Below, piece by piece: positions 1 to 64,000 of a stretch of 64,000 nucleotides of DNA. The DNA comes from a virus. Taxonomy: Duplodnaviria; Heunggongvirae; Uroviricota; Caudoviricetes. The stretch is from positions 1 through 64,000 of the IMG/VR virus record IMGVR_UViG_3300042905_002309; one strand, written 5' to 3'. The position numbers and the translations under genes were made by a program. The notes beneath the pieces were generated by a model that was given only the letters and a program-made list of their open reading frames with translations, had not been told where the DNA came from and ran no database searches. Each line of letters opens with the position of its first letter. Position 1 is the first letter of the stretch.

Positions 1-378
1 TCTAAAATAATATGGGCCACCACTATAAGGTGGTACTTTATAATATCTATTAACTGAGTTTGACCACGCGTATGTTCCATTATAACTTCCTGAAGCTGCA
101 CCAGATACTAAAATGGAATTTGTACCTGTATGTGTAATGCCGAACATAATATTCGGAGTATAACTATTTGATTGTACCGCGCAATCAGCCAACGCCACGG
201 TAGCGGTTAAGGATGGGTTCAAATTCAGGTTTGATAAATTTGTACCGTTTCCTTTTAACACTCCATTAAATGTATTACTTCCTGTGTATATAGTATTGTG
301 CGGATCAGTTATAACTTGCCCAAAAGTTGAACACGCCAACCCAAAAATTGCTAAAATTGTTATTAATATTTTTCTCAT
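1..378 (-). CDS. Protein with signal-peptide-like N-terminus, running off the window edge
   Basis: Manual translation MRKILITILAIFGLACSTFGQVITDPHNT...; AAGGAG RBS upstream; no stop before position 1. Confidence 0.6.
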   Translation of the reverse strand, partial: MRKILITILAIFGLACSTFGQVITDPHNTIYTGSNTFNGVLKGNGTNLSNLNLNPSLTATVALADCAVQSNSYTPNIMFGITHTGTNSILVSGAASGSYNGTYAWSNSVNRYYKVPPYSGGPYYFR

Positions 379-386
379 ATTTCTCC

Positions 387-2792
387 TTAGTTGTATTTAT
401 AAAGTGGCATTGCAAAGGCTGAACCGTTTATTGTAATAGTTGCAAATAAGTTACTTGCGGTTAATGTTGTTACGTTTGAGTCAATTACACCAGTATATGT
501 TATACCACCTGTTGCTGATATATTACCCGTTACTGTTAAATCACCACTAATATCAACATTTTGCCCTAATCTTACACCATTTCCAGCACTTACTGTGAAT
601 TGATCTGTGTTTGTTGATGCTACTTGTGTATTATGAGAACTCCAAACATATGTTCTGTCATGTGATGCTATGGAATTATAACCTGCTGCATGTGAGTAGT
701 CTCCATTCGCTTGTGTTTGTATACCTTCGGCGTGTGAGTACAAACCAAATGCGTATGTACGAAGTCCTTCTGCGTGTGCTGCGGAATCCATAGCACTTGT
801 TTGTATACCTTCGGTGTGGGAGTGTTGACCGTATGCAAGACATGCTTCATTTTCAGAAAATGCATAAGATGTTGCTATAAATCTTCCATCAACATCCGAT
901 CCAATCTTTAAACCACTTTGTAAACTTAAAGAATTATTACCAATTCCTGAGATGCTAAATCCTCGCATGTCGATATTGCCAAACGCAGATATACTCGCAC
1001 CTGCTGTATATGGATATATATTATTTGCCGAAAAATTATTTGAAACTGTTAAATCACCACCAATTCTAGCTGTTCCATTTACATCAAGTTTAGCATTTGG
1101 GGTATCTGTTCCAATACCTACATTACCATTATATAAAGTTGTAATAATGTTAGAACCATCAGAAGCTCTCAAGTTATGTTGTGCTCCCGTTCCTACACCT
1201 TGAATTTGAGTTGCTCCGCCTGTTATTAAATAAATTCGATTGCTACCATCTGGTGTATACATCCAAGTATTATTGGGAAATTGAACATCTCCGTTTAGAT
1301 TTGTTGTTCCATTTACATCAAGTGAATAATATGGTGTAGATGTTCCTATACCTACATTACCATTACCTTTAACAACAAATCGGTCTATTGGTATAGTACC
1401 AGCAATATTTGTTGTTGCTATAACCACTTGTGATTCACCACCAGCAAAAGCGGTTTGATTTTCAAGTCTAATTTCTGATGAATACATCCCACCAGCATTA
1501 ATGTTTCCTGTTAATCCATTTGTTCTTGTAAAATTACTACCTAATGATAGATAATCTTTACCAGTATCAGCTCCATATTGATGCGTTACAAATCCTTTAG
1601 TATTACCTGTTACCATTGATATTGCACCATAACCAGCCAGTGATAATTGTGAATCTGGTGAAGTTGTCCCGATACCTACATTACCACCTGAAGTAATTGT
1701 CGTTCTTGGTAAATTATTTGTAGATATTTGCAATCCATTGCTTGGGCTACTAATCTTTGCACCACTTTGGAAACTCAGTGAATTATTACCAATTCCTGAA
1801 ATGCTATGCCCCTGCATATCAACATCACCAAATATATTAACAGGATTACCAAATATAGATGCAGTACCATCACCATAAACTCCAAACGCAGATTGGTGTC
1901 CTGAAACATAACTACCATTGGTTAATACTGCATAAGCATCTACACCAGACGCACAACTTATTTCAATGTCACCGTAGCCAGTAAATCCATCATTATTTTG
2001 TATAATGTGTATATATGGATAATCATCAGGATGTCCACTAGTGTTCGGTTTTAATAATAATCCACCATTATTTTGACTAGTTATTTTAGCACCACTTTGG
2101 AAACTCAGTGAATTATCACCAATTCCTGAAATGCTGTATCCTCGCATGTCGATATTACCATATGCTGAAATCGATGCTCCTGCTGTATATGGACTTACAC
2201 AATTCGTTGATAAACAATTACTTACTGTTACATTGGAGAAGTAATTATTAACACCTGTTAAATTATAAGTAATTGCATTTAAAGCACTTAGATTAACTGC
2301 TGTAAGATTTGTAACATATTCATTAGCAATATGTGCAATACCGCTTACAAATAAATCGTTCTGAGTTTGTAAATCACCTGCAATAGATACCCAACTATTT
2401 GAACTAATTGGTGCGTTGCTAATACTTAAATCATTAGAACCTGGTACTATAATAGGATGAATGTATATCCCAACGTCAGTACCTTCTACCTTAAATCCTG
2501 ATAATTCTTGAACTAATATATTAACCTGATTAATTGTTGCAGAAATTGCAGATAAATTACTTACTAAAAGTGTGTATGGATATGGAACAGTTACAATATT
2601 TCCAGAAAATGGTGAAATTGTGTTAGTGTCTATATCTCTTGCTGAAAGTGTTGAACCTGCTGATAAAACCATATCACCACGCCAAGGATTATCATAAGAA
2701 GCAATGGGATCATATCCAGCATCTGGTATTGTTGGGTCTTTATATGTTTGGTGCGAATATCTATGAAATTTATTATGAAATCTTGAACTCAT
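387..2792 (-). CDS. Tail-fibre/adhesin-like virion protein
   Basis: Three GNVGIGT repeats, YadA-head-like S/AHAEG repeats near the C-terminus, three internal GxxDMxGxSISGIGxNSLSxQSG repeats. Confidence 0.65.
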   Translation of the reverse strand: MSSRFHNKFHRYSHQTYKDPTIPDAGYDPIASYDNPWRGDMVLSAGSTLSARDIDTNTISPFSGNIVTVPYPYTLLVSNLSAISATINQVNILVQELSGFKVEGTDVGIYIHPIIVPGSNDLSISNAPISSNSWVSIAGDLQTQNDLFVSGIAHIANEYVTNLTAVNLSALNAITYNLTGVNNYFSNVTVSNCLSTNCVSPYTAGASISAYGNIDMRGYSISGIGDNSLSFQSGAKITSQNNGGLLLKPNTSGHPDDYPYIHIIQNNDGFTGYGDIEISCASGVDAYAVLTNGSYVSGHQSAFGVYGDGTASIFGNPVNIFGDVDMQGHSISGIGNNSLSFQSGAKISSPSNGLQISTNNLPRTTITSGGNVGIGTTSPDSQLSLAGYGAISMVTGNTKGFVTHQYGADTGKDYLSLGSNFTRTNGLTGNINAGGMYSSEIRLENQTAFAGGESQVVIATTNIAGTIPIDRFVVKGNGNVGIGTSTPYYSLDVNGTTNLNGDVQFPNNTWMYTPDGSNRIYLITGGATQIQGVGTGAQHNLRASDGSNIITTLYNGNVGIGTDTPNAKLDVNGTARIGGDLTVSNNFSANNIYPYTAGASISAFGNIDMRGFSISGIGNNSLSLQSGLKIGSDVDGRFIATSYAFSENEACLAYGQHSHTEGIQTSAMDSAAHAEGLRTYAFGLYSHAEGIQTQANGDYSHAAGYNSIASHDRTYVWSSHNTQVASTNTDQFTVSAGNGVRLGQNVDISGDLTVTGNISATGGITYTGVIDSNVTTLTASNLFATITINGSAFAMPLYKYN

Positions 2793-2882
2793 TTAAAACA
2801 TCCTTTCAAGCCTCTACTAATGTAGGAACGGCAACATACCGCTACTAATATTAAAGCTGTTTTAAATATTTAGTAATCTATC

Positions 2883-3668
2883 TCAAGTTTTAGCAATATA
2901 TTTCATACAATTGGCAATAGCCTGAATTTCCATATTCTTTCTAGCTACGTCTGTATAACTGGCAATATGTGGTGTTAAAACAGTATTTTTGAGTGTTTTT
3001 AATTTTCCTTCATATGGTTCTTGTGAAAAAACGTCTAAAATTGCTGTCATAGCGGGATTATCAACCAAAATGTCAAATAAAGCTTCTTCGTCTATTATAT
3101 CACCTCTCGATGTGTTGATTAAACATGCATCCTTTTTCATAAGGGATAATAAACGCTTGCCAATAAAATGATAATTACCTTTACACATCGGTATATGAAT
3201 TGTTATAATATCAGAAGTGTGTAATAACCATTCTTTCGTACTGTTAGATAAATCTGGTATAATATCATACACATTTATCTCACATCCAAATGGTAGTAAT
3301 AAATAGTGTACTTTTGAACCTATATTACCATTCCCAATAATACCAACAGTCAAAGACTTCAATTCTTTACCAATTTTCTTATTGTCCCAAGTAGATTCAT
3401 TAAATTTCCTAATGTGATTAAGAATTTGGAATACAACATATTCAGCAACGGCTTGAACTGGTGCATATGGTGTATTTTCTATCGCAATACCATGTTCTTT
3501 ACAGTAATCTTCGTCAATATTGTCAATTCCACTACCTCTTCGTGAAATAACCTTCAAATTTGGATATTGTGCTAATACTTCTGCATCATATTTCTCTATT
3601 CCAGCTAAAATTGCAAAGGTGAGATCATTTTTATGAGTTTCACCACCATGTTTATCTATTTTAATCAT
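2883..3668 (-). CDS. D-isomer-specific 2-hydroxyacid dehydrogenase (SerA-like)
   Basis: ISRRGSGIDNID, GIIGNGNIG Rossmann motif, INTSRG, LDVFSQEP, LTPHIA. Confidence 0.85.
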   Translation of the reverse strand: MIKIDKHGGETHKNDLTFAILAGIEKYDAEVLAQYPNLKVISRRGSGIDNIDEDYCKEHGIAIENTPYAPVQAVAEYVVFQILNHIRKFNESTWDNKKIGKELKSLTVGIIGNGNIGSKVHYLLLPFGCEINVYDIIPDLSNSTKEWLLHTSDIITIHIPMCKGNYHFIGKRLLSLMKKDACLINTSRGDIIDEEALFDILVDNPAMTAILDVFSQEPYEGKLKTLKNTVLTPHIASYTDVARKNMEIQAIANCMKYIAKT

Positions 3669-3724
3669 GTTAATTATTATATCAGAAAATCCTAAAAATA
3701 CAACTATACTTTACTAAATAATTA

Positions 3725-3790
3725 TAGCAGTAATCAAAGATGTTGAAGCATACTTTGAAACAAGTGGAGTGAATACTCGCTGTCCTGCTA
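3725..3790 (+). ncRNA. Structured 5' leader RNA (three-way junction) of HNH gene, copy 1
   Basis: TAGCAG/CTGCTA closing stem plus two hairpins; second copy at 59696-59762 with compensatory changes. Confidence 0.6.
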
Positions 3791-3815
3791 CAAAATTATT
3801 TATAAGGAGTGTATC

Positions 3816-4502
3816 ATGTATCAAGAAACAAAAGTTTGTTCCACCTGTTCTCAACCTAAAACATTAGACAGTTTTTCAAAAAAGAAATCAGCTAAAGACG
3901 GATTACACCCTATTTGTAAATCGTGTACTAAAAGTTACAAAAAACAATATTATATAACAAATTTAAAAACAATACAAGAAAAGCGAATAGTATATAATCA
4001 AGAAAACGTAGAAAAAAGAAAAGAACGAGATAATGAATACTATATAAAAAATCGTGATAAGCACATTGAAACTTCAAAACAATTTAGAAAAAATAATCCA
4101 AATTATATGAAACAATATCGAAAAGATAACGCCGAAAAAATAGCTATAGATAAAAAGGCATACAAAGCTAATAAACTTAAAACCGATATTAATTATAAAA
4201 TAACAGAATATTATAGAGCAAGGGTAAGATTAGCTTTAAAGAACAATCAAAAAACTGGCTCAACTCTCGATCTTATAGGATGTACAATAGAAGAACTTAA
4301 AAATTATATACAGCCATTATTTAAACTAAACATGTCTTGGGATAATTATGGTAAGAATGGTTGGCATATAGATCATATAATACCGTGTAGTTCATTTGAC
4401 TTATCCGACCCAGAACAACAGCGTAAATGTTTTCATTATACTAATTTACAACCGTTATGGTGGTATGAAAACTTAGAAAAGAGTGCTAAAATAATTAATT
4501 GA
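3816..4502 (+). CDS. HNH homing-type endonuclease with N-terminal CxxC zinc finger
   Basis: CSTC...CKSC; MSWDNYG-WHIDHIIPC...CFHYTNLQPLW; antisense to neighbours. Confidence 0.8.
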   Translation: MYQETKVCSTCSQPKTLDSFSKKKSAKDGLHPICKSCTKSYKKQYYITNLKTIQEKRIVYNQENVEKRKERDNEYYIKNRDKHIETSKQFRKNNPNYMKQYRKDNAEKIAIDKKAYKANKLKTDINYKITEYYRARVRLALKNNQKTGSTLDLIGCTIEELKNYIQPLFKLNMSWDNYGKNGWHIDHIIPCSSFDLSDPEQQRKCFHYTNLQPLWWYENLEKSAKIIN

Positions 4503-6011
4503 TTATCGTAGATTATTCCAATACTCTACCATTAAATTTTTATATACCATATCATCTGTTTCAGCTAATTTGATTTCGTCCCAACGATCCTTATCAAATC
4601 TAACATACATAGGAAAGGTTCTCAATAGCCCCACAACGTCTTTTGGTGGTAGTTGTGGCATGTTGAGATAGATGGAGATGTGGAAGCCACCATAGGGCAT
4701 ATTCAAGTACTCATCTAAATTAAAATATCCCTTCTCTAAACAATACTTTTGTAAGTCTGTACCACCTGTAGGAACGTATGTAGAAATAACTTGATTAACG
4801 TCATTAGACCAATTTGTTATTTGTCTATTTAATTCTATGGTGTCAAATACCATTTCTCTAGTCTCATCTGGTAAACCTATGATATTATTTGTTGTAAATT
4901 TTATGCCATTTAATTTTAATATATTAGCAGATCGTAAAAATTGATCGTTGGTAAAGCGTTTATTTAATATATTCATTCTATATTCTTCATTACCAGATTC
5001 AAGACCAATTGAAATTCTACTACAACCCATTTCCTTTAAAATTGCTGTATTTTCTTCTGTAATATTTTCACTACGTGCCTCACACCAAAACGGTATATTG
5101 AATTGTTTGTAAAATTCTGCAAATTCCTTAACATGTTCATCAGATCGTGCAAAGAAGGTTTCAGAAGAGAAATAAATGAATTCTGGTTTATGTTTATTGA
5201 TCTGGTATGTCAATTCTTCTTTAATACGATCAATGTTCTTAACTCTGCCATATTTATGTCCACCCTCTTTGTAAATTCGTTTAAGTTGTGGTGCTGAACA
5301 ATATGTACAATTATATGGGCAACCTATATCGAACCAGAAGGGTAGAATCTTCAACATCTTTCCAAACATTGGTCTATAGTGGCGTTTAGGTTCAAATAGG
5401 TCAAAATCATCAAATGGAATGGTATTAATGTCGATTGGTGGACGCATGGGGTTTTTGTGTATATTATTTGGATATGTAGCATCTTTAACCCATAAATTTT
5501 TAATATTATAAACCTTGTTTCCTTGTTGTTTTTCTATAATCTGGCACAATTCGTAAAGAGCTTCATATCCCTCTCCAATACATATAGAATCTACATCAGG
5601 GTTAGCTATGGCGTGTTCAGGAAAAAATGTTGGATAAATACCACCCATTATAATATGTAATTCTGGATATCTATCATGAATATTCTCAATAAGACTTTCA
5701 GCAATCTTATGTGTGAAATCATTACAAGAAATAGCCAATACATCTGGTTTAAAATCCTCTAACTTATTCACAAAATCTTGATGCATGTCTGTGGTCTTAT
5801 ATCCTACATCAGCGTCAGAGAATTTAAATGGTTTGTTCTGACAGATTTCTACACGCATTTCATCAGCACTTTTTTCCATGATCTTATAAAAGGTTGTATC
5901 AAATAAATCAACTTCTACACCACGCTCTTTAAGATGAGCTGACATACTGGTAATGGCTGTAGGGATAACCATCATTAGAGGTAAGTTAGGATATAGGAAT
6001 AAGACTTTCAT
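4503..6011 (-). CDS. Cobalamin-binding radical SAM enzyme
   Basis: N-terminal B12-binding-like domain (GGIYPT, GEGYE); CPYNCTYC; GLESG; start placed at MKVLFLYP. Confidence 0.85.
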   Translation of the reverse strand: MKVLFLYPNLPLMMVIPTAITSMSAHLKERGVEVDLFDTTFYKIMEKSADEMRVEICQNKPFKFSDADVGYKTTDMHQDFVNKLEDFKPDVLAISCNDFTHKIAESLIENIHDRYPELHIIMGGIYPTFFPEHAIANPDVDSICIGEGYEALYELCQIIEKQQGNKVYNIKNLWVKDATYPNNIHKNPMRPPIDINTIPFDDFDLFEPKRHYRPMFGKMLKILPFWFDIGCPYNCTYCSAPQLKRIYKEGGHKYGRVKNIDRIKEELTYQINKHKPEFIYFSSETFFARSDEHVKEFAEFYKQFNIPFWCEARSENITEENTAILKEMGCSRISIGLESGNEEYRMNILNKRFTNDQFLRSANILKLNGIKFTTNNIIGLPDETREMVFDTIELNRQITNWSNDVNQVISTYVPTGGTDLQKYCLEKGYFNLDEYLNMPYGGFHISIYLNMPQLPPKDVVGLLRTFPMYVRFDKDRWDEIKLAETDDMVYKNLMVEYWNNLR

Positions 6012-6538
6012 AGTCCACCTGAACAACTATCAACATATTCTACACGATCACATGGAGCATGACCAATAAGATATCTACTAGGTGAATCTTCGTGACCATC
6101 ATCATAATCAGCATCCCATCTTTGTTTTCCTGAAACTGAACCACATCTTTTACTAAACTCTTCGTCTGTTAATAATTTATCGGGATTTAATTCTTTATTA
6201 AATTCAAACTTCCATATAAATTTTGATTGATGTAAATCATTTTCTCTCATTGGTTTTATGTCCGTATCAGTAACATATCCTTCAAAATTATTATCACAAC
6301 ATGTATGAAATTTTCCAATAATTATAAATTTGCCATTTTCAATAGCCTTTTTACAATTTTCATATGTTTGATATTCAAGATTTCCTTCATTATAAATATC
6401 ATCACCATATTTCTTATAAAAATACTTGGTCAATTCAGCAACAGAGTTAATTGTTATTCCATTTTCTTCTAAATCAATACATACGTTGATATTAATTTTA
6501 GTTGATTTGTTACACGCTACTATATAATTACTGTTCAT
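6008..6538 (-). CDS. Hypothetical protein
   Basis: 176-aa ORF overlapping both neighbours by 4 nt. Confidence 0.6.
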   Translation of the reverse strand: MNSNYIVACNKSTKININVCIDLEENGITINSVAELTKYFYKKYGDDIYNEGNLEYQTYENCKKAIENGKFIIIGKFHTCCDNNFEGYVTDTDIKPMRENDLHQSKFIWKFEFNKELNPDKLLTDEEFSKRCGSVSGKQRWDADYDDGHEDSPSRYLIGHAPCDRVEYVDSCSGGL

Positions 6539-7374
6539 TTAGTTCCTTTCAATAATTCGTCTTGATACATATACCAAAGTTCTACATAATGTTTAGAGTG
6601 ATCATTTAAACAAGATTTGAATAATATATCATAAGTTGTGTTATTGTCAATTAGTTTCTTTAATTGATTAGGTTTCGGTCCACAAAAATGTATGATACTT
6701 GCATCACGATTAACACCAAAGAAACTATGCCAATTATTCTCTAATCCGATATCAGTTACCAATCCTTTAAAAAAGGTGTTATAGGCACCCTGAGTGGTTG
6801 TATCCCCTATGGCAAATGTGTAATCACTTTCAATATAAAACTTCTTGAAGTCTTCATGGTATTTTTTATATTCATGTATATTGAAAAGCATCACACCGTT
6901 GTTAAAGAAATCATCTTCTCTCGTGGCAACACCTAGTGGAGTTTTAACAAGAGGAAAAACAGGGTCTTTCAAAAACATTACATCACAATCACAATATAAC
7001 ACATATTCTTCATCTGGAAATAAATCGGGTATATCCATTCTCATACTTTCAGTGATAATGAATGTTTTATTGTAATATTCGGGATAATGTTTATACATAT
7101 CTTCGATGTATTTATTTTTGCATTGTATTTTATTAAAATCAAAGTGTTTTATCTGTTTGATAAATGATAACTCATGATAGATTATTGGTATGTCGTTATC
7201 TTCTAACCATCCTGTTGTTCGGTCTTGATAACCATCCCAAATTACAACAGGTTCAAGTGTTGTATTGACTTTTAAGGAGTTTATTGCAACCTTTAAAAGA
7301 TTGTGTGACGAATAGCTATTGTAATCGCTGTTAGTTGTGAATACTACTTTCATAATACATTCTTCAATTGCCAA
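6535..7374 (-). CDS. Glycosyltransferase family 8-like
   Basis: VLYCDCD (DxD), FNNGVMLFN, QGAYN, IIHFCGPKP. Confidence 0.8.
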   Translation of the reverse strand: MAIEECIMKVVFTTNSDYNSYSSHNLLKVAINSLKVNTTLEPVVIWDGYQDRTTGWLEDNDIPIIYHELSFIKQIKHFDFNKIQCKNKYIEDMYKHYPEYYNKTFIITESMRMDIPDLFPDEEYVLYCDCDVMFLKDPVFPLVKTPLGVATREDDFFNNGVMLFNIHEYKKYHEDFKKFYIESDYTFAIGDTTTQGAYNTFFKGLVTDIGLENNWHSFFGVNRDASIIHFCGPKPNQLKKLIDNNTTYDILFKSCLNDHSKHYVELWYMYQDELLKGTK

Positions 7375-8051
7375 GGTGAATCCAATTCCATTATACCGTA
7401 AGCTTGGACATAAGGCATAATCTTCTTACCTAGCCATGTGAACGGTGGTATGCCATTATTAGCTACAAGCACATCACGTTTCACTATCCAAAATCCGCCA
7501 TTAAAGAAATACGTATCTTCAAATGCATTCTTATCATTTAGGTCTACTTTATTCTCTTTAATAACATCTGGATCAATCCAATTTTTTAATGATCCATTAA
7601 CATCTTTATATGCTCTGAAAGGATTAAACATATTGAAACATGAGACAGACACACAAGAATCGAATGTAGGACGCTCCATTAAACTGTGTGTTGCTGAACT
7701 TAAAGATTGAGGTGTTGCCCCACCACGACAATTTCCTAATAATATTGTTAAATAATCAAGTTTTCCGTGAATTTTTTCAATAGCTTCCAATCCTTGTAAA
7801 ATAGCTTCATAGTGATGATTACCATCCTTTTTGTATTTAGAAGTATCTTCTTTAATAAATTGTTTAGGTGGCACAATTAGTTCATCATAATCATAGTCAG
7901 TAATTACATATACTTGATCATAAATTCCACTTAACCATGCGGCACGTAGATTATATTTATACAACTGGATGCCATCACTTGTTACTGCTAAATTCTTATG
8001 TGGGATACTTTTACTCTTAGCACTTATTGTTTGTAATGCACAATGTTTCAT
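7350..8051 (-). CDS. Cytidylyltransferase (NeuA/CMP-sugar synthetase-like)
   Basis: AKSKSIPHKN (RxxSKxxxxKN-like), FFNGGFWI, ELDSPWQ. Confidence 0.75.
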   Translation of the reverse strand: MKHCALQTISAKSKSIPHKNLAVTSDGIQLYKYNLRAAWLSGIYDQVYVITDYDYDELIVPPKQFIKEDTSKYKKDGNHHYEAILQGLEAIEKIHGKLDYLTILLGNCRGGATPQSLSSATHSLMERPTFDSCVSVSCFNMFNPFRAYKDVNGSLKNWIDPDVIKENKVDLNDKNAFEDTYFFNGGFWIVKRDVLVANNGIPPFTWLGKKIMPYVQAYGIMELDSPWQLKNVL

Positions 8052-8995
8052 AATTCCTTTTCAAGTGTCGATTTTCGAAACGTATCTAGTTTACTACCTT
8101 CTGTACAATTTACAATATCTAAATCCAACTGATAAATTTCGATCATATTTTTCAACAAATCAAATGATTCTAGCTGAATTGCGGTTAAAGTGTTTCTGTC
8201 ACAGGTATGGCAGATTCTATGTTTGGTGTTATATTCCTTGTTGTGGAAATAGTTATCAAACCAGAATGTTTTTGATGTATCAACAATATCATTATTCACT
8301 TCAAAATTAAAATCAAATCCTAATAATATGATCTTCTTATATCCCATCAAATAACCAATTAACGATGCAAAATAACCTGAGTTACCCCCAACATTCACAA
8401 AATTATCGAAACTTGTAGGTGGTATCCAACCCACATTAAATCTTGGCAACGCTATGTAATCCCCACTATCGATGGGAATACCTTCTATTAATTTATAAAA
8501 TCCTAAAGCGTTTAATTTTTTATATTCTTTCCATAAAGGATTTTCTAACACTTTGGACATCTTACGTATAATTTCTTCTTGGGTGTATTTTTCCGATAAC
8601 ATTTCTCTAAGGTAAATAAGCTCAGTCATTAAAGGGTATGTAAATTTTGTTGTATCAAATTTAACATCTGTTGGTTGAGTTGGTGTAATAAACTGAATTT
8701 TATCGTAAGTCTCTTTATCTGGCATGTTTTGAAATAAATCCGTAGAATATTGTCGATTGATTATACAAAAGAATTTATCACATTTTAGGTAATTATTTTT
8801 GATGAATCCTAAGACTTCGGTTTTATCCCAAAATTTATAGTCATAAGTAAGAAATCCAAAATATTTAGGAAACCAATTAAGTTCTTGGTATCTAATGAAG
8901 GCACCATTTAATCCAAATGTGTCGTAATTAGATAATGTATTTAAATCGATGTTTGCTAGGGATTTTCCATTACCTAAAATTATAAGTGTTTTCAT
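8048..8995 (-). CDS. Maf/DUF115 or GT42-like (sialyltransferase-like) transferase
   Basis: IILGNGKSL...FGLN; NSG...GYKKIILLGFDF; IVNCT. Confidence 0.6.
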   Translation of the reverse strand: MKTLIILGNGKSLANIDLNTLSNYDTFGLNGAFIRYQELNWFPKYFGFLTYDYKFWDKTEVLGFIKNNYLKCDKFFCIINRQYSTDLFQNMPDKETYDKIQFITPTQPTDVKFDTTKFTYPLMTELIYLREMLSEKYTQEEIIRKMSKVLENPLWKEYKKLNALGFYKLIEGIPIDSGDYIALPRFNVGWIPPTSFDNFVNVGGNSGYFASLIGYLMGYKKIILLGFDFNFEVNNDIVDTSKTFWFDNYFHNKEYNTKHRICHTCDRNTLTAIQLESFDLLKNMIEIYQLDLDIVNCTEGSKLDTFRKSTLEKEL

Positions 8996-9002
8996 TCTTA
9001 TT

Positions 9003-9030
9003 ACTTTAGCATAATTTTGTCGGAAGTCAA
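9003..9030 (-). promoter_or_regulatory. Sigma70-like promoter of the sugar operon
   Basis: TTGACT-N16-TAAAGT with extended TG. Confidence 0.5.
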
Positions 9031-12000
9031 TTAAATGTGTTGTAAAATATTCAACATATTATTATGAAGTTGAGCGATACATCTATTAAGTACATCAGAT
9101 GTAACCAACTCATTTACGCCTACAAACATATTATCCTTTGAGGTTAAATACATTGATGCATATTCTTCTGGTGTGTAATTAGTTATGACAATTTCCGCTA
9201 TACCATTTCCATTGGTCACATATGATACACTACCCAATAAACATCTACGGAATAATTCGATATTATCCCAAAAACGTTTAAATGATATGTTACATACCCA
9301 ATCCTGTATGTATTCATTTTTATTCACTAATAAATCAGATATATCCCATTTTACATTATTAAATTCACTGAATAAACTGTTATTGACCACGTTTACATCA
9401 AAATATTGCAATATATTCTGTGTATTAGCGACATACAAGGAATTATTTTCATCGTGATATATTGAGTTAAAGTTGGCGTTAGCAATTTCACGACCAATGA
9501 TACCTGCATATTTTCCATTCTCTTGAATTTTGATAATACATGTAGGACAAGCAACATATAAGAATCCGCTGTTATACATATTCTGGATTTTTAGTGGTAC
9601 GTTATTATCAGGATTGGTATAACTATAGCTATTAATAAATACGCCTTCGTAAGTGTATTTATATACCTTGGTCTTAGTTAATACATGGATATCATTCTGT
9701 GTATCAAAAGCAATACTGATAATACCATCAGTTTCGGGGGTAGTTCCAGTTATTTCAGTTGGTAATAAAGTTTGTAACCAACTTCCAGTTCGTGTATACT
9801 TTTTAATCGCAATATTATTCGTGTCAACAATCCATACGTTATCCTGTAAATCAATAACCAAATCGTTAGGATTATTAAACTTCATCTTAGAGTTTTTGCC
9901 ACCAAGTCCACCCCATTCATACAAGAACTTAGAAATAACTACATCAGATTCCTTATAAGCATCAAATACCAATACTCGGTGTTTTGGTGCGTCTAATATG
10001 TAGATTCTGCCAGTAGAGTCTACATCAACAGCTTTTGCTTCGGCTATCGCATCATCAATAGTTTTATTCGTAATTTTATGTAGTAATGGTGGATTCAATC
10101 GCATATCAAATAATTCTACCTTATTTGTATCAGCCACGTATAAGATATTATTCTTAGCAACAACATCATTAATAGCTGATAATGTAGCATCACTTAATGA
10201 TGTTGTCAAGTCATGATAATTTGGATAATCAACAATATTCCAACCAAATTTAACATAATTATCGTCATTGTATGATCCTAACCAACCAATAAAATCAATA
10301 GGTGGTAAGCTATAGAATTTGGTCATGTTAATCATGTATTCCATATTGCTATTCATTCGGTTAATAGAATTATTGAAATTGTCAGCGACACCCCACTCAT
10401 TGATAGGAATTTTCACTTGTTCCAAAGTATATGGTAAGGTTAATTCTTCTGTACCAAAGACTCTAGTAATATTAGGATCATATTCTGGATATGTTGATAA
10501 AATTGTTATGGCATTATAAATGGTGTTGGTATAGGTCTGACCACCAGATAATTCACCCGTAATACCAAAATTGAATGTTCCTTCAATTGGATAAGCAGAT
10601 ATAAGAAAATCGCTGTAATCTGTTCTATGATAATAACTACTATTACCGTCAAAGAAACTAAATCCAGTTAATAAATTTGATGATAGCGTATTGTTGAAGA
10701 TGTAAATATCCTCACCAATGATGCCGTATCTATGTCGTGGTGTAAATGATAATACAGGAGCCACTATGTAATTAATATTAACACTTGTTATTTCAGTAGT
10801 CGAATTTGTACCCCAATCATTAGGCGCAAATGTGTTAGGAATTGATGTATCAGAATCTCTTTTTATAGTTAATACCAATGGAGTTGTTGTGCCATATTTC
10901 AATGTTCCCATTAAATCGTCTGTATAACCTACAACTAAATTTGTACTGAAATCATCATCAGTACCAGTAATCGTCCATTTCAATGTTGATAAGAACCATT
11001 GTGAGACTCCATAAGCTTCATACAACGGAGTACTTGCTGGAAAACTAACTGATTTAGTAGCAGTGATAGGATATGTAGTGGTGATAATAATGTTATCACT
11101 ATATGAATTAATTTGGAGTGTAGGTGTATCATATGCTAATAACTTCATATTCTGAAAATATATGCTGCTGTTATCAGTTTCTTTTGTATTCGGATATGAC
11201 ATCGTAACACCATTAATATCACTATTGAAGGTTTCTGGCATCAATGGTGGTAATTCATCATTATGTAAACGTAACTTGATAGGTAAACCTGATGTTGGTG
11301 TCGTTGTAGATGTTGTAATATTTATCGCAGGTTTATTAGTCATTGTGAAAATTAATGGACTATTATCAACATACCAATTGTACGTTGGTGCAGTTGTATC
11401 ACTTGCAGATAAATAGAATATTTCGGTATGATCAACATCATAGCTTGATACACCATTTGTAGCGGTTATAACTGATGATGTATTAATAACTTGAGTTGTA
11501 TTAGATGTAAATACATACTTAGGCCAAACAACAAAATCAGCACTTAAAAAGGATGTTACGAAATGAAGATTGATATCAGCTTCAAAATCATGTGATGATA
11601 ACCAGTTTGATGCAGACACACCAGTTCTGAATAATTTTATTGTTGATAGTGCAGCCGTTGCATTATTACAAACAATACTTGATGATTGTGCAGTAGTTGT
11701 TCTTCCGTCACCATATTCAATCAATCGAGTACCTGATACAATTGGATTATTACTAAACCAAGAATTATCATATGTGCTCAACACATAAGAAGTACTTTTC
11801 TCTCTGTACATATCTGTGATAGCTGAACTATTTTCATAATTTGTTCGTAAATTTAAATTGACACTTGGGAATGTATCGATAATAACATTTCTGTTGGCTG
11901 ATGCTGAATACACATAAGCTTCTGGATCGTTATAATTGTTAAATGAACTTGCTTGTAAATTAAATGTACAATTTCTGCCGTAATCATTGTAATCAAATGT

Positions 12001-13842
12001 TTCTGAGGTCAATTTAACTACCACGGTATCATAGGTGTAATTATTACCATTGTATGCACTACCATCGAGGTTATAAATATTTGAACCACCTGAAATAGAA
12101 TTTGTCATATTCCATTTTATCTTATTGGCAGGATGTAATGGAACATACGTACCATTTTTATCATTTAAAAGTTTTGCCGTTAATGATCTAACAAATGGTG
12201 CATTATCCAATGCCACTGCTGATAGATAAACTGCTGTCGGTGCAGAGTATACTTGGAATGTGTGTAATTGTGAAATATTCGTAGAATCTACAAAAGGATT
12301 ACCAGAATATGCAACTTGTAATGTATAGATTTGATCTGGATCATTTTTATACTTCAATTTTAAATAATCTAGTCCATAATAACTATTACTAGCTGAAATA
12401 TTTCCACCTACATCGTAGAAATTTACAGTAGATAATAATCCAACGTTTCCAGTTAAATTCGTTCCAACTGTACAACCATAATATTTTAAATTTGATAAAT
12501 CATTAGGAACAATACCAGAACATGCTGTAATATAAGTTCCATAACTATCGATACCACTCCAAATAATAGGATATAATAAATTGTTGTAGTGTAAAACTCC
12601 TGACTCACCTAATACTGCTCTTTGTACATTCACTATTTCTGAGGTTAAGTCTTGGGTAATTGTAGTAAAGCTAATATCTTCACTTACAATTGGATCATAA
12701 TTAAATGTATAAACATATGGTATTCTTTTATCTGGTGTACCTTCTGCTTCGGCAAAAAAGGAACTTACAGTATATGTTTGATGTGTTAAATTAGTAGATG
12801 TCAATTGTACATAATCGGCAGAAATTGACCAGCCTGATACAGTGGTATTTGATATATCAAAAAGATCACCTGTCTTTAAAAAACGTGCAGATAATTTCAA
12901 ATCGTTTGTGGTGCTGGATTCACCTCTCCAAGAAATAGCTCTACCTAATGTAAAATTAAAAGGCCATATAGTACTGATGCCTGTTAGAAATTGTGAAGTA
13001 GTATTGTGTTTATATTGTACCGCACTTAATTGTACGTTAGTATAATCATAGCGATTATCGATAGAGTGTATTGATGGTGGATAAAAAATAATACTTTCTG
13101 CCGTGATATTAGGTACATCAGTCCAGCATGATATAAGAAAGGCTTTAGTATCGTTTTTCAACACTTCAAGTTTCAATGAAGCATTGGTAATATAAGGTGC
13201 ATATACATTTAATGGAGTAGCATAGTTGGCACAATATTTTATGAAAACCGTAGATGTGTTAGATGCAAACGTCGAACTTGATACGTTGTGGAAATCTACC
13301 CATAAATTACCGTTGGTGTAATCGACTAATCCTGAGACATTAGTACCACTTGTAAGATCATTATCCATCCATAGACCAGATAAAATACCGCTAAGTGGTG
13401 ATCCTATTGTCATATTTGAGTAGTTATCTATTTGAACTCTTCTATTACCATAAAATGTTGGATTACCAGCTAAACCTGGTCCACCAACACCTGTAACGCC
13501 TGTCATATAAACCTGAAAACTGGTTTCATTACCATTTAAAAACGGAGTTATTGAGTCTACTTGTGGAGTTAATTTCAAAGTAAAAGTTTGACTTGGTGCT
13601 AAAGGTGTTACGATAGGATAATCACGATAGGTGTGTTGACTAGTAGTAAGAATTTGAACGGTTGAATCATATGCAATAACTTCTGTTACTGGATCGATAC
13701 TACATACCGTCCAAAAGAAATTCATACTAGAATTGGGAACAACATAATTAACACCACTAAGGATTTTAACCGTAGTAGTATAAATTACATCATTTTCGTT
13801 TACATCAAATTTTAACGCAGATGTTGCCATATTTACTCCCAA
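9031..13842 (-). CDS. Large virion protein with C-terminal NHL/beta-propeller repeats
   Basis: 1603 aa, Ser/Thr-rich; FNNPNDL..D..DNVWIVDTNN NHL-like repeats. Confidence 0.6.
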   Translation of the reverse strand: MGVNMATSALKFDVNENDVIYTTTVKILSGVNYVVPNSSMNFFWTVCSIDPVTEVIAYDSTVQILTTSQHTYRDYPIVTPLAPSQTFTLKLTPQVDSITPFLNGNETSFQVYMTGVTGVGGPGLAGNPTFYGNRRVQIDNYSNMTIGSPLSGILSGLWMDNDLTSGTNVSGLVDYTNGNLWVDFHNVSSSTFASNTSTVFIKYCANYATPLNVYAPYITNASLKLEVLKNDTKAFLISCWTDVPNITAESIIFYPPSIHSIDNRYDYTNVQLSAVQYKHNTTSQFLTGISTIWPFNFTLGRAISWRGESSTTNDLKLSARFLKTGDLFDISNTTVSGWSISADYVQLTSTNLTHQTYTVSSFFAEAEGTPDKRIPYVYTFNYDPIVSEDISFTTITQDLTSEIVNVQRAVLGESGVLHYNNLLYPIIWSGIDSYGTYITACSGIVPNDLSNLKYYGCTVGTNLTGNVGLLSTVNFYDVGGNISASNSYYGLDYLKLKYKNDPDQIYTLQVAYSGNPFVDSTNISQLHTFQVYSAPTAVYLSAVALDNAPFVRSLTAKLLNDKNGTYVPLHPANKIKWNMTNSISGGSNIYNLDGSAYNGNNYTYDTVVVKLTSETFDYNDYGRNCTFNLQASSFNNYNDPEAYVYSASANRNVIIDTFPSVNLNLRTNYENSSAITDMYREKSTSYVLSTYDNSWFSNNPIVSGTRLIEYGDGRTTTAQSSSIVCNNATAALSTIKLFRTGVSASNWLSSHDFEADINLHFVTSFLSADFVVWPKYVFTSNTTQVINTSSVITATNGVSSYDVDHTEIFYLSASDTTAPTYNWYVDNSPLIFTMTNKPAINITTSTTTPTSGLPIKLRLHNDELPPLMPETFNSDINGVTMSYPNTKETDNSSIYFQNMKLLAYDTPTLQINSYSDNIIITTTYPITATKSVSFPASTPLYEAYGVSQWFLSTLKWTITGTDDDFSTNLVVGYTDDLMGTLKYGTTTPLVLTIKRDSDTSIPNTFAPNDWGTNSTTEITSVNINYIVAPVLSFTPRHRYGIIGEDIYIFNNTLSSNLLTGFSFFDGNSSYYHRTDYSDFLISAYPIEGTFNFGITGELSGGQTYTNTIYNAITILSTYPEYDPNITRVFGTEELTLPYTLEQVKIPINEWGVADNFNNSINRMNSNMEYMINMTKFYSLPPIDFIGWLGSYNDDNYVKFGWNIVDYPNYHDLTTSLSDATLSAINDVVAKNNILYVADTNKVELFDMRLNPPLLHKITNKTIDDAIAEAKAVDVDSTGRIYILDAPKHRVLVFDAYKESDVVISKFLYEWGGLGGKNSKMKFNNPNDLVIDLQDNVWIVDTNNIAIKKYTRTGSWLQTLLPTEITGTTPETDGIISIAFDTQNDIHVLTKTKVYKYTYEGVFINSYSYTNPDNNVPLKIQNMYNSGFLYVACPTCIIKIQENGKYAGIIGREIANANFNSIYHDENNSLYVANTQNILQYFDVNVVNNSLFSEFNNVKWDISDLLVNKNEYIQDWVCNISFKRFWDNIELFRRCLLGSVSYVTNGNGIAEIVITNYTPEEYASMYLTSKDNMFVGVNELVTSDVLNRCIAQLHNNMLNILQHI

Positions 13843-16169
13843 ATAATCTTAAATAGTTCCGCATAACTAGGAACGATCTTTTTAAGGTTATCCTTTATTA
13901 TATTCTCAATCATTATTCTTGTGTTACTATCACTTATCTGTAACCCGTTGATACGTATATTGTAATATTGTGACTTTAAACCGGGTAACTTAAATTTAAA
14001 GAATCGGCTAATTTCTTCCAAATAATTCTGATTACCTGTCGCCATATTCCAGATCAACTCATGATAATCAAACTTATTCAAATAAATGTAACGTATATCT
14101 GAATTATTTAGTACAGTATTATAGATTCTCAAGTCATCTATTTTACCTTTAAAGTACATTTGGTTCAAATTCAACTCATAAGCCAATGTAGTAATCTTAC
14201 CGACATTTGTGCCAATTAATAGAGGATTTTCATATTCGTAATAAATTGTATTATCCGTAGAAAGACTCTTGGTATCTCTTAATAAAGCATCCATGTAGAA
14301 TTTAACTGTACCATCTTCAACAGTGAAGGTGAATAAGTGCCAATTGTTGTTAGCTACGGCACTACATGGAATATTGCAAGTTTTTCTAGTAATTTGATTT
14401 AAACTATCAATAAACGTTACTTCTGTCTGTATTTGTGGTGTTTTATTATACTTTAGGTAATTAAATTTACGATTCCAATCATATGATGTAAAATTATTCA
14501 ACATTGGATAGGTATCAAAAACAGAAATGTCAATAAATTTGATTAAATTGCCGTTTGAATCTGTTTTATAAATCTTTTGTTCGTTGGCATAAGTAAAATA
14601 CGTAAATGTCTGCCAAATATCATCAATATATTCAGATGTAAAGCTAATTGCTCTATCAGTAGGTGTCGAATTGTCACCAACTGTACCAGAGGTGTACGCA
14701 AATGTCGTAGAATCCATCTTTAAGAATGAATTTGTTCCGAAAAGTACCCAAATGTAATTATCTTTATCACATCCTATGCTATTTCCGGTAATAACAGCAG
14801 ATGTTCCTTTATATACGGTACTATCTTGTACCATCCATACTGAATTATCATTATCTACCAATATTTGTGTTCCGCTTGTGCATTGTATATTAGAATTTAG
14901 ATCAATTGTCATATTCTGAATCTGAAATCCTGTCGTAATAATTGTTTCAATGGTGCTTAATTTATTTGTGAAGATATCAAATGAGGATGCTGTATTAGTG
15001 TTGGTATCTGCTACCCATAATAATTCTGAACCTAAAGTAATTGTGTTGAGGTCAGTCGTTGTGTCAAAATCAATAGAAGCTATTAAATCACCATTATAAT
15101 CAATCTTGTAAACCTTTTTAGCAGCATTATCAGACACCCAAGTAAATAGATTTTCATCGATGGTTGTACATGTTGGATTAGAAGGCTGTGGAAGGTGCTT
15201 AGAATTGATCACATGACCTTCAACATTCATAATGATCATCTTACCTGTGTTGTCTAAAAATGTCATATTTGGGTTAAAGAATCCATTATTATACTTGACA
15301 TTCCATCCACCACGATGATCCTTACTTACAAGATTACTCCCTGCCATGTTAGACCAATCTTTAGCATAAGCCCAAAAGGAAGTTGAAATATTATTATCTA
15401 ATACAAAACTTGGATCATATAAGGTTTGTGCATACTGATCAATTCCATCTAAATTTAATGCTGTATCAGTCGGTCTTTCAGCTTTATTAACCCCATCATA
15501 AGTTACTGAATTTGAATCATAGTTAACTACTGTTGTAGTATTGGCAAAAATTGATTCATCTGTTGGTCTAGCACTCCAATTATCCAAATGTAATCTAAGA
15601 CCACTATTTGCTGTCAATAAGGATACAATAGTTTCATTCTGAACATTTCCTACATGAAAATATTTGTAATAAACACCAGCATCAAAAGTCATTTCAGAGT
15701 CAATATCCATTATTACGCCACTTAAAGGTGTACTTACGAACATTGCGGTATTTGGATCAATATAACCGGGATTATACCAACGATCCTTCCATACAGGGAC
15801 AACATTAGGGTCAACCATATTACCCGATAACCAAGAACAAAGCCAGATACCAGTTTGTTTACCAACAGGCATAGCATTACCCCAAATGCTGGAACTAGAA
15901 TAATCAGCCATCTTCTTCCAAATTTTATCTGATACAAATGGATAGTCACCACAAATTGCTCCATCATTTACTAAGGCTGAATCATTTAAATTGATACTTG
16001 GAGCCGTTATAGGGTAATGGAAAAATGTAAACTGATCAGTTGGAAAGATTTGACTAATAGTATCACCAACAAAACCTAAAATAGGATTCTCATATCCAGT
16101 ATCTTGATTTGATCCTGTATAAATTCTATCATATTCTCTAAATTTTACTGCACTTGCTGTTATAGACAT
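13833..16169 (-). CDS. Virion protein with LamG/concanavalin-like domain and beta-propeller
   Basis: ALNLDG; WHLFTFT...FYMD...FKGKIDDLRIYNTVL. Confidence 0.65.
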   Translation of the reverse strand: MSITASAVKFREYDRIYTGSNQDTGYENPILGFVGDTISQIFPTDQFTFFHYPITAPSINLNDSALVNDGAICGDYPFVSDKIWKKMADYSSSSIWGNAMPVGKQTGIWLCSWLSGNMVDPNVVPVWKDRWYNPGYIDPNTAMFVSTPLSGVIMDIDSEMTFDAGVYYKYFHVGNVQNETIVSLLTANSGLRLHLDNWSARPTDESIFANTTTVVNYDSNSVTYDGVNKAERPTDTALNLDGIDQYAQTLYDPSFVLDNNISTSFWAYAKDWSNMAGSNLVSKDHRGGWNVKYNNGFFNPNMTFLDNTGKMIIMNVEGHVINSKHLPQPSNPTCTTIDENLFTWVSDNAAKKVYKIDYNGDLIASIDFDTTTDLNTITLGSELLWVADTNTNTASSFDIFTNKLSTIETIITTGFQIQNMTIDLNSNIQCTSGTQILVDNDNSVWMVQDSTVYKGTSAVITGNSIGCDKDNYIWVLFGTNSFLKMDSTTFAYTSGTVGDNSTPTDRAISFTSEYIDDIWQTFTYFTYANEQKIYKTDSNGNLIKFIDISVFDTYPMLNNFTSYDWNRKFNYLKYNKTPQIQTEVTFIDSLNQITRKTCNIPCSAVANNNWHLFTFTVEDGTVKFYMDALLRDTKSLSTDNTIYYEYENPLLIGTNVGKITTLAYELNLNQMYFKGKIDDLRIYNTVLNNSDIRYIYLNKFDYHELIWNMATGNQNYLEEISRFFKFKLPGLKSQYYNIRINGLQISDSNTRIMIENIIKDNLKKIVPSYAELFKIIWE

Positions 16170-16171
16170 GT

Positions 16172-17134
16172 TTATTCCTTCTTAACACCATATGCGTATT
16201 CTGGTGTCATAACGTTCTTCAACCCTAATAAATTCAATTTCATCGTACCAGTTCTGTTGGTTCCAAGATCAATTTTAGTCTTGTATGGATATTCAACCAA
16301 ATAATTATTTGTAACATCACTGATAACTTCCTTAATATCAACTGTTTTGTTAAAGAATTTATTCAATAGTTCGTTGTAATATTTTACCCACTTAATCTTA
16401 CCATCAAATCCAATTGCAAACATATTCAAATCATTTGTTACAGTAAATTTATAATTGTTTTCATCTACATAATGGCTATCAACAATCATTCCGACTGATT
16501 TAATCACATTTGAAGCATCTCCGTCATAATAACTTAAAAATCTATCGATAGTACTTAAATTACTATCATAAGTCGCCCAATTATCCATCTTGAACAACGT
16601 TTTGATGATGAACGTATCAGAACTTCCATCAGCATAGAATACAAATTTCTGTATATTATCTGTATCTGGCGTTAACTTCTCTTGTAATGTGATATTGAAG
16701 ATATTGTTATCGGTTACAACAGTTGCATATAAATTATTCTGTGAAATCGTGAAGTTTCCTTCCGTTGTTCTGGTAATTCTGAAAAATTCACTTGCGCCAA
16801 TAGTATCAGAAATTGCATATAAAGTATTGTTTACATTTGATATGTACTTCCCATTAGATGCTTGTAATGCTGTATAAATAACCAAATTTGTTGGATCAAT
16901 ATAAACCGTATCATCTAAAATGTTTTCTATTGATACCGAAGATGTAATCGCAAAAAATGATTCATTCGTAAATCGTAAATCTTTTGTTCCGTTAAAAATA
17001 TTATGATGATAAAACGAATAACCGTTGTCGTAGTTGTACAATAATGGATTCAAGTTTATTTTATCATCATAAAGGTATGATGCTGATAAACTATAAACAT
17101 TTGCTGCACTAATTGATGTTGATGTAAAACTCAT
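16172..17134 (-). CDS. Putative virion protein
   Basis: Start reassigned to MSFTSTS (AAGGA RBS, avoids overlap with upstream gene); ALQASNGKYIS is fascin-like. Confidence 0.55.
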   Translation of the reverse strand: MSFTSTSISAANVYSLSASYLYDDKINLNPLLYNYDNGYSFYHHNIFNGTKDLRFTNESFFAITSSVSIENILDDTVYIDPTNLVIYTALQASNGKYISNVNNTLYAISDTIGASEFFRITRTTEGNFTISQNNLYATVVTDNNIFNITLQEKLTPDTDNIQKFVFYADGSSDTFIIKTLFKMDNWATYDSNLSTIDRFLSYYDGDASNVIKSVGMIVDSHYVDENNYKFTVTNDLNMFAIGFDGKIKWVKYYNELLNKFFNKTVDIKEVISDVTNNYLVEYPYKTKIDLGTNRTGTMKLNLLGLKNVMTPEYAYGVKKE

Positions 17135-17141
17135 ATGTTCC

Positions 17142-20100
17142 TTATGTAGATGATAATAATAGGGTGTAATTATTTGTACTCTTAGTACCTTCAAAAACCA
17201 ATAAAACATCATTATCTCCCTGATACATTCTATTTTCAATAAGATGTACGTCACCATCAATATTTTGCATTGAAGGTAAGACAAGTGGGCCGATATCAAA
17301 ACTTGTCGTAGCAACACTATTGGTGTTACATGCATACGCTGATACATTTAAAGTGAAAATACCACCACCAACTGTGTTATGATAATTATGTGTCATTAAA
17401 AAGTTTCTAGGATCAGCTAAATTACTTAAATATGCACTTGTATTGTAATAGTCTGCGTAACTTGCTGATATTATTCTTGAAATTGTAATATGTTCAGTAC
17501 CATCACCAAAATCATATTCCATACGACAAATTGGGAACGATCCAGCAAATGTTGCAGAAGGATTTATGCTGACTGTCAATGGTGTACTAGATAATGGTGG
17601 TACTGTTACATCGATCTTACAAATAGGCATAATTTCTTTAACGTAAACTTGCATATTCTGTCTAAGTCCAGCACTACAATTGCTGACATATCCACTCTCA
17701 GCACTAACAATTGGTTGCAATGAAATATTATAAAACCCGGGCATAACAAATGTATGGATGCCAGTTGTCTTATATGATTCAGTAGTCCAAATAGGCCAAC
17801 CTGATGTTGGTGGATTAAAATATGTTGTATCGGTAGGTAATGGATTGACATAATAATCACTATAATTCCAAACTGATGCACTTAATGGTAATGATCGTCC
17901 ACTTATACTTCCATTGAATTGTATCTTTAAATATGGAGCATAACCAGAAATAAACTCATAATTTGTAGATATATTGTTGTTGTAAAAATGATTTGCACTA
18001 ACGATTGGGCTAAGTCCACCATCATCATTAAATAATGGCGTTACTGTCTCACCACTTAAAATGGTAAAAGTCAAAGCTGGACAAACTTCTAAAACATCAA
18101 TTTCTCTTGTTGCTGCAACTGTAAAGTTTTGATACATGTATGTTTCGTCTGTGACACCTGCTGATACATTCCACGAACTTGTTCCTGTATTACTTGCTGC
18201 AACCCAAAGTGTGGCATAATATTTACCGGGACCCATATACAAATGTTCAACCACGTTTTTACGTTCCGTTAAACAATCATCACTAATTGATGATAATGAT
18301 AAACTCGCTGTTAATGTTGCTGATGTAACATTAAGATACGTTGTTAACTGTGGAAGTGTAAATCCTAAATATGTAGGTTTATCTCCAAACGTCCAATGCC
18401 AAGCTGATATAGGCCATGAACCTGTAGTGGTTGTGTCATTAAATTGTGCCGAAAGTGGATCGTAACCCCAAACTACTCTGTTGGCATCTGTTTTTACTAA
18501 TCCATTATTACCGACAGGATATGCCGAAGCAGTTCCAACGTTCCAACTAGTTAGTGAATTTACTCTTATGGATGCTGTATCAAATGGTGTAATATTGAAA
18601 TTAGCTGTAGGCCATCTTTCAAAGACATTAACATCTACAGTATTACTTGATACTGATGTGATAATAGGATCACCTGAAAGTAAATAACAACTCTGATCAA
18701 AATTTAATGTACAGTATGGTATAAACTTGCCAATAGATTCAGCAGGGCCACCTGTCCATCTAGGTTGATATGGTTTACCATTTATTGATGGATCGTTGTA
18801 AGTATATACAATCGTGTTATCAACAGTGGTTGTTGATATCGTATTAGGTACAATGGTTCCTATATCAATGGTTTTATCTCTGTAATTAAATGTGTAACCG
18901 TTAGGTGAGAAGCTTCCACTTGTAATCATGGTAGCAGATAAGGTCGTTTTTAAGTTGTCATAACCAGATACCTTGGTAAACGTAGTATCGATTGAGGTCA
19001 AAGATTTCCAAAATGTTTTATCACACTTTGCTACATTATCATAAGTAGGATTGTTAACATTTAAAAGTACAACTGGATATATAACAGGTGGATGTATAAA
19101 ATCTGGCTCGGTTATAACATTTTGTGTTGCAAATAACATTGATGTTCCAATATTATCAGAATTGTATTCAGTGGTGTTACCAGCTATTCTTGGAAAACTA
19201 ATTTGACTACCAACACTAATATAATTTGGATAAACTCGTTTACCAGCACTAGCGTAATTTGTATTAGTATTGCACCAATTTGTGGCAGCAAAAGTTTGGT
19301 CGCCTAACGTACCTGATAATTTAACCCCATAAGACGAAAGATATTGTTGGGTTGGTCTAGCTGTTGCGCCTGATGCAAAGGTTAAATTTCTTGTTAAATA
19401 AAATTCGATATAAGGATTGTTTCCGTTGTTACCATAAGAATAATCTGTTGTTCTTCCTGATGATGTAGCAAAAGAACTTGGTAATGCTGGATATGTACAT
19501 AATCCACCACTTGAAAATGCGGTACTACTTTCAAGATTGTAAATCAATGTTAATGCGTTTAATGATGGTAATTCTTGTGTAACCCAAATATTGTTCTGTG
19601 TATCAACATTAATATGTACTGGATTAGTAACATTCCAATAGTCGGTAGATAAAGTTGGTGTAAGTGAGTTATAATACAAACCAGCAGTTCTATTACTTTC
19701 GTTAAATGTATTTGAACCATTCCAAGTCAATTTATGTACTTTATTTTCGATTTCATTAACTTGATAAATATTATAAGAATTACCACTTAAAATACCGAAA
19801 CTTGGATATGATGCGGCTAATCCCTTTTGACTATAAATAGGTATTGGATTATCTTTAGGTGTAGGAGTTCTTCTATCACCCATAAATGGTCTACCACCAG
19901 AGTCACCACCATTAGGTGAGGTTCCAACCCAACTAAGTGCTGTACGATATGGTTGTGATGAACTCGTAAATGGATAATAATGTATATTTGCTCCTGATAC
20001 GGTATACGGGAAAAGTTGTCCGTTAGTTGCACTATTATTTACATTAGTAGTAACACCATAAATATATCCAATATCTTGTAAAAAGTTTACATCTTCATAA

Positions 20101-21368
20101 TATGTGTTGGTAGTGGTTGTAGTGACATCGGGTTTATGTTTAGATGCTACGCATGTTGCATATCCTAATAATCCTGCATTAATAGCTGCTTGATGATTAT
20201 TATTCCATTGTGATGCATAACCACTATCAATATTGCCATCGGGAAAACATACACCTATCCAAGGACCGGGAACAGTTACTACACTAGTAGTCGTATAAGA
20301 ATATTTGTAATGAATTGGTGTATGTCCATTAACCCAAACCCCACCATCGGCACCATTTGTAATACCTAAAATATTTGGTAATGGTTTTTCTATGGTAGGA
20401 GTTATTGTGGTGCTACTACAACCAAAATTTGTTCTTGGATAATCTACTCTTGACGCTGAATCAATTCCTATTCTAGAAATATTGTCAAAATTATTGATTG
20501 TATAAGCATAATGATTATTATTTTCTTTGGCAATCACTAAACCATTATTATTAACCGTTGTAGGAACTGTTGTTGTAAATAAATTACTGATAACACCTGT
20601 CAATGCAGATATTTTATAAACTGTACTACTATTTCCAATGAAGATAGCATTACCTGTATCTGGATCAACTCTTAATGCTAAAATGTTTCCTATTGCTATA
20701 TCTTTATCGTAAACAACGGCACCCGTATCACCATTTAAACAGTAAATTTTATTATTACCAGATGCCCAAACATTTTTCATTCGATTTCTTGTGATATCGT
20801 ATGTGGTGTCAACAGCTATTCGATTTATTGAACCTAACGTGTTATTCAACCAAACTACATCGCCTTCATTATATAAAGTGTTATCATATACCTGAGTAAC
20901 AATTGAGCGACATTCAACTCCATCAGTATGTGCAGTGTATATAAAGGGTAAATCGTTAAATCCAACCGTAGAAGACTTTGCTTCGATTTTATAGTAGATT
21001 CTTCTTTTAGCGGTGTAAATTTCTTCTTTAACATCTTTACCATCAGTGTCAATCCATTTTGTACCGTCAAACAAAATGCCTTCATCAGCATGTACACTCA
21101 TATTGCCCCAATTGTCAGTATAAGTAAATGTCCCTTTATCGACTGTGGCAATCAATTTGTAATTACTTTGAAATTGGTTAGTTGTAGGGTTGTTATTTAC
21201 CCCACCATTTGCCGTTCCAGATATTTTGTTTTCGATATGGCGATAGATGTTGTATGATAATGCTGTATTATCATCAGTATATGTCCAATTAATGGTAAAG
21301 CCATTGGTTCTAGCCTGTTCCATGCTTGTGATTGACGTAAATATTGGTTTTCTATAGTTCCAGTTCAT
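17142..21368 (-). CDS. Large virion protein with PKD/Ig-like domains
   Basis: WHWTFGD, HLYMGPGKY, HTFVMPGFY, YDFGDG; TAAATA late-type promoter upstream. Confidence 0.65.
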   Translation of the reverse strand: MNWNYRKPIFTSITSMEQARTNGFTINWTYTDDNTALSYNIYRHIENKISGTANGGVNNNPTTNQFQSNYKLIATVDKGTFTYTDNWGNMSVHADEGILFDGTKWIDTDGKDVKEEIYTAKRRIYYKIEAKSSTVGFNDLPFIYTAHTDGVECRSIVTQVYDNTLYNEGDVVWLNNTLGSINRIAVDTTYDITRNRMKNVWASGNNKIYCLNGDTGAVVYDKDIAIGNILALRVDPDTGNAIFIGNSSTVYKISALTGVISNLFTTTVPTTVNNNGLVIAKENNNHYAYTINNFDNISRIGIDSASRVDYPRTNFGCSSTTITPTIEKPLPNILGITNGADGGVWVNGHTPIHYKYSYTTTSVVTVPGPWIGVCFPDGNIDSGYASQWNNNHQAAINAGLLGYATCVASKHKPDVTTTTTNTYYEDVNFLQDIGYIYGVTTNVNNSATNGQLFPYTVSGANIHYYPFTSSSQPYRTALSWVGTSPNGGDSGGRPFMGDRRTPTPKDNPIPIYSQKGLAASYPSFGILSGNSYNIYQVNEIENKVHKLTWNGSNTFNESNRTAGLYYNSLTPTLSTDYWNVTNPVHINVDTQNNIWVTQELPSLNALTLIYNLESSTAFSSGGLCTYPALPSSFATSSGRTTDYSYGNNGNNPYIEFYLTRNLTFASGATARPTQQYLSSYGVKLSGTLGDQTFAATNWCNTNTNYASAGKRVYPNYISVGSQISFPRIAGNTTEYNSDNIGTSMLFATQNVITEPDFIHPPVIYPVVLLNVNNPTYDNVAKCDKTFWKSLTSIDTTFTKVSGYDNLKTTLSATMITSGSFSPNGYTFNYRDKTIDIGTIVPNTISTTTVDNTIVYTYNDPSINGKPYQPRWTGGPAESIGKFIPYCTLNFDQSCYLLSGDPIITSVSSNTVDVNVFERWPTANFNITPFDTASIRVNSLTSWNVGTASAYPVGNNGLVKTDANRVVWGYDPLSAQFNDTTTTGSWPISAWHWTFGDKPTYLGFTLPQLTTYLNVTSATLTASLSLSSISDDCLTERKNVVEHLYMGPGKYYATLWVAASNTGTSSWNVSAGVTDETYMYQNFTVAATREIDVLEVCPALTFTILSGETVTPLFNDDGGLSPIVSANHFYNNNISTNYEFISGYAPYLKIQFNGSISGRSLPLSASVWNYSDYYVNPLPTDTTYFNPPTSGWPIWTTESYKTTGIHTFVMPGFYNISLQPIVSAESGYVSNCSAGLRQNMQVYVKEIMPICKIDVTVPPLSSTPLTVSINPSATFAGSFPICRMEYDFGDGTEHITISRIISASYADYYNTSAYLSNLADPRNFLMTHNYHNTVGGGIFTLNVSAYACNTNSVATTSFDIGPLVLPSMQNIDGDVHLIENRMYQGDNDVLLVFEGTKSTNNYTLLLSST

Positions 21369-21407
21369 ATGTTATAATTATTTATACAAATAATCATATT
21401 TTCAACG

Positions 21408-24400
21408 CTATATGGTTGGTGTTATTACGGAAACTTTAGAAACTTCATAATCTTCTCCATTATTTTTAATGTAAAGATTGATCAATACAAATGAGGTATA
21501 GATATTACTCTTACCAATAAACGTCATTACATAGGTTTTTGTGTCTTTATTGTAAGTAAATACAGGTTCTTCTATACTATTTAATTGTAAAGCACTTAAT
21601 TGATTTGTGTCTACAGATTGTGTATTATAGATGTATTTCATTACATTGGAGTCAATATCATATGATCTAAGGGCTGGATATATACCAGAAACACTTGAAA
21701 CTAATGTAGCTACTGTAACAAGTTTTTCTCTATCGAAGAACCATGTTCCAGCAAATTTATCCTCATGGCCTGATGCACTCAAATTGATCAAATGAAGATT
21801 ATTGATGTCAAAGTCGATTACGTTTGTATTATAATCGAAATTAATCTTATTAAACACCAAATAAGTAGGTGTTTTCAACATAAGCGTATCATACCATAGA
21901 TCAATATCTTTTGGTGTGTAAATTTCACTTGATAAGATTGGATTACTAGTGACACGATAATTTGTGTAAAAATCTTGTAGTAATGCAGATGCAGGTAATA
22001 CCATATTTCGATTATTACGCACCCATAATTCACCAAGTGCTTGTTTCTTGTCATACATGGTATTAATACCACTTAAATCCTTCAATAAAGCATATTGATT
22101 GTCAAAAATATCAGTCTTCCATTGCCATACGGCTTTATAACCTGCAAATTGACTGTACCAACCATCAATGTTGTATTCTTTGGTGTAATTAGGTGGAAAG
22201 TCTGTGGTATTCTCCCAAGTGGAGTCGGTTACGCCTGTCCAAGGATCATACTTATCCTTTTGTTGATGAATTCCAATGTTGTTTGTCTTGGTGTTTTCAT
22301 ATTTCGTCTGATATGGAACGAATTGTTGGTAACTAGCAGGATTTATGATCATTCCAGCATTCTTCCATTCAGTAACGCTAGATTTCATCCATATTGCATC
22401 ACTATCAACGTTAGAAACAGGCTCCACCAACGAAGTTTGGCTTAAACCATAATCATTATTATAGATATCGATATTTTGGTAAATTGCAGAAGTTCCTCTA
22501 TCCAAACTAGTCATCATTAATGAAGTGTCTAATACATTGGTGTTATTCTTACTTAAAAATGTAGTAGTTCCTAACATTCTAGGAATGAAATAACCACCTG
22601 AATCCTCAGTACTATAAAGATTTTCAACATGTGGAACCGTTGCAATAGTTGGAAAGTGTCTATTAGTTAAATTTACATAAGGTAATTCTGCAAGGATATA
22701 GGTGCCACTAACAATATCAACAAATACACCACCAGTTGGGGGTAAACCTAATGAACTATTTGATAAGATTTCTGACCATGTAAAGGCAGAGTTTGCATAA
22801 TAATTTACAAATACTGGTAATTCATTTATTCTTGGTTGTAATACTAAAGGACTTGGATTATATGTCGCTGATACAATCATTTCTTTATTGATATTGTACA
22901 AATATGAACTCAATGTAGCTAATTTTGTTGTATCAATTAGTAAATCACACCATTCAGATGATGTAATATTTACATTAAATGTTATTGGTTGTGTCCAAAT
23001 AAGATTGTTCTGTGCTTTATATTCAACATACGAATCCATTTCAAATGTCATATCAGAAAGATCGGGTTGTGTGATTAATACGTAATCATCAACCACCTTT
23101 ATACCACCACCCCAAACATCGACACCTTTATGTTTTGTGGTCTTATTATTTTCGTCAGAGGCAATAGCCCAAAACGGACGAGCACCTGCTGAAATACCAT
23201 TGAAAATACTGTTTGTGTAATCCCAGCCAGATAAAGGGACATTGATTGACATGTTAATCGTATCGGCATAAATTGTGTTAATAGATAATGCACCACTTAC
23301 ACCATATGTTGCAAGTCTTGGAGCTATATAAAAATTTCCAATTTGATTGTGTGTTTCATTCGTTCCGCTTAATGGTTTACCAATAGCACTACTATACCAT
23401 TGTCCTGTAATATCGGCGTAAATCGTTAAGGTTTGGTCTGGTGTATTAGTATAGCTTAATACGTTTAAATTTGGGGTAGTAACAGACCAATAAACCGTAT
23501 CTAATTCGTAAGCTAATTTTGTAGGGCCATTGTTATATACTTCGTTAGGCCAACTTAGCTTTATTTGTGTGCCACTAGTCGCATAATTATAATTTAACCA
23601 GCGATTATTACTTGTGTTTAAAGCTGATGCGTTATAAGTAATAGTTTGCCCTAAATCTCCATTGCCTGTAATACAATACCAATTTGAGTCAATATGATCG
23701 TAAACAAAATATTCAGCAGGATTTAAAACCATATCAGAAACTTCATCCATTGATCCCCAATTTCCAGTGGAATCAGCAACAGCTTTAATCCACACGGCTT
23801 CACAATTCTCAACATAAGGAACCTTGATAATAAGATTTGGAACTGTATTATCTGTCAAATATGTATTACTGTGTCCAAGATCGTTTCTAAGATATTTGTA
23901 TTGCTGACCTTTAATGAACGTAAATTCACTTCCGTCACCAGTTACCCATTTACCACGACCCCAACCAACATCACTCTGAAATTCGTTTGTAGAATCTAAT
24001 TGGAACCACGCAAAATCTTTACTATTCTTGTAGTTTTTACCATCTGTTAAACCTACCCATGTAGTTTTATTGAAAGGTAATGGATATGATGAATCGGTGT
24101 AAATAATATCAGCCATTCCAGCATAATCATCAAAATTATTTCCTGCATGTCCTAATGGGGAATACTGGATAGCCTTACATTCACACTTCTGCCATTGATG
24201 ATAGTTGATATCTGCTTTATCATCAGCAGGATTCTCTTTAAATAGTGAGTGATGCTTTTCGTATCTATAAGGACAATCTGGTTGATGTTCTTTATGTTGA
24301 ATATTTACATTTGAAATAGTTGTTGTAGAGTCAGTCCAAATGAATATAACTTCTTGATTTGGTTGACAATTTAATGTCAATCCAGCTTGTTTAATACCTG

Positions 24401-26297
24401 TAGCATTGGCTGTGAAAGTCGTTCCGCTTACAGTATCACCCAACATACTAATTTCTCGACCACTTAAAAATGCACATTCAACTGGTGTTCCATTGCGTTT
24501 ATCAAGTTTATAGATAATATCACTATCAAATAAACCATATCCTGCTCTTGCACCTACAAAATCATTATTAATCGCTAAAGATGATAACGATACGGGTAAA
24601 CATTGTGAAGTAGGAACCTTATAGACGGTGGTAGCATCCTTGTCATAGCGTTCTACGGGCCAATTGATATAGTTCTGCCCTCTTACAATAGGAATGTCCG
24701 TGGTGTCCATTTTATACAACCATGCGTGTTTGATAGACTCTTGATAAATTGCATTTGGTGTAGCATCATGTACTTTATCTGCATTTGTAGTAACTCTTAC
24801 AGAAATTCTATCTGCTTGGTCATACATACTTCCTGCTGTAGCACCATTATCAATTAAATTTGTATCATGAATATCTATAGCACAAATACTTGAGGTGGTT
24901 GTGGTGTCATTCCAATATGTATTTCTTATTAATGTTTTGAGATTTTCATCTAAAAATTCATAATCTTTATTAAGATTGGTAAGTTGTCCACCTGTCCATG
25001 AAATATCTTCACCACTTATTCCATAACCAGCAAATGGGAATTTGAAAATATTTGCATCACCTGTAAACAATCCTGCACTCATAGTACTTACTTGTGTATT
25101 GATTGTATCATAACGTAACCAAGCACCAGAAACCGTATTACCACTACGAATAAAAATTTTATCCGCATTCAAATAATTAGATGAGCCAACAGCACCATTA
25201 ACAATCAAATTACTGTTGACCAATGGAATAGAATCAATGGTTGTTAACGTAGCTTCTTCGATATATTCACCAGAAGGCCAATAAAACCAATTATTACCCT
25301 GTATCAAATCTAAATCTAATGGGCGTGTCCAAGGAATGTAGTATCCACTTGCTGCAAAATATTGATTTTCACCAAGATATTTCTTAGTCAAGCTGACCTT
25401 ATAATATTCGTTCAAAATATAACTCTCTAAGTCAATGTATGCAGAAGTAGGTTGGAGATTATTTACCAAATTCTCCATAATAAAGTATAATGGGTTATCA
25501 GATGATACAGAATTAAATCCTGTTTTAAATACCCAATCATATGCTGATGTAGGCATATTCTGTGAACTATAATAACCAGTAGTTTCAGGTGAAAAACTAC
25601 TTAAATCAAAATAAAAATTTGAACTTTGTATTGGATTTTTATCGAAGTATGAAGTATCATCATAAAGTTCTTCAATTTTAATTTGAAATCCGTCATTTAC
25701 TGCACTCAAATCTGGAAAAGTTGCATATAGGGCTGGATCAGGTACATTCATTACATAATCACGTTTGGTGAAAGACTTTAAAAGATATTCATAGAATAAT
25801 CTTTCAAGTGCTTGTGTGGCACCTGTCATGTTGTATTTTAATTTAGCCTTTTTAAGTGCATCACGCTTATTAATAAGATATAACGCAATTTCTTTCAGTT
25901 TTTTAGCATAAACCGGAATAGCTTGTTCTACTTCGATAGTATTATTCCAATCAATATCAGTTAACCAATTGGTTTTATCCTCTTTGTCAATCAATAAAGT
26001 AAGATTTTGTAAAAATGCTATATAGTCTGCTTTAAGATCGGAAGCTACATTGGTTGGTGTATAACGTGTTGAATTCCAAGTCTTTAAATACAACTCATAT
26101 TGTTTGTATTCTTGACCTGAAATGATTCCTGTATTACGATTATACCATTGTTCATAAGTGTAAGGTTGATAGTAATCATTCGGGAGATTAGCCTTTTCAA
26201 CAGCATTAGACGCTAGTGAATCGAGATATTGCTGTTGGGTAACATTCTCAACGTTAGTTACGTCTTTCGTTTTTGTGTATTTGGCTAAAACATTCAT
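21408..26297 (-). CDS. Large putative virion/baseplate protein
   Basis: 1629-aa ORF in structural cluster behind a CTAAATA promoter. Confidence 0.55.
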   Translation of the reverse strand: MNVLAKYTKTKDVTNVENVTQQQYLDSLASNAVEKANLPNDYYQPYTYEQWYNRNTGIISGQEYKQYELYLKTWNSTRYTPTNVASDLKADYIAFLQNLTLLIDKEDKTNWLTDIDWNNTIEVEQAIPVYAKKLKEIALYLINKRDALKKAKLKYNMTGATQALERLFYEYLLKSFTKRDYVMNVPDPALYATFPDLSAVNDGFQIKIEELYDDTSYFDKNPIQSSNFYFDLSSFSPETTGYYSSQNMPTSAYDWVFKTGFNSVSSDNPLYFIMENLVNNLQPTSAYIDLESYILNEYYKVSLTKKYLGENQYFAASGYYIPWTRPLDLDLIQGNNWFYWPSGEYIEEATLTTIDSIPLVNSNLIVNGAVGSSNYLNADKIFIRSGNTVSGAWLRYDTINTQVSTMSAGLFTGDANIFKFPFAGYGISGEDISWTGGQLTNLNKDYEFLDENLKTLIRNTYWNDTTTTSSICAIDIHDTNLIDNGATAGSMYDQADRISVRVTTNADKVHDATPNAIYQESIKHAWLYKMDTTDIPIVRGQNYINWPVERYDKDATTVYKVPTSQCLPVSLSSLAINNDFVGARAGYGLFDSDIIYKLDKRNGTPVECAFLSGREISMLGDTVSGTTFTANATGIKQAGLTLNCQPNQEVIFIWTDSTTTISNVNIQHKEHQPDCPYRYEKHHSLFKENPADDKADINYHQWQKCECKAIQYSPLGHAGNNFDDYAGMADIIYTDSSYPLPFNKTTWVGLTDGKNYKNSKDFAWFQLDSTNEFQSDVGWGRGKWVTGDGSEFTFIKGQQYKYLRNDLGHSNTYLTDNTVPNLIIKVPYVENCEAVWIKAVADSTGNWGSMDEVSDMVLNPAEYFVYDHIDSNWYCITGNGDLGQTITYNASALNTSNNRWLNYNYATSGTQIKLSWPNEVYNNGPTKLAYELDTVYWSVTTPNLNVLSYTNTPDQTLTIYADITGQWYSSAIGKPLSGTNETHNQIGNFYIAPRLATYGVSGALSINTIYADTINMSINVPLSGWDYTNSIFNGISAGARPFWAIASDENNKTTKHKGVDVWGGGIKVVDDYVLITQPDLSDMTFEMDSYVEYKAQNNLIWTQPITFNVNITSSEWCDLLIDTTKLATLSSYLYNINKEMIVSATYNPSPLVLQPRINELPVFVNYYANSAFTWSEILSNSSLGLPPTGGVFVDIVSGTYILAELPYVNLTNRHFPTIATVPHVENLYSTEDSGGYFIPRMLGTTTFLSKNNTNVLDTSLMMTSLDRGTSAIYQNIDIYNNDYGLSQTSLVEPVSNVDSDAIWMKSSVTEWKNAGMIINPASYQQFVPYQTKYENTKTNNIGIHQQKDKYDPWTGVTDSTWENTTDFPPNYTKEYNIDGWYSQFAGYKAVWQWKTDIFDNQYALLKDLSGINTMYDKKQALGELWVRNNRNMVLPASALLQDFYTNYRVTSNPILSSEIYTPKDIDLWYDTLMLKTPTYLVFNKINFDYNTNVIDFDINNLHLINLSASGHEDKFAGTWFFDREKLVTVATLVSSVSGIYPALRSYDIDSNVMKYIYNTQSVDTNQLSALQLNSIEEPVFTYNKDTKTYVMTFIGKSNIYTSFVLINLYIKNNGEDYEVSKVSVITPTI

Positions 26298-26313
26298 ATA
26301 AGTATTTAGCGCA

Positions 26314-26970
26314 TTAGATAACTTTACTACCCTTTTCTAAGTTTTCTTCTGCCCATAATGGTTGTAAATTAGTATAATGAAAACATTTTTTCTGTTGTTC
26401 TAAATCAGTTAGATCAAATGAAGCGCATGGTATTATATGGTCTACATGCCAACCATATAATCCATAATTTTCCCAAGACATACCATCTTTGAATTTTTGT
26501 TCTAGGTATAATTTTAATTCGGTTGAACAACATCCCAATAACTCTTGTGTTTTTTTACTTTTATTACCGTGAAGTGCATCCCAAACTCTTTTGCGATATC
26601 GCTCCATTATTTTAAATTCAACATCAATCTTTAAACGTTCCTTTTTTCGTATATAATTCTTCGTATTAATTATTTCTTTATTATTAGAGTGATAAATTTT
26701 ATTATTTATATTACATTGTTCTTTATTTTCTATGTAATATTGTTTATTGTATATCTGTATAATTTGTTTATTTTTATCATAATAATTAGTCCATTGATGT
26801 TTATTATTTTTATAAAAATCTCGTTTCTTTTCTAATATTTTTTCTCTATTATCAATGTGATACTGTTTATGACAAGCCTTACATTGCTGATGTAATCCAT
26901 CAGTAGTATTCTTATTTTTAGGAAAATTATCTAATTCCTTTTCCGTTTTACATTTTACGCATGTTTTCAT
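26314..26970 (-). CDS. HNH homing-type endonuclease (same family as 3816 and 59787)
   Basis: CVKC...CKAC; MSWENYG-WHVDHIIPC...CFHYTNLQPLW. Confidence 0.8.
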   Translation of the reverse strand: MKTCVKCKTEKELDNFPKNKNTTDGLHQQCKACHKQYHIDNREKILEKKRDFYKNNKHQWTNYYDKNKQIIQIYNKQYYIENKEQCNINNKIYHSNNKEIINTKNYIRKKERLKIDVEFKIMERYRKRVWDALHGNKSKKTQELLGCCSTELKLYLEQKFKDGMSWENYGLYGWHVDHIIPCASFDLTDLEQQKKCFHYTNLQPLWAEENLEKGSKVI

Positions 26971-26978
26971 ATAATTAT

Positions 26979-29882
26979 TTAGAATCCTAATCCTTTATGT
27001 AAAATATAATTTATTTGTCGCTCTATTAATTGGTTGTCACCATACCACACATCTAAACCACTATTATGTTCGCTCATTGTAGTGTATATGGAAGACCAAT
27101 CTATTACGCCTTCGATTTGGATGTTACATGGTGTTGGGATATATTCATAATAACAGTAAAAACTTGGATCGTTTAATAAATAAGTTGATACATAATTGTA
27201 AAGATTACCGGATGTGTTAGGTACAATCTTTTCGTAATAATCTCTACCGTATTTATACTCTGCTAATACAGGAATACCTGCTGAAAGTATATAAGTATCA
27301 GAATCCAATGCATCTCCACGATTTGAATCATGTTTATGTCCACAATTGCTACAATATCCCCAACTACCTCTATAATTCTCGGCACATTTACAATGATCGC
27401 CCCATAAAATTTTATGATCAATACTTACAATATCCATCAAACGTTTTAACTCTGATGGTATCACAAAATTATAATCATCGATAGGAACATCAATAGATTG
27501 TGCAAGGGAATAAAGTTGGTTAATACCACAAACATCTACGTCTGCATTATTTGGTACAAAGTTTGCAATTCTTTCATAAAGTGCTCTACCCATACTCTTA
27601 GCAGATGTTTCTAATCCACCAATCATGGTTCCGATATAGTTTTCAAAAAGATTGTAATCTTCATGTAAGGAGTCATTCAATGCATAGTCTCTGATTTGTG
27701 TTGTCACATCCCAAGATTCATTGTATTTACGAAGATCATATCCAGTAAAACTATCAATATCAAATGGATCGCTTTCACCAGTGATATACATCTGTCTTGT
27801 TCTACCATATTTCTGTTGCCAGTTTAATCCTGTCCAGTCACCAAAAGCTTGTAATGATTTTTCATACGGATTAGCGATGTCATATTGACTAAAATCAGTT
27901 CCTACAATTTGATCAATTCTGTTTGTAGATAAACTATATTGACTTACTGTTGTAAAATTTCCACTTAATACAAAAACTTTTGATTCCATTGAATTAATAA
28001 CCCAAATACGATTGGATGCATCAGCAGCAATACCTTCTAGAGCATTGTAATTCAACTGTCCATTATACCAATCAGGATTAGCCGAAATACCTATAGTAGA
28101 TGTAGTAAGATTTCCTGTGGTTAAATTTAATCTATTAACTTTATTAAAATTACTTGTAAACCATAAATGATTATCATTATCAAGTGTTAAATATTCTGGA
28201 TGATATGCTGGAATACTACATAAGGGTGTTCCAATAGAATTGTATTTATTAACACATCCACCAGATGGTGAAGCATGATAGGTTAAAGTTATCCAAACAG
28301 AATTATCGGCATCTACAATTATATCCATAGGATTCGAACTAATAGGTAAAGAAATTGATGTCAATGGTGTTCCATTTGTATCATACTTATAAAGATAAGA
28401 AGATAAAGTGTTTCCATATGTTACCCATATGTTATCATTTATATCAGTCTGAACCATTGTTGGCTTATAATCAGGATCAATACCAAATCCGTTGATTGGT
28501 GATGTCTGGTTGCCACTAGGATTGATCGTAAGTAATAGATTACCTGTTATACCATCAAACTTTAAAACGCTGGTAGAATCAAATAATGTCACCCAAAGTT
28601 TATTTGTAGAGTCTAAACATATTCCAGCAGGTGTACATCCACCAGTTATACCATTTAATAAACTACTTGTATCACTTAAATCAATAGATGAAACTTGTAT
28701 CCCTCTTGAATTGAATTTATAAAGTTTATCCAATTCTGCATCAGAACACCAAATATTAAAACAAGGATCAACTGCTATACCATATATACCACCAAAACCA
28801 GAAAGACTCATAACGTTTGGTCGTGTTTCTAAATATTCTGTATTATATTGATTATTAGTTCCGTTGATATTAAATCCGTCCAACCAACTAGTAATATTAT
28901 TTACCATTGTTTGGTTGATATATGGATAATAAATTTTATGTAATAATGCACTATTAGGATTTGATATCCAGATATAAGGCGTTTCTTTATAAGAACTATA
29001 TAACACATTTGCTGCTGCTGTAATTGTTGTATTGAGCGTTACGGTATTTGACGTTACGATATTTCTTGAATATCCACCACGTTGATATCCTTTAGTATCA
29101 GTCTTTTGAAAATATGGACCAACTAAATCATCAATAGTTACCCAAGTTTGTGAAGATACTGGAATAGTGGTAATACCAGAGCTTATTACCCCCATTTCAA
29201 TACCTAACGCATTACTAGAAGGATAATCAAATAATGTTCCAATAGCATCAGTAGTACAACCAAATTCAGGATATTGGTCGTATACTAAATTAAAAACATT
29301 TGGGATATTTTGATTAACCCAATATGTACTATCACTCATGGAATCAATACCATTACGTGTTATCTTAATTTCCGCAGGTGTTCCACCATTGATATAATAA
29401 GGTATCGGACAAATCACTTTACTATTTGCATAAGATGGTACTGGTGAGTTACCGTCTTTAGATTCACTGTAAAGAGGTAAGCCTGATACTGATAAGGTGG
29501 CCCATAGAATAGCTGGTTCACCCATCTGACTACCAATATCATCGATATAATAATATTCAGCAAACCCTGTAACACCTATAAAATTAGTTCCGCTATAAAT
29601 CGGTGTATCCGTGGTTGTAATTTGAGTTATTACATTCTGATTAATATCTAAAAACTTCCAACTAGGAACCAAATGACTCCATTTACCTTGTTCTGGATAT
29701 GGTTTACTTTGACTATACTGTGTATATAAATCAATAGTGTGAACTCCATTATCAGACGCAGATAAAGTTAATTTGAATGGATACTGTTGAAGTGTTCCAA
29801 TCATACTTGGTGGTGGTATAACGGCATATGATATTGCATACGGTATAGTAGCTGATGTATCTAAATAAAAGGTGTTGTCCAT
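26979..29882 (-). CDS. Baseplate-associated protein with beta-propeller repeats
   Basis: Repeated GIAVD..NIW/D..N.VW motifs; directly downstream of gp6. Confidence 0.6.
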   Translation of the reverse strand: MDNTFYLDTSATIPYAISYAVIPPPSMIGTLQQYPFKLTLSASDNGVHTIDLYTQYSQSKPYPEQGKWSHLVPSWKFLDINQNVITQITTTDTPIYSGTNFIGVTGFAEYYYIDDIGSQMGEPAILWATLSVSGLPLYSESKDGNSPVPSYANSKVICPIPYYINGGTPAEIKITRNGIDSMSDSTYWVNQNIPNVFNLVYDQYPEFGCTTDAIGTLFDYPSSNALGIEMGVISSGITTIPVSSQTWVTIDDLVGPYFQKTDTKGYQRGGYSRNIVTSNTVTLNTTITAAANVLYSSYKETPYIWISNPNSALLHKIYYPYINQTMVNNITSWLDGFNINGTNNQYNTEYLETRPNVMSLSGFGGIYGIAVDPCFNIWCSDAELDKLYKFNSRGIQVSSIDLSDTSSLLNGITGGCTPAGICLDSTNKLWVTLFDSTSVLKFDGITGNLLLTINPSGNQTSPINGFGIDPDYKPTMVQTDINDNIWVTYGNTLSSYLYKYDTNGTPLTSISLPISSNPMDIIVDADNSVWITLTYHASPSGGCVNKYNSIGTPLCSIPAYHPEYLTLDNDNHLWFTSNFNKVNRLNLTTGNLTTSTIGISANPDWYNGQLNYNALEGIAADASNRIWVINSMESKVFVLSGNFTTVSQYSLSTNRIDQIVGTDFSQYDIANPYEKSLQAFGDWTGLNWQQKYGRTRQMYITGESDPFDIDSFTGYDLRKYNESWDVTTQIRDYALNDSLHEDYNLFENYIGTMIGGLETSAKSMGRALYERIANFVPNNADVDVCGINQLYSLAQSIDVPIDDYNFVIPSELKRLMDIVSIDHKILWGDHCKCAENYRGSWGYCSNCGHKHDSNRGDALDSDTYILSAGIPVLAEYKYGRDYYEKIVPNTSGNLYNYVSTYLLNDPSFYCYYEYIPTPCNIQIEGVIDWSSIYTTMSEHNSGLDVWYGDNQLIERQINYILHKGLGF

Positions 29883-29894
29883 ATTTTTCCAATC

Positions 29895-31727
29895 TTAGTA
29901 TTCTACACTGTCATACTTAACTATAGTTGTTGATACGTTAATCTTATTTACAAAGCTTTCTTGATTATTTAAAAATGGGAATTGAAAATAATTTAATACT
30001 TGATTTTGTGAAATGAAATTAATATCGTTTGTATAGATAGGATTCCATGTCAACATTGATAATCCTTCATATCTTGCATTAGAATCTGTTCTTGCTGTAT
30101 AAAATGTCTCTACACCATCAACAGATAATATCGAATTAGATAAATTATCAATATCTACAACTTGTCCTAAACGAGAATTTGTCGATGTAAAATAATTATA
30201 GAAGATATTATAGATATCGGTCTTAATTGCCGATGCATCTCTACGACTATTGGGTTTTTTAATCACTAATAGTTGTGTATTATCTGTATCAGTTAACGCA
30301 GGTGTCACACCGCTATTGGCAATACCAATATCAAATGCCATATACACTGGATCGATTGTTATTGGCTCAGAAGTCAATACCTTCACATCCTGCATACTTC
30401 CTATAATTAACGATTTCAACGAAGGATTTAAATATGATAATGGATTTTTCGTATTAGTAATTACTTTAGGCACAATGAATAAGTATACATTATTAAAATT
30501 ACAAGAATCTGCAAATAGTACTTGGTTAAACAAAACTCTACTTACATTATTAGGATTTGTGATACCAAGATCATAAAAATACTTCAAATAACTTGATAAA
30601 TATGACCAATTGTTGACAACTTTAACATCATGAATCAAATTACTGTAATTGGTTCGAACATAATTTTCAAAATCAGATTCAGTCACAAGTCTATACTGTG
30701 AACGGAAATTAGCGGGTGAACGACTTCTAATATCTTCTACCCCTTCGGATTCAGCGTAATAAGTTGATGATGAATTATTATCAAAGCTTAAATTCGTTAT
30801 TTCATTTGGTGGTATAATGGTTATAGCTTCAATAATAATGTCATTTAAAATAGCATCAAATTGTTCGCTACTATAAACAACCATTTTACCAGCTTTAAGT
30901 GCATTCACACCAACTTCACCAGTTTTACCATCTGATTTTAAATAATATATAGCAACTTGATCACCAACATTCATCTTTTTGCCATTAATATCATTACCAA
31001 ATTTAATTTCATAATGCATTTTCTCGTTAAGACGAATTTCATACTTCTTATCAGTTGAATTTTCATTATAAAGATTGTTTGAACGATTCCATTCACTCCA
31101 TTTATTATCGATAATACTCTTAACATAAATGTTTATATTGAAATGATCAACAATGACATTATCACCTGGTAAAAGGTAAATGATTTCATTCTCGTCGCCA
31201 GTTGCCGTATAAATTGGATACTCAATAAAGCGTCCTTGATAAAATATCTTAGATGTTGACATATCACTCAAAAATTCTGATCCAGTAGTAGAGTGATAAA
31301 AACTGATATCCTCTTTAAATGAATAAGATATCGAACCCAATGTCATGTATGAATATCTAGGAATGGTATAAAGTGCTACAGGCATAGCGTTTGTAGCTGT
31401 GCAAGTGAAACTTAATACACTTGTTTGATAACCAATAGGGTTATATCCGATTAAAGTGGTTATTCTATTGATATTTTCGTACTTTTGTGATTCGCTAAAC
31501 AAAGCTTCTGTACCAGTTCTGTTATTATAATAAACCATTGTGTTGTAATGATATGCTACGATATCAATAAGTTGAGAAATGTTGCTACCTTCATATAATT
31601 GATCGGTAAATATCCCATTCTCTGTTAATCGTTGCTTCATAGCTGCCTTCATACCTAATGCATCGAAGGTTAAATAACCATCTTTAGGGAGTGGAAAATC
31701 GCCATTATTGTTTGTAATCGTTGCCAT
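29895..31727 (-). CDS. gp6: Baseplate wedge subunit, T4 gp6-like
   Basis: FTDQLYEGSN..L.D..AY, YEIKFGND..GK, QYRLVT..DF; adjacent to gp25. Confidence 0.85.
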   Translation of the reverse strand: MATITNNNGDFPLPKDGYLTFDALGMKAAMKQRLTENGIFTDQLYEGSNISQLIDIVAYHYNTMVYYNNRTGTEALFSESQKYENINRITTLIGYNPIGYQTSVLSFTCTATNAMPVALYTIPRYSYMTLGSISYSFKEDISFYHSTTGSEFLSDMSTSKIFYQGRFIEYPIYTATGDENEIIYLLPGDNVIVDHFNINIYVKSIIDNKWSEWNRSNNLYNENSTDKKYEIRLNEKMHYEIKFGNDINGKKMNVGDQVAIYYLKSDGKTGEVGVNALKAGKMVVYSSEQFDAILNDIIIEAITIIPPNEITNLSFDNNSSSTYYAESEGVEDIRSRSPANFRSQYRLVTESDFENYVRTNYSNLIHDVKVVNNWSYLSSYLKYFYDLGITNPNNVSRVLFNQVLFADSCNFNNVYLFIVPKVITNTKNPLSYLNPSLKSLIIGSMQDVKVLTSEPITIDPVYMAFDIGIANSGVTPALTDTDNTQLLVIKKPNSRRDASAIKTDIYNIFYNYFTSTNSRLGQVVDIDNLSNSILSVDGVETFYTARTDSNARYEGLSMLTWNPIYTNDINFISQNQVLNYFQFPFLNNQESFVNKINVSTTIVKYDSVEY

Positions 31728-31728
31728 A

Positions 31729-32226
31729 TTATGTGTTCCTTATCATTAAAATACCTTGACTTGTATATGTTCCTATGAGTTGAATACCTGTCTTCTTTAA
31801 TGCTGGTATCGTGATATAAACAGTCACATCATATTCATTTTCATCAGGTTTAGATTCAATTATAATCTGATCTACAGTAACTCGTGGTTCCCACTTGGTA
31901 ATCGCATTATCAATCTCTGTACCAATCATATTTCCTGTACTGGTGGTTACTGGCATACCAACATATCTTAATAAATTACACCCAAAAGTCGGTATTAAAA
32001 AGCGTTGTCCAGCACGAGTATTCAAAATATTACTTAAAGCATTTCTTATGGCATATTCATCATAATCAACCACAATATCTTTACCATTAATACTTTTATA
32101 TACGTTCTCGATACTGATACCTCGATTACTTTGCATGATATCGAAGTGCATATCAGTATATGTGTATCCTTTACTAGTACTTAACGATGTCTTCTTTGAC
32201 AATTCTGTTAATTTAATTGAAGCCAT
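31729..32226 (-). CDS. gp25: Baseplate wedge subunit, T4 gp25-like
   Basis: AIRNAL.NIL.T..G.R...P.FG...L; I..WEPRV. Confidence 0.9.
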   Translation of the reverse strand: MASIKLTELSKKTSLSTSKGYTYTDMHFDIMQSNRGISIENVYKSINGKDIVVDYDEYAIRNALSNILNTRAGQRFLIPTFGCNLLRYVGMPVTTSTGNMIGTEIDNAITKWEPRVTVDQIIIESKPDENEYDVTVYITIPALKKTGIQLIGTYTSQGILMIRNT

Positions 32227-32312
32227 AACATAATCCTTTACAAATATTTATCGGATTAGTTGAAAATGTAAGCAAATTCTATAAATAATTAAAAGCAATA
32301 GGAGAAATAAAT

Positions 32313-32882
32313 ATGTTTACAGATTTCAAATCAAAATTTAGTATGTTGTGTGAAGAGAACACTCTTCGTTATAAACAATCAGGTGTATTGTTTGGTGATT
32401 ATTGCATTATTCGACCTGATGCACTTAAATCAGACTTTATGAAAGGTAAGCCTTCTAATTTCGTAGATAAAATTAAATCTATGATGAATTCAGATAAGCC
32501 TCTCAAGATTAGTGTAGTTAAATCAGTACGTCCAGAGAGTTCTAATGATCTTGCTGCTGGTGCTGGTGAGGCTTCTACTGGTACTATGGTGGATGTTATC
32601 ACCTGTTTGACTCCTGCGACCTTTGTAGACCCTGTTACACTCCCTGTAGAGCTTATTGACGTAGTTATCCCTAATGATAACAATTGGAGTCCTGCTATGC
32701 CTGATAGTTGGAAACGTAAAGATGATTCACAAATTGAACCCATCCCTGTTACTGATGCTACAGGTGAGCTTGATCACCAAACTCAAGGTTCAAAACGTAA
32801 ATTGGCTACCAAAGATACAAAAGGTCTTGGTAAATCAGCCGTAGACGGTAAGAAATCAGCTAAAAAGGCTAAAGAGGACTAA
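32313..32882 (+). CDS. Hypothetical late protein
   Basis: ATAAATA promoter and AGGAG RBS upstream. Confidence 0.65.
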   Translation: MFTDFKSKFSMLCEENTLRYKQSGVLFGDYCIIRPDALKSDFMKGKPSNFVDKIKSMMNSDKPLKISVVKSVRPESSNDLAAGAGEASTGTMVDVITCLTPATFVDPVTLPVELIDVVIPNDNNWSPAMPDSWKRKDDSQIEPIPVTDATGELDHQTQGSKRKLATKDTKGLGKSAVDGKKSAKKAKED

Positions 32883-32886
32883 TAAA

Positions 32887-33486
32887 ATGCAATTTACATC
32901 ATTATCTAATAAAGAATCTGAAAAAATTTCTGATGCTTATGAACAAATCTTGAAAAAAGCTAAAGAAACACCAAAACCTGCTCCTAAAGACCCACCAAAA
33001 CCTATTAAAGAGGGTATCGATCCTCGTCAAGCTGATGGTGGCAAGGGAGATTATCTTAGAGACATGGCAAAAGATGATAAAGCTGATACAAGAAGAGAAA
33101 AAGCTTCTGCTATTCCTTTAGATCAACCTGCTGGTGTTGGTAGGGATCAAATTGCACGTATTGAAGCTGCAAGAGCCAAATTAAAGACATTAGCTGGTGC
33201 TTACAAAGAAGCAAAACAGACAAATGCGCCTAATTTGATCAGTTTACGTAGCGAAGTTGTTGATACCATTGCTGATGTGTTTGAAGATATCGCCCAAGAT
33301 GCTGTTAAACAGTTCGAAGGTGACAATCTTAAAACTACAAGAGGTAATTACGGTAAATACATGCAGTTCTTGTCTAATGAAAGCTTTAAGGGATTATATC
33401 TTCATGGTATTATCAAAGCCCTTAGAAAAGCTGGTGCTGGACAAGGGCTTAGTGACGCAACTCGTATTATAATGGGTAACTTCTAA
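32887..33486 (+). CDS. Hypothetical protein
   Basis: 199-aa ORF co-oriented and adjacent to 32313. Confidence 0.6.
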   Translation: MQFTSLSNKESEKISDAYEQILKKAKETPKPAPKDPPKPIKEGIDPRQADGGKGDYLRDMAKDDKADTRREKASAIPLDQPAGVGRDQIARIEAARAKLKTLAGAYKEAKQTNAPNLISLRSEVVDTIADVFEDIAQDAVKQFEGDNLKTTRGNYGKYMQFLSNESFKGLYLHGIIKALRKAGAGQGLSDATRIIMGNF

Positions 33487-33487
33487 G

Positions 33488-34441
33488 TTACTTATCTAAT
33501 ATTTGTTCAATCTTGATAACACAGGCAAAGAAGTTAATCTCTTTATCGAGTACTGTTGCATCTGCACACATCGAATCAGATATTACTAATAAAACTATCT
33601 TCTTCTTCGTCATAGGTAAGTCTGCATCAGCATAAAATAAATCAAAAAGCTGTCTCAATAAGGCTTGATAATTACTATTGAATGCTGTTTCCTTTGCAAT
33701 AACTGCTCCACGCATTTCAAAGATATCTTTCTTATTACGGATATAATCATAACAAGTCTTTGCCAATTGAGCAACTTCCTTGGTAAGATCGACTTCTGCG
33801 TAAATAAATTTACCAGTTATGGAAAATTTTTGAAGACTATTGATACCTGCACGTAAATCTGGATAACAATCATTGATTAATTTCTTAAAATTCTCTATTT
33901 GATCTTTATCAATTCTAATCTTTTCTTCGTGTAATATTTTAATAAGACGATTACTATATTCTGAACGACTAGGTTGAATATAAAATGTTCCTGCCGAACA
34001 ACGTGAACGAATGGCATCACTAATTTTATTAATATTGTTAGCAGTTAATACAAATCTTGCATATTTTGCATATTCCTCAATTGAATTACGTAAAGCATCT
34101 TGACCTGCTGTAGAAAACCCATCAAATTCGTCCAAAAAGACTACCTTAATACCACCATCAATACTTTTTGTTTGTATAAAATTAGTAATCTTACCACGAA
34201 CAGTTTCAATACCTGACTCGTCTGATGCATTAATATAAAGATATTGACAACCCAACAAATCATTTACAATGATATGACCTAATCGGGATTTCCCACCACC
34301 GGGTTCACCTACTAACAAAATATTAGGAATGTTTTTTGTTTTCTGTACATTTAAAAAATATTCTCGTACTTCTGGTGTAAGAATAATATCTTCAAATTTG
34401 TATGGTCTATATTTTACTTCCCAAAGAATATCAAAGTTCAT
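33488..34441 (-). CDS. gp44: Clamp loader AAA+ subunit (T4 gp44/RFC-like)
   Basis: WEVKYRP, GEPGGGKS Walker A, INASD, LDEFD, SRC motif. Confidence 0.9.
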   Translation of the reverse strand: MNFDILWEVKYRPYKFEDIILTPEVREYFLNVQKTKNIPNILLVGEPGGGKSRLGHIIVNDLLGCQYLYINASDESGIETVRGKITNFIQTKSIDGGIKVVFLDEFDGFSTAGQDALRNSIEEYAKYARFVLTANNINKISDAIRSRCSAGTFYIQPSRSEYSNRLIKILHEEKIRIDKDQIENFKKLINDCYPDLRAGINSLQKFSITGKFIYAEVDLTKEVAQLAKTCYDYIRNKKDIFEMRGAVIAKETAFNSNYQALLRQLFDLFYADADLPMTKKKIVLLVISDSMCADATVLDKEINFFACVIKIEQILDK

Positions 34442-34626
34442 TTATTTTTCTCCATAAAATTTTCTGCACGTAAATGTTGTAAGCGTTGATCAAGATCATA
34501 TATCACATACTTCTGAAAGTCAATGATTTTCTTTAATCTTTCTATTTCAAGTTTATCATTACATGACGCACACTCACATTTACGTGTAGGTTCATCTTTA
34601 TCTTCCCAACCATGAACGAAATCCAT
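34438..34626 (-). CDS. Small hypothetical protein
   Basis: Tightly packed ORF with GGAG RBS. Confidence 0.5.
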   Translation of the reverse strand: MDFVHGWEDKDEPTRKCECASCNDKLEIERLKKIIDFQKYVIYDLDQRLQHLRAENFMEKNK

Positions 34627-34627
34627 A

Positions 34628-34969
34628 TTATTCTCCTTGGTATTCTAGAGAACCTTCATTGATAGTATTACCATCCATATTGTAAAAATGATGAAGAATC
34701 ATTTCACCGCTGTTAGCATTACCCACTAAACATGCCCAAAATCTGGTGTTATCATCTTTATCACCAACTTTACGTTGCTTATCAGTACTGAAATATGACT
34801 TACCATATTTCTTAATCCAATTTTCAACACGTTCAGGTGCAGAGAAAATTCCGATAACATGTACTGTATCATTGGGAATCAATTTCCCAAGTTTCTTCAT
34901 CTTACGACTCTCTAAAACAAAATATTCCTTTTTCATAATTAATCCTTTATAATTTCTGTTACAGACCAA
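34628..34969 (-). CDS. Hypothetical protein
   Basis: Operon-packed ORF; likely start at MKKEYF. Confidence 0.5.
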   Translation of the reverse strand: MVCNRNYKGLIMKKEYFVLESRKMKKLGKLIPNDTVHVIGIFSAPERVENWIKKYGKSYFSTDKQRKVGDKDDNTRFWACLVGNANSGEMILHHFYNMDGNTINEGSLEYQGE

Positions 34970-35184
34970 TGTAAAATAATAGTTATTAATCCGCTAATAA
35001 GAAAAGAACTAATAACTATTAAAACTGCGTATACTAACGCAAACATAAAACTAAGTGCTAGTGTTAATCCCGATAATAATAAAACTCCTAAAATTACTAA
35101 ATTAATATATGCAATTTTCTTTCTCATATTAAACCCTTTCAATAAAATGTCTCCACGACTGACAAGGATGATTCTGCCATACAA
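34939..35184 (-). CDS. Small membrane protein
   Basis: Two hydrophobic segments; likely start at MRKKIAY. Confidence 0.5.
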   Translation of the reverse strand: MYGRIILVSRGDILLKGFNMRKKIAYINLVILGVLLLSGLTLALSFMFALVYAVLIVISSFLISGLITIILHWSVTEIIKD

Positions 35185-35704
35185 CGGAAGTCAAAGGATT
35201 AATCCATCTTGGCTTACGTGGTTGTATAATCAACTTCATACCTGCTTCTTGTGGGGTTCTGTTAGCCTTCTTCTGATTACAACCCATACAAGCTGGAACA
35301 GTATTATCCCATGTACTCTTACCACCTCTAGAGCGTGGCATAACATGCTCGATCTGTAATTCCTTTTCAGTAAAAACTTTACCACAATATAAACACTTCA
35401 TCTTATATGTCTTGAATAAATTCTCTCTGCTATATTTAACCTCTCTGTCGGGTAATCTGTCATACTTTGTAAGTACAATGATTTCAGGAACAGCAATAGG
35501 ACATCTAACAGTCTTAATCTTAGCATAATCTTCTGCATTTGATATAGAGAAGTTAATCCAATCTTCATAAGCATATCCAACATAGTCTCTATCTAAAGCG
35601 TGTGCATGATCCTTATAAAGTAATGTAATACCTTTAGGCCAATCAACAACATGTGTTGGAGTATAAGCTTTATTTAACACTAAAATATTATGTTTACTTT
35701 TCAT
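35129..35704 (-). CDS. HNH endonuclease (McrA-like)
   Basis: LVLN..Y.P; CLYCG...IEHVMPRSRGG..TWDN.V.AC..CN..K. Confidence 0.85.
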   Translation of the reverse strand: MKSKHNILVLNKAYTPTHVVDWPKGITLLYKDHAHALDRDYVGYAYEDWINFSISNAEDYAKIKTVRCPIAVPEIIVLTKYDRLPDREVKYSRENLFKTYKMKCLYCGKVFTEKELQIEHVMPRSRGGKSTWDNTVPACMGCNQKKANRTPQEAGMKLIIQPRKPRWINPLTSVVWQNHPCQSWRHFIERV

Positions 35705-35939
35705 CTTTAAATCCAATCCCAATTTTATCTATTTTTTTATTAACTACTAAATCTTCTTCTCTTAATACCATTGTTTTAAATTCTGGCCCAAACCAATATA
35801 AAATTTCATATGTTACATTGAATTTATAAATGTTAATAGCATTTATTTTCCCATGCATAGGCACTTGCTTCGGATCACCGAAAGATACTAATGTACCTAT
35901 CGGTAACACTTTTCTTGTTTCCTCAGTTAGTTTCTTCAT
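35694..35939 (-). CDS. Hypothetical protein
   Basis: ORF behind a TTGACA/TATAGT promoter. Confidence 0.5.
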   Translation of the reverse strand: MKKLTEETRKVLPIGTLVSFGDPKQVPMHGKINAINIYKFNVTYEILYWFGPEFKTMVLREEDLVVNKKIDKIGIGFKDEK

Positions 35940-35956
35940 ATGTTGTAAATACTATA

Positions 35957-37102
35957 TTATGCAATCTCAGTATTGTCAACAACTGTCGTATAAGTATTAT
36001 CGAATTTATAATCTCCACTGAATACAGCATACACTGTCACAACTGGTGAATATGATGGTTTAGGTTTAAACGATTCTCTTGGCATAAATCCATAACGCAT
36101 CGCAAGACGTAAATCTTTATCTGGATATTGTTTTTTAGCAGGAAATCCATAAAGCATCATAATTGGTCGATCTTCTGCCTTTTCTGTCTTTTCTAGAACC
36201 TCAAACACACCTTTAACGGTATATTTTGGTTCATATGTCTTATTTTTACAATGATCTTTGCAACATTTACAACTACGGAAACGCTGTTCTAAAAACTTAT
36301 TTTCCCAAATTGCTTGTAATTGACTATAAGGAATATTACCCTGTACTAAATCGTTAATATTACTTACCCATGAACGCATACTCAAACATGGAACAACATC
36401 TCCATTTGAAAGAATACCGATAGACTTTACACCTGCACTACACGATCCATTATTCATATCATCTGCAAGAACAACTTTTACCTTCTGATCAATTGCAGTT
36501 TGAATTTTATCAAATAAATGCTTCAACGCTTCATCATTGTTATAAATGGCATCAGAACTTTCCATATCATTATACATGGTGTACTGAACCTGCCAGTTCA
36601 TATTATACGTACTAACAACAGTTCTAATTTTATCAAAAAGAAATACATTATTGATATTGAAATTAGTAATGACGGTCATTTTATCAACTAATGGTAATCG
36701 ATTACCAAATGTTGCAAAGAATTGATCAATTTCCACTTGTTCGTTAAGTGATACACCAACCCAATCATAAGATTCTAATATTTTAATCTTATCATCAAAA
36801 ATCATCGGGGAAAGTTGTTTAAAACTCTTAGGATTGAAAAGGATTTTAACCTGTACACCCTTATCTTTCAATACTTTTACCAAACGTTGGTGTGTAGCTA
36901 ATGGTACTAATAGTGGATCACCACCACTAACATCGATAGCCGTAGGTGGAAACTCTGCAATGGCATCAACAATTCGATCAATAGTATTGGTATCAATTTC
37001 AGTATCCCATTGGTCTTTTGATCCACAATATTTACAGCCATTGTTACACTTACCTGTAATTTCGTAAATAATCTCTTCTAATTTAATTGCTGGTTTATTC
37101 AT
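35957..37102 (-). CDS. Radical SAM/SPASM-domain protein with repetitive C-terminal tail
   Basis: YEITGKCNNGCKYCGS, SGGDPL, CSAG...GILSNGDVVPC. Confidence 0.8.
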   Translation of the reverse strand: MNKPAIKLEEIIYEITGKCNNGCKYCGSKDQWDTEIDTNTIDRIVDAIAEFPPTAIDVSGGDPLLVPLATHQRLVKVLKDKGVQVKILFNPKSFKQLSPMIFDDKIKILESYDWVGVSLNEQVEIDQFFATFGNRLPLVDKMTVITNFNINNVFLFDKIRTVVSTYNMNWQVQYTMYNDMESSDAIYNNDEALKHLFDKIQTAIDQKVKVVLADDMNNGSCSAGVKSIGILSNGDVVPCLSMRSWVSNINDLVQGNIPYSQLQAIWENKFLEQRFRSCKCCKDHCKNKTYEPKYTVKGVFEVLEKTEKAEDRPIMMLYGFPAKKQYPDKDLRLAMRYGFMPRESFKPKPSYSPVVTVYAVFSGDYKFDNTYTTVVDNTEIA

Positions 37103-37350
37103 ACATCTCCATTCGTTAAGTTTGCATCATCTTCACGTTTATCCAAAAATCTTCTACGATATTCATCACCACAATGAATTGCTGCATATACAGTATCATG
37201 TAGATTCGAATAGTTAAAATCTCTTGTTGTCATGTATTCTTTCATAAGATAAAAGATACAATATTCCAATTCACCTTTAGTGGTAAATGGTGGAAGTTCA
37301 CTTAAAACTTCATTAAATTTAACTCTATCACCTTGTTTAATATAGGGCAT
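37099..37350 (-). CDS. Phage hypothetical protein
   Basis: MPYIKQ...GELEY...NGDV pattern; operon-packed. Confidence 0.55.
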   Translation of the reverse strand: MPYIKQGDRVKFNEVLSELPPFTTKGELEYCIFYLMKEYMTTRDFNYSNLHDTVYAAIHCGDEYRRRFLDKREDDANLTNGDV

Positions 37351-37351
37351 A

Positions 37352-37744
37352 CTAATCCCTCTTCCTTTTATTTTGGATTACATCAACCGCATTCAACTTT
37401 AAAAAGTATTCAATACTTCCGGGACTTTTATCATCAACATAGATATTAGCATAAATTTTACGGTTTGCAAAGATATGTCCATTTTCTTTGAGCATTTTTA
37501 CCACATATTCAGAGTGTGATGGAGCATTATCATTAACCGCATCAAATGTTAGCCCATTTTCATTACATCTGTCGATAGCTTCTTGTAATGTTCCTGCCTC
37601 ACGACAAGTCCATAAGATAATTTCTGCACCTTCCGATTTGAATTCTTTTACTTTTTCAAATACAGGAATTACAGGATTACCTAAATTGGGGTAACTATCT
37701 GTGAATAATGTACCATCATAATCAACTGCTACTATATATTTCAT
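37352..37744 (-). CDS. HAD-superfamily hydrolase
   Basis: AVDYDGTL, IILWTCR, KIYANIYVDD. Confidence 0.8.
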   Translation of the reverse strand: MKYIVAVDYDGTLFTDSYPNLGNPVIPVFEKVKEFKSEGAEIILWTCREAGTLQEAIDRCNENGLTFDAVNDNAPSHSEYVVKMLKENGHIFANRKIYANIYVDDKSPGSIEYFLKLNAVDVIQNKRKRD

Positions 37745-37813
37745 GCTTACTACTATATCAAAATATTAAAAAAATACAAGTAGTATTTGCACTTTTTTAC
37801 ATAAATAGTTAAA

Positions 37814-39796
37814 ATGGAGCATACTATGGACTTTAAAACACTTTACAATGAAATATTAACCGAAGGTAAAACCGAACTAGAGAAAATTAAGGAAGAAATA
37901 GCTAAAATTAGTGTAAAATATGGTGAAAAAGCTGCTACTGCCTTGGAAAATTTGTTAGAAGTAGTACAGGCTCATTCAACTGCATTAAAAAGCTTCCAAA
38001 AAAAGACACCAAAACCAACTTTATCTAAAAAAATAGATATAAATAACCCTAAAAATAATAAAGAACGTGAAAAAATTAGTGAGTATAAGACAGCCCTTGT
38101 AGCATATAAAGCTGGATACGAAGATTTACAACACACAAAATTAAATGCTTTAGTTCCAATTTTAGATTCGGTTAAAGCAATTAATGTTCCTGAAAAAGAT
38201 CCGTGTGGATTAGAGTATACCCAAGGGAATTCAAAAGTTGGTGATGATACCATAATCATAAACATGGGACCAGCAACCGTATGTGACTCTGCTAAAGCAG
38301 GTAAATGTGATTTATACTTTTTGGGATTCTGCTATGCTCAAAATAACGAATCTACTCATAAACTCGCTATTGTTAAACGTTTTAGAGAAAAATTACAATG
38401 GAAATTCGGAAATCCTACCACTATAGCTACACAAATTTCAGATGTAATTTTAAAATTAAGAAAACGTGGTGATAAGATTAAATATGTACGTTTTAATGAG
38501 TCTGGTGATTTCGCAACACCTAATGATGCAACACCTAATGATGTCTCTAAATTTGAACAGGTTGTAGAAGAAACAAATAAATTATTAGGGAGTGATCCTG
38601 TTATATTCTACACCTATACACATAGAAGTGATTTATTCGAAACATATAAACCAAAATCTAAAGAACTTATTATTCAAGGATCAGGTAAATTTGGTGAAAC
38701 TGGTAAAGAAAAACCATTTTTTGTTCATAATTGTTTCATGGGTATTGATTATGGTATCGTTGTTAATTTATTAGAGAATGGTAAATTAAATGATTCAGAC
38801 GAATTAAAAACTGCACTAGGTTTACCGCTTGATAAACCTATTAAAAATGTTGTTTATTGTCCCGGTAATTGTTTTGGATGTCTATTATGCAAAACTAAAA
38901 AGGAAGGTGTTGATAATGGCAGGTTAATTTTAGTTATGAATCATGGTATGGGTGCGGAATTAACTAATGCTGTAAAAGATGTTACAAAACAACTTAGAGA
39001 TTTATTCAAACAAAATGCCAATCAGATTTTAAAATTAAATGCTAGTAATATTCCAGACGCTTTAAAAAAGGCTATTTTCTCCACTCAATATTTTCATGAG
39101 AATAGTGTCGTAGAAAAACTTCTTCTTTATACAATGCCTCGTTATAATAATAAAACTAAAGTAACTAAACCACCACTAGTTGATATTGATAGTATATATC
39201 CCTTCATTATGGATATGCGTGAGTCTTTTAAGAAAGAAGTAAAGGCAAATCCTAAATCACAAATTCTTAAAGCAACTAGAAGATTTTTAGACCTTCAAAC
39301 TGGTAAAGCTAGTGACGAAGCTCTATTACAATTTATTGATAAAACTCGACAGAAAATTAAAAGGGGTGAAGTTATTACTGATGTACCAGAAACAAGTGGT
39401 CCCACGGATGTTCCAACGGTTGCAGTGAATAGTAGTTATAAATTAAATGGTAATTTATTAACCGAAGGTAAAAAATTCGATATATCAAAAGTTTCATCAG
39501 TTAATTTGGCTAATATGGCTTTAGATGGTAGTCTTGCTAAATTTAATGGATTCAAAACTGAAAATGATTTATATCCAGACGGAAATCCTGATAAAGAAGT
39601 AGAAGAAACACCTCAACCTGCACCTGTTCAAGCTCCTACAGCTACCGCAATGCCTACTACTCCTGCTACACCTGCACCAACGGCTCCAACAGCCCCTACA
39701 ACAGGTGAAGTTGTAGCAGACAGTCTACGTGTTCAAAAGAATATGCGTAAGATTCTAGGAGAAAAGAAGTGTATTATTTTGAAGAACCGTCTTTAA
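37814..39796 (+). CDS. Late protein with Gp88-like Cys-motif domain and Pro/Thr/Ala-rich tail
   Basis: GNSK, C..C..CYA, VRFNESGDF, FYTYT, CPGNCFGCLLC. Confidence 0.55.
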   Translation: MEHTMDFKTLYNEILTEGKTELEKIKEEIAKISVKYGEKAATALENLLEVVQAHSTALKSFQKKTPKPTLSKKIDINNPKNNKEREKISEYKTALVAYKAGYEDLQHTKLNALVPILDSVKAINVPEKDPCGLEYTQGNSKVGDDTIIINMGPATVCDSAKAGKCDLYFLGFCYAQNNESTHKLAIVKRFREKLQWKFGNPTTIATQISDVILKLRKRGDKIKYVRFNESGDFATPNDATPNDVSKFEQVVEETNKLLGSDPVIFYTYTHRSDLFETYKPKSKELIIQGSGKFGETGKEKPFFVHNCFMGIDYGIVVNLLENGKLNDSDELKTALGLPLDKPIKNVVYCPGNCFGCLLCKTKKEGVDNGRLILVMNHGMGAELTNAVKDVTKQLRDLFKQNANQILKLNASNIPDALKKAIFSTQYFHENSVVEKLLLYTMPRYNNKTKVTKPPLVDIDSIYPFIMDMRESFKKEVKANPKSQILKATRRFLDLQTGKASDEALLQFIDKTRQKIKRGEVITDVPETSGPTDVPTVAVNSSYKLNGNLLTEGKKFDISKVSSVNLANMALDGSLAKFNGFKTENDLYPDGNPDKEVEETPQPAPVQAPTATAMPTTPATPAPTAPTAPTTGEVVADSLRVQKNMRKILGEKKCIILKNRL

Positions 39797-39993
39797 AACA
39801 GATTTCCACCAAAAATATCATTAAAAATACTACTATCAACCTTTGGTTCGGGTTTTCTGGCTTCTAAACCCTTATCAAAGGCTAATTTTAAAGCCTTCTT
39901 AAAGCCTTTCTTAGTCATTGTAATGGTTTCAGAATCGTTTCTGAGATTCACGTTCTTATTTTCTATAATAATCCATAATGTTTCAAAGTTCAT
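39793..39993 (-). CDS. Small hypothetical protein
   Basis: ORF behind TTGACT-N16-TATATT promoter. Confidence 0.5.
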   Translation of the reverse strand: MNFETLWIIIENKNVNLRNDSETITMTKKGFKKALKLAFDKGLEARKPEPKVDSSIFNDIFGGNLF

Positions 39994-40028
39994 GTGAATA
40001 ATATATCACTATTTTTGGAAAAGTCAAC

Positions 40029-40057
40029 AAAAAACCCCAAACCTTTCGGAATGGGGT
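40029..40057 (-). terminator. Intrinsic terminator ending tRNA array 1
   Basis: ACCCCA-TTCCGAAAGGTT-TGGGGT followed by T-run. Confidence 0.7.
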
Positions 40058-40085
40058 AAAACGACGAATATAGATTGTTTCTAAA

Positions 40086-40159
40086 TGGTGCGGTATGGGA
40101 AATTCGAATTCCCAACAAAACATTGGCAATGTCTTATGTTACCATTACACTAATACCGC
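40086..40159 (-). tRNA. tRNA-Gly(GCC)
   Basis: Cloverleaf, TTCGAAT T-loop, encoded CCA. Confidence 0.9.
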
Positions 40160-41045
40160 ATAAAAGTTTCTTTATCTGTTCAAAATATTTTAAACCATAC
40201 TGTTCATTAAAATTACCATCTTTAGATACATCAATGGTTATTAATTGTATATTGTTTTTAAGACATAATTCAGATTTAATTTTGTCTTTTTTTATATTAT
40301 TAATTAATCGCTTCTCACCATATATTGGTTTATAATGGATGATGCCGTTAAATTCAATTCCTAATTTATAATCAGGAAAATATAAATCTAGTTCATATGG
40401 ATTTATTATTTTTCTACTATTAAAAAGACATTTGGGTTTTAATGTTGTTAATATTTTATCTTTCAAATATTTCTCTAATTTAGATGTTGACGCATGTTTT
40501 ATATGATGTTGTAAATTATATTTATTTCTGCATGTCATATTACAAAATTGATTTGTTGTTTCCTTTTTGTAAGATTTACGTGTAAATTCTTTATTACAAT
40601 AAGTACAAATTAGTTGTTTTTCGTATACTTTAGTTCGATATTTAGTTCGATATTTACTTGCACACGATTTACTACAACATATTGCATCCTTTTCTCCACT
40701 ATGAAATGATATTTTACATTGTGGACATATTTTATTTGGTAGTTTATTTGCATTAAATTTACCAGAACACGTATGATTACAAAAATGATTATTAGATTTA
40801 ATAAAATCTTTATAAATTAATATTATATCGCAGCCACATTGTTTACATTTAGTGGATATACGATTTTGTTTAAACTTTGCTCTACATGTATTTGAGCAAC
40901 AGTCTAATTTTCTCCCACCAGACAAACAAGATAACACTTCATTTTTTGGTTTATAATAAATGTTATTACATTGTTTACATTTAAGTGGTATAGGATCACG
41001 ACTCTTATAATTTTTTAATTCTTCTATTGTTATTTGTATGTTCAT
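40134..41045 (-). CDS. Zinc-finger-repeat, Vsr/PD-(D/E)XK-like putative homing endonuclease
   Basis: Repeated CxxC...FC/CCxxxC units; ELDLYFPDYKLGIEFNG..HY; CTAAATA promoter; stop codon lies inside tRNA-Gly. Confidence 0.75.
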   Translation of the reverse strand: MNIQITIEELKNYKSRDPIPLKCKQCNNIYYKPKNEVLSCLSGGRKLDCCSNTCRAKFKQNRISTKCKQCGCDIILIYKDFIKSNNHFCNHTCSGKFNANKLPNKICPQCKISFHSGEKDAICCSKSCASKYRTKYRTKVYEKQLICTYCNKEFTRKSYKKETTNQFCNMTCRNKYNLQHHIKHASTSKLEKYLKDKILTTLKPKCLFNSRKIINPYELDLYFPDYKLGIEFNGIIHYKPIYGEKRLINNIKKDKIKSELCLKNNIQLITIDVSKDGNFNEQYGLKYFEQIKKLLCGISVMVT

Positions 41046-41062
41046 ATAACTATTTAGTGAAA

Positions 41063-41141
41063 TGGAGCATCAGGCGGGTAACTCTCCCGCTTATATTATC
41101 CACATTGGAAGTGTGGTGCCTCAATTTTAGGCTACTGATGC
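41063..41141 (-). tRNA. tRNA-Gly(TCC), atypical D/T loops
   Basis: CCACA-CTTCCAA-TGTGG; T-loop AGAGTTA; CCA. Confidence 0.75.
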
Positions 41142-41147
41142 ATGAAT

Positions 41148-41224
41148 TGGAGCAGTAAGTCAGACTTCCACTGACTAAATGTGAGGTTGCAACTCACCGC
41201 TTCGTGTGTTTTAGCTTTTACTGC
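41148..41224 (-). tRNA. tRNA-Cys(GCA), atypical D/T loops
   Basis: GTGAG-TTGCAAC-CTCAC; T-loop TGGAAGT; TCCA. Confidence 0.75.
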
Positions 41225-41231
41225 ATAAATA

Positions 41232-41306
41232 TGGCGAGTCAAATCGGCTATGCTCCGATATCAAAAGCGCAATAAGCTTCCGTTTTAATGTTTAAACTAT
41301 TGACTC
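41232..41306 (-). tRNA. tRNA with ATT anticodon (Asn), atypical
   Basis: GAAGC-TTATTGC-GCTTT; G73 CCA; T-loop AGCATAG. Confidence 0.6.
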
Positions 41307-41312
41307 ATAAAA

Positions 41313-41398
41313 TGGCGGGGATGACGGGACTTAAACCCGCATTGCTTTTCAGCGTCACCGTGACAGGGTGATATGTCTATCAATTCCACCACATCCCC
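41313..41398 (-). tRNA. tRNA-Asp(GTC) with long variable arm
   Basis: TCACC-CTGTCAC-GGTGA; extra GC-TGAAAA-GC arm; GCCA. Confidence 0.85.
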
Positions 41399-41404
41399 AA
41401 AAAA

Positions 41405-41480
41405 TGGTACTCGATCACAGAATCGAACTGTGATTTTCTGCATGTAAAACAGAAGTACTAGGCCGTTGTACGAATCGAGC
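41405..41480 (-). tRNA. tRNA-Val(TAC)
   Basis: Cloverleaf, TCTGT-TTTACAT-GCAGA, ACCA. Confidence 0.9.
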
Positions 41481-41486
41481 ATTAAA

Positions 41487-41794
41487 TGGTCGAGAAAAGA
41501 CTCCGCTTTAAGAGGATTTCACTATTGTTCTGTTGGTTCTCCCTTCACTCACGGTGATGGAGCCAACATCTATCTCTCTTCTTAGTCTACCTGCACCTGA
41601 ACTGGTGCTGTTCCTTTAGCCAACTGGATTTCACTGTTGTTCTCTACGTGGAGCCATATATCCCGCTATAGTCGGGGTATGGACATGTATATGATCTATC
41701 AGTTGTGTTAACTATTTTCATGCAATTCTCTAGGGTTTAATCATTATGGAGAACTGCACTAAAATACGTTCAAAGCTAATTAAACTATCTCTCG
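41487..41794 (-). ncRNA. 308-nt structured RNA with tRNA-like acceptor stem, D-arm and CCA end
   Basis: CGAGAGA/TTTCTCG-ACCA; TA-GTTT..GAAC D-arm; long internal hairpins; two copies of an ATAGA/GAACA..GTGAAATC module. Confidence 0.6.
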
Positions 41795-41798
41795 AAAT

Positions 41799-41946
41799 TG
41801 GTAACGGATCAAATAATGGTCGTAAATTTCAGGCTTGTTATGATCGTGGTATAGCACTTTGTATTATTGATTCATCTAAACAAAAGTATGTAAAGGAATC
41901 TAATAGTATCAAATTTCTTGATATCATAACTAACATAATAAACGAA
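41799..41946 (+). pseudogene. C-terminal remnant of a 40134-like endonuclease joined to a tRNA 3'-end stub
   Basis: RKFQACYDRGIALCIIDSSKQKY..IKFLDII resembles IKSELCLKNNIQLITIDVSKDGN..LKYFEQI. Confidence 0.5.
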
Positions 41947-42022
41947 AGTAGCGGGTCAATGAGTCGAACATTGAATGTATAGGTTATGAGCCTCACCAGA
42001 AAACCCTTTCTAGCTACCCGCA
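41947..42022 (-). tRNA. tRNA-Met(CAT), initiator-like, degenerate, no encoded CCA
   Basis: GCGGGT/ACCCGC with 1:72 mismatch; AGG-CTCATAA-CCT. Confidence 0.65.
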
Positions 42023-42033
42023 AATTCTAAAAT

Positions 42034-42108
42034 TGGTGCCGATAGAGGGAATCGAACCCACGCAAATCTGCTTATGAAACAGACACTCAGCCATTGAGTG
42101 ATATCGGC
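42034..42108 (-). tRNA. tRNA with CAT anticodon (elongator Met or Ile2)
   Basis: TCTGT-TTCATAA-GCAGA; CCA. Confidence 0.85.
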
Positions 42109-42114
42109 GTAAAA

Positions 42115-42199
42115 TAATACCAAGTGTCCTGAACCTCTAGACGACTGATGAACTTTCATTCACCAAGATGGATTCGAACCATCGTTTCTCAGTTGATTA
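42115..42199 (-). ncRNA. Circularly permuted tRNA-like RNA (T-arm, closed acceptor stem, D-arm)
   Basis: GATGG-TTCGAAT-CCATC precedes TTGGTGA-loop-TCATCAG, then GTCTAGAGGTTCAGGAC. Confidence 0.7.
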
Positions 42200-42273
42200 A
42201 ACGCAAGTGGTCTACTATTAACCTACAATAGTTTGATCTATCGTTGGAAGTTGCATCCAAACTACTTGCTAAA

Positions 42274-42347
42274 TGGTGGGAACAGAGAATTTCGAAATCT
42301 CATTGCTAGGGTTTCACTCTAGAGTACTGCCTTTGTACGACATTCCC
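42274..42347 (-). tRNA. tRNA-Phe(GAA)
   Basis: Cloverleaf, CTAGA-GTGAAAC-CCTAG, ACCA. Confidence 0.8.
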
Positions 42348-42548
42348 AAAAATCTATAGGTATCGTGTCCTAAAACGCTTACATTTACATGACTTTAAGT
42401 GTCATAATCAACTATCGCTGAAAATCTTCGAAATTCCGCTATAGTTGATTTGGAAATTGGTGTAGTCTCTCCTTACTGCCACTATTGACATGATCAGTGT
42501 ACGGCTGGATGTCATTTCGGGTTAGTTACCGTATCCATTTCTGGAAAT

Positions 42549-42624
42549 TGGTGGAGCAGATGGGAGTTGAACCCACATTATGCCACATTGCAGGTGTGGT
42601 GCATGGCCTTTATGCTACTGCCCC
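42549..42624 (-). tRNA. tRNA-Ala(TGC)
   Basis: G3:U70 pair; CCACA-CCTGCAA-TGTGG. Confidence 0.9.
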
Positions 42625-42635
42625 ATAAAATATGT

Positions 42636-42700
42636 GCTGGATTTCACGAATGTTCCACCTACCACTCCACTGATCAGGTGGTTGTAAGGTGTCTATCAGC
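42636..42700 (-). ncRNA. Stand-alone copy of the ATAGA/GAACA..GTGAAATC RNA module
   Basis: GCTG-ATAGA-CACC...GGTG-GAACATTCGTGAAATC-CAGC. Confidence 0.55.
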
Positions 42701-42702
42701 GT

Positions 42703-42761
42703 AACAGACTAGTATGTTTTTTTCTTAATAATAGAATTTTTTTGTTTGCTGGAACTAGTCT
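42703..42761 (-). ncRNA. CAGCAAA-loop RNA family, copy a (minimal)
   Basis: AGACTAGT/ACTAGTCT stem, CAGCAAACAA after 5' strand, GTT tail. Confidence 0.55.
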
Positions 42762-42767
42762 AAATTG

Positions 42768-43067
42768 TTAAATGTCCGAAGCTTCTCTTGTGCGTCTATA
42801 ATCTTGGCTTCTTACATTGTTTTCTTCACTGGTTTGAAAATGGCTCGATACTGTTTCAACCTTCCATCCATTATCATCACCAATTCTTAAATACTTTCCT
42901 AAGATTGCATACTTTGCAGGTATGTAAGCTACTTGTGTAGCATTTTTCTTAGAGAGTGTGCATTGTTTGTAATCATTCTTCATGATTTGTCTTCTGATTG
43001 TTGTAGTGTCACTATCTTCATAGGGACTTCTTAAAACATTGTCAGGTGTACTTGGATAAACTTTCAT
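42768..43067 (-). CDS. Hypothetical protein inside tRNA array 1
   Basis: 99-aa ORF with purine-rich upstream sequence. Confidence 0.55.
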   Translation of the reverse strand: MKVYPSTPDNVLRSPYEDSDTTTIRRQIMKNDYKQCTLSKKNATQVAYIPAKYAILGKYLRIGDDNGWKVETVSSHFQTSEENNVRSQDYRRTREASDI

Positions 43068-43093
43068 AATTACTTTCTTTCTTTGTTAAAAAA

Positions 43094-43168
43094 TGGCACC
43101 CGATAGGGGTTTCGATCCCCTTTCTAGAGTTTGAAGGACTCCTATCCTAGCCAGTAGACGAATCGGGT
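43094..43168 (-). tRNA. tRNA-Glu(TTC)
   Basis: GGAGT-CCTTCAA-ACTCT; GCCA. Confidence 0.85.
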
Positions 43169-43177
43169 GTGTTAAAA

Positions 43178-43252
43178 TGGCACCTCATGAGGGTATCGAT
43201 CCCTCTCCTACAGATTGAGAATCTATCGACCTAGCCACTAGTCCAATGAGGT
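43178..43252 (-). tRNA. tRNA-Glu(CTC)
   Basis: ATAGA-TTCTCAA-TCTGT; GCCA. Confidence 0.85.
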
Positions 43253-43259
43253 ATTAAAG

Positions 43260-43348
43260 TGGTGCATCTGACAAGAGTTGAACTTGTATTTGCCTAACGG
43301 CCTTTTGGGTTCGTAGCCCAACGTGCTAATCCATTACACTACAGATGC
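43260..43348 (-). tRNA. tRNA-Arg(ACG) with long variable arm
   Basis: TTGGG-CTACGAA-CCCAA; extra GCC-GTTA-GGC arm. Confidence 0.85.
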
Positions 43349-43355
43349 ATAAAAA

Positions 43356-43431
43356 TGGTGCAGACACTAGGATTTTAACCTAGAACAAGAGGATAGGAAC
43401 CTCACATGATGTACACTTTCACCATGTCTGC
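43356..43431 (-). tRNA. tRNA-Arg(CCT)
   Basis: GAGG-TTCCTAT-CCTC; CCA. Confidence 0.85.
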
Positions 43432-43437
43432 ATGAAA

Positions 43438-43513
43438 TGGCGCAGATACCAAGATTCGAACTTGGAATTAAAGGGTAGAAACCTATCGTGATAGTCCGTT
43501 TCACTATACCTGC
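43438..43513 (-). tRNA. tRNA-Arg(TCT)
   Basis: AGG-TTTCTAC-CCT; GCCA. Confidence 0.85.
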
Positions 43514-43521
43514 ATTAAAAT

Positions 43522-43597
43522 TGGAGCCAACAGTGACAATCGAAGTCACAGCCTTCACATTACCAATGTGATGTTCCGCCACTTGAACTATGTTGGC
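43522..43597 (-). tRNA. tRNA-Thr(GGT)
   Basis: TCACA-TTGGTAA-TGTGA; TCCA. Confidence 0.9.
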
Positions 43598-43602
43598 AAA
43601 AA

Positions 43603-43679
43603 TGGTCGGTCTGGTGGAAGTCGAATCCACATTATACTGGTTAAGAGCCAGTTCTATATGCCTTTCTAGTCACAGACCG
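43603..43679 (-). tRNA. tRNA-Lys(CTT)
   Basis: ACTGG-CTCTTAA-CCAGT; ACCA. Confidence 0.85.
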
Positions 43680-43684
43680 ATAAA

Positions 43685-43759
43685 TGGTGCTCCTATTGGG
43701 TATCGAACCCACTTCCCAAGGGTAAAAGCCTCGTGTTAATCCACTACAACTCTAGGAGC
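43685..43759 (-). tRNA. tRNA-Lys(TTT)
   Basis: CGAGG-CTTTTAC-CCTTG; ACCA. Confidence 0.85.
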
Positions 43760-43769
43760 GTAAAAAAAT

Positions 43770-43849
43770 TGGTGCGCCGAGTGAGAATTGAACTCACCTC
43801 GATCAATGTATAAGATTGAGCTAAATGCTACCAGCTTAGTTTTCGGCGC
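43770..43849 (-). tRNA. tRNA-Ile(TAT)
   Basis: TCAAT-CTTATAC-ATTGA; ACCA. Confidence 0.8.
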
Positions 43850-43853
43850 AAAA

Positions 43854-43931
43854 TGGTCAGCTAGGTCAGACTTGAACTGACAATATTCCTGTATCCAAAA
43901 CAGGTCGCCTACCAATTGGCATCACTAGCTG
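43854..43931 (-). tRNA. tRNA-Pro(TGG)
   Basis: C1:G72; CCTGT-TTTGGAT-ACAGG. Confidence 0.85.
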
Positions 43932-43941
43932 ATTAAAATTA

Positions 43942-44046
43942 TTTGTGGTCTATCCCCACCGTCAAATCAATGCTGGTTCACTTTAATCCTGTTGACCAGT
44001 AAATTCACCTATCACATCAGGGTTCGTAGGTGAAGATGTATTGATT
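43942..44046 (-). ncRNA. Three-way-junction RNA with possible kissing loops and conserved 3' hairpin
   Basis: AATCAAT/ATTGATT, TTCACCTA/TAGGTGAA, CTGGT/ACCAG; loops contain CCTG and CAGG. Confidence 0.5.
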
Positions 44047-44050
44047 AAAT

Positions 44051-44127
44051 TGGTCGGAGTAACAGGGATCGAACCTGCATGACTTATGGGCCCAGGCCAT
44101 ACGCTTCGCCAATTAAGCTATACTCCG
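44051..44127 (-). tRNA. tRNA-Pro (loop CCTGGGC; TGG, possibly GGG register)
   Basis: CGGAGTA/TACTCCG-ACCA; TATGG/CCATA stem. Confidence 0.85.
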
Positions 44128-44133
44128 ATAAAA

Positions 44134-44210
44134 TGGTCGGCTATGGTGGTAACGATCCACCCTTCTCTGTGTATCAGACAGAAGTAATCAAACCTATATA
44201 CTAATAGCCG
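44134..44210 (-). tRNA. tRNA-Ile(GAT)
   Basis: TCTGT-CTGATAC-ACAGA; ACCA. Confidence 0.85.
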
Positions 44211-44216
44211 ATAAAA

Positions 44217-44309
44217 TGGTGGCAATAGTAGGAATCGAACCTACCGTGTTTACCCGAAGGGAACAGATTTACAGTCTGCTACGACACAACCAATAGTCGT
44301 CTTACTGCC
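44217..44309 (-). tRNA. tRNA-Tyr(GTA)
   Basis: GCAGA-CTGTAAA-TCTGT; long variable arm; ACCA. Confidence 0.9.
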
Positions 44310-44537
44310 ATAAAAGGTTTTACTATGAATTCCTAGAAGTTTCCTTCATTAAAAAAGTCATTGGGATTAGAACGCTTCCAATCAGCGGTTGAATTCTCGA
44401 CTCTAACTGTGATTCAACAGACCTTATCTATTGAATAACATTCAACTTCTCACCGAATGAGGTTGAACTTAATCAACCCCTCTTCTACGAGATTTACTAA
44501 GGTTCCCCAACGCATCAGGGAATCCTTTAAACAATCT

Positions 44538-44595
44538 ATATTCAGTTTTCAAATATCTTCACAACATCTTTTAGCGTTGTAGGCACTTTCGCACC
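44538..44595 (-). promoter_or_regulatory. boxB-like GAAA hairpin and boxA-like element in leader of array 1
   Basis: GGTGC-GAAA-GTGCC, then TTTGAAAACTGAATAT identical to 54541-54556. Confidence 0.6.
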
Positions 44596-44677
44596 ATTTA
44601 TTAACAGCCCCATCGTCGCTGTTAACCTTGGATACCGTTCTTGTATCCTAACCGTTATAATATCAAGTCTATAAACG

Positions 44678-44704
44678 AAAAAACCCACCGTTTTACTGGT
44701 GGGT
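44678..44704 (-). terminator. Conditional (attenuator) terminator of array 1
   Basis: ACCCACC-AGTAAAAC-GGTGGGT-TTTTT; 5' strand can alternatively pair with GTGGGTGT at the end of the leader ORF. Confidence 0.8.
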
Positions 44705-44725
44705 GTGTGATCCTAATGATCCTAT

Positions 44726-44830
44726 TTAACACCCACTACAACCTGCATCAAAGCGTTCTATCGCCTTGGGCATCGGTTTCACAGTTCCTCTATAAATTTC
44801 ACAAACTCTATTCATAACTTCTCTCTTCAT
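44726..44830 (-). CDS. Attenuator leader peptide of tRNA array 1 (MKREVMNRVCEIYRGTVKPMPKAIERFDAGCSGC)
   Basis: 34-codon ORF directly after TATAAATA; ends on the antiterminator strand; codons correspond to array-1 anticodons. Confidence 0.75.
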   Translation of the reverse strand: MKREVMNRVCEIYRGTVKPMPKAIERFDAGCSGC

Positions 44831-44869
44831 TAACTATTTATAACAATCATATCACTTTTCTACAGAAAA

Positions 44870-45004
44870 TCAAGAAATATTTTCAACTTTCTTTTTACAT
44901 ACGGAATTCACTGCATATCTTATACAATTTCCGCACACTCTTCTGCCCTTGTTCCTTAGTAATTTTCTCTTACATCTAGAACAATGTACGTATCTCGTCT
45001 TCAT
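44870..45004 (-). CDS. Small basic zinc-finger protein (44 aa)
   Basis: Manual translation MKTRYVHCSRCKRKLLRNKGRRVCGNCIRYAVNSVCKKKVENIS; TTGACT promoter upstream. Confidence 0.45.
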   Translation of the reverse strand: MKTRYVHCSRCKRKLLRNKGRRVCGNCIRYAVNSVCKKKVENIS

Positions 45005-45058
45005 TGTTAATAACTTATCATGACACTCACTGGAAGTCAATAGGTATTTTGAAAATTG

Positions 45059-45496
45059 TTAAATAGATTTCTTTCGTTTGGGTGTTTTAGGTTCTTGTAC
45101 GGGTTTTTTATAATATACACCATGTATCATGATTAATCTATTTCGTATTGGACTTTTAGGATCGTTTGCCCATTTAAATAAATCTTCGATGCTGTATTTG
45201 TCGATAGGATATCCTTTTGAACACCAAGCATACAATGGTTCAATGATATCCAATGCTGTACCATCTTCATGAACTCTTTTAATCTCACCATTATGTATTC
45301 TTTCGACAACTTTTACACAATTTTCAAAAAACGCTAAATGTATGTCATAATAATCATCTACATGTTCTGGATCAAATAAACCCCGTTCTCCTGTAGCATT
45401 CCTTTTACTTGGTGGATTCTTTTTAAGATAATCTACAATATATTTCAAAGTATGTAAAACTGTTGTATACATCGTTGTTTCTTCTAATGTATTCAT
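45059..45496 (-). CDS. Hypothetical protein
   Basis: GGAG RBS, 4-nt overlap with upstream gene. Confidence 0.6.
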   Translation of the reverse strand: MNTLEETTMYTTVLHTLKYIVDYLKKNPPSKRNATGERGLFDPEHVDDYYDIHLAFFENCVKVVERIHNGEIKRVHEDGTALDIIEPLYAWCSKGYPIDKYSIEDLFKWANDPKSPIRNRLIMIHGVYYKKPVQEPKTPKRKKSI

Positions 45497-45909
45497 ATAT
45501 TACTCCCTACATTCGTCTTTAGTTGTCCTGTATACGCAGGATCAAGCTTGTGACGTTGGGCTGTCTCTCGTTCTACAGCTTTATCATGTGCATCATTGTA
45601 ATCCATCTTTGGATCAGCCTTCATTAATGATCTTTCATATACTTCGTGTTGAAAATTAAACCACATTTCCTTACGATCTTCCATCTCTTCTACCCAAATC
45701 TCGTCTTTAGGTACGTAGTCATAAACATATCCGTGTCCCCCTTCGACAAAATCAACATTAATATTTGAACGAACAAAATCACCATTTACAATGTATACGT
45801 TTACACCTTTAGCAATCTTGCTGTAGTTTGGCGAAAAGTGTTTCCAAGCTTGTTTTCCCGCTACCTTGGCATAATCTTTGAAATTCTTGAATGTGTGTTT
45901 AGTTTCCAT
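45493..45909 (-). CDS. Hypothetical protein
   Basis: DFVEGGHGYVY..EIWVE..HE..E...AH motif; operon-packed. Confidence 0.6.
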   Translation of the reverse strand: METKHTFKNFKDYAKVAGKQAWKHFSPNYSKIAKGVNVYIVNGDFVRSNINVDFVEGGHGYVYDYVPKDEIWVEEMEDRKEMWFNFQHEVYERSLMKADPKMDYNDAHDKAVERETAQRHKLDPAYTGQLKTNVGSNI

Positions 45910-46996
45910 TTGGCTCCGGTGTCTTTTGTTTTAAAATATCAGCAGTAAGGCTTCTTACAAGAGATTTAATTCTATTGATATCATCTGATGCATCTACATT
46001 GACAAACGCTGTATAAATTTTACTCAATATCTTTCGATATAATGGCTCATTCTTCTTGAAATTATCAAGATACTTATACATCCACTCCAATGTACCACGT
46101 TGTTTGCTATTATGGTATAAGAATCTATCACGATTAACAACCTGACTATAAAAGTCTTTCTTTGTCATATCTGAATGATAGGTGTAATACATATATTGTA
46201 ATCTACGAATAAAACTAACTAAATTTGTGTAATATTCGATTGGTCGCTTAACATGTTCAACTCTTCGTGTACCTTCTGTCTCTTGTGCGATTAATTTTGG
46301 TTTTCTTCCTAATGATGGTATTTTCATTAGGACTTTAGAAATAGCTTCTTCGGCTGATTTAGCAGATATTACGATAAGTTTGTTATTATATGCAAATGAT
46401 TGTCCATCCTTTTGCATTTCTGGTGTAGTTATTGTCCATTTCTTCAATTTATCAATCTTATAACCACGCATAGTGACATCAGTAGGTAACATCTTTCTTG
46501 ATGGAGTACCACCAATATGCTTTTCATACTCTTTAATTGACATATCTGGTAATAAACCCTTTTTAATCTTATAAGTCACTATCAAATACTGAATATAATG
46601 TAATAATTCATGTTCAGTTACATGTAATAGAAGTTCTGTTAAATTACTGTTTAAACTGATAGTAATATAACCTACACCATCTTTGATATTCTTTCCAAGG
46701 TCTTTATTTTCAGGATTAGTTTTAGTGAAAAAACTATCTTCATATTTATTGTTATTAATTAAGATGATATGAGGGTTTATTTCGTTCAAAAAAGCCCAAT
46801 TAGTGCCACTGAAATCAATAGCAAAATCTTTATTAGGAAAGGATTTACCTGAAAGCCGTTTAATACCTTCCCCTCGCACTTTCTTATAAGAGGCTATGAT
46901 TTGATCTTCAATATCCTTAAAAACATGCTTTGCGAGTGATATTGTCTCTAGTAGTATAGTCTCATCTAGTTTTGTAAAAATATTAAACTTAATCAT
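45899..46996 (-). CDS. Hypothetical late protein with HExxH motif
   Basis: EHELLHY; start reassigned to MIKFNIF after ATAAATA. Confidence 0.6.
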   Translation of the reverse strand: MIKFNIFTKLDETILLETISLAKHVFKDIEDQIIASYKKVRGEGIKRLSGKSFPNKDFAIDFSGTNWAFLNEINPHIILINNNKYEDSFFTKTNPENKDLGKNIKDGVGYITISLNSNLTELLLHVTEHELLHYIQYLIVTYKIKKGLLPDMSIKEYEKHIGGTPSRKMLPTDVTMRGYKIDKLKKWTITTPEMQKDGQSFAYNNKLIVISAKSAEEAISKVLMKIPSLGRKPKLIAQETEGTRRVEHVKRPIEYYTNLVSFIRRLQYMYYTYHSDMTKKDFYSQVVNRDRFLYHNSKQRGTLEWMYKYLDNFKKNEPLYRKILSKIYTAFVNVDASDDINRIKSLVRSLTADILKQKTPEPNGN

Positions 46997-47004
46997 GTAA
47001 CTAT

Positions 47005-47292
47005 TTATACACAATTCGGACAAATATAAGACATTTTTTTACCATGAAAAATCCAACCTACCCTAGCAGCTTCTTTCCAAGTGGTTTCTCGCTTACACCC
47101 CCCACAAAGAATCATGAAATTAGACGATAAAACCTCATCATAAACCAAATTTATAATGTTTTTATCCACTTTAGGTTTTGTAAGAAGTTTCTTGGATGTT
47201 TTCTTACAAGGTTTTGTCTGAAATTGTGCTTCTTTTTCAGACAAAACCTCAGAGTTAATTAAATTCAAAAGACTGTTTAAAGAGTCATTCAT
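47005..47292 (-). CDS. Hypothetical zinc-ribbon protein
   Basis: CGGC...GW...CPNC. Confidence 0.5.
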   Translation of the reverse strand: MNDSLNSLLNLINSEVLSEKEAQFQTKPCKKTSKKLLTKPKVDKNIINLVYDEVLSSNFMILCGGCKRETTWKEAARVGWIFHGKKMSYICPNCV

Positions 47293-47293
47293 T

Positions 47294-47785
47294 TTAATCG
47301 TGTTCTACTTTACATTCCAAGGTTTTCTTAATCTCAAATAAGTAATACATACAGATACTCTTTAAAAGATCAGGAACATCACAGATAGAGTTATGCATAG
47401 ATGAATCGCCAGTTAAGATGATATCTCCGTTATAAAATTTAGTTTGAATACGATAATACTGATTCAAAATATCTGTCACAAGTTCTGCATCAGGTTGGAC
47501 ATACTGATATCCACCAAGTCCACTATCTTCTTTTAATGCTTCCAATCTAGCGATTAATGTGGTAAGTTGTTCTGTCTCGCGTCTAAAATGTTTACCCATT
47601 AATTCGTTTCCCATAATATCTTTACGTCTATCGGTAAAGCGTTCAATCAAACTTTCTGGTTCAAAATAATCATACTGAAATTCTTGTGCAATTGACTCAC
47701 AAAAATCCATTATATTCACATCGTGAATACGTACAATATAACTTGCACTTGAACTGTTACTTACAAAACCGTTTCTTAATTTCAT
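47294..47785 (-). CDS. MKxRxGFVSNSSS-family phage protein
   Basis: MKLRNGFVSNSSSASYIV. Confidence 0.7.
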   Translation of the reverse strand: MKLRNGFVSNSSSASYIVRIHDVNIMDFCESIAQEFQYDYFEPESLIERFTDRRKDIMGNELMGKHFRRETEQLTTLIARLEALKEDSGLGGYQYVQPDAELVTDILNQYYRIQTKFYNGDIILTGDSSMHNSICDVPDLLKSICMYYLFEIKKTLECKVEHD

Positions 47786-48030
47786 GATCTCTCCCAATTT
47801 ACTATATCTTCTTCGACTCCAATGTTCACTAAAAATTCACGCATATCAAAATTATCCATAGAAGTATAACCTTCTACTGTGTGTGTTGTAACAGTAATAG
47901 TCCAAGGATTGTCATTAGTATGATCTGAATGATTCACAATATCAACTAATTGTTTAGCTGTAATCTTTATTAAAGGGATTACAAAGCTACTTGAGCTACT
48001 ATTACTTACAAATCCAATTCTTATTTTCAT
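47782..48030 (-). CDS. MKxRxGFVSNSSS-family phage protein
   Basis: MKIRIGFVSNSSSSSFVI; GGAG RBS. Confidence 0.7.
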   Translation of the reverse strand: MKIRIGFVSNSSSSSFVIPLIKITAKQLVDIVNHSDHTNDNPWTITVTTHTVEGYTSMDNFDMREFLVNIGVEEDIVNWERS

Positions 48031-48031
48031 A

Positions 48032-48226
48032 TTATCTCCAAATTCTCCTATAACCATCAACGGGAAACATCTGTCTAAAAATTCTTTTTGGTGCAGTTTC
48101 AATATCTCTATGATAAAGCATTGAGAATATACAGAATTTACCAATAAAATACTTATATACAACGCCACTTAAAGGATACATGAAGATTGCGGGTACATAC
48201 CAAACCTTTTCTCGTGTTCTTTTCAT
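48032..48226 (-). CDS. Small hypothetical protein
   Basis: AAGGAG RBS; tightly packed. Confidence 0.45.
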   Translation of the reverse strand: MKRTREKVWYVPAIFMYPLSGVVYKYFIGKFCIFSMLYHRDIETAPKRIFRQMFPVDGYRRIWR

Positions 48227-49011
48227 GTTTGACTCCTTATTAATTCTATAATATTTGGTGGTGTATAATATTTTTTGAGTTTACTTAAATCCATAATACT
48301 ATTTACCAAATGTAATCCTTGTTGTCTACGTATTTCTTCAATACTGATAATCTCTTTCTTCATTCCCATCAATAATCCGATTTCATGCATACTGACATAA
48401 CCATCACATGCCACATTATAGGCTCCTGTGCATTCATTATCAATCAAAATCTTAATCGCTTTTGTTAATATTGTAACATTGGTTACACTGTCCTTTTCGT
48501 CACACAACTTATCAAAGCGTTTTATTTTGTTTAGTAAATTGTTTTCACGAGCACTAAAATCAAAAAATAATCTTGGTCGTATAATCAAATCTCTGTCAAA
48601 ATCACAACCCTTTTCGCCATGCCATTTTGTTAAGGTGTAATTACAATGTGCGGAAAGAAAATCTGTCTCCTTTTGTGGTGTATCGTTTCTGTCGTATAAG
48701 CAACCAGTTGAAATCTGTACAAATTTCTTATTACCACCATTGCACCATTGACTTAAAACCTGTGGAATAACAGCATTACTAAAAAATGCCTCATTATAAT
48801 TCTCTTCACAATATCTAGTATTACTCTTCGCAATACAATTTATTACCACATCAAATTTATCTAATTTTCTTGCCATATAAAACGGAAATTCTAATGAATC
48901 GTTTATTTGGATTTGTGATAAATTGAACCTTTCCTTATCAAGAACCGTATAATGAAGTTTTTCGAACTCATGTCCTAAATACCCCGAACCTAATACTACA
49001 ACTTTATTCAT
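48223..49011 (-). CDS. RmlD-like NAD(P)-dependent sugar-nucleotide reductase/epimerase
   Basis: VVLGSGYLG, VINCIA, QISTGC, YTLTK (YxxxK). Confidence 0.8.
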   Translation of the reverse strand: MNKVVVLGSGYLGHEFEKLHYTVLDKERFNLSQIQINDSLEFPFYMARKLDKFDVVINCIAKSNTRYCEENYNEAFFSNAVIPQVLSQWCNGGNKKFVQISTGCLYDRNDTPQKETDFLSAHCNYTLTKWHGEKGCDFDRDLIIRPRLFFDFSARENNLLNKIKRFDKLCDEKDSVTNVTILTKAIKILIDNECTGAYNVACDGYVSMHEIGLLMGMKKEIISIEEIRRQQGLHLVNSIMDLSKLKKYYTPPNIIELIRSQT

Positions 49012-49013
49012 AC

Positions 49014-49205
49014 TTACTTCTCCATATGTATCGTTTTTCGACAAAGAATTTCCTGACAAAACATTTTTACTGCATCAGGTGCTTTATTAAACTCATCTAC
49101 AGCCTCATCATATAACCATTTTGTTAAGTATTGTACCTGTGATCCATTTTTATAGACCACTACATAAGATTTAGATTCAATAAATTCTTCTACTTTTTGT
49201 TTCAT
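49014..49205 (-). CDS. Small hypothetical protein
   Basis: AGGAG RBS; packed ORF. Confidence 0.45.
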   Translation of the reverse strand: MKQKVEEFIESKSYVVVYKNGSQVQYLTKWLYDEAVDEFNKAPDAVKMFCQEILCRKTIHMEK

Positions 49206-49555
49206 ACTGTTATAATCTCCTTACCACCTTTAATACCTTTACGTATAGTGTCCTCAGTTCCCCCTGTACGATCATCTGATACTACAGCCAATATCACATC
49301 AGCATCATCAGCTATTAACCCATTACGTTGGAAACCAGCACTCTTTCCATACTTTCGCCAATCAGCGTAATGTATTCTGATAGGAATGTCAAGATGTTTT
49401 GCAATAATTTCAGCAAATCTATCTCCACCTTGTGGACATCCTCCGCTACACAAAGAGTCTCCCCTGCGATAAATCTCTAAGAATTTATTCAAACAACGTT
49501 TGAAATCTTCTGGTGAGTTTTTACGTCTAGAACCGATTATGCCGATTACTTTCAA
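49202..49555 (-). CDS. SLOG-family (YspA/DprA-like) protein
   Basis: IIGSR, SGGCPQGGD, AGFQRN, GGTEDT. Confidence 0.75.
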   Translation of the reverse strand: MKVIGIIGSRRKNSPEDFKRCLNKFLEIYRRGDSLCSGGCPQGGDRFAEIIAKHLDIPIRIHYADWRKYGKSAGFQRNGLIADDADVILAVVSDDRTGGTEDTIRKGIKGGKEIITV

Positions 49556-49845
49556 TCATACTCCTTAATAGAAACACCGGGAGATTCCATTCCAGTAAAT
49601 CGTGTATCACCTTCTGGTATACATACGGGACAAGCTTCGTCATGTGCATAATCTGGACAAATACAAACTGGTGGACGTTTATTCCAAACTTCAATAGCTT
49701 GTTCATCTGTAGTAAACCATACACCCGCACCCAAAGAACCACCACATTGTTTCTCGTCTATACAACTTACAAACTTCTCACCAAAACCACCAGTGAAGAC
49801 TTGTGCTTCACCACCACAAAACGGACAAGGAAAAATTTTATTCAT
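49552..49845 (-). CDS. Lar-like restriction-alleviation zinc-finger protein
   Basis: PCPFCGG...AIEVWNKR. Confidence 0.65.
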   Translation of the reverse strand: MNKIFPCPFCGGEAQVFTGGFGEKFVSCIDEKQCGGSLGAGVWFTTDEQAIEVWNKRPPVCICPDYAHDEACPVCIPEGDTRFTGMESPGVSIKEYD

Positions 49846-49875
49846 GTAAATATCATACCAGATTTATTAGGATTG

Positions 49876-51009
49876 TCAACCATTATAATAATCAGTTAAC
49901 TCACCCTTATAATTCTCAATAACAACATTCACACCTTCTACACTTTTAATGTAGTTGTAAATAATAGGTATCTTTCCACCACCAGCGGGTAAGTCTACAA
50001 CTAATTGAGGTATAGCATATCCACTAATATTACCTCTAATGCTTTTAAAAATCTCAATACCCTTCTCAATAGTTGTTCTAAAATGACCTGAACCAGTTAC
50101 CTTATCACAAATGTATGTATAATAAGGCTTTACACGTATTTTTAATAACCCTGTGAATAATTTTTTAAGGGTTTCACTATCATCATTAACATCTTTCAAT
50201 AATACTGTCTGACTTCCTAAAGGTATACCTGCATCAGCCAATCTATTACAAGCTTCTTGGGTTTCTGGTGTCAATTCACTAGGATGTGTGAAATGTAGAC
50301 TCATAAACAATGGATGATATTGTTTTAACATGTCAGTTAATTCTTTTGTAATACGTTGAGGTAATACAGCAGGAATTTTTGTACCAATTCGAATCATTTC
50401 AACATGAGGAATTTTACGTAAATTTGAAAGTATCCATTCTAAGGTTTCTGTTGGTAAAGTTAAAGGATCACCACCAGAAATTAACACATCTCGTATCTCT
50501 TTATGTTCTTCGATGTATTTAAGTGACTTCATCCATTGTTCTTTAGTATATGTTTTATCTTTACCAACCATACGTGATCGTGTACAATACCTACAAATGG
50601 TGCTACAATAGTCTGTAACGAGAAATAATACTCTATCTGGATATCTGTGTACCAAACCATCTACAGGGCTTTGGTTGATCTCATGAAGTGGATCATCTTG
50701 TTCACATTGTGAGATGATATGTTCCTCATCGGAAGGCATTACTGTTTTTCTTAGCTTATCACCCAATATGGATGCATAATAAGGAGTAATACCCATAGGA
50801 AATTTGTAATTATTATCAGTAGTATCGATAATTCGGTTTCTTAATTGCCATCTCCAATCATTCCATTCAACATAAGGTACACTTGGATAGTTTTGCTCCA
50901 TAAACCCATGTGTTATTGGGCCTATGGGCATACTACTCGGAGGCTTATCTGATTCTTCGGAACAACACTCAACAGCTTCAACCACATCGACGATTTTTTC
51001 ATTTTGCAT
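49876..51009 (-). CDS. kamA: KamA-family radical SAM enzyme (lysine 2,3-aminomutase/EpmB-like)
   Basis: WNDWRWQ, LVHRYPDRVL, CSTICRYCTR, LISGGDPL, QTVLLKDVND, GGGKIP. Confidence 0.9.
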   Translation of the reverse strand: MQNEKIVDVVEAVECCSEESDKPPSSMPIGPITHGFMEQNYPSVPYVEWNDWRWQLRNRIIDTTDNNYKFPMGITPYYASILGDKLRKTVMPSDEEHIISQCEQDDPLHEINQSPVDGLVHRYPDRVLFLVTDYCSTICRYCTRSRMVGKDKTYTKEQWMKSLKYIEEHKEIRDVLISGGDPLTLPTETLEWILSNLRKIPHVEMIRIGTKIPAVLPQRITKELTDMLKQYHPLFMSLHFTHPSELTPETQEACNRLADAGIPLGSQTVLLKDVNDDSETLKKLFTGLLKIRVKPYYTYICDKVTGSGHFRTTIEKGIEIFKSIRGNISGYAIPQLVVDLPAGGGKIPIIYNYIKSVEGVNVVIENYKGELTDYYNG

Positions 51010-51125
51010 ATATATAATATTTTTACTTCCCTTAAATGTATTTAGGTATATTAACCTAAAATTCTTGAACTTTTTTAATGTATCATAAATAGATGAAAAT
51101 TACAAGGTATTTGATAAATACTTAT

Positions 51126-52172
51126 ATGAATATTTTTCGTACTCTATATGAACAGATACTTTTTGAAGCACTTTGGGACTCTGATGCAGTAAATACCGGA
51201 GATTCCCCATTCTTAGGGAATGTGTATCGTGTTTATGAGTTGGAATACAAGCTTCAAGCCCTAAAACGCTCACAATTAGGTATATCTAATCCTAAAAGAT
51301 TGGAAAATATCACTAGACAAGTACAATTAGAACTTGGTTCTGCTGGTATGGCACTTAAACAAATTTTATTGAATACTTTTGCGCTTTGGTTACAACAACA
51401 TGCTTTAACTAAACCTCAAATTTGGGCAGAAGGACGTTATAATACATTTACGGAATCTGGTGACGATGATCCAAATACAATGATGGAAGGTATTGTTGGT
51501 GAATATAGTAGATATGCTACTGGTGGTAAAGTTGATAGATATGGTGTACGTGCGATGTTATCTGTTGACCAATTCTTTCCAATAATCGATAAAAATTTAA
51601 AAAATCTTCCATACACTAAATCCGTTCTTGATTCTGTTTATAAAATTTACATGCAAGAAGAATATGATAATGATCCAGAAGGTACTATGGAACGTTGGGG
51701 GATATCTACACCAGAAGAAGCTGATCAACATATTGAAACATCTACTTTAGATCAAGATGGACTTGAAGGTATGGTATATGACATGGAATCTTTAATGGGG
51801 ATTATAGAACAACATGGAGAGTTATCAAAATTCTTCATTGAACTTTATGCGAAACTTGTTTTCCCTGTTTGGTTTGCACATTGGAAGGCTCAAGGTATCG
51901 TGGAAACTCGTAAACGTGTTCAAAATGTTTATAATAATCTTAAAAAAGCTTCTCCAAAGGATTTGGGTAATCTAGTTGCATGGCTTAGTGCAGCTTTAAA
52001 TACTGCTCATCAATCTGGTTCAATGTTAGATTTTGTTCCAGAAGATGATAACTTCTCTGTAAACATTGATGGCGCAGAAGATACCTATTATGCAAAAGAT
52101 TTATTAGATGCTGTAACAGATGGTAAATTCAATGACCAATGGGATAAAGAATTAGCCGAAGCTGGTGTGTAA
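51126..52172 (+). CDS. Hypothetical late protein, acidic
   Basis: Start reassigned to MNIFRTLYEQILFE after ATAAATA. Confidence 0.65.
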   Translation: MNIFRTLYEQILFEALWDSDAVNTGDSPFLGNVYRVYELEYKLQALKRSQLGISNPKRLENITRQVQLELGSAGMALKQILLNTFALWLQQHALTKPQIWAEGRYNTFTESGDDDPNTMMEGIVGEYSRYATGGKVDRYGVRAMLSVDQFFPIIDKNLKNLPYTKSVLDSVYKIYMQEEYDNDPEGTMERWGISTPEEADQHIETSTLDQDGLEGMVYDMESLMGIIEQHGELSKFFIELYAKLVFPVWFAHWKAQGIVETRKRVQNVYNNLKKASPKDLGNLVAWLSAALNTAHQSGSMLDFVPEDDNFSVNIDGAEDTYYAKDLLDAVTDGKFNDQWDKELAEAGV

Positions 52173-52211
52173 AATACTGAATATTTGAAAAGTGTTTAGT
52201 TATTCGATCAT

Positions 52212-52350
52212 TGCTTTCTGAGATAGGATTCGAACCTACATTTTGTTTCCGCACCCAATGACAGGCGGCATGTGTTAATCCACACACAGCAGAGTTACCC
52301 GTAGTGTAAACGGGAGTTACCGCAGGGTAAGCCAGTTCCCCCACTCATTA
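52212..52350 (-). ncRNA. tRNA-like RNA with branched insertion in place of the anticodon loop
   Basis: D-arm GGG-AACTGGCTTA-CCC, T-arm GTAGG-TTCGAAT-CCTAT, GCGGTA/TGCCGC stem enclosing two hairpins. Confidence 0.55.
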
Positions 52351-52358
52351 ACTAAAAT

Positions 52359-52434
52359 TGGTGCGCCTAGAGGGACTTGAACCCCCAAAACTCAGCTTCT
52401 TAGACTGATATGTATGCCATTCCATCATAAGCGC
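52359..52434 (-). tRNA. tRNA-Leu(AAG), short variable loop
   Basis: TCAGT-CTAAGAA-GCTGA; ACCA. Confidence 0.85.
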
Positions 52435-52438
52435 ATAA

Positions 52439-52601
52439 AACGAATTCTAAAATAATATGGAGTCTGCACCACCACTAAGACCAAGTTAGTCTATTTTCGG
52501 TGTACTATTCGCAACCTTTTGTGAACCGTGTCGTCAATGTTCTTCAACATCCCGTAGTACGTTTCTTCCACGCTTAAATAACTTCGCTAACTATTTTAGA
52601 A
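52439..52601 (-). ncRNA. ~160-nt structured RNA between Leu tRNAs
   Basis: TTCTAAAATA/TATTTTAGAA closing stem, internal hairpins. Confidence 0.45.
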
Positions 52602-52603
52602 AT

Positions 52604-52679
52604 TGGTGCTAGTGGTGGGACTTGAACCCACAAACAACAGATTTTAAGTCTGCCCGATAAGCCGTTCTCGTACACTAGC
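52604..52679 (-). tRNA. tRNA-Leu(TAA), short variable loop
   Basis: GCAGA-CTTAAAA-TCTGT; ACCA. Confidence 0.85.
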
Positions 52680-52685
52680 GTAAAT

Positions 52686-52761
52686 TGGTGCATCTGGTGG
52701 GATTCGAACCCACAAAACCTAGATTCTAAGTCTAGTACATAAGCCGTTCTGTTACAGATGC
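52686..52761 (-). tRNA. tRNA-Leu(TAG), short variable loop
   Basis: CTAGA-CTTAGAA-TCTAG; ACCA. Confidence 0.85.
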
Positions 52762-52767
52762 GTTAAA

Positions 52768-52843
52768 TGGTGCAAGTGAAGGGATTCGAACCCTTAAACA
52801 ACAGTTTTTGAAACTGCCCGATAAGCCTTTCTCGTACACTTGC
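52768..52843 (-). tRNA. tRNA-Leu(CAA), short variable loop
   Basis: GCAGT-TTCAAAA-ACTGT; ACCA. Confidence 0.85.
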
Positions 52844-52850
52844 ATAAAAT

Positions 52851-52927
52851 TGGTTCCCCCATCATGATTCGAACATGATCTAAGATGGTCAAAGCATCTT
52901 GTGCATAAGCCATTACACTATAGGGGA
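52851..52927 (-). tRNA. tRNA-Gln(TTG)
   Basis: AGATG-CTTTGAC-CATCT; T1:A72. Confidence 0.85.
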
Positions 52928-52937
52928 ATGTTAAAAT

Positions 52938-53011
52938 TGGTTGTCCTACCTTGAATCGAACAAGGTTAAATAGATTCAGAGTCTACTGTACAGCCATTAT
53001 ACCATATGACA
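52938..53011 (-). tRNA. tRNA-Gln(CTG)
   Basis: GTAGA-CTCTGAA-TCTAT. Confidence 0.85.
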
Positions 53012-53019
53012 GATAAAAT

Positions 53020-53093
53020 TGGAGCCTGTTAAGGGAATTAAACCCTTACCCACTGATTACGAAACAGTGATACTATCGTTGTACTAAACAGGC
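53020..53093 (-). tRNA. tRNA-Thr(CGT)
   Basis: ACTG-TTTCGTAAT-CAGT; TCCA. Confidence 0.85.
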
Positions 53094-53101
53094 AATTAAA
53101 A

Positions 53102-53195
53102 TGGAGCCAACGGTGGGATTTGAACCCACATCATCACTTTTACATGACTTAACCCGATTACAAATCGGGGCCATAGCCGTTCTGGACACGTTGGC
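53102..53195 (-). tRNA. tRNA-Thr(TGT) with long variable arm
   Basis: CCCGA-TTTGTAA-TCGGG; ~23-nt variable region. Confidence 0.85.
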
Positions 53196-53202
53196 AAGTA
53201 AA

Positions 53203-53278
53203 TGGAGCACCCGACAGGCATCAAACCTGCAACCTTGTCCTTACAAAAGACTTGCTCTATCAATTGAGCTACAGGTGC
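53203..53278 (-). tRNA. tRNA-Thr(TGT), second copy
   Basis: GTCT-TTTGTAA-GGAC; TCCA. Confidence 0.8.
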
Positions 53279-53284
53279 GAAAAT

Positions 53285-53358
53285 TGGCAGGAACACAGGG
53301 ATTCGCACCCTGACCAAAAGTTTTGGAGACTATTGTGCAACTTTAACACTTTGTTCCT
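53285..53358 (-). tRNA. tRNA-Trp(CCA)
   Basis: AGT-CTCCAAA-ACT; AGG/CCT-GCCA. Confidence 0.85.
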
Positions 53359-53365
53359 ATAAAAT

Positions 53366-53459
53366 TGGAGGAAGGTGGGAGAATTGAACTCCCGCCACCT
53401 TTTAAGGGGTGGAACAATTTAGCAAATTGTCTCGACAAACCGACATTCGACTACCTTCC
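53366..53459 (-). tRNA. tRNA-Ser(GCT)
   Basis: ACAAT-TTGCTAA-ATTGT; long variable arm. Confidence 0.9.
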
Positions 53460-53464
53460 AAAAT

Positions 53465-53562
53465 TGGCTGACTCGGCTCGACTTGAACGAGCACACACAT
53501 CCCGTTAAGAATGTCATGGATGGTTTAACAGACCATTGCCTTACCATTAGGCCAACGAGTCA
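53465..53562 (-). tRNA. tRNA-Asn(GTT) with long variable arm
   Basis: ATGGT-CTGTTAA-ACCAT; ~27-nt variable region; GCCA. Confidence 0.85.
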
Positions 53563-53638
53563 AACTTAAATTGTTTCTTGATATCGTGTCAAGGACGCTT
53601 GATTTGCACAAGGGGTTACGTTTACCCAATATTCAAAA

Positions 53639-53725
53639 TGGCTCCAGAGGTAGGACTTGAACCTACACGCCCATTACAGGCATCAGATTAACAGTCTGAC
53701 ATGGCTACAATTACATCACTCTGGA
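53639..53725 (-). tRNA. tRNA-Asn(GTT) with long variable arm, second copy
   Basis: TCAGA-CTGTTAA-TCTGA; GCCTG-TAA-TGGGC arm; GCCA. Confidence 0.85.
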
Positions 53726-53732
53726 AACGAAA

Positions 53733-53829
53733 AACAAGTTGGCTTTCTACTTTTTATTTAGCGTCTAAAAATCGAAAAAGACTGATTATGGACTCTCGCC
53801 CACGTTTTATTGTTTGCTGTAACCAACTT
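53733..53829 (-). ncRNA. CAGCAAA-loop RNA family, copy b
   Basis: AAGTTGGT/GCCAACTT stem; ACAGCAAACAA; TTCGA; AAAAAGTAGAAA; GTT. Confidence 0.65.
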
Positions 53830-53836
53830 AAAATAA

Positions 53837-53947
53837 AACAGATTGTGTTTTCTACTTTTTAGAGAACGTCGAAACTCCCATCTTTTTGATTTATGTGATC
53901 GTCTGGTGGATCACTAACGTATTGTTGTTTTTTGCTGTACACAATCT
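53837..53947 (-). ncRNA. CAGCAAA-loop RNA family, copy c
   Basis: AGATTGTGT/ACACAATCT stem; ACAGCAAA; GTTTCGA; AAAAAGTAGAAA; GTT. Confidence 0.65.
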
Positions 53948-53951
53948 AAAA

Positions 53952-54029
53952 TGGCTAACCCTGCTGGACTCGCACCAGCAAAAATTGACTAACGTTAATT
54001 GTCAACTTTCGGCTACTAGCTAAAGGTTA
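53952..54029 (-). tRNA. Aberrant tRNA, anticodon undetermined
   Basis: Intact acceptor stem, T-arm and GCCA; reduced D-arm; 11-nt loop AATTAACGTTA. Confidence 0.55.
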
Positions 54030-54036
54030 ATGAAAA

Positions 54037-54133
54037 TGGAGGAAGCGGTGGGATTCCAACCCACGGAGGATAGTTTGAGCTACCCCCTTCCGTTTTCAAG
54101 ACGGACGCAATAAAGACGCTCTGCCACGCTTCC
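54037..54133 (-). tRNA. tRNA-Ser(TGA)
   Basis: TCCGT-CTTGAAA-ACGGA; long variable arm. Confidence 0.9.
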
Positions 54134-54141
54134 ATAAAATA

Positions 54142-54309
54142 AACAGGTTGATTTTCCTACTTTTTACACAGAAAATCGAAACTGTCACAAGTTTTACATC
54201 AGTAGATCACGATGTCAGGTTTTTATTTATGTGTCGCCTAGATAAAGACACTATGCCCGAAGGCATTTATTTACTATTTAGTTTATTGTTTGTTTGCTGC
54301 AATCAACCT
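54142..54309 (-). ncRNA. CAGCAAA-loop RNA family, copy d
   Basis: AGGTTGATT/AATCAACCT stem; GCAGCAAACAA; several hairpins; GTTTCGA; AAAAAGTAGGAAA; GTT. Confidence 0.65.
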
Positions 54310-54314
54310 AAAAT

Positions 54315-54390
54315 TGGGGCGATATACGAGACTTAAACTCGCTCTAAAACATTCACAGTGTTTCGTGCTAATCATTACACTAATATCGCC
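54315..54390 (-). tRNA. tRNA-His(GTG)
   Basis: G-1:C73; AAACA-CTGTGAA-TGTTT. Confidence 0.9.
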
Positions 54391-54477
54391 ATTGTGGGAC
54401 TTCATACCACGTTTGGGCCAAGCTAGAGGCTTATAGTGTGGGTTTGTCGTCCCTAAAATCTTTATAACTTGCCAGAT

Positions 54478-54529
54478 ATGGCGCATTAATGGCTATTATG
54501 GCACATTAATCGTCGTATTTGGCGCATTA
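54478..54529 (-). repeat. Three TAATGYGCCA repeats at ~20-nt period
   Basis: TAATGCGCCA, TAATGTGCCA, TAATGCGCCA. Confidence 0.65.
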
Positions 54530-54540
54530 CTACTTTTCAA

Positions 54541-54582
54541 ATATTCAGTTTTCAAAAATCGTGTTGTGCTTTCGCAATCAAC
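54541..54582 (-). promoter_or_regulatory. boxB-like GAAA hairpin and boxA-like element in leader of array 2
   Basis: TGC-GAAA-GCA hairpin, then TTTGAAAACTGAATAT. Confidence 0.6.
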
Positions 54583-54589
54583 TTCTAAT

Positions 54590-54617
54590 ACTTTATCACA
54601 ACTTCAAAAAATGTCAA
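54590..54617 (-). promoter_or_regulatory. Sigma70-like promoter for array 2, downstream of the attenuator
   Basis: TTGACA-N16-TAAAGT with extended TG. Confidence 0.6.
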
Positions 54618-54627
54618 CCCATAAAAC

Positions 54628-54660
54628 AAAAAACCCTAATCTTTTTTTAAGATCAGGGTT
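54628..54660 (-). terminator. Conditional (attenuator) terminator of array 2
   Basis: AACCCTGATCTT-loop-AAGATTAGGGTT-TTTT; 5' strand can alternatively pair with TAAGGTCAGG starting at the leader stop codon. Confidence 0.8.
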
Positions 54661-54685
54661 ATAGTTGACAATATAATACCTGACC

Positions 54686-54742
54686 TTATCTCTTATGTAA
54701 GAGATTAGACCATGTTGTACTATTTTGCAATGACGTTTTCAT
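54686..54742 (-). CDS. Attenuator leader peptide of tRNA array 2 (MKTSLQNSTTWSNLLHKR)
   Basis: 18-codon ORF after CTAAATA; stop codon begins the antiterminator strand; codons correspond to array-2 anticodons. Confidence 0.8.
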   Translation of the reverse strand: MKTSLQNSTTWSNLLHKR

Positions 54743-54787
54743 ATTGTTATAATTATTTAGTATATCCATTCAACTTTTCAATAAAAT

Positions 54788-55096
54788 TTATGAGAAATAT
54801 TTAGTTACATCAAATTCTTTTAATGTTTTTGGTGGAACACCAGCTTGTTCCAACTTTAAAACTACACTTTTAGCTTGTTTAATATACGGTTTAACATTAT
54901 GAGAAAGTCGTTGTAAAATTTCAATTTTATTTTTAACATCATTTTCGATATTATCAATATTCTTTAAAACTGTTGTACCATCACTACCTAACATTTGATT
55001 ACCATCTAACCATGTTGTCAAGAAATATCTATATGTGCCAGTAATCTCTTCACAAATTAAACCCATTTTTTCGTAATCTTTATCATCAAATCTCAT
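54788..55096 (-). CDS. Hypothetical protein
   Basis: CTAAATA promoter and AGGTG RBS. Confidence 0.55.
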   Translation of the reverse strand: MRFDDKDYEKMGLICEEITGTYRYFLTTWLDGNQMLGSDGTTVLKNIDNIENDVKNKIEILQRLSHNVKPYIKQAKSVVLKLEQAGVPPKTLKEFDVTKYFS

Positions 55097-55131
55097 AATA
55101 TCACCTAATTCCTTTTAAGTATTTAGTTGCA

Positions 55132-55437
55132 TTAAATCTCAATCTTGTTCAATTCACCAATCTTATTATTAAGATCGATTAAAGTCAACTTAATTGTTTT
55201 TGATTTAGGTGCATCGACATTAACGCCTAAAACATATAAAATCTTTCTAATCACACCCATAATAGCGTTACATGCATCGATAGTTTTACCGATATCTTCT
55301 GCATATTTGTTCTTACTGGCATCCAATTGTTCTCTAGTGTTTTTCAATACAATAACACTAGTACCCAACACATCGTAAATTTGCACAAGAGCATTCTTAA
55401 TATTCCCCAACTTAAACATAGTTTTAAACCAATTCAT
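55132..55437 (-). CDS. Hypothetical helical protein
   Basis: GAAGGA RBS; amphipathic helices. Confidence 0.55.
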   Translation of the reverse strand: MNWFKTMFKLGNIKNALVQIYDVLGTSVIVLKNTREQLDASKNKYAEDIGKTIDACNAIMGVIRKILYVLGVNVDAPKSKTIKLTLIDLNNKIGELNKIEI

Positions 55438-55460
55438 AATTTTATCCTTCTTTCTTATAA

Positions 55461-55739
55461 TTATTTATCACGTTTCTTGATATTTACAAGATAATCTTCT
55501 TCGGAAACATTAAAAAGGTCAGATTCAGAGATAGACCATCTGTAATTCTGTTCATTATGTATTACACCTCTGGTATCGGTATAAACACCAGCAGGTAAGC
55601 GATATGGGCTATCTCCCGATGTTAGTGGTATGTTGGTGTAGTCGGGTTTAGGTTGGGTCGTACAACCCGATATATTTAACATCATGATTAAACCAATACC
55701 AACCCAAATTGTTGCCAATACATGTTGAATATATTTCAT
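55461..55739 (-). CDS. Putative lipoprotein (possible o-spanin)
   Basis: Hydrophobic signal ending ISG-C lipobox; GGAGAGG RBS. Confidence 0.5.
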   Translation of the reverse strand: MKYIQHVLATIWVGIGLIMMLNISGCTTQPKPDYTNIPLTSGDSPYRLPAGVYTDTRGVIHNEQNYRWSISESDLFNVSEEDYLVNIKKRDK

Positions 55740-55740
55740 A

Positions 55741-56367
55741 TTAACCTCTCCAAGTTTTATCAAATGGATCACCCCAATTATTACCAAGTTCTGGTGAATT
55801 TGCTACCATTGTTCCTAATTCCTTCTCTACATATTTAGCAATACAAGATACTTCATCACATTGTGGGAAAGTCTCTTGAACATTTGCCTTTACATATACA
55901 CGAATGATATATGTATATTTAGCACAATGTTCACATTTAGGAGGTTCTATTCCAAAGACATTTACTTCTGGTTTAATTTCACCTAATCCACCACGATATG
56001 GTAACTCATAAAAGAAAATTACACTACTATCAGCAAAATGTGTTACTAATTTATCCATACTATCGAATGAATAATCTTTTGTGTTATATGTCTCATTATT
56101 CATTTTGATAATAGGACCAAATCCTTCACCTACAATAAATATAGTTTTATCAGGATATTTTTCCTTCATTGCTTCTACTAACATATCTTTTGTTACAAGT
56201 TTAGTATATGTTTTATGTGTTACCTTCCATGATAATATTTCATTATCTCGTTTAAGCGAATTAATTTGTTGATATAAATCTTCGATCTGGTATAATAATT
56301 GATTCTCTCTATTATTAAGAGGTGGATTGAATTGTTCCTTAATTAATGCTGTTGTTAGTTCTTTCAT
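55741..56367 (-). CDS. Hypothetical protein
   Basis: 208-aa ORF, AAGGA RBS. Confidence 0.55.
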   Translation of the reverse strand: MKELTTALIKEQFNPPLNNRENQLLYQIEDLYQQINSLKRDNEILSWKVTHKTYTKLVTKDMLVEAMKEKYPDKTIFIVGEGFGPIIKMNNETYNTKDYSFDSMDKLVTHFADSSVIFFYELPYRGGLGEIKPEVNVFGIEPPKCEHCAKYTYIIRVYVKANVQETFPQCDEVSCIAKYVEKELGTMVANSPELGNNWGDPFDKTWRG

Positions 56368-56368
56368 T

Positions 56369-56773
56369 TTATTCCTTCTTTCTTATTTTACTAAATTCTT
56401 CTTGTGGCTCGATTAATAATACTTTTTCACATTTATCTGAATCTTTATTTATATCACCAATAAATCCCCATTTTTTCATTAGATATGTTTTGTGAAATTC
56501 TGCATAACGTTTTTTGATTTCCGCAATACGTTCTTCTCTAAAATTTCCAAAATAGTATTTCTCTTCGGATTCAAGTATAACTGCTGTTTTTAATCTGTTG
56601 ATATTTTCTTCTTCTGATTCTGGTGTCTTAGTATAATCTAAAACATGTCTCCATTTTTCAACAAGTTGTGATGCTCTTTCAAAATCACACTGGTTTGAAC
56701 ATGTACGAAGTATACTGAGTTCTGTACAATCTTTACCACACCATTCACAATAATCTTGTTTATAATCGTTCAT
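56369..56773 (-). CDS. Zinc-finger protein carrying major-capsid N-terminal-like segments
   Basis: CEWC..CSNQC, then RASQLVEKWRHVLDY...RLKTAVILESEEKY aligning with the gp23 N-terminus. Confidence 0.7.
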   Translation of the reverse strand: MNDYKQDYCEWCGKDCTELSILRTCSNQCDFERASQLVEKWRHVLDYTKTPESEEENINRLKTAVILESEEKYYFGNFREERIAEIKKRYAEFHKTYLMKKWGFIGDINKDSDKCEKVLLIEPQEEFSKIRKKE

Positions 56774-56982
56774 AATACTTCATTTGTAATATCGATATAC
56801 TCACCACGTTTATATGACTCATGCATTTCAATTATTTCTTTGGCAGTTTGTTGTGCGTTTGGTGAACTTGACAAATTTCGTGTAAACCCAAAACCAATGA
56901 TACCATCAGTTTTAAATATTTTTTGAAGTCGTGCTATATAATCAACTTCCGACATTTCTAAATTTACATAGGTTTGTTTCAT
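56770..56982 (-). CDS. Small hypothetical protein
   Basis: 4-nt overlaps with neighbours. Confidence 0.5.
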   Translation of the reverse strand: MKQTYVNLEMSEVDYIARLQKIFKTDGIIGFGFTRNLSSSPNAQQTAKEIIEMHESYKRGEYIDITNEVL

Positions 56983-57230
56983 AATTTATTTCCTGTATAT
57001 GGATCAATTGGATCATCTTCAAATAATTCAGGATGTTCTTTTCTAAGATTTCCCATATCTTCTAAATAATCATTACCTATTTTCTCCCAATCTTTACCTA
57101 TTTTTGCCCAATCACTAGTTTCATTTAATACTAAATCTTTAAGAGATTCTTCGCATTTTAATATTTCTACTTCAATAAAATCTGCGATTGGCTTATCTTT
57201 TAATTGTTCGCTGATAATAATTTCGTTCAT
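56979..57230 (-). CDS. Small acidic hypothetical protein
   Basis: Operon-packed ORF. Confidence 0.5.
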   Translation of the reverse strand: MNEIIISEQLKDKPIADFIEVEILKCEESLKDLVLNETSDWAKIGKDWEKIGNDYLEDMGNLRKEHPELFEDDPIDPYTGNKL

Positions 57231-57232
57231 AA

Positions 57233-57481
57233 TTAACCTTTCAAATGACTATATTTCTTACGCTTCTCACGGATTCGTTGAATCGTTTCAAAGTCGCCTG
57301 TCTGAATAGCAATCTTCAAATCATTGTCTTCTTTGATTCTATCCAATTCATCTTGCCGTTTCTTAGCTTCGGCTAAGTCTTCGGCAGTTGTCTCTTTCTT
57401 CTGTAAGATGAAATTAACAATTCGAACGATCAATTCAATTATTGCTGTTATTAGTTTCATTTTTCTTCTGCTTGGCCTCAA
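57233..57481 (-). CDS. Small membrane-anchored coiled-coil protein
   Basis: Hydrophobic N-terminal helix (likely start MKLITA), then charged helix. Confidence 0.5.
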   Translation of the reverse strand: MRPSRRKMKLITAIIELIVRIVNFILQKKETTAEDLAEAKKRQDELDRIKEDNDLKIAIQTGDFETIQRIREKRKKYSHLKG

Positions 57482-57731
57482 TCTTCATCAATCCTTCATG
57501 AACAAATGCCACAAATGCCTTATGATGATCTTGAAGTGCTATTAATTTATTACCTACATTCATATTCATTTCACTTAATCTCGCAACTTGTCCATATAAG
57601 TTAGCAATCTTGATACTCTTAGCATCCTCTTCACTAATTTCAAGAGATTTCTCTGTAAGAAGTTTTTCAAACTCTACAATATCTAATAAATCTTGTGTCT
57701 TATTAAAAAGATTCTCTTCAAATAAGTTCAT
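57435..57731 (-). CDS. Hypothetical coiled-coil protein
   Basis: Operon-packed ORF. Confidence 0.5.
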   Translation of the reverse strand: MNLFEENLFNKTQDLLDIVEFEKLLTEKSLEISEEDAKSIKIANLYGQVARLSEMNMNVGNKLIALQDHHKAFVAFVHEGLMKIEAKQKKNETNNSNN

Positions 57732-57942
57732 TTAACTCTTTCTCCCTAGTCTTTGAAGACATCATAATCGTTTTACCAATAGTCGGATGTGTTCGAACCA
57801 AATCACGAATAGCTTTTTGCATTACATATTCAAGATGGTCAAACACATCTGCTGAGACTCTTGTGAATTTCTTCGTTCTAGTGTCTTCTGCAACACTTAG
57901 AACGAATTTCTTACAAGCTGATCTATTGATGAGTGATGCCAT
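57718..57942 (-). CDS. Possible histone-fold protein
   Basis: LINRSACKKF...RVSADVFDHL...GKTI pattern; small and basic. Confidence 0.5.
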   Translation of the reverse strand: MASLINRSACKKFVLSVAEDTRTKKFTRVSADVFDHLEYVMQKAIRDLVRTHPTIGKTIMMSSKTREKELNELI

Positions 57943-58109
57943 TAGCGTTTCTCATTTAAAAGGACTTGGACACTTTGCATATAAGGTTCGTCTTGGATTA
58001 CTTCCTTGATTTGACGTTCCTTCTGTACTGCATTAGACTGTAACCAGCCCACCAAATTGCCTTCTTCAACGATCCACGTTCTTCCACCTGCCATAATTGT
58101 TATTTGCAT
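57942..58109 (-). CDS. Small hypothetical protein (55 aa)
   Basis: Manual translation MQITIMAGGRTWIVEEGNLVGWLQ...; fills the gap exactly. Confidence 0.5.
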   Translation of the reverse strand: MQITIMAGGRTWIVEEGNLVGWLQSNAVQKERQIKEVIQDEPYMQSVQVLLNEKR

Positions 58110-58110
58110 A

Positions 58111-58338
58111 TTATTTCAAACTCCCTGCTTCTTTAATTACTTGACTAACTTCATCTGAAATAGGTTTCTTAGTTTTAACATCCTTCTCAACACGTACACG
58201 TTTCTTCATGTCACGACTTGAGCGTAAAGGCTTACGAGGCACAGGTGAACTATTCTCGAAAGTTCTACCACCACACTGAGGACACTTATCCTTCAACTTA
58301 CACACTTCTGATCCATAACCACAACTTTCACACCACAT
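58111..58338 (-). CDS. Zinc-ribbon basic protein
   Basis: CESC...CPQCG. Confidence 0.55.
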   Translation of the reverse strand: MWCESCGYGSEVCKLKDKCPQCGGRTFENSSPVPRKPLRSSRDMKKRVRVEKDVKTKKPISDEVSQVIKEAGSLK

Positions 58339-58339
58339 A

Positions 58340-58681
58340 TTATGTTTCCTTTCGCATTTTTAGTATCTTCTGTTTATTAATTTCGTCCAAAACTCTTTGA
58401 TCATAAATAGTCGTAGCAGCTTTTGTTCGCAACATTGCAAACTTCTTGCCAAAAGAATTCACAATAAAGGTTCCAGCTTTAATTTTTACTTCCTTACCCT
58501 TCTGAACTTCATCTACATTCTCAGAAAGGAACTCTAATGTTAAGTCTTTCTTATCAAACTTAATAACCTTGAGCTTCAATCCGTTTACTTCAACGATTTC
58601 ATCAGGCTGAATCAAACAAAATCCTCTAGAATCTTGTTGTTCTTGATTCTCACGCACTTTAATTACATCTTGTTCTTGCAT
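58340..58681 (-). CDS. Hypothetical protein
   Basis: Operon-packed ORF. Confidence 0.55.
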   Translation of the reverse strand: MQEQDVIKVRENQEQQDSRGFCLIQPDEIVEVNGLKLKVIKFDKKDLTLEFLSENVDEVQKGKEVKIKAGTFIVNSFGKKFAMLRTKAATTIYDQRVLDEINKQKILKMRKET

Positions 58682-58682
58682 A

Positions 58683-59000
58683 TTATTTTACCTTTGGTTT
58701 TCTTCCACGCTTTTTAGGAGCTTCCTCAACTTCATTAGATAATAGTTTATCACCCTTTACTGATTTGTCAAGTTTTTTAGCAGCCTTAATAAACTTTTTA
58801 GCTTCTTTAGGGTCTTGAAGATTATTACAAATCTCTCCTAACATATGTACTATCGCATAATTGGTTAAAGCCTTTTCATCTGTAGCAATTTTCTCCAATG
58901 CATACGCACATAATGTCTTTGTCTCTTCATCTGTCAAGTCCATATCATATTCTACCATATCCACAATTCGTTCATTAGTCAAATTCATACCGTTCCTCAT
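58683..59000 (-). CDS. Hypothetical protein with KKRGRKPK basic tail
   Basis: AT-hook-like C-terminus; sigma70-like promoter upstream. Confidence 0.55.
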   Translation of the reverse strand: MRNGMNLTNERIVDMVEYDMDLTDEETKTLCAYALEKIATDEKALTNYAIVHMLGEICNNLQDPKEAKKFIKAAKKLDKSVKGDKLLSNEVEEAPKKRGRKPKVK

Positions 59001-59086
59001 CTTTCTATTAAGAATATAACAAACTTTTAAGTTAAATCAAGTATAAATCTTGCAAAAACGAGAAATGGTTATAAATACTTGTATAT

Positions 59087-59692
59087 ATGAGTGTTATAGA
59101 AACAAATTCGTTGATTGAAGAGTTGAAAAATCTTAATTCTGATTTAAGTGGTGGATTAAAAGATATGAAACGTACTACTATCGATCTAAATAGTAAGTTT
59201 AATAATTCTATTTCAACTATAACACCAATTATAACATCAACCACACCAACAACTAGTTCTATACCTATCTTACCACCAAAACAACCATTAAATATGGATG
59301 GATTAAGTGATTTCGTGTTATCTAAAACAGAAGAATTGGTAATTAATGGATTAGATACTGTTAAAGACCTTCAGCAGACCGTAGGATTAACTATGGACGG
59401 AAAGGTTATCGCCGCCTTTGCAAACGTTATTGCCGCCACTAACACGGCTCTAGCCACTTTAAATGCCATAAATATTGAGCGTAGTAAACAAAAAGCAGCT
59501 AAAGAATTAAAAGAGATGGATATTGCTGCTAAAAAAGCTATTGGACCTGCAAATAATACTAAAAATGTCGTTAATCTCATCGCAAATAGAGAGGTCATAC
59601 TTAAAATGTTAGAGGAAACATCAAATACACCTATAAAAGGGGAAATAATTGATTTGACCTCCGATGATTATAGCGTTCAAAACACTAAATAG
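59087..59692 (+). CDS. Possible terminase small subunit (T4 gp16-like)
   Basis: TATAAATA late promoter; long paired helices followed by NVVNLIANREVILKML, like the gp16 C-terminal pattern. Confidence 0.45.
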   Translation: MSVIETNSLIEELKNLNSDLSGGLKDMKRTTIDLNSKFNNSISTITPIITSTTPTTSSIPILPPKQPLNMDGLSDFVLSKTEELVINGLDTVKDLQQTVGLTMDGKVIAAFANVIAATNTALATLNAINIERSKQKAAKELKEMDIAAKKAIGPANNTKNVVNLIANREVILKMLEETSNTPIKGEIIDLTSDDYSVQNTK

Positions 59693-59695
59693 TTA

Positions 59696-59762
59696 TAGCA
59701 GTAATCAAAGAAGGTATGAACTTCTTTGAAACAGGTGGAGTAATCTACCTACTGTCCTGCTA
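59696..59762 (+). ncRNA. Structured 5' leader RNA of HNH gene, copy 2
   Basis: TAGCAG/CTGCTA; TCAAAGAAG/CTTCTTTGA; AGGTGGA-GTAA-TCTACCT. Confidence 0.6.
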
Positions 59763-59786
59763 CAGAAGTATTTAAGGAGTAATATC

Positions 59787-60392
59787 ATGAATCAAGTAGA
59801 ATCTACAAAGAAATGTTCAAAATGTCAAAACATTAAACCTTTATCAGAGTTTAGTAAAAATAAGTCACATCATGACGGATATAATAATTACTGTAAATGT
59901 TGTCGTAAACAATATTCTATAGAAAATCGTAATCAAAGACAAAAACATGATAAAAAGTATCAAAATTCGCACTCAATCTCATATAAACAATATCAAAAAC
60001 AATACGGTAAATTATGGCGTGAGATAAATAAAAATAAAAGAACAACACAAGCTAATTTTAGATATAACTCTGATATTAAATTTAAACTTTTACAGATTTT
60101 ACGTAGTCGTATAAATTATGCAATACATAAAAATTCTAAAAATGAACATTCGATTGATTTATTAATGTGTACTGTTAATGAATGGAAAAGGCATCTTGAA
60201 GTGCAATTTGTTAATGGTATGTCTTGGGAAAATTATGGTAATAAAGAAAATCAGTGGTCAGTAGATCACATAATACCATGTAATTTCTTCAATCTAAGTG
60301 ATCCGGTAGAACAATATATGTGTTTTAGATATGAAAATACTAGACCTTTATGGCATATTGATAATTTACGTAAATCTAATAAAATAATTTAA
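59787..60392 (+). CDS. HNH homing-type endonuclease (same family as 3816)
   Basis: CSKC...CKCC; MSWENYG..WSVDHIIPC...CFRYENTRPLW. Confidence 0.8.
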   Translation: MNQVESTKKCSKCQNIKPLSEFSKNKSHHDGYNNYCKCCRKQYSIENRNQRQKHDKKYQNSHSISYKQYQKQYGKLWREINKNKRTTQANFRYNSDIKFKLLQILRSRINYAIHKNSKNEHSIDLLMCTVNEWKRHLEVQFVNGMSWENYGNKENQWSVDHIIPCNFFNLSDPVEQYMCFRYENTRPLWHIDNLRKSNKII

Positions 60393-61528
60393 ATAGAACC
60401 CTTTTTCCATACCCACATAGGTTCGGCAAAGATACCTTCCTTGTCAGCATTGGTATTTGGTCGTTTAGCCATTCTTAAACCTAATGCACCTTGATATTCT
60501 GAACCTTTAAGTGTGTTAATATAATCGTTCATTGGATCACAAATATGATTAATCGTATGATTTGAGTACACATCTGATATATTGATTATCATATGTCCAC
60601 CTTCTTTTAAATTAACCCAAAAACATCGTATAGATTCAAATAAAAATCCTGCTAACCAATCATCAAGCTTCTTAAATTTCTTAAAAGATTGATCCGCATC
60701 TTGTGTATATCTCTCTATATTGAAATAGGGACACGACGTAAATATTAAGTCTACTTTTTCACCTAATGTTACATCTTCCGCACACCAAGGCAACATTTTA
60801 GCACTCTTATCTTTACATATAGAATTATACATCGTAATCTGGTCATTATATCCAGCAATTAGATTTTTATTTGGATCGATTCCTATATATTCTTTAGCAG
60901 ATGATGCATAAAATCCTGTTAATCTATCACCCCATCCTGATGAAAAATCCAATACAACGCCATTTGGTGCATATCTATTATAAATATATTTAGCTACAGA
61001 TGGTTTAAATTGTGATGCAATATATTTACGCATACCTATAGCTTGTTTAAATGTGCTCATAGTAATACTACCCGTAATCAATCCACTCCAAAAGTAATTC
61101 ATTAATGTAAGCATAAATTTATCATTATTCCATACTCTAATTGGTGATGGTGAATTAATGGAGTCACACGCTAACCTGTTATCCATGTGATAATAGTTAG
61201 AAGCTTGAAGTCCTGCATTGCTACCGTTTAGATATATAAAATTATTAATGTCTTCATACTCCAAAGGCCATTTATAGTCATATCGTGTATGCCAATATTC
61301 ATAATTTTCTATCTTTACACTATCCTCTACAATTAAATTATTGAAATCCTTAATAACTTGGTCAACTGTGGGTTTACTAAATGGTAATGGTATATTATAA
61401 ATACGAATAGCTTTTAACATTTCTAATTTAATTTGATCTTTTGTGTATGTCGTATTGAGAGCATTCCAATATTCATTAGATATATTAAATTCTCCGTCTT
61501 TTATAAAGTTGATATAATTTAATTCCAT
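60389..61528 (-). CDS. Putative amino (N4C/N6A) DNA methyltransferase
   Basis: VLDFSSGWGDR SAM-binding motif, GIDPN, FTSCPYF catalytic-like motif. Confidence 0.75.
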   Translation of the reverse strand: MELNYINFIKDGEFNISNEYWNALNTTYTKDQIKLEMLKAIRIYNIPLPFSKPTVDQVIKDFNNLIVEDSVKIENYEYWHTRYDYKWPLEYEDINNFIYLNGSNAGLQASNYYHMDNRLACDSINSPSPIRVWNNDKFMLTLMNYFWSGLITGSITMSTFKQAIGMRKYIASQFKPSVAKYIYNRYAPNGVVLDFSSGWGDRLTGFYASSAKEYIGIDPNKNLIAGYNDQITMYNSICKDKSAKMLPWCAEDVTLGEKVDLIFTSCPYFNIERYTQDADQSFKKFKKLDDWLAGFLFESIRCFWVNLKEGGHMIINISDVYSNHTINHICDPMNDYINTLKGSEYQGALGLRMAKRPNTNADKEGIFAEPMWVWKKGSI

Positions 61529-61565
61529 GTATATGACTATATCATATATGGTACACAAAGCAACA

Positions 61566-62360
61566 TTATTCTACATGGTATCTATAATAATATAATCCTA
61601 CTTTATATTTTAAGATTTCTTTATTTTTCTGACAACATTTAACTATATTGGATGTATATGAATTATTTTCCGTTGCTGTATCTTTAATGGTGTCATATAT
61701 TTTAATAACATTTAGTGTTATTGGACAGATTTTATCTATTTTTCTTCTGTTAACTGATGGTTTACCAAAATTAAAATTACCACACCCGCTATTCTTCTCT
61801 GATAAAAATATTAGATACTCGTTAGTAAAGGTTGGTGCCAACGTGCCATTTTTAATCTTTGTTGCTATTCTTTTTAATGTAGCTTCTTTAGTTTTTGGTA
61901 TACCTTTTAAAGCTTGTGATATTTTATTTTTATGTTCTTCTGACATTTTTCCGTTTTTATCTCTACGTTTTGTTGCTAAATAACACTTCATTTTTGTTTC
62001 GTCAGTATGTTTTTTATTTAAATTTATATTTCTTAATTTTTCTTTTGTAGTCTCATTATGTAATCTAGGTGCTATTGGCATATCTACATTATATCCCAAA
62101 TTACGATCAAAACTATTATAATAATTACACCAAAAGGTTTCTCGTTCTTTTAATTGCTCAAATTTACATTCTTCTATAATATCAAATTTAAAATTTTCTA
62201 CCCCATGTTTCGTTATAGAACTTTGTATATATGTAGGATATTTTTTAGGATATTTTTTATGTTCTTTCCATCTACGTAAAATATTATTAGATGAACCTAT
62301 ATAAATCTTATTATTAAGAATGTTTATTATTTTATAAATACCTGTAATTTTTGTTTTCAT
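61566..62360 (-). CDS. GIY-YIG homing endonuclease with NUMOD-type repeats
   Basis: GIYKI..N.KIYIGSS..R...H; GYN; HNETTKEK/HTDETKMK/MSEEHKNKIS repeats; start reassigned to MKTKITG. Confidence 0.85.
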   Translation of the reverse strand: MKTKITGIYKIINILNNKIYIGSSNNILRRWKEHKKYPKKYPTYIQSSITKHGVENFKFDIIEECKFEQLKERETFWCNYYNSFDRNLGYNVDMPIAPRLHNETTKEKLRNINLNKKHTDETKMKCYLATKRRDKNGKMSEEHKNKISQALKGIPKTKEATLKRIATKIKNGTLAPTFTNEYLIFLSEKNSGCGNFNFGKPSVNRRKIDKICPITLNVIKIYDTIKDTATENNSYTSNIVKCCQKNKEILKYKVGLYYYRYHVE

Positions 62361-62406
62361 ATAACTATTTATAATGTAATGTTCTAAAGTAAAGTAAAAA
62401 AGTATA

Positions 62407-62436
62407 AAAAAAGAAGAGGTTATTTCTAACCTCTTC
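62407..62436 (-). terminator. Intrinsic terminator after major capsid gene
   Basis: GAAGAGGTTA-GAAA-TAACCTCTTC-TTTTT. Confidence 0.8.
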
Positions 62437-62480
62437 GTAAAGAAAAGGGTTACTTTCATAACCCCTTGATCTACAATGAT

Positions 62481-63944
62481 TTACATGTAGACGTGTGCGG
62501 CCCCGGGCACAAAGGCTTCACCAAGACCCTTGACTATCAACAAGTGATAGAACATAGAGCTTCCGAAGATATGATCTACAACACCATAACGTGTAAGCAA
62601 ACCAACTCTTGGTGCAAAGTCATTAGGTCCAATTGTGCGTTGAATCATAACCGGGATGTAAGGACAGTATACCAAACCAGTGTCATAATAATCAGCACCC
62701 TTGTATCCAAGCAATGCGTATTCTACGATAGCGGTACGTTGACCCTGTTGGTACTGGGCTTCTGTACGTGTATCTCTGTAGATATTAAAACGACCACCGA
62801 CTGAACCAACCTTGGCAATACCCGTAGGCTGTGTATTGACAGTTCCATTCACTTGCATGAACTTGAACTCAGGAAGGTTTTCCAAGATTGAACACACTCT
62901 TGGTGTTGCAATAATGAAGTTAGCAGGACCACGACGATTGTTGATAGCAATACGGTTTGCTTCAATAATGATACGGGCATACAAGTCACGATTACGTTCA
63001 CCGATCCAACGGGCATCAGCAGAACCAGCGTACCAGAATGAATAACCCTTACCCTTGTTTGTAGGTCCACCAGCGGTTAAGCAGATTTGAACCATACGCA
63101 TAATCATTTCACGGTCAATTTCAGCCTGAATTTCATAACTCATTGCATTGGTCATTTCTGAGTCAATGTCAATACCGTTCATGTTCTTCAAGTCTTGTTC
63201 CAACTCAACGCTCCACTTTGCAGCTAAACGTCTTGTACCAGCTTCAACGCTTGTCTTCTCCATACTGATAGTCATCTGAGGAATCTTACCAGACATTTCG
63301 AATTGAGCAAGAAGGGCTGCTACACCAGAGTCAACTCCATTGTATGCAGGATCAAATACTCCAGCTAAACCAACTAAGCTGTTTGAGCTTACGCCAGTAT
63401 GCATAGTATTAAGATTATTCCAACCAACTTCGGTCTGACCTGAAAGTACTGTATTACTAGTACCTGTCCAAGTATTACCACCAACGCCATTAGCTGTCCA
63501 ACCAGAAGGATCACGACCATCACTATTACCCGTATATCCACCAAGACTGTTATCATCATAGCGGTAACGAAGTGCGAAAGCCAAACCAACGGGTCCACTC
63601 ATAGGCTGAACACCGACGATTTCATTAGTAATCAATTCAGGGAAAGTACGACGAATCATGGGAATTAATACTTTAGGTAAACGTGCGTCACCTGGAGCAT
63701 AATTGTCACCAGAATAAGGAGTACCCATATTTCCACCGCTACCAAATACTCCACCTTGTCCAGCGAAGCTATTTTCGGTCAAATACTTTTCTTGGTTTTC
63801 CAAAAGTACGGCTGTACTTAAACGCTTGTGAGAATCTTCCAAAGCAGGAACCTTATCGGAGCTATAGTCCAAAACGGGTTTCCACTTTTCGAGCAATTGT
63901 GTTGCTCTACTGCGATCTACATATCCACTTGCTTGTGTTATCAT
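62481..63944 (-). CDS. gp23: Major capsid protein, T4 gp23-like
   Basis: LLEKWKPVL, LLENQE, GVQPMSGPVGL.FALR, R.L.AKWS.EL.QDLK, YCPYIP, TRYG. Confidence 0.95.
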   Translation of the reverse strand: MITQASGYVDRSRATQLLEKWKPVLDYSSDKVPALEDSHKRLSTAVLLENQEKYLTENSFAGQGGVFGSGGNMGTPYSGDNYAPGDARLPKVLIPMIRRTFPELITNEIVGVQPMSGPVGLAFALRYRYDDNSLGGYTGNSDGRDPSGWTANGVGGNTWTGTSNTVLSGQTEVGWNNLNTMHTGVSSNSLVGLAGVFDPAYNGVDSGVAALLAQFEMSGKIPQMTISMEKTSVEAGTRRLAAKWSVELEQDLKNMNGIDIDSEMTNAMSYEIQAEIDREMIMRMVQICLTAGGPTNKGKGYSFWYAGSADARWIGERNRDLYARIIIEANRIAINNRRGPANFIIATPRVCSILENLPEFKFMQVNGTVNTQPTGIAKVGSVGGRFNIYRDTRTEAQYQQGQRTAIVEYALLGYKGADYYDTGLVYCPYIPVMIQRTIGPNDFAPRVGLLTRYGVVDHIFGSSMFYHLLIVKGLGEAFVPGAAHVYM

Positions 63945-64000
63945 TTTTTATTTCCTTTTTCTATTTCTAAATGTCCAAACCATTGAACATTAAATTGTTT

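Follow-up and report, generated by a model that had tools for sequence, protein, structure and literature searches.

A probable leader-peptide attenuator preceding a tRNA array in an uncultured giant phage

The tRNA arrays of the phage

The window analyzed here is the whole 64-kb stretch presented above, i.e., positions 1 to 64,000 of a virus record of 248,016 bases (34% GC) that represents an uncultured giant phage. The genome encodes T4-type head, baseplate and replication proteins together with a late sigma factor (phrog_234), and the closest major capsid proteins of cultured phages show only about 35% identity to that of this phage. Also encoded are RtcB, an RNA ligase, Tpt1, a polynucleotide kinase, a CCA-adding enzyme and a Ro-like RNA-binding protein. 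The genes of this full tRNA repair and maturation set map to 66957-68369, the 193454-205315 region and 231257-232732 of the genome. Two tRNA arrays are located in the window, both on the minus strand, with the following associated features:

40030..40056, minus strand: terminator-like hairpin with a T run closing array 1 (read by eye)
40086..44309, minus strand: tRNA array 1 (ARAGORN and Rfam; fold for Cys)
41148..41224, minus strand: divergent tRNA-Cys(GCA) candidate (cloverleaf fold only)
44526..44553, minus strand: boxA-like motif TTTGAAAACTGAATAT (rRNA-operon-like, sequence match)
52359..54389, minus strand: tRNA array 2 (ARAGORN and Rfam)

Array 1 consists of tRNA genes for Tyr, Ile (two), Pro (two), Lys (two), Thr (GGT), Arg (three), Glu (two), Ala, Phe, Met, Val, Asp, Asn (ATT), Cys (fold only) and Gly (two), that is, for 15 amino acids with Cys included. 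The tRNA-Phe(GAA) at 42347-42277 has an Rfam match of 36.8 bits and is also called by ARAGORN with relaxed settings, and the tRNA-Cys candidate (41224-41148) is called by neither program. Array 2 consists of tRNA genes for His, Ser (two), Asn (two), Trp, Thr (three, including TGT and CGT), Gln (two) and Leu (four); five amino acids (Leu, Gln, Trp, Ser and His) are served by this array alone. A Val-AAC candidate in array 2 (53952-54029), called by ARAGORN without an Rfam match, was left uncounted. Several elements of the arrays are unusual, namely the ATT anticodon of the array 1 tRNA-Asn, a tRNA-like element with a weak Rfam match of 24.9 bits (42161-42232, minus strand), a Met-like element whose anticodon stem is poor (about 41940-42020, minus strand) and an unassigned tRNA-like element that closes array 2 (52200-52340, minus strand).

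The TTTGAAAACTGAATAT motif, which we take to be a boxA, continues into the 5' arm of a long-range stem whose other arm is at 40079-40065. Array 2 is likewise preceded by a boxA-like motif and framed by a stem formed by 54556-54534 and 52193-52177, so that, similarly to rRNA operons, each array is enclosed by a long-range stem (15-17 bp). In seven of the eight loci chosen for this comparison, the boxA-like motif precedes 23S rRNA. The motif and the stem resemble rRNA operon signals and would aid elongation and processing. A search of genome contigs with the boxA pattern for host inference hit 55 scattered taxa and gave no host signal.

Promoters and translation start of the leader

The sequence-only reading of this locus had placed a leader ORF within 44678..44842. 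This span includes a promoter and a terminator, and the ORF itself occupies 44726-44830, where the codon list given in that reading matches letter for letter. The ORF sits between promoters at 44873 and 44842 and the first gene of array 1, tRNA-Tyr at 44309.

45012..45040, minus strand: sigma70-type promoter TTGACT...TAAGTT (pattern scan; putative function)
44870..45004, minus strand: 44-codon basic, Cys-rich ORF with two Cys pairs (ORF list)
44846..44873, minus strand: sigma70-type promoter TTGATT ... TG-A-TATGAT (pattern scan)
44835..44842, minus strand: T4-type late promoter TATAAATA (motif; late sigma gene phrog_234)
44726..44830, minus strand: leader ORF 1, 34 codons (ORF list, codon census)
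44654..44665, minus strand: possible extended -10 element (TG-A-TATTAT) without a -35 element (read from the sequence; weak)

The sigma70-like promoter noticed just upstream of the leader is indeed present, starting at 44873; transcription from it is predicted to start near 44839, which gives a 5' UTR of 9 nt without a Shine-Dalgarno (SD) sequence, comparable in length to those of the other leaders of the clade (6-8 nt, inferred). The more distal promoter at 45012..45040 precedes the 44-codon ORF and could feed transcripts into leader 1. This ORF (45004-44870) lies directly upstream of the leader promoter and appears to be leaderless when transcribed from the 45040 promoter; its exact sequence is absent from the protein collection searched.

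The first ATG of leader 1 follows TATAAATA by 4 nt, as had been read. With respect to the further claim that the late transcript would be essentially leaderless, late genes of the leaderless type in this genome use a spacing of 5 or 6 nt and never 4 nt: among the 160 late-promoter-like sites in the genome, 44 have the start of a long ORF within 40 nt, with the ATG located 5 nt after the motif in ten cases, 6 nt in two and 4 nt in none. In T4, the late promoter motif occupies positions -13 to -6, a geometry that the 5-nt class fits as leaderless. At a spacing of 4 nt, the late transcript may therefore start at the first AUG or slightly within it; this AUG fits better on the sigma70 transcript. 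The second in-frame AUG, at codon 6, is 19 nt downstream of the late promoter, and SD-led late genes have spacings of 15-25 nt. Neither AUG is preceded by AGGA, GGAG or GAGG, and the translation start of leader 1 is uncertain. Leaderless genes are frequent in this genome, with several ATGs found 6-7 nt after sigma70 -10 elements, and an SD-like motif precedes 106 of the 203 long ORFs.

The weak element at 44654..44665 could provide an uncontrolled baseline of array 1 transcription. Also, a consensus sigma70 promoter, conserved in the related phage G001, is located directly after the terminator that precedes array 2, at 54617. Given these promoters after the terminators, attenuators may control only part of the array output.

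Amino acid composition of leader 1

Leader 1 uses all 15 amino acids of array 1 and one of the five that are served by array 2 alone. The count of 33 of 34 codons specifying array 1 amino acids holds when Phe and Cys are both counted, the Cys tRNA being the one recognized by its fold only. Codons 1-29 contain all 15 array 1 amino acids and no Leu, Gln, Trp, Ser or His, the lone Ser being located after codon 29; translation from the second ATG (codon 6, 44815) still includes all 15. Against a background of 61,825 codons from the 203 long ORFs of this genome, in which these five amino acids account for 20.6%, the probability of encountering at most one of them in 33 codons is 0.0047. Jointly with the presence of the other 14 amino acids of array 1, such a composition was found in 34 of 55,126 windows taken from real genes, in 380 of 1,000,000 independent draws and in 9 of 100,000 base shuffles that keep the frame open. 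When Cys is not counted, the P value is 0.12 for the full set of 33 codons, and 0.008 when codons 2-29 are considered.

The sequence-only reading went further and proposed that the ORF samples nearly every anticodon of array 1. Readable codons are indeed present for 19 of the 21 anticodon types, AGG and GAG being missing as stated, but with the peptide fixed 17.0 are expected (P = 0.14), so that anticodon sampling adds nothing significant beyond the amino acid composition. Similarly, the number of distinct codons given the peptide is not significant (P = 0.36), and a possible enrichment of rare codons was discarded (P = 0.11). Thus, the composition of leader 1 is above chance at the level of amino acids and not at the level of anticodons.

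The leader 1 peptide matches no PHROGs family, and a phmmer search against 1.84e9 representatives retrieved only the peptide itself and a spurious repeat protein, a Cys-repeat protein of 1558 amino acids (P0002), which was rejected as a homolog.

A predicted RNA switch behind leader 1

Folding of the region downstream of and overlapping the end of the ORF predicts two mutually exclusive structures, along with a hairpin inside the ORF:

44740..44778, minus strand: hairpin within the ORF, codons 18-31, -14.1 kcal/mol (fold)
44729..44736, minus strand: antiterminator 5' strand GTGGGTGT, codons 32-34 (fold)
44699..44706, minus strand: antiterminator 3' strand ACACCCAC (fold)
44673..44704, minus strand: intrinsic terminator with a T-rich tail, hairpin at 44704-44683 (sequence prediction)

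The predicted terminator has a 7-bp stem and an 8-nt loop (-11.9 kcal/mol) and begins 21 nt past the stop codon. In the fold, GTGGGTGT pairs with ACACCCAC as previously noticed, engaging six of the seven bases of the 5' arm of the terminator; the pairing of GUGGGUGU in codons 32-34 with ACACCCAC has a predicted energy of -14.7 kcal/mol with the inner hairpin. Among the 14 terminator-like hairpins of the genome, the one behind leader 1 has the strongest alternative pairing. When the upstream 70 nt were shuffled 1000 times, this pairing was equalled 33 and 22 times, by two measures; of 2000 synonymous versions generated for the ORF tail, 156 keep it. The hairpin within the ORF is matched in strength by 2 of 3000 synonymous recodings and may be a polymerase pause signal.

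Folding of the nascent RNA with a ribosome footprint, the check that had been suggested for this locus, predicts a dependence on ribosome position. With the modelled ribosome at codons 2-28, the probability of the antiterminator is 0.98-0.99; at codon 29, it is 0.99 or 0.71 depending on the footprint length, with codons 29-30 being footprint-dependent in general; and from codon 31 to the stop codon, it is 0.00. Because the ribosome blocks the antiterminator only from codon 30-31 on, the 15 amino acids of array 1 fall inside the sensing zone and the single Ser falls outside. In the full-length RNA, the terminator is favored at equilibrium (0.90-0.98 at every ribosome position), with a computed refolding barrier of about 6 kcal/mol, and therefore the switch must be kinetic, i.e., would depend on kinetic trapping of the antiterminator. 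As to whether the antiterminator would outlast the termination window, the energies to be set against this barrier are -14.7 versus -15.5 to -20.0 kcal/mol.

Without a ribosome, the nascent leader also folds into the antiterminator (P = 0.99). Folding detected no effective protector stem (1:2) of the four-segment trp/his design in leader 1; therefore, unlike in trp superattenuation, read-through is predicted for the untranslated RNA, and a general block of translation should open the switch as well. Accordingly, omission of Leu, Gln, Trp or His, proposed as a control, would be clean only at constant initiation in a defined system.

These predictions are also compatible with a temporal gate, in which early sigma70 transcripts, including the first AUG, would be translated and terminate, and late transcripts, starting one base inside this AUG, would escape translation and read through by default, with codon sensing being minor or vestigial. 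The folding of the untranslated nascent RNA into the antiterminator and the 4-nt spacing of the ATG, compared to 5 nt in ten leaderless late genes, are as expected of such a gate. Nevertheless, the AUG of codon 6 lies at an SD-led distance from the late promoter (19 nt, in a range of 15-25) and keeps all 15 amino acids, and the gate explains neither the composition of leader 1 nor the other leaders of the clade, where the AUG is 11-13 nt past the promoter. We consider this scenario the least probable of those discussed here.

A sister leader in front of array 2

Array 2 is preceded by an analogous set of elements:

54686..54742, minus strand: leader ORF 2, 18 codons (ORF, codon census)
54625..54685, minus strand: antiterminator and terminator of leader 2 (fold)

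In leader 2, 14 of the 17 residues are array 2 amino acids, and all seven of these are present. Among 58,374 windows of real genes, 14 of 17 was reached in six and together with all seven amino acids in none. In addition, 11 of the 13 anticodon types of array 2 are covered (P = 0.023). Scoring each leader on both arrays gave z = +2.5 (array 1) and -3.1 (array 2) for leader 1, and z = +4.2 (array 2) and -3.3 (array 1) for leader 2. The amino acids of either array are under-represented in the leader of the other, which makes a mirror partition within one genome.

This partition bears on the possibility that the switch reports general translation status through ribosome position, the matched composition being real and conferring little amino acid specificity in the cell. 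Such a sensor agrees with the read-through predicted in the absence of any ribosome and with the lack of an anticodon-level signal in leader 1, but it would not need the mutual avoidance of amino acids (z = -3.1 and -3.3), and the anticodon coverage of leader 2 (11/13, P = 0.023) also argues against it; we find it unlikely.

Leaders in related phages

The tRNA regions of 15 related T4-like records were compared; in one of these (G016), the first array is at the contig edge, leaving 14 testable phages. A positional scan (a late promoter, an ATG within 4-15 nt, an ORF of 10-60 codons and a tRNA within 700 nt) returned 12 candidates, of which seven were kept: the two leaders of the window and those of G001, G002, G011, G013 and G015. 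The five dropped candidates lack a terminator behind the ORF, and G013 was retained although its hairpin has no T tail. Thus, a layout consisting of a late promoter, a spacer of 12-13 nt, an ORF of 18-22 codons, a hairpin and a tRNA array is found in 5 of the 14 related phages. In the other nine testable relatives, including G004, G007 and G008 with their large arrays, no such leader was detected.

The major capsid protein of G001 is 84% identical to that of the phage studied here, and its ortholog of leader 2 contains the same amino acids in a different order, with all three pairing strands changed. In the G015 leader, 14 of the 17 residues belong to the seven tRNA families of its own array, and all seven are present. 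Among the seven leaders that were modelled, the antiterminator is lost only with a ribosome in approximately the last five codons or at the stop in six, the outcome for L259 being unclear, and a clear protector stem was seen only in G001.

The match between leaders and arrays was assessed by permutation, with the arrays defined by ourselves (the Trp and Gln tRNAs of G001 by eye, the Asn tRNA of G013 assumed from the position of the Rfam match), the background of this genome used for all and three out-of-clade peptides seen before inclusion. With these settings, the true pairing was the best of 40,320 permutations for eight pairs, among the best 2 of 5,040 when the window leaders were removed from this set, and the best of 120 for the five clade pairs. 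Among ten leaders, some of which were picked by eye, three are not significant individually (G011, p = 0.41; G013, 0.13; L369b, 0.18) and G002 is borderline (0.045).

Outside the clade, the boxA motif, and no other handle, led to five near-identical metagenome loci of an unrelated element (L253, L259, L274, L284 and L302), in which a GTG-start leader rich in Arg, Asp, Trp and Met and a terminator precede an array of Arg, Met, Asp and Trp tRNAs. An ochre-suppressor-like tRNA (anticodon TTA) is present in four of these five loci. G034, likewise outside the clade, contains two candidate leaders. The orthologous leaders of G013 (L358) and G015 (L360) differ in that the former has a His codon, along with a tRNA-His after tRNA-Lys, and the sequenced stretch of the latter has neither; since the G015 contig ends nearby, this co-change is only a hint.

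Variants of leader 1 and RNA libraries

In the search for orthologs of leader 1, the boxA pattern in viral contigs (75 loci) and metagenome contigs (105 loci) identified a single clade relative, G001, whose contig ends within array 2. Five sequence handles yielded the boxA match and no other. In blastn searches against phage records, only tRNA-sized matches and no leader 1 ortholog were found; exact and degenerate leader 1 patterns gave no matches; nhmmer detected no leader 1 in the fetched loci; and with the clamp-loader, radical-SAM and methyltransferase genes as baits, no closer record with array 1 was identified.

At the protein level, the 90% identity cluster of the leader 1 peptide has three members. 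The other two (P0003 and P0004), for which protein sequences alone were at hand, are identical to it over residues 1-29 and end in GWRG and VGSGVRK; one variant is found on eight contigs and the other on one. The point at which the variants diverge is the boundary that the footprint model had already given, although the clustering of differences in the tail may be due in part to the 90% threshold, which favors late differences.

The runs containing this stretch are RNA libraries of freshwater metagenomes from one study. In all four runs (at most two samples), contigs bridge terminator 1 with no more than one differing base. This shows that terminator-spanning sequence is present in the libraries and carries no information on its strand, its level or whether it derives from RNA. 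Several protein-coding bins between the arrays are not covered in the four runs, and such holes prove nothing. A contig end at 44831, one base before the ATG, was considered as a transcription start site and dismissed, being observed in one of four contigs, with two of the others extending to 44860 and 45013.

These observations allow a more conventional explanation to be weighed, namely, an ordinary terminator of an upstream early transcript, with the ORF occurring by chance or encoding a small protein and the array transcribed from its own downstream promoter. The terminator is favored at equilibrium, a possible extended -10 element follows terminator 1 and a consensus promoter follows terminator 2, the antiterminator taken alone is modestly unusual (22-33 of 1000 shuffles), and the invariance of residues 1-29 among the three close variants is what a small protein would show. 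Against this stand the joint composition probabilities, which are 1e-4 to 6e-4 (leader 1) and about 1e-4 (leader 2), and the library contigs that bridge the terminator. For a small protein specifically, there is no protein family, the only remote homolog is spurious, and the orthologs of leader 2 keep the composition and the RNA switch rather than the order of the peptide. Overall, this explanation appears highly unlikely.

A model of tRNA-sensing attenuation

The leader ORF and the terminator behind it probably constitute a ribosome-mediated transcription attenuator that senses the tRNA supply for array 1, a reading made likely by the composition, the predicted folding, the register between the two, the sister leader and the related phages. 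Under the attenuation model, transcription would be carried out by the host RNA polymerase, with the ribosome assumed to move together with it. A ribosome that keeps pace would reach codons 30-34 or the stop codon and cover GUGGGUGU, and the terminator would form. If the ribosome were delayed at any of codons 2-29, or were absent, the GUGGGUGU strand would be free to pair with the 5' arm of the terminator as this arm emerges, and transcription would run into array 1. Leader 2 would have the same role for Leu, Gln, Thr, Trp, Ser, Asn and His. The census in leader 1, in which each amino acid is represented by one to four codons, would make an OR gate over 15 tRNA families.

The signal would be the loss of usable aminoacyl-tRNA, for example, through decay or cleavage of host tRNAs during infection. 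Loss of tRNA is preferred over amino acid shortage because additional tRNA would not cure a shortage, and is in line with the RNA repair and CCA-adding genes of the phage. A broader generalization, to which we assign about even chances, is that phages supply tRNAs on demand, each array being preceded by its own translated census leader, through which damage to any one of the listed host tRNAs would switch on precisely the array that includes its replacement, with a two-channel sensor in the present case. If so, the 20 amino acids are divided between the two leaders, which would act as a sensor of anti-phage tRNA destruction.

Relation to known systems

The pheST attenuator of E. coli is chromosomal, responds to a single amino acid and controls a synthetase. 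As in pheST, a leader peptide would here sense the supply of aminoacyl-tRNA and control a part of the translation apparatus. Attenuators of amino acid operons (trp, his, leu, thr, pheA, ilvGMEDA and ilvBN) in E. coli and Salmonella, as covered in the available part of PMC1183508, share with the present locus a short ORF with codons that match the supply provided by the downstream genes, mutually exclusive antiterminator and terminator structures, and a choice between these that depends on ribosome position. As described there, these attenuators control enzymes, in contrast to the phage tRNA genes here, and sample one to three amino acids in runs, compared to 15 sampled sparsely in leader 1; also unlike them, the antiterminator strand of leader 1 is within the last codons and the 5' UTR is short or absent. 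Given the missing protector stem, we classify the locus as attenuator-like rather than as a member of the four-segment trp design.

Attenuation by short ORFs in mycobacteria is reportedly linked to tRNA cleavage by VapC4. The polycysteine attenuators of mycobacteria, in the available portion of their description (bioRxiv 10.1101/834739), are leaderless short ORFs that serve as sensors, with stalling that alters RNA structure, as proposed here; unlike leader 1, they respond to one amino acid and act on translation initiation of protein genes, with no terminator switch before tRNA genes. In T-box riboswitches, as far as the descriptions available to us go, the choice between terminator and antiterminator is likewise tied to the state of tRNA, but uncharged tRNA is bound directly, without translation, and charging is sensed, whereas a translated leader would also register the loss of the tRNA itself. 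The Rfam T-box model gave no match here at the gathering score or at E values up to 1.

The presence of tRNA arrays in phages is a long-standing puzzle, for which codon compensation and replacement of destroyed host tRNAs are the main proposals (available sections of PMC10264068). In the latter capacity, phage tRNAs are a counter-defence that replaces depleted or cleaved host tRNAs (parts of PMC10264068, PMC11464382 and PMC11555353); the accessible text of these papers deals with tRNA function and includes no sensor that controls tRNA transcription. A literature search, with subscription papers mostly outside its reach, found no leader-peptide attenuation of tRNA genes. Attenuation, leaders, terminators and promoters are not mentioned in the available text of two recent papers on phage tRNAs (PMC13015707, PMC12482277), nor is a phage or tRNA gene mentioned in that of a broad survey of attenuators (PMC2965389). 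If the proposed mechanism is correct, a sensor that activates the arrays upon slow decoding of their own codons would provide the replacement view with direct evidence at the level of regulation. It would also broaden attenuation to include tRNA genes in addition to enzymes, with the number of amino acids sensed rising from between one and three to the 15 inputs of an OR gate, and would make the purpose of phage tRNA arrays testable with a cassette of 165 nt.

Other elements within the arrays

Apart from tRNAs, the arrays contain several additional elements. A gene for an HNH-type endonuclease with its own late promoter (40134-41045, minus strand) is inserted between the two tRNA-Gly genes of array 1. 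A repeated non-tRNA element is found between array 2 tRNAs (54196-54098 and 53949-53732, minus strand) and also in G001 (L122, 1196-1128). Finally, array 1 includes a structured RNA of about 310 nt (41484-41794, minus strand; z = -4.1) whose ends are paired and whose 3' terminus is ACCA; no match was detected for it in Rfam and no homolog among the fetched loci. Its contigs reach a depth of 32-80 in each of the four RNA-library runs, with the end connected to the start in one contig.

Follow-up and report, generated by a model that had tools for sequence, protein, structure and literature searches.

Leader 2, which precedes the second of two tRNA arrays in a T4-like lake phage, is probably a ribosome-lag, translation-coupled transcription attenuator for tRNA genes, a reading to which we assign a probability of roughly 0.78. 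The first-pass annotation of this DNA had proposed an attenuator, and that part of its interpretation is well supported by the statistics of the sequence, by modelled folds and by the reappearance of the design in phages that are not related; the interpretation as a whole was upheld in part. Judged from its sequence, the feature is real, and it combines the attenuator characteristics that can be tested at that level, namely an ORF of cognate codons, an intervening terminator and a mutually exclusive antiterminator. What appears to be new is the placing of leader-peptide-type attenuation on tRNA genes; the attenuator architecture itself is already known.

The window analysed here is the first 64 kb (64,000 nucleotides) of a 248,016-base virus record, and all of its features given with coordinates below lie on the minus strand. 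A gp23-like major capsid protein is encoded at 62481-63944, and the best matches in cultured phages are only ~34-35% identical to it. Near-identical DNA occurs in lake metagenomes, with at least half of the sequence words present in 22 of 24 runs among the matches listed. ARAGORN identified 36 tRNAs in two arrays, both on the minus strand: array 1 (44309-40086), also covered by Rfam, and array 2 (54389-52359), with Rfam matches for most of its genes. An initial ARAGORN run that permitted introns was too loose and was applied only within the arrays. Array 2 encodes tRNAs for His, Ser (two), Asn (two), Trp, Thr (three), Gln (two) and Leu (four). An additional Val call (53952-54029) is doubtful, being Val-like with an 11-nt anticodon loop, and was excluded from the amino acid set on account of that loop and the lack of an Rfam match; Gln-TTG also lacked an Rfam match. 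Array 1 carries the amino acids complementary to those of array 2, plus Thr-GGT and an odd, tRNA-like Asn-ATT gene (41232-41306); its Phe tRNA was identified with relaxed ARAGORN settings and Rfam, and its Cys tRNA by eye.

Several tRNAs of array 2 have unusual shapes. Long variable arms, which are not typical of Thr or Asn tRNAs, are present in one Thr-TGT and both Asn-GTT genes (53102-53195, 53465-53562 and 53639-53725), and all four Leu tRNAs, Leu-AAG among them, are short (76 nt). The two arrays are separated by a gene for a lysine 2,3-aminomutase-like radical SAM protein (49876-51009) and an RmlD-like gene (48223-49059). Matches to the KamA-like protein, at 48-58% identity, were scattered over many phyla and indicated no host, and a blastn comparison of the array with cultured phages gave matches to single tRNAs only.

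The leader 2 ORF (54742-54686) stands ahead of array 2 and has 18 codons, with its ATG at 54742 and its TAA ending at 54686. Its coordinates and codons were re-read and agree with the earlier listing: Leu is specified by TTG, CTC and TTA, Ser by TCA, TCT and AGT, and Thr by ACG and ACA; Trp, His, Gln and Asn are represented, and CAG and CTA are absent. All seven amino acids of array 2 (H, L, N, Q, S, T, W) are found in the leader, and the only codons outside this set are K2, K17 and R18. The tRNAs of array 2 read 14 of the 17 codons that follow the start, against a fraction of 0.345 expected from phage genes (P=7.3e-5). Windows of 17 codons taken from phage genes equalled this match in 6 of 54,522 cases, and at least 14 matches together with all seven amino acids arose in 20 of 2,000,000 simulated peptides. 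Composition by itself does not single out the leader, since 7 other small ORFs, of 3,735 genome-wide, do as well or better for array 2; the case depends on where the leader lies and on its sister ahead of array 1.

That sister, leader 1, occupies 44830-44683 ahead of array 1 and comprises an ORF of 34 codons (44830-44726), a predicted antiterminator and a terminator (44704-44683). Its ORF contains all 15 amino acids of array 1, whose tRNAs read 32 of its 33 codons, placing it first among the 3,735 small ORFs. Leu, Gln, Trp and His are all absent from it, so that its set is complementary to that of leader 2, and neither leader lacks an amino acid of the array that it heads. Even Thr is divided by isoacceptor, with ACT in leader 1 (Thr-GGT is in array 1) and ACG and ACA in leader 2, an observation that is weak when taken alone. 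The single outsider codon of leader 1, S32, lies past the edge of its modelled switch (near codon 29), and the strength of its antiterminator duplex was equalled in 86 of 5,000 shuffles. An early-type motif (44873-44846) and a late-type motif lie upstream of leader 1, and the promoter scan flagged no site downstream of its terminator.

These findings bear on a rival account, that the hairpin is the ordinary terminator of the upstream operon, that a downstream promoter alone drives array 2, and that the ORF is there by chance. The stretch from the upstream genes to the leader 2 terminator contains no further terminator-like site, array 2 is matched equally well by seven more small ORFs, and the leader 2 ORF has no Shine-Dalgarno sequence, a signal present in 119 of 247 phage genes (background 6%). 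Against this, a complete and complementary leader occupies the same position before both arrays, a late-type promoter-like motif separates the upstream gene from the ORF, and the survey and permutation results described below show the same association elsewhere. We consider this alternative very improbable.

The late-type promoter-like motif, CTAAATA-ATTAT, is at 54760-54749, with a predicted start at ~54748 and a 5′ UTR of ~6 nt. CTAAATA by itself, which had been put forward as the promoter signal, is not enriched in the genome (71 sites, compared with 92-112 in five shuffles). The longer pattern TAAATA(G/A)TTAT is enriched genome-wide, with 16 sites against 1-5 in shuffles; this pattern was drawn with the leader 2 site in view. 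It presumably resembles a T4-type late promoter (TATAAATA-like, -10-only). An ATG exactly 5 nt past the late-type core precedes 12 of 339 ORFs, as for leaderless late messages, and the ATG of leader 2 is 11 nt after its core. Translation of the ORF, which would proceed from a near-leaderless late transcript, is something that we can only infer, given the ~6-nt 5′ UTR and the missing Shine-Dalgarno sequence. An in-frame ATG 9 codons upstream of the leader 2 start could yield a 27-codon form. Two metatranscriptome runs from one sample contained 12-17% of the sequence words in low-depth contigs from which neither transcript ends nor expression could be read; a CAA to CAG change at 54725, in a 151-nt contig, has a depth of 2 and is too thin to use.

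Three predicted helices define the putative switch. Helix 1:2 (54712-54679; -10.0 kcal/mol) pairs 54712-54699 with the end of the ORF and the antiterminator strand, and when no ribosome is modelled it extends across most of the ORF (-16.9). The inverted repeat that the first-pass annotation had noticed at the end of the ORF is real (54705-54699 with 54694-54688) and forms the core of this longer helix; its suggested role as a pause hairpin is at present a sequence feature, with helix 1:2 predicted and its inner part compatible with the antiterminator. The predicted antiterminator, helix 2:3 (54688-54648; -13.0 kcal/mol), consists of 54688-54679 paired with 54657-54648 and an inner 5-bp stem. 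The first of these pairings bears out the earlier claim of a 10-bp duplex between the stop-codon strand and the terminator, with one G-U pair. Helix 3:4, with its U tail, is an intrinsic terminator-like hairpin by sequence (54660-54622, hairpin 54660-54632; -14.9 kcal/mol). Leader 2 RNA folds with a z-score of -5.07, and none of 200 shuffles folded as well; the best 2:3 duplex, at -14.3, was matched by 49 of 5,000 shuffles. In the folding models the terminator and the predicted antiterminator are mutually exclusive, and a ribosome can block the antiterminator. The pairs of leader 2 itself have no covariation support, since no close homolog was found, and two neighbouring proteins are likewise without relatives in viral contigs.

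For the full-length RNA at equilibrium, the terminator is favoured at all ribosome positions (P 0.99-1.0), so any read-through switch must be kinetic. We modelled this by cutting the transcript before the 3′ arm of the terminator and giving the ribosome a footprint of 10 nt. In the cut transcript, the probability of the antiterminator is ~0.87 with the A site at codon 15 or earlier, 0.74 at codon 16, and at most 0.33 from codon 17 onward. The switch point was modelled with three footprints and three transcript lengths, and its edge moves by one codon with footprints of 7 or 13 nt. Two of the three mismatched codons, K17 and R18, are past the modelled switch point, and the third, K2, is near the start. 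Without a ribosome, helix 1:2 (-16.9) forms earliest and must be displaced by the antiterminator form (-21.1), which leaves the outcome of an early stall, or of an untranslated leader, uncertain.

The survey of other viral tRNA arrays drew on three motif scans of viral contigs, gp23 loci and stretches of four gp23 relatives. At least 427 terminators were collected, and 44 with too little downstream DNA were removed. Among the matches listed, an ORF of up to 55 codons with all 20 amino acids preceded 6 of the 24 terminators that head at least 12 tRNAs and none of 329 control terminators; random 40-mers contain all 20 amino acids in 0.6% of cases. Partial arrays had partial leaders (L379, L346, L402, L393, L272 and one of two in L350), with sets such as Val, Pro, Leu, Ala, Gly and Gln (L379) or Ile, Thr and Gln (L346). 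The L272 leader lacks Phe, Pro, Arg and Ser, and the same four are absent from the known part of its array. Across 18 pairs of leader and array, the score with own arrays was 24.8 against a mean of 7.5 with swapped arrays, a value reached in 0 of 100,000 permutations. For the 13 pairs left after removal of this window and four related entries, the figures were 16.5 and 5.2, again with 0 of 100,000 and a best permutation of 16.4. The poor matches (L203, L256, L414, L338 and L059) were retained in these permutations, which control for kinship only roughly.

The geometry of these leaders is also recurrent. In 22 of 35 array heads, compared with 37 of 329 controls, an ORF ends 24-36 nt upstream of the terminator, the range having been set post hoc, and antiterminator pairing above 0.5 was predicted for 21 of 28 array leaders, compared with 158 of 329 controls (48%), among the matches listed. 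Under a strict filter, only 18 of the 51 arrays with at least 12 tRNAs among the matches listed had a terminator in front. In one gp23 relative (G001, 67% identity; L199/L464) the arrangement is the same, and the peptide, of 22 codons, is a different one in which the amino acids of its own array abound. The sequence TTGTCAACTA, just before the leader 2 terminator (54661-54672), recurs in the leader of this relative (L464:5001-5047) and contains TTGACA on the opposite strand without a -10 partner. As a handle on homologs, a motif shared with this relative was set aside: in viral contigs it recovered the relative alone, and at 13 metagenome loci there was no tRNA array behind it. Some of the surveyed arrays hold other genes, including tRNAs with a CTA (amber-reading) anticodon in or near L272 (at the array end), L346, L380 and L489, and tmRNA genes within leader-headed arrays (L199:5995-6453 and L379:4686-5069).

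A different kind of switch could in principle produce this architecture, one that is real but senses the general slowing of ribosomes by toxins, antibiotics or ribosome shortage, with the codon match an incidental feature or a relic. The modelled window spans nearly the whole ORF, so that any delay would count, and antibiotics that target translation induce the tRNA array of Anabaena according to the available part of PMC10272220. The survey points the other way: in unrelated phages, leaders follow the amino acids of the arrays that they head, and leaders 1 and 2 are complementary, which a general sensor would not need. On balance we think it unlikely that general slowing is what leader 2 senses.

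Covariation could be examined in a sister family of leaders, collected with a pattern built from the central residues of one leader, which fixes seven diverse residues and yielded 120 loci. All 118 complete matches lie within short frames, and a tRNA is no more than 400 nt away in 71 of the 75 loci with enough flanking sequence. The 76 unique leaders have 16-20 amino acid types in 31-34 codons, and their peptide is conserved. Structures were drawn by eye from those same sequences for 39 of the 76. In these, pairing stands at 94.7% in the antiterminator helices, where 6 of 17 pairs have changed on both sides, and at 95.1% in the terminator, where 6 of 11 have; neither result was reached in 500 shuffles. 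The modelled switch of this family is sharp, at ~14 codons before the stop. This covariation supports the class of predicted structures, not the individual pairs of leader 2.

The sister family also informs another alternative, in which the ORF is translated and its codons are matched to the array, and the output is something other than termination: the ORF would determine how stable the tRNA precursor is or how it is processed, or the released leader RNA or the peptide would act in trans. A conserved peptide in 76 unique sequences would suit such a role, as would the equilibrium preference for the terminator and the promoters that lie past the terminator in 10 of 28 arrays among the matches listed. 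It fits poorly with the pairing of the ORF end to the terminator arm, which covaries in the sister family, with the close spacing of stop codon and terminator in 22 of 35 array heads against 37 of 329 controls, and with peptides that are unrelated between clades. Such an output seems improbable to us, and attenuation the better account.

Cultured phages offer examples as well. Three of the five examined (phiCbK, S-PM2 and Atu_ph07) have a leader before a terminator and tRNAs. In phiCbK it is gp083, annotated as hypothetical and followed by an annotated terminator and tRNAs for Pro, Lys, Leu and Ser; in Atu_ph07 it is AUZ95228.1, with 18 amino acid types; and in S-PM2 it contains the sister-family motif and is unannotated on that strand. 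S-CRM01 gave a loose candidate only, and the filter used found no leader in XacN1. A tblastn search with the sister-family peptide returned no cultured match, though S-PM2 carries the motif.

Downstream of the leader 2 terminator lies a sigma-70-type promoter-like site with an extended -10 element (54617-54590), which corresponds to the TTGACA-16-TAAAGT promoter recognized in the first-pass annotation, with an added TG. It is one of 27 sites of the form TTGAC...TG.TA...T in the genome, compared with 1-5 in shuffles. Among the matches listed, a similar site comes after the terminator of 10 of 28 array leaders, compared with 7 of 329 controls, and it comes after none of 13 other terminators in the genome of this phage; by this count a promoter-like bypass past the terminator is a recurring feature. 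Two or three tandem sites of this type, like the tandem promoters of rRNA operons, lie between the terminator and the first tRNA in L356, L338, L218 and L379. The downstream promoter may provide a basal, probably early, supply of tRNAs that bypasses the switch, as in the scheme of unconditional early and conditional late expression conjectured in the first-pass annotation, and could render the switch minor.

Other short elements surround the arrays. A 15-mer is present after both leader terminators (54542-54556 and 44539-44553) and nowhere else in the genome, and its 13-base core occurs at 2 sites in 248 kb, one before each array. We take it to resemble the boxA of rRNA leaders, hinting at Nus-type antitermination through the arrays. 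It was rejected as a handle on leaders, since a tRNA was called at only 11 of 117 loci among the matches listed; leaders were seen by eye in L049 and L051, and several matches were chance or intra-array occurrences. A 10-mer, unique in the genome, is present in three copies spaced by 21 and 20 nt (54479-54529), between the downstream promoter-like site and tRNA-His, and these copies are possible protein-binding sites. Within the arrays, repeated non-tRNA elements lie between tRNAs (54301-54150, 53939-53845, 53821-53740 and at 42753). Each has a short stem strand and CAGCAAA at its start; in array 2, all three finish with AAAAAGTAG(A/G)AA and the complementary strand. No fitting Rfam family was found for them.

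Leader-peptide attenuators are well known from amino acid operons, including trpL, hisL, leuL and pheL, the multivalent thrL, ilvGMEDA and ilvBN, and pheST. Leader 2 appears to share with them a short ORF rich in the sensed codons, predicted 1:2, 2:3 and 3:4 helices that overlap, and a terminator before the controlled genes. Those attenuators control enzymes or a synthetase, whereas the genes downstream of leader 2 are tRNAs, and for that reason it is not an amino-acid-operon attenuator in the narrow sense. It differs further in sampling each of its seven amino acids (elsewhere up to 20) between one and three times instead of in runs, and in having a sensing window that seems to take in the entire ORF. 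It also belongs to a phage, and its terminator is followed by a second promoter. In T-box riboswitches, one uncharged tRNA is bound directly and no ORF is needed; the choice between terminator and antiterminator is likewise set by tRNA status. A T-box is ruled out here by the absence of an Rfam match at the locus, the T-box model giving none up to E=1 within 39000-56000. Rfam likewise gave no leader family at this locus, and none among the 150 of 159 matches listed for 8 other loci. Upstream ORFs that sense translation stress are known from whiB7, topAI and ABCF leaders. They resemble the switch proposed for leader 2 in that ribosome slowing on the ORF activates downstream genes, and differ in controlling protein genes with a composition that does not mirror a tRNA set. 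The trn operon of Anabaena PCC 7120 is, in the available part of its description, a tRNA array that translational stress induces, and the control lies with the repressor TrcR, which binds DNA at the promoter; attenuation, a leader or a uORF is never mentioned in that part (PMC10272220). Nor did the accessible portions of PMC3152331, PMC12482277 and PMC10272220 mention attenuation of tRNA arrays. Our literature search found no description of attenuated tRNA arrays, with most subscription and older papers and supplements outside its scope.

The attenuator that we favour would operate as follows. A ribosome moving in step with RNA polymerase would cover the strand at the stop codon and allow the terminator to form. 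Delay on array-2 codons would leave the antiterminator strand free and let RNA polymerase enter the tRNA genes. In the model, an A site no further than codon 15-16 as the 5′ arm of the terminator emerges would favour the antiterminator, and one at codon 17 or beyond the terminator. Since the modelled window makes a delay anywhere in codons 3-16 count, the arrangement would suit a sensor that sums over seven amino acids. The signal may be a shortage of charged, intact tRNA caused by host tRNA cleavage or decay or by late-infection demand; loss or overload of tRNA is a likelier signal than amino acid limitation, because extra tRNA is no cure for amino acid famine. The newly made tRNAs would then close a negative feedback loop. 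Coupling of transcription and translation in the host, which the scheme would need, cannot be assumed.

A leader mirroring its array implies that tRNAs are supplied as needed and not as constitutive support for codon bias, which bears on the purpose of large phage tRNA sets and on the timing of their expression. The hypothesis of host tRNA depletion becomes directly testable with phiCbK gp083, the unannotated ORF of S-PM2 and Atu_ph07 AUZ95228.1, and the leader offers a compact reporter of tRNA damage. The finding would also extend attenuation to genes for stable RNAs and to the simultaneous sensing of 7-20 amino acids. A broader proposition, to which we give even odds, is that large phages widely audit host decoding with a "test message" that mirrors each tRNA block, exactly in its amino acids and in part in its isoacceptors, so that only a block in short supply is transcribed. 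If this is true, the leader and its array would be rewritten together at each splitting of an array, and tRNA arrays would constitute an inducible, block-wise counter to the tRNA-cleaving defences of the host.
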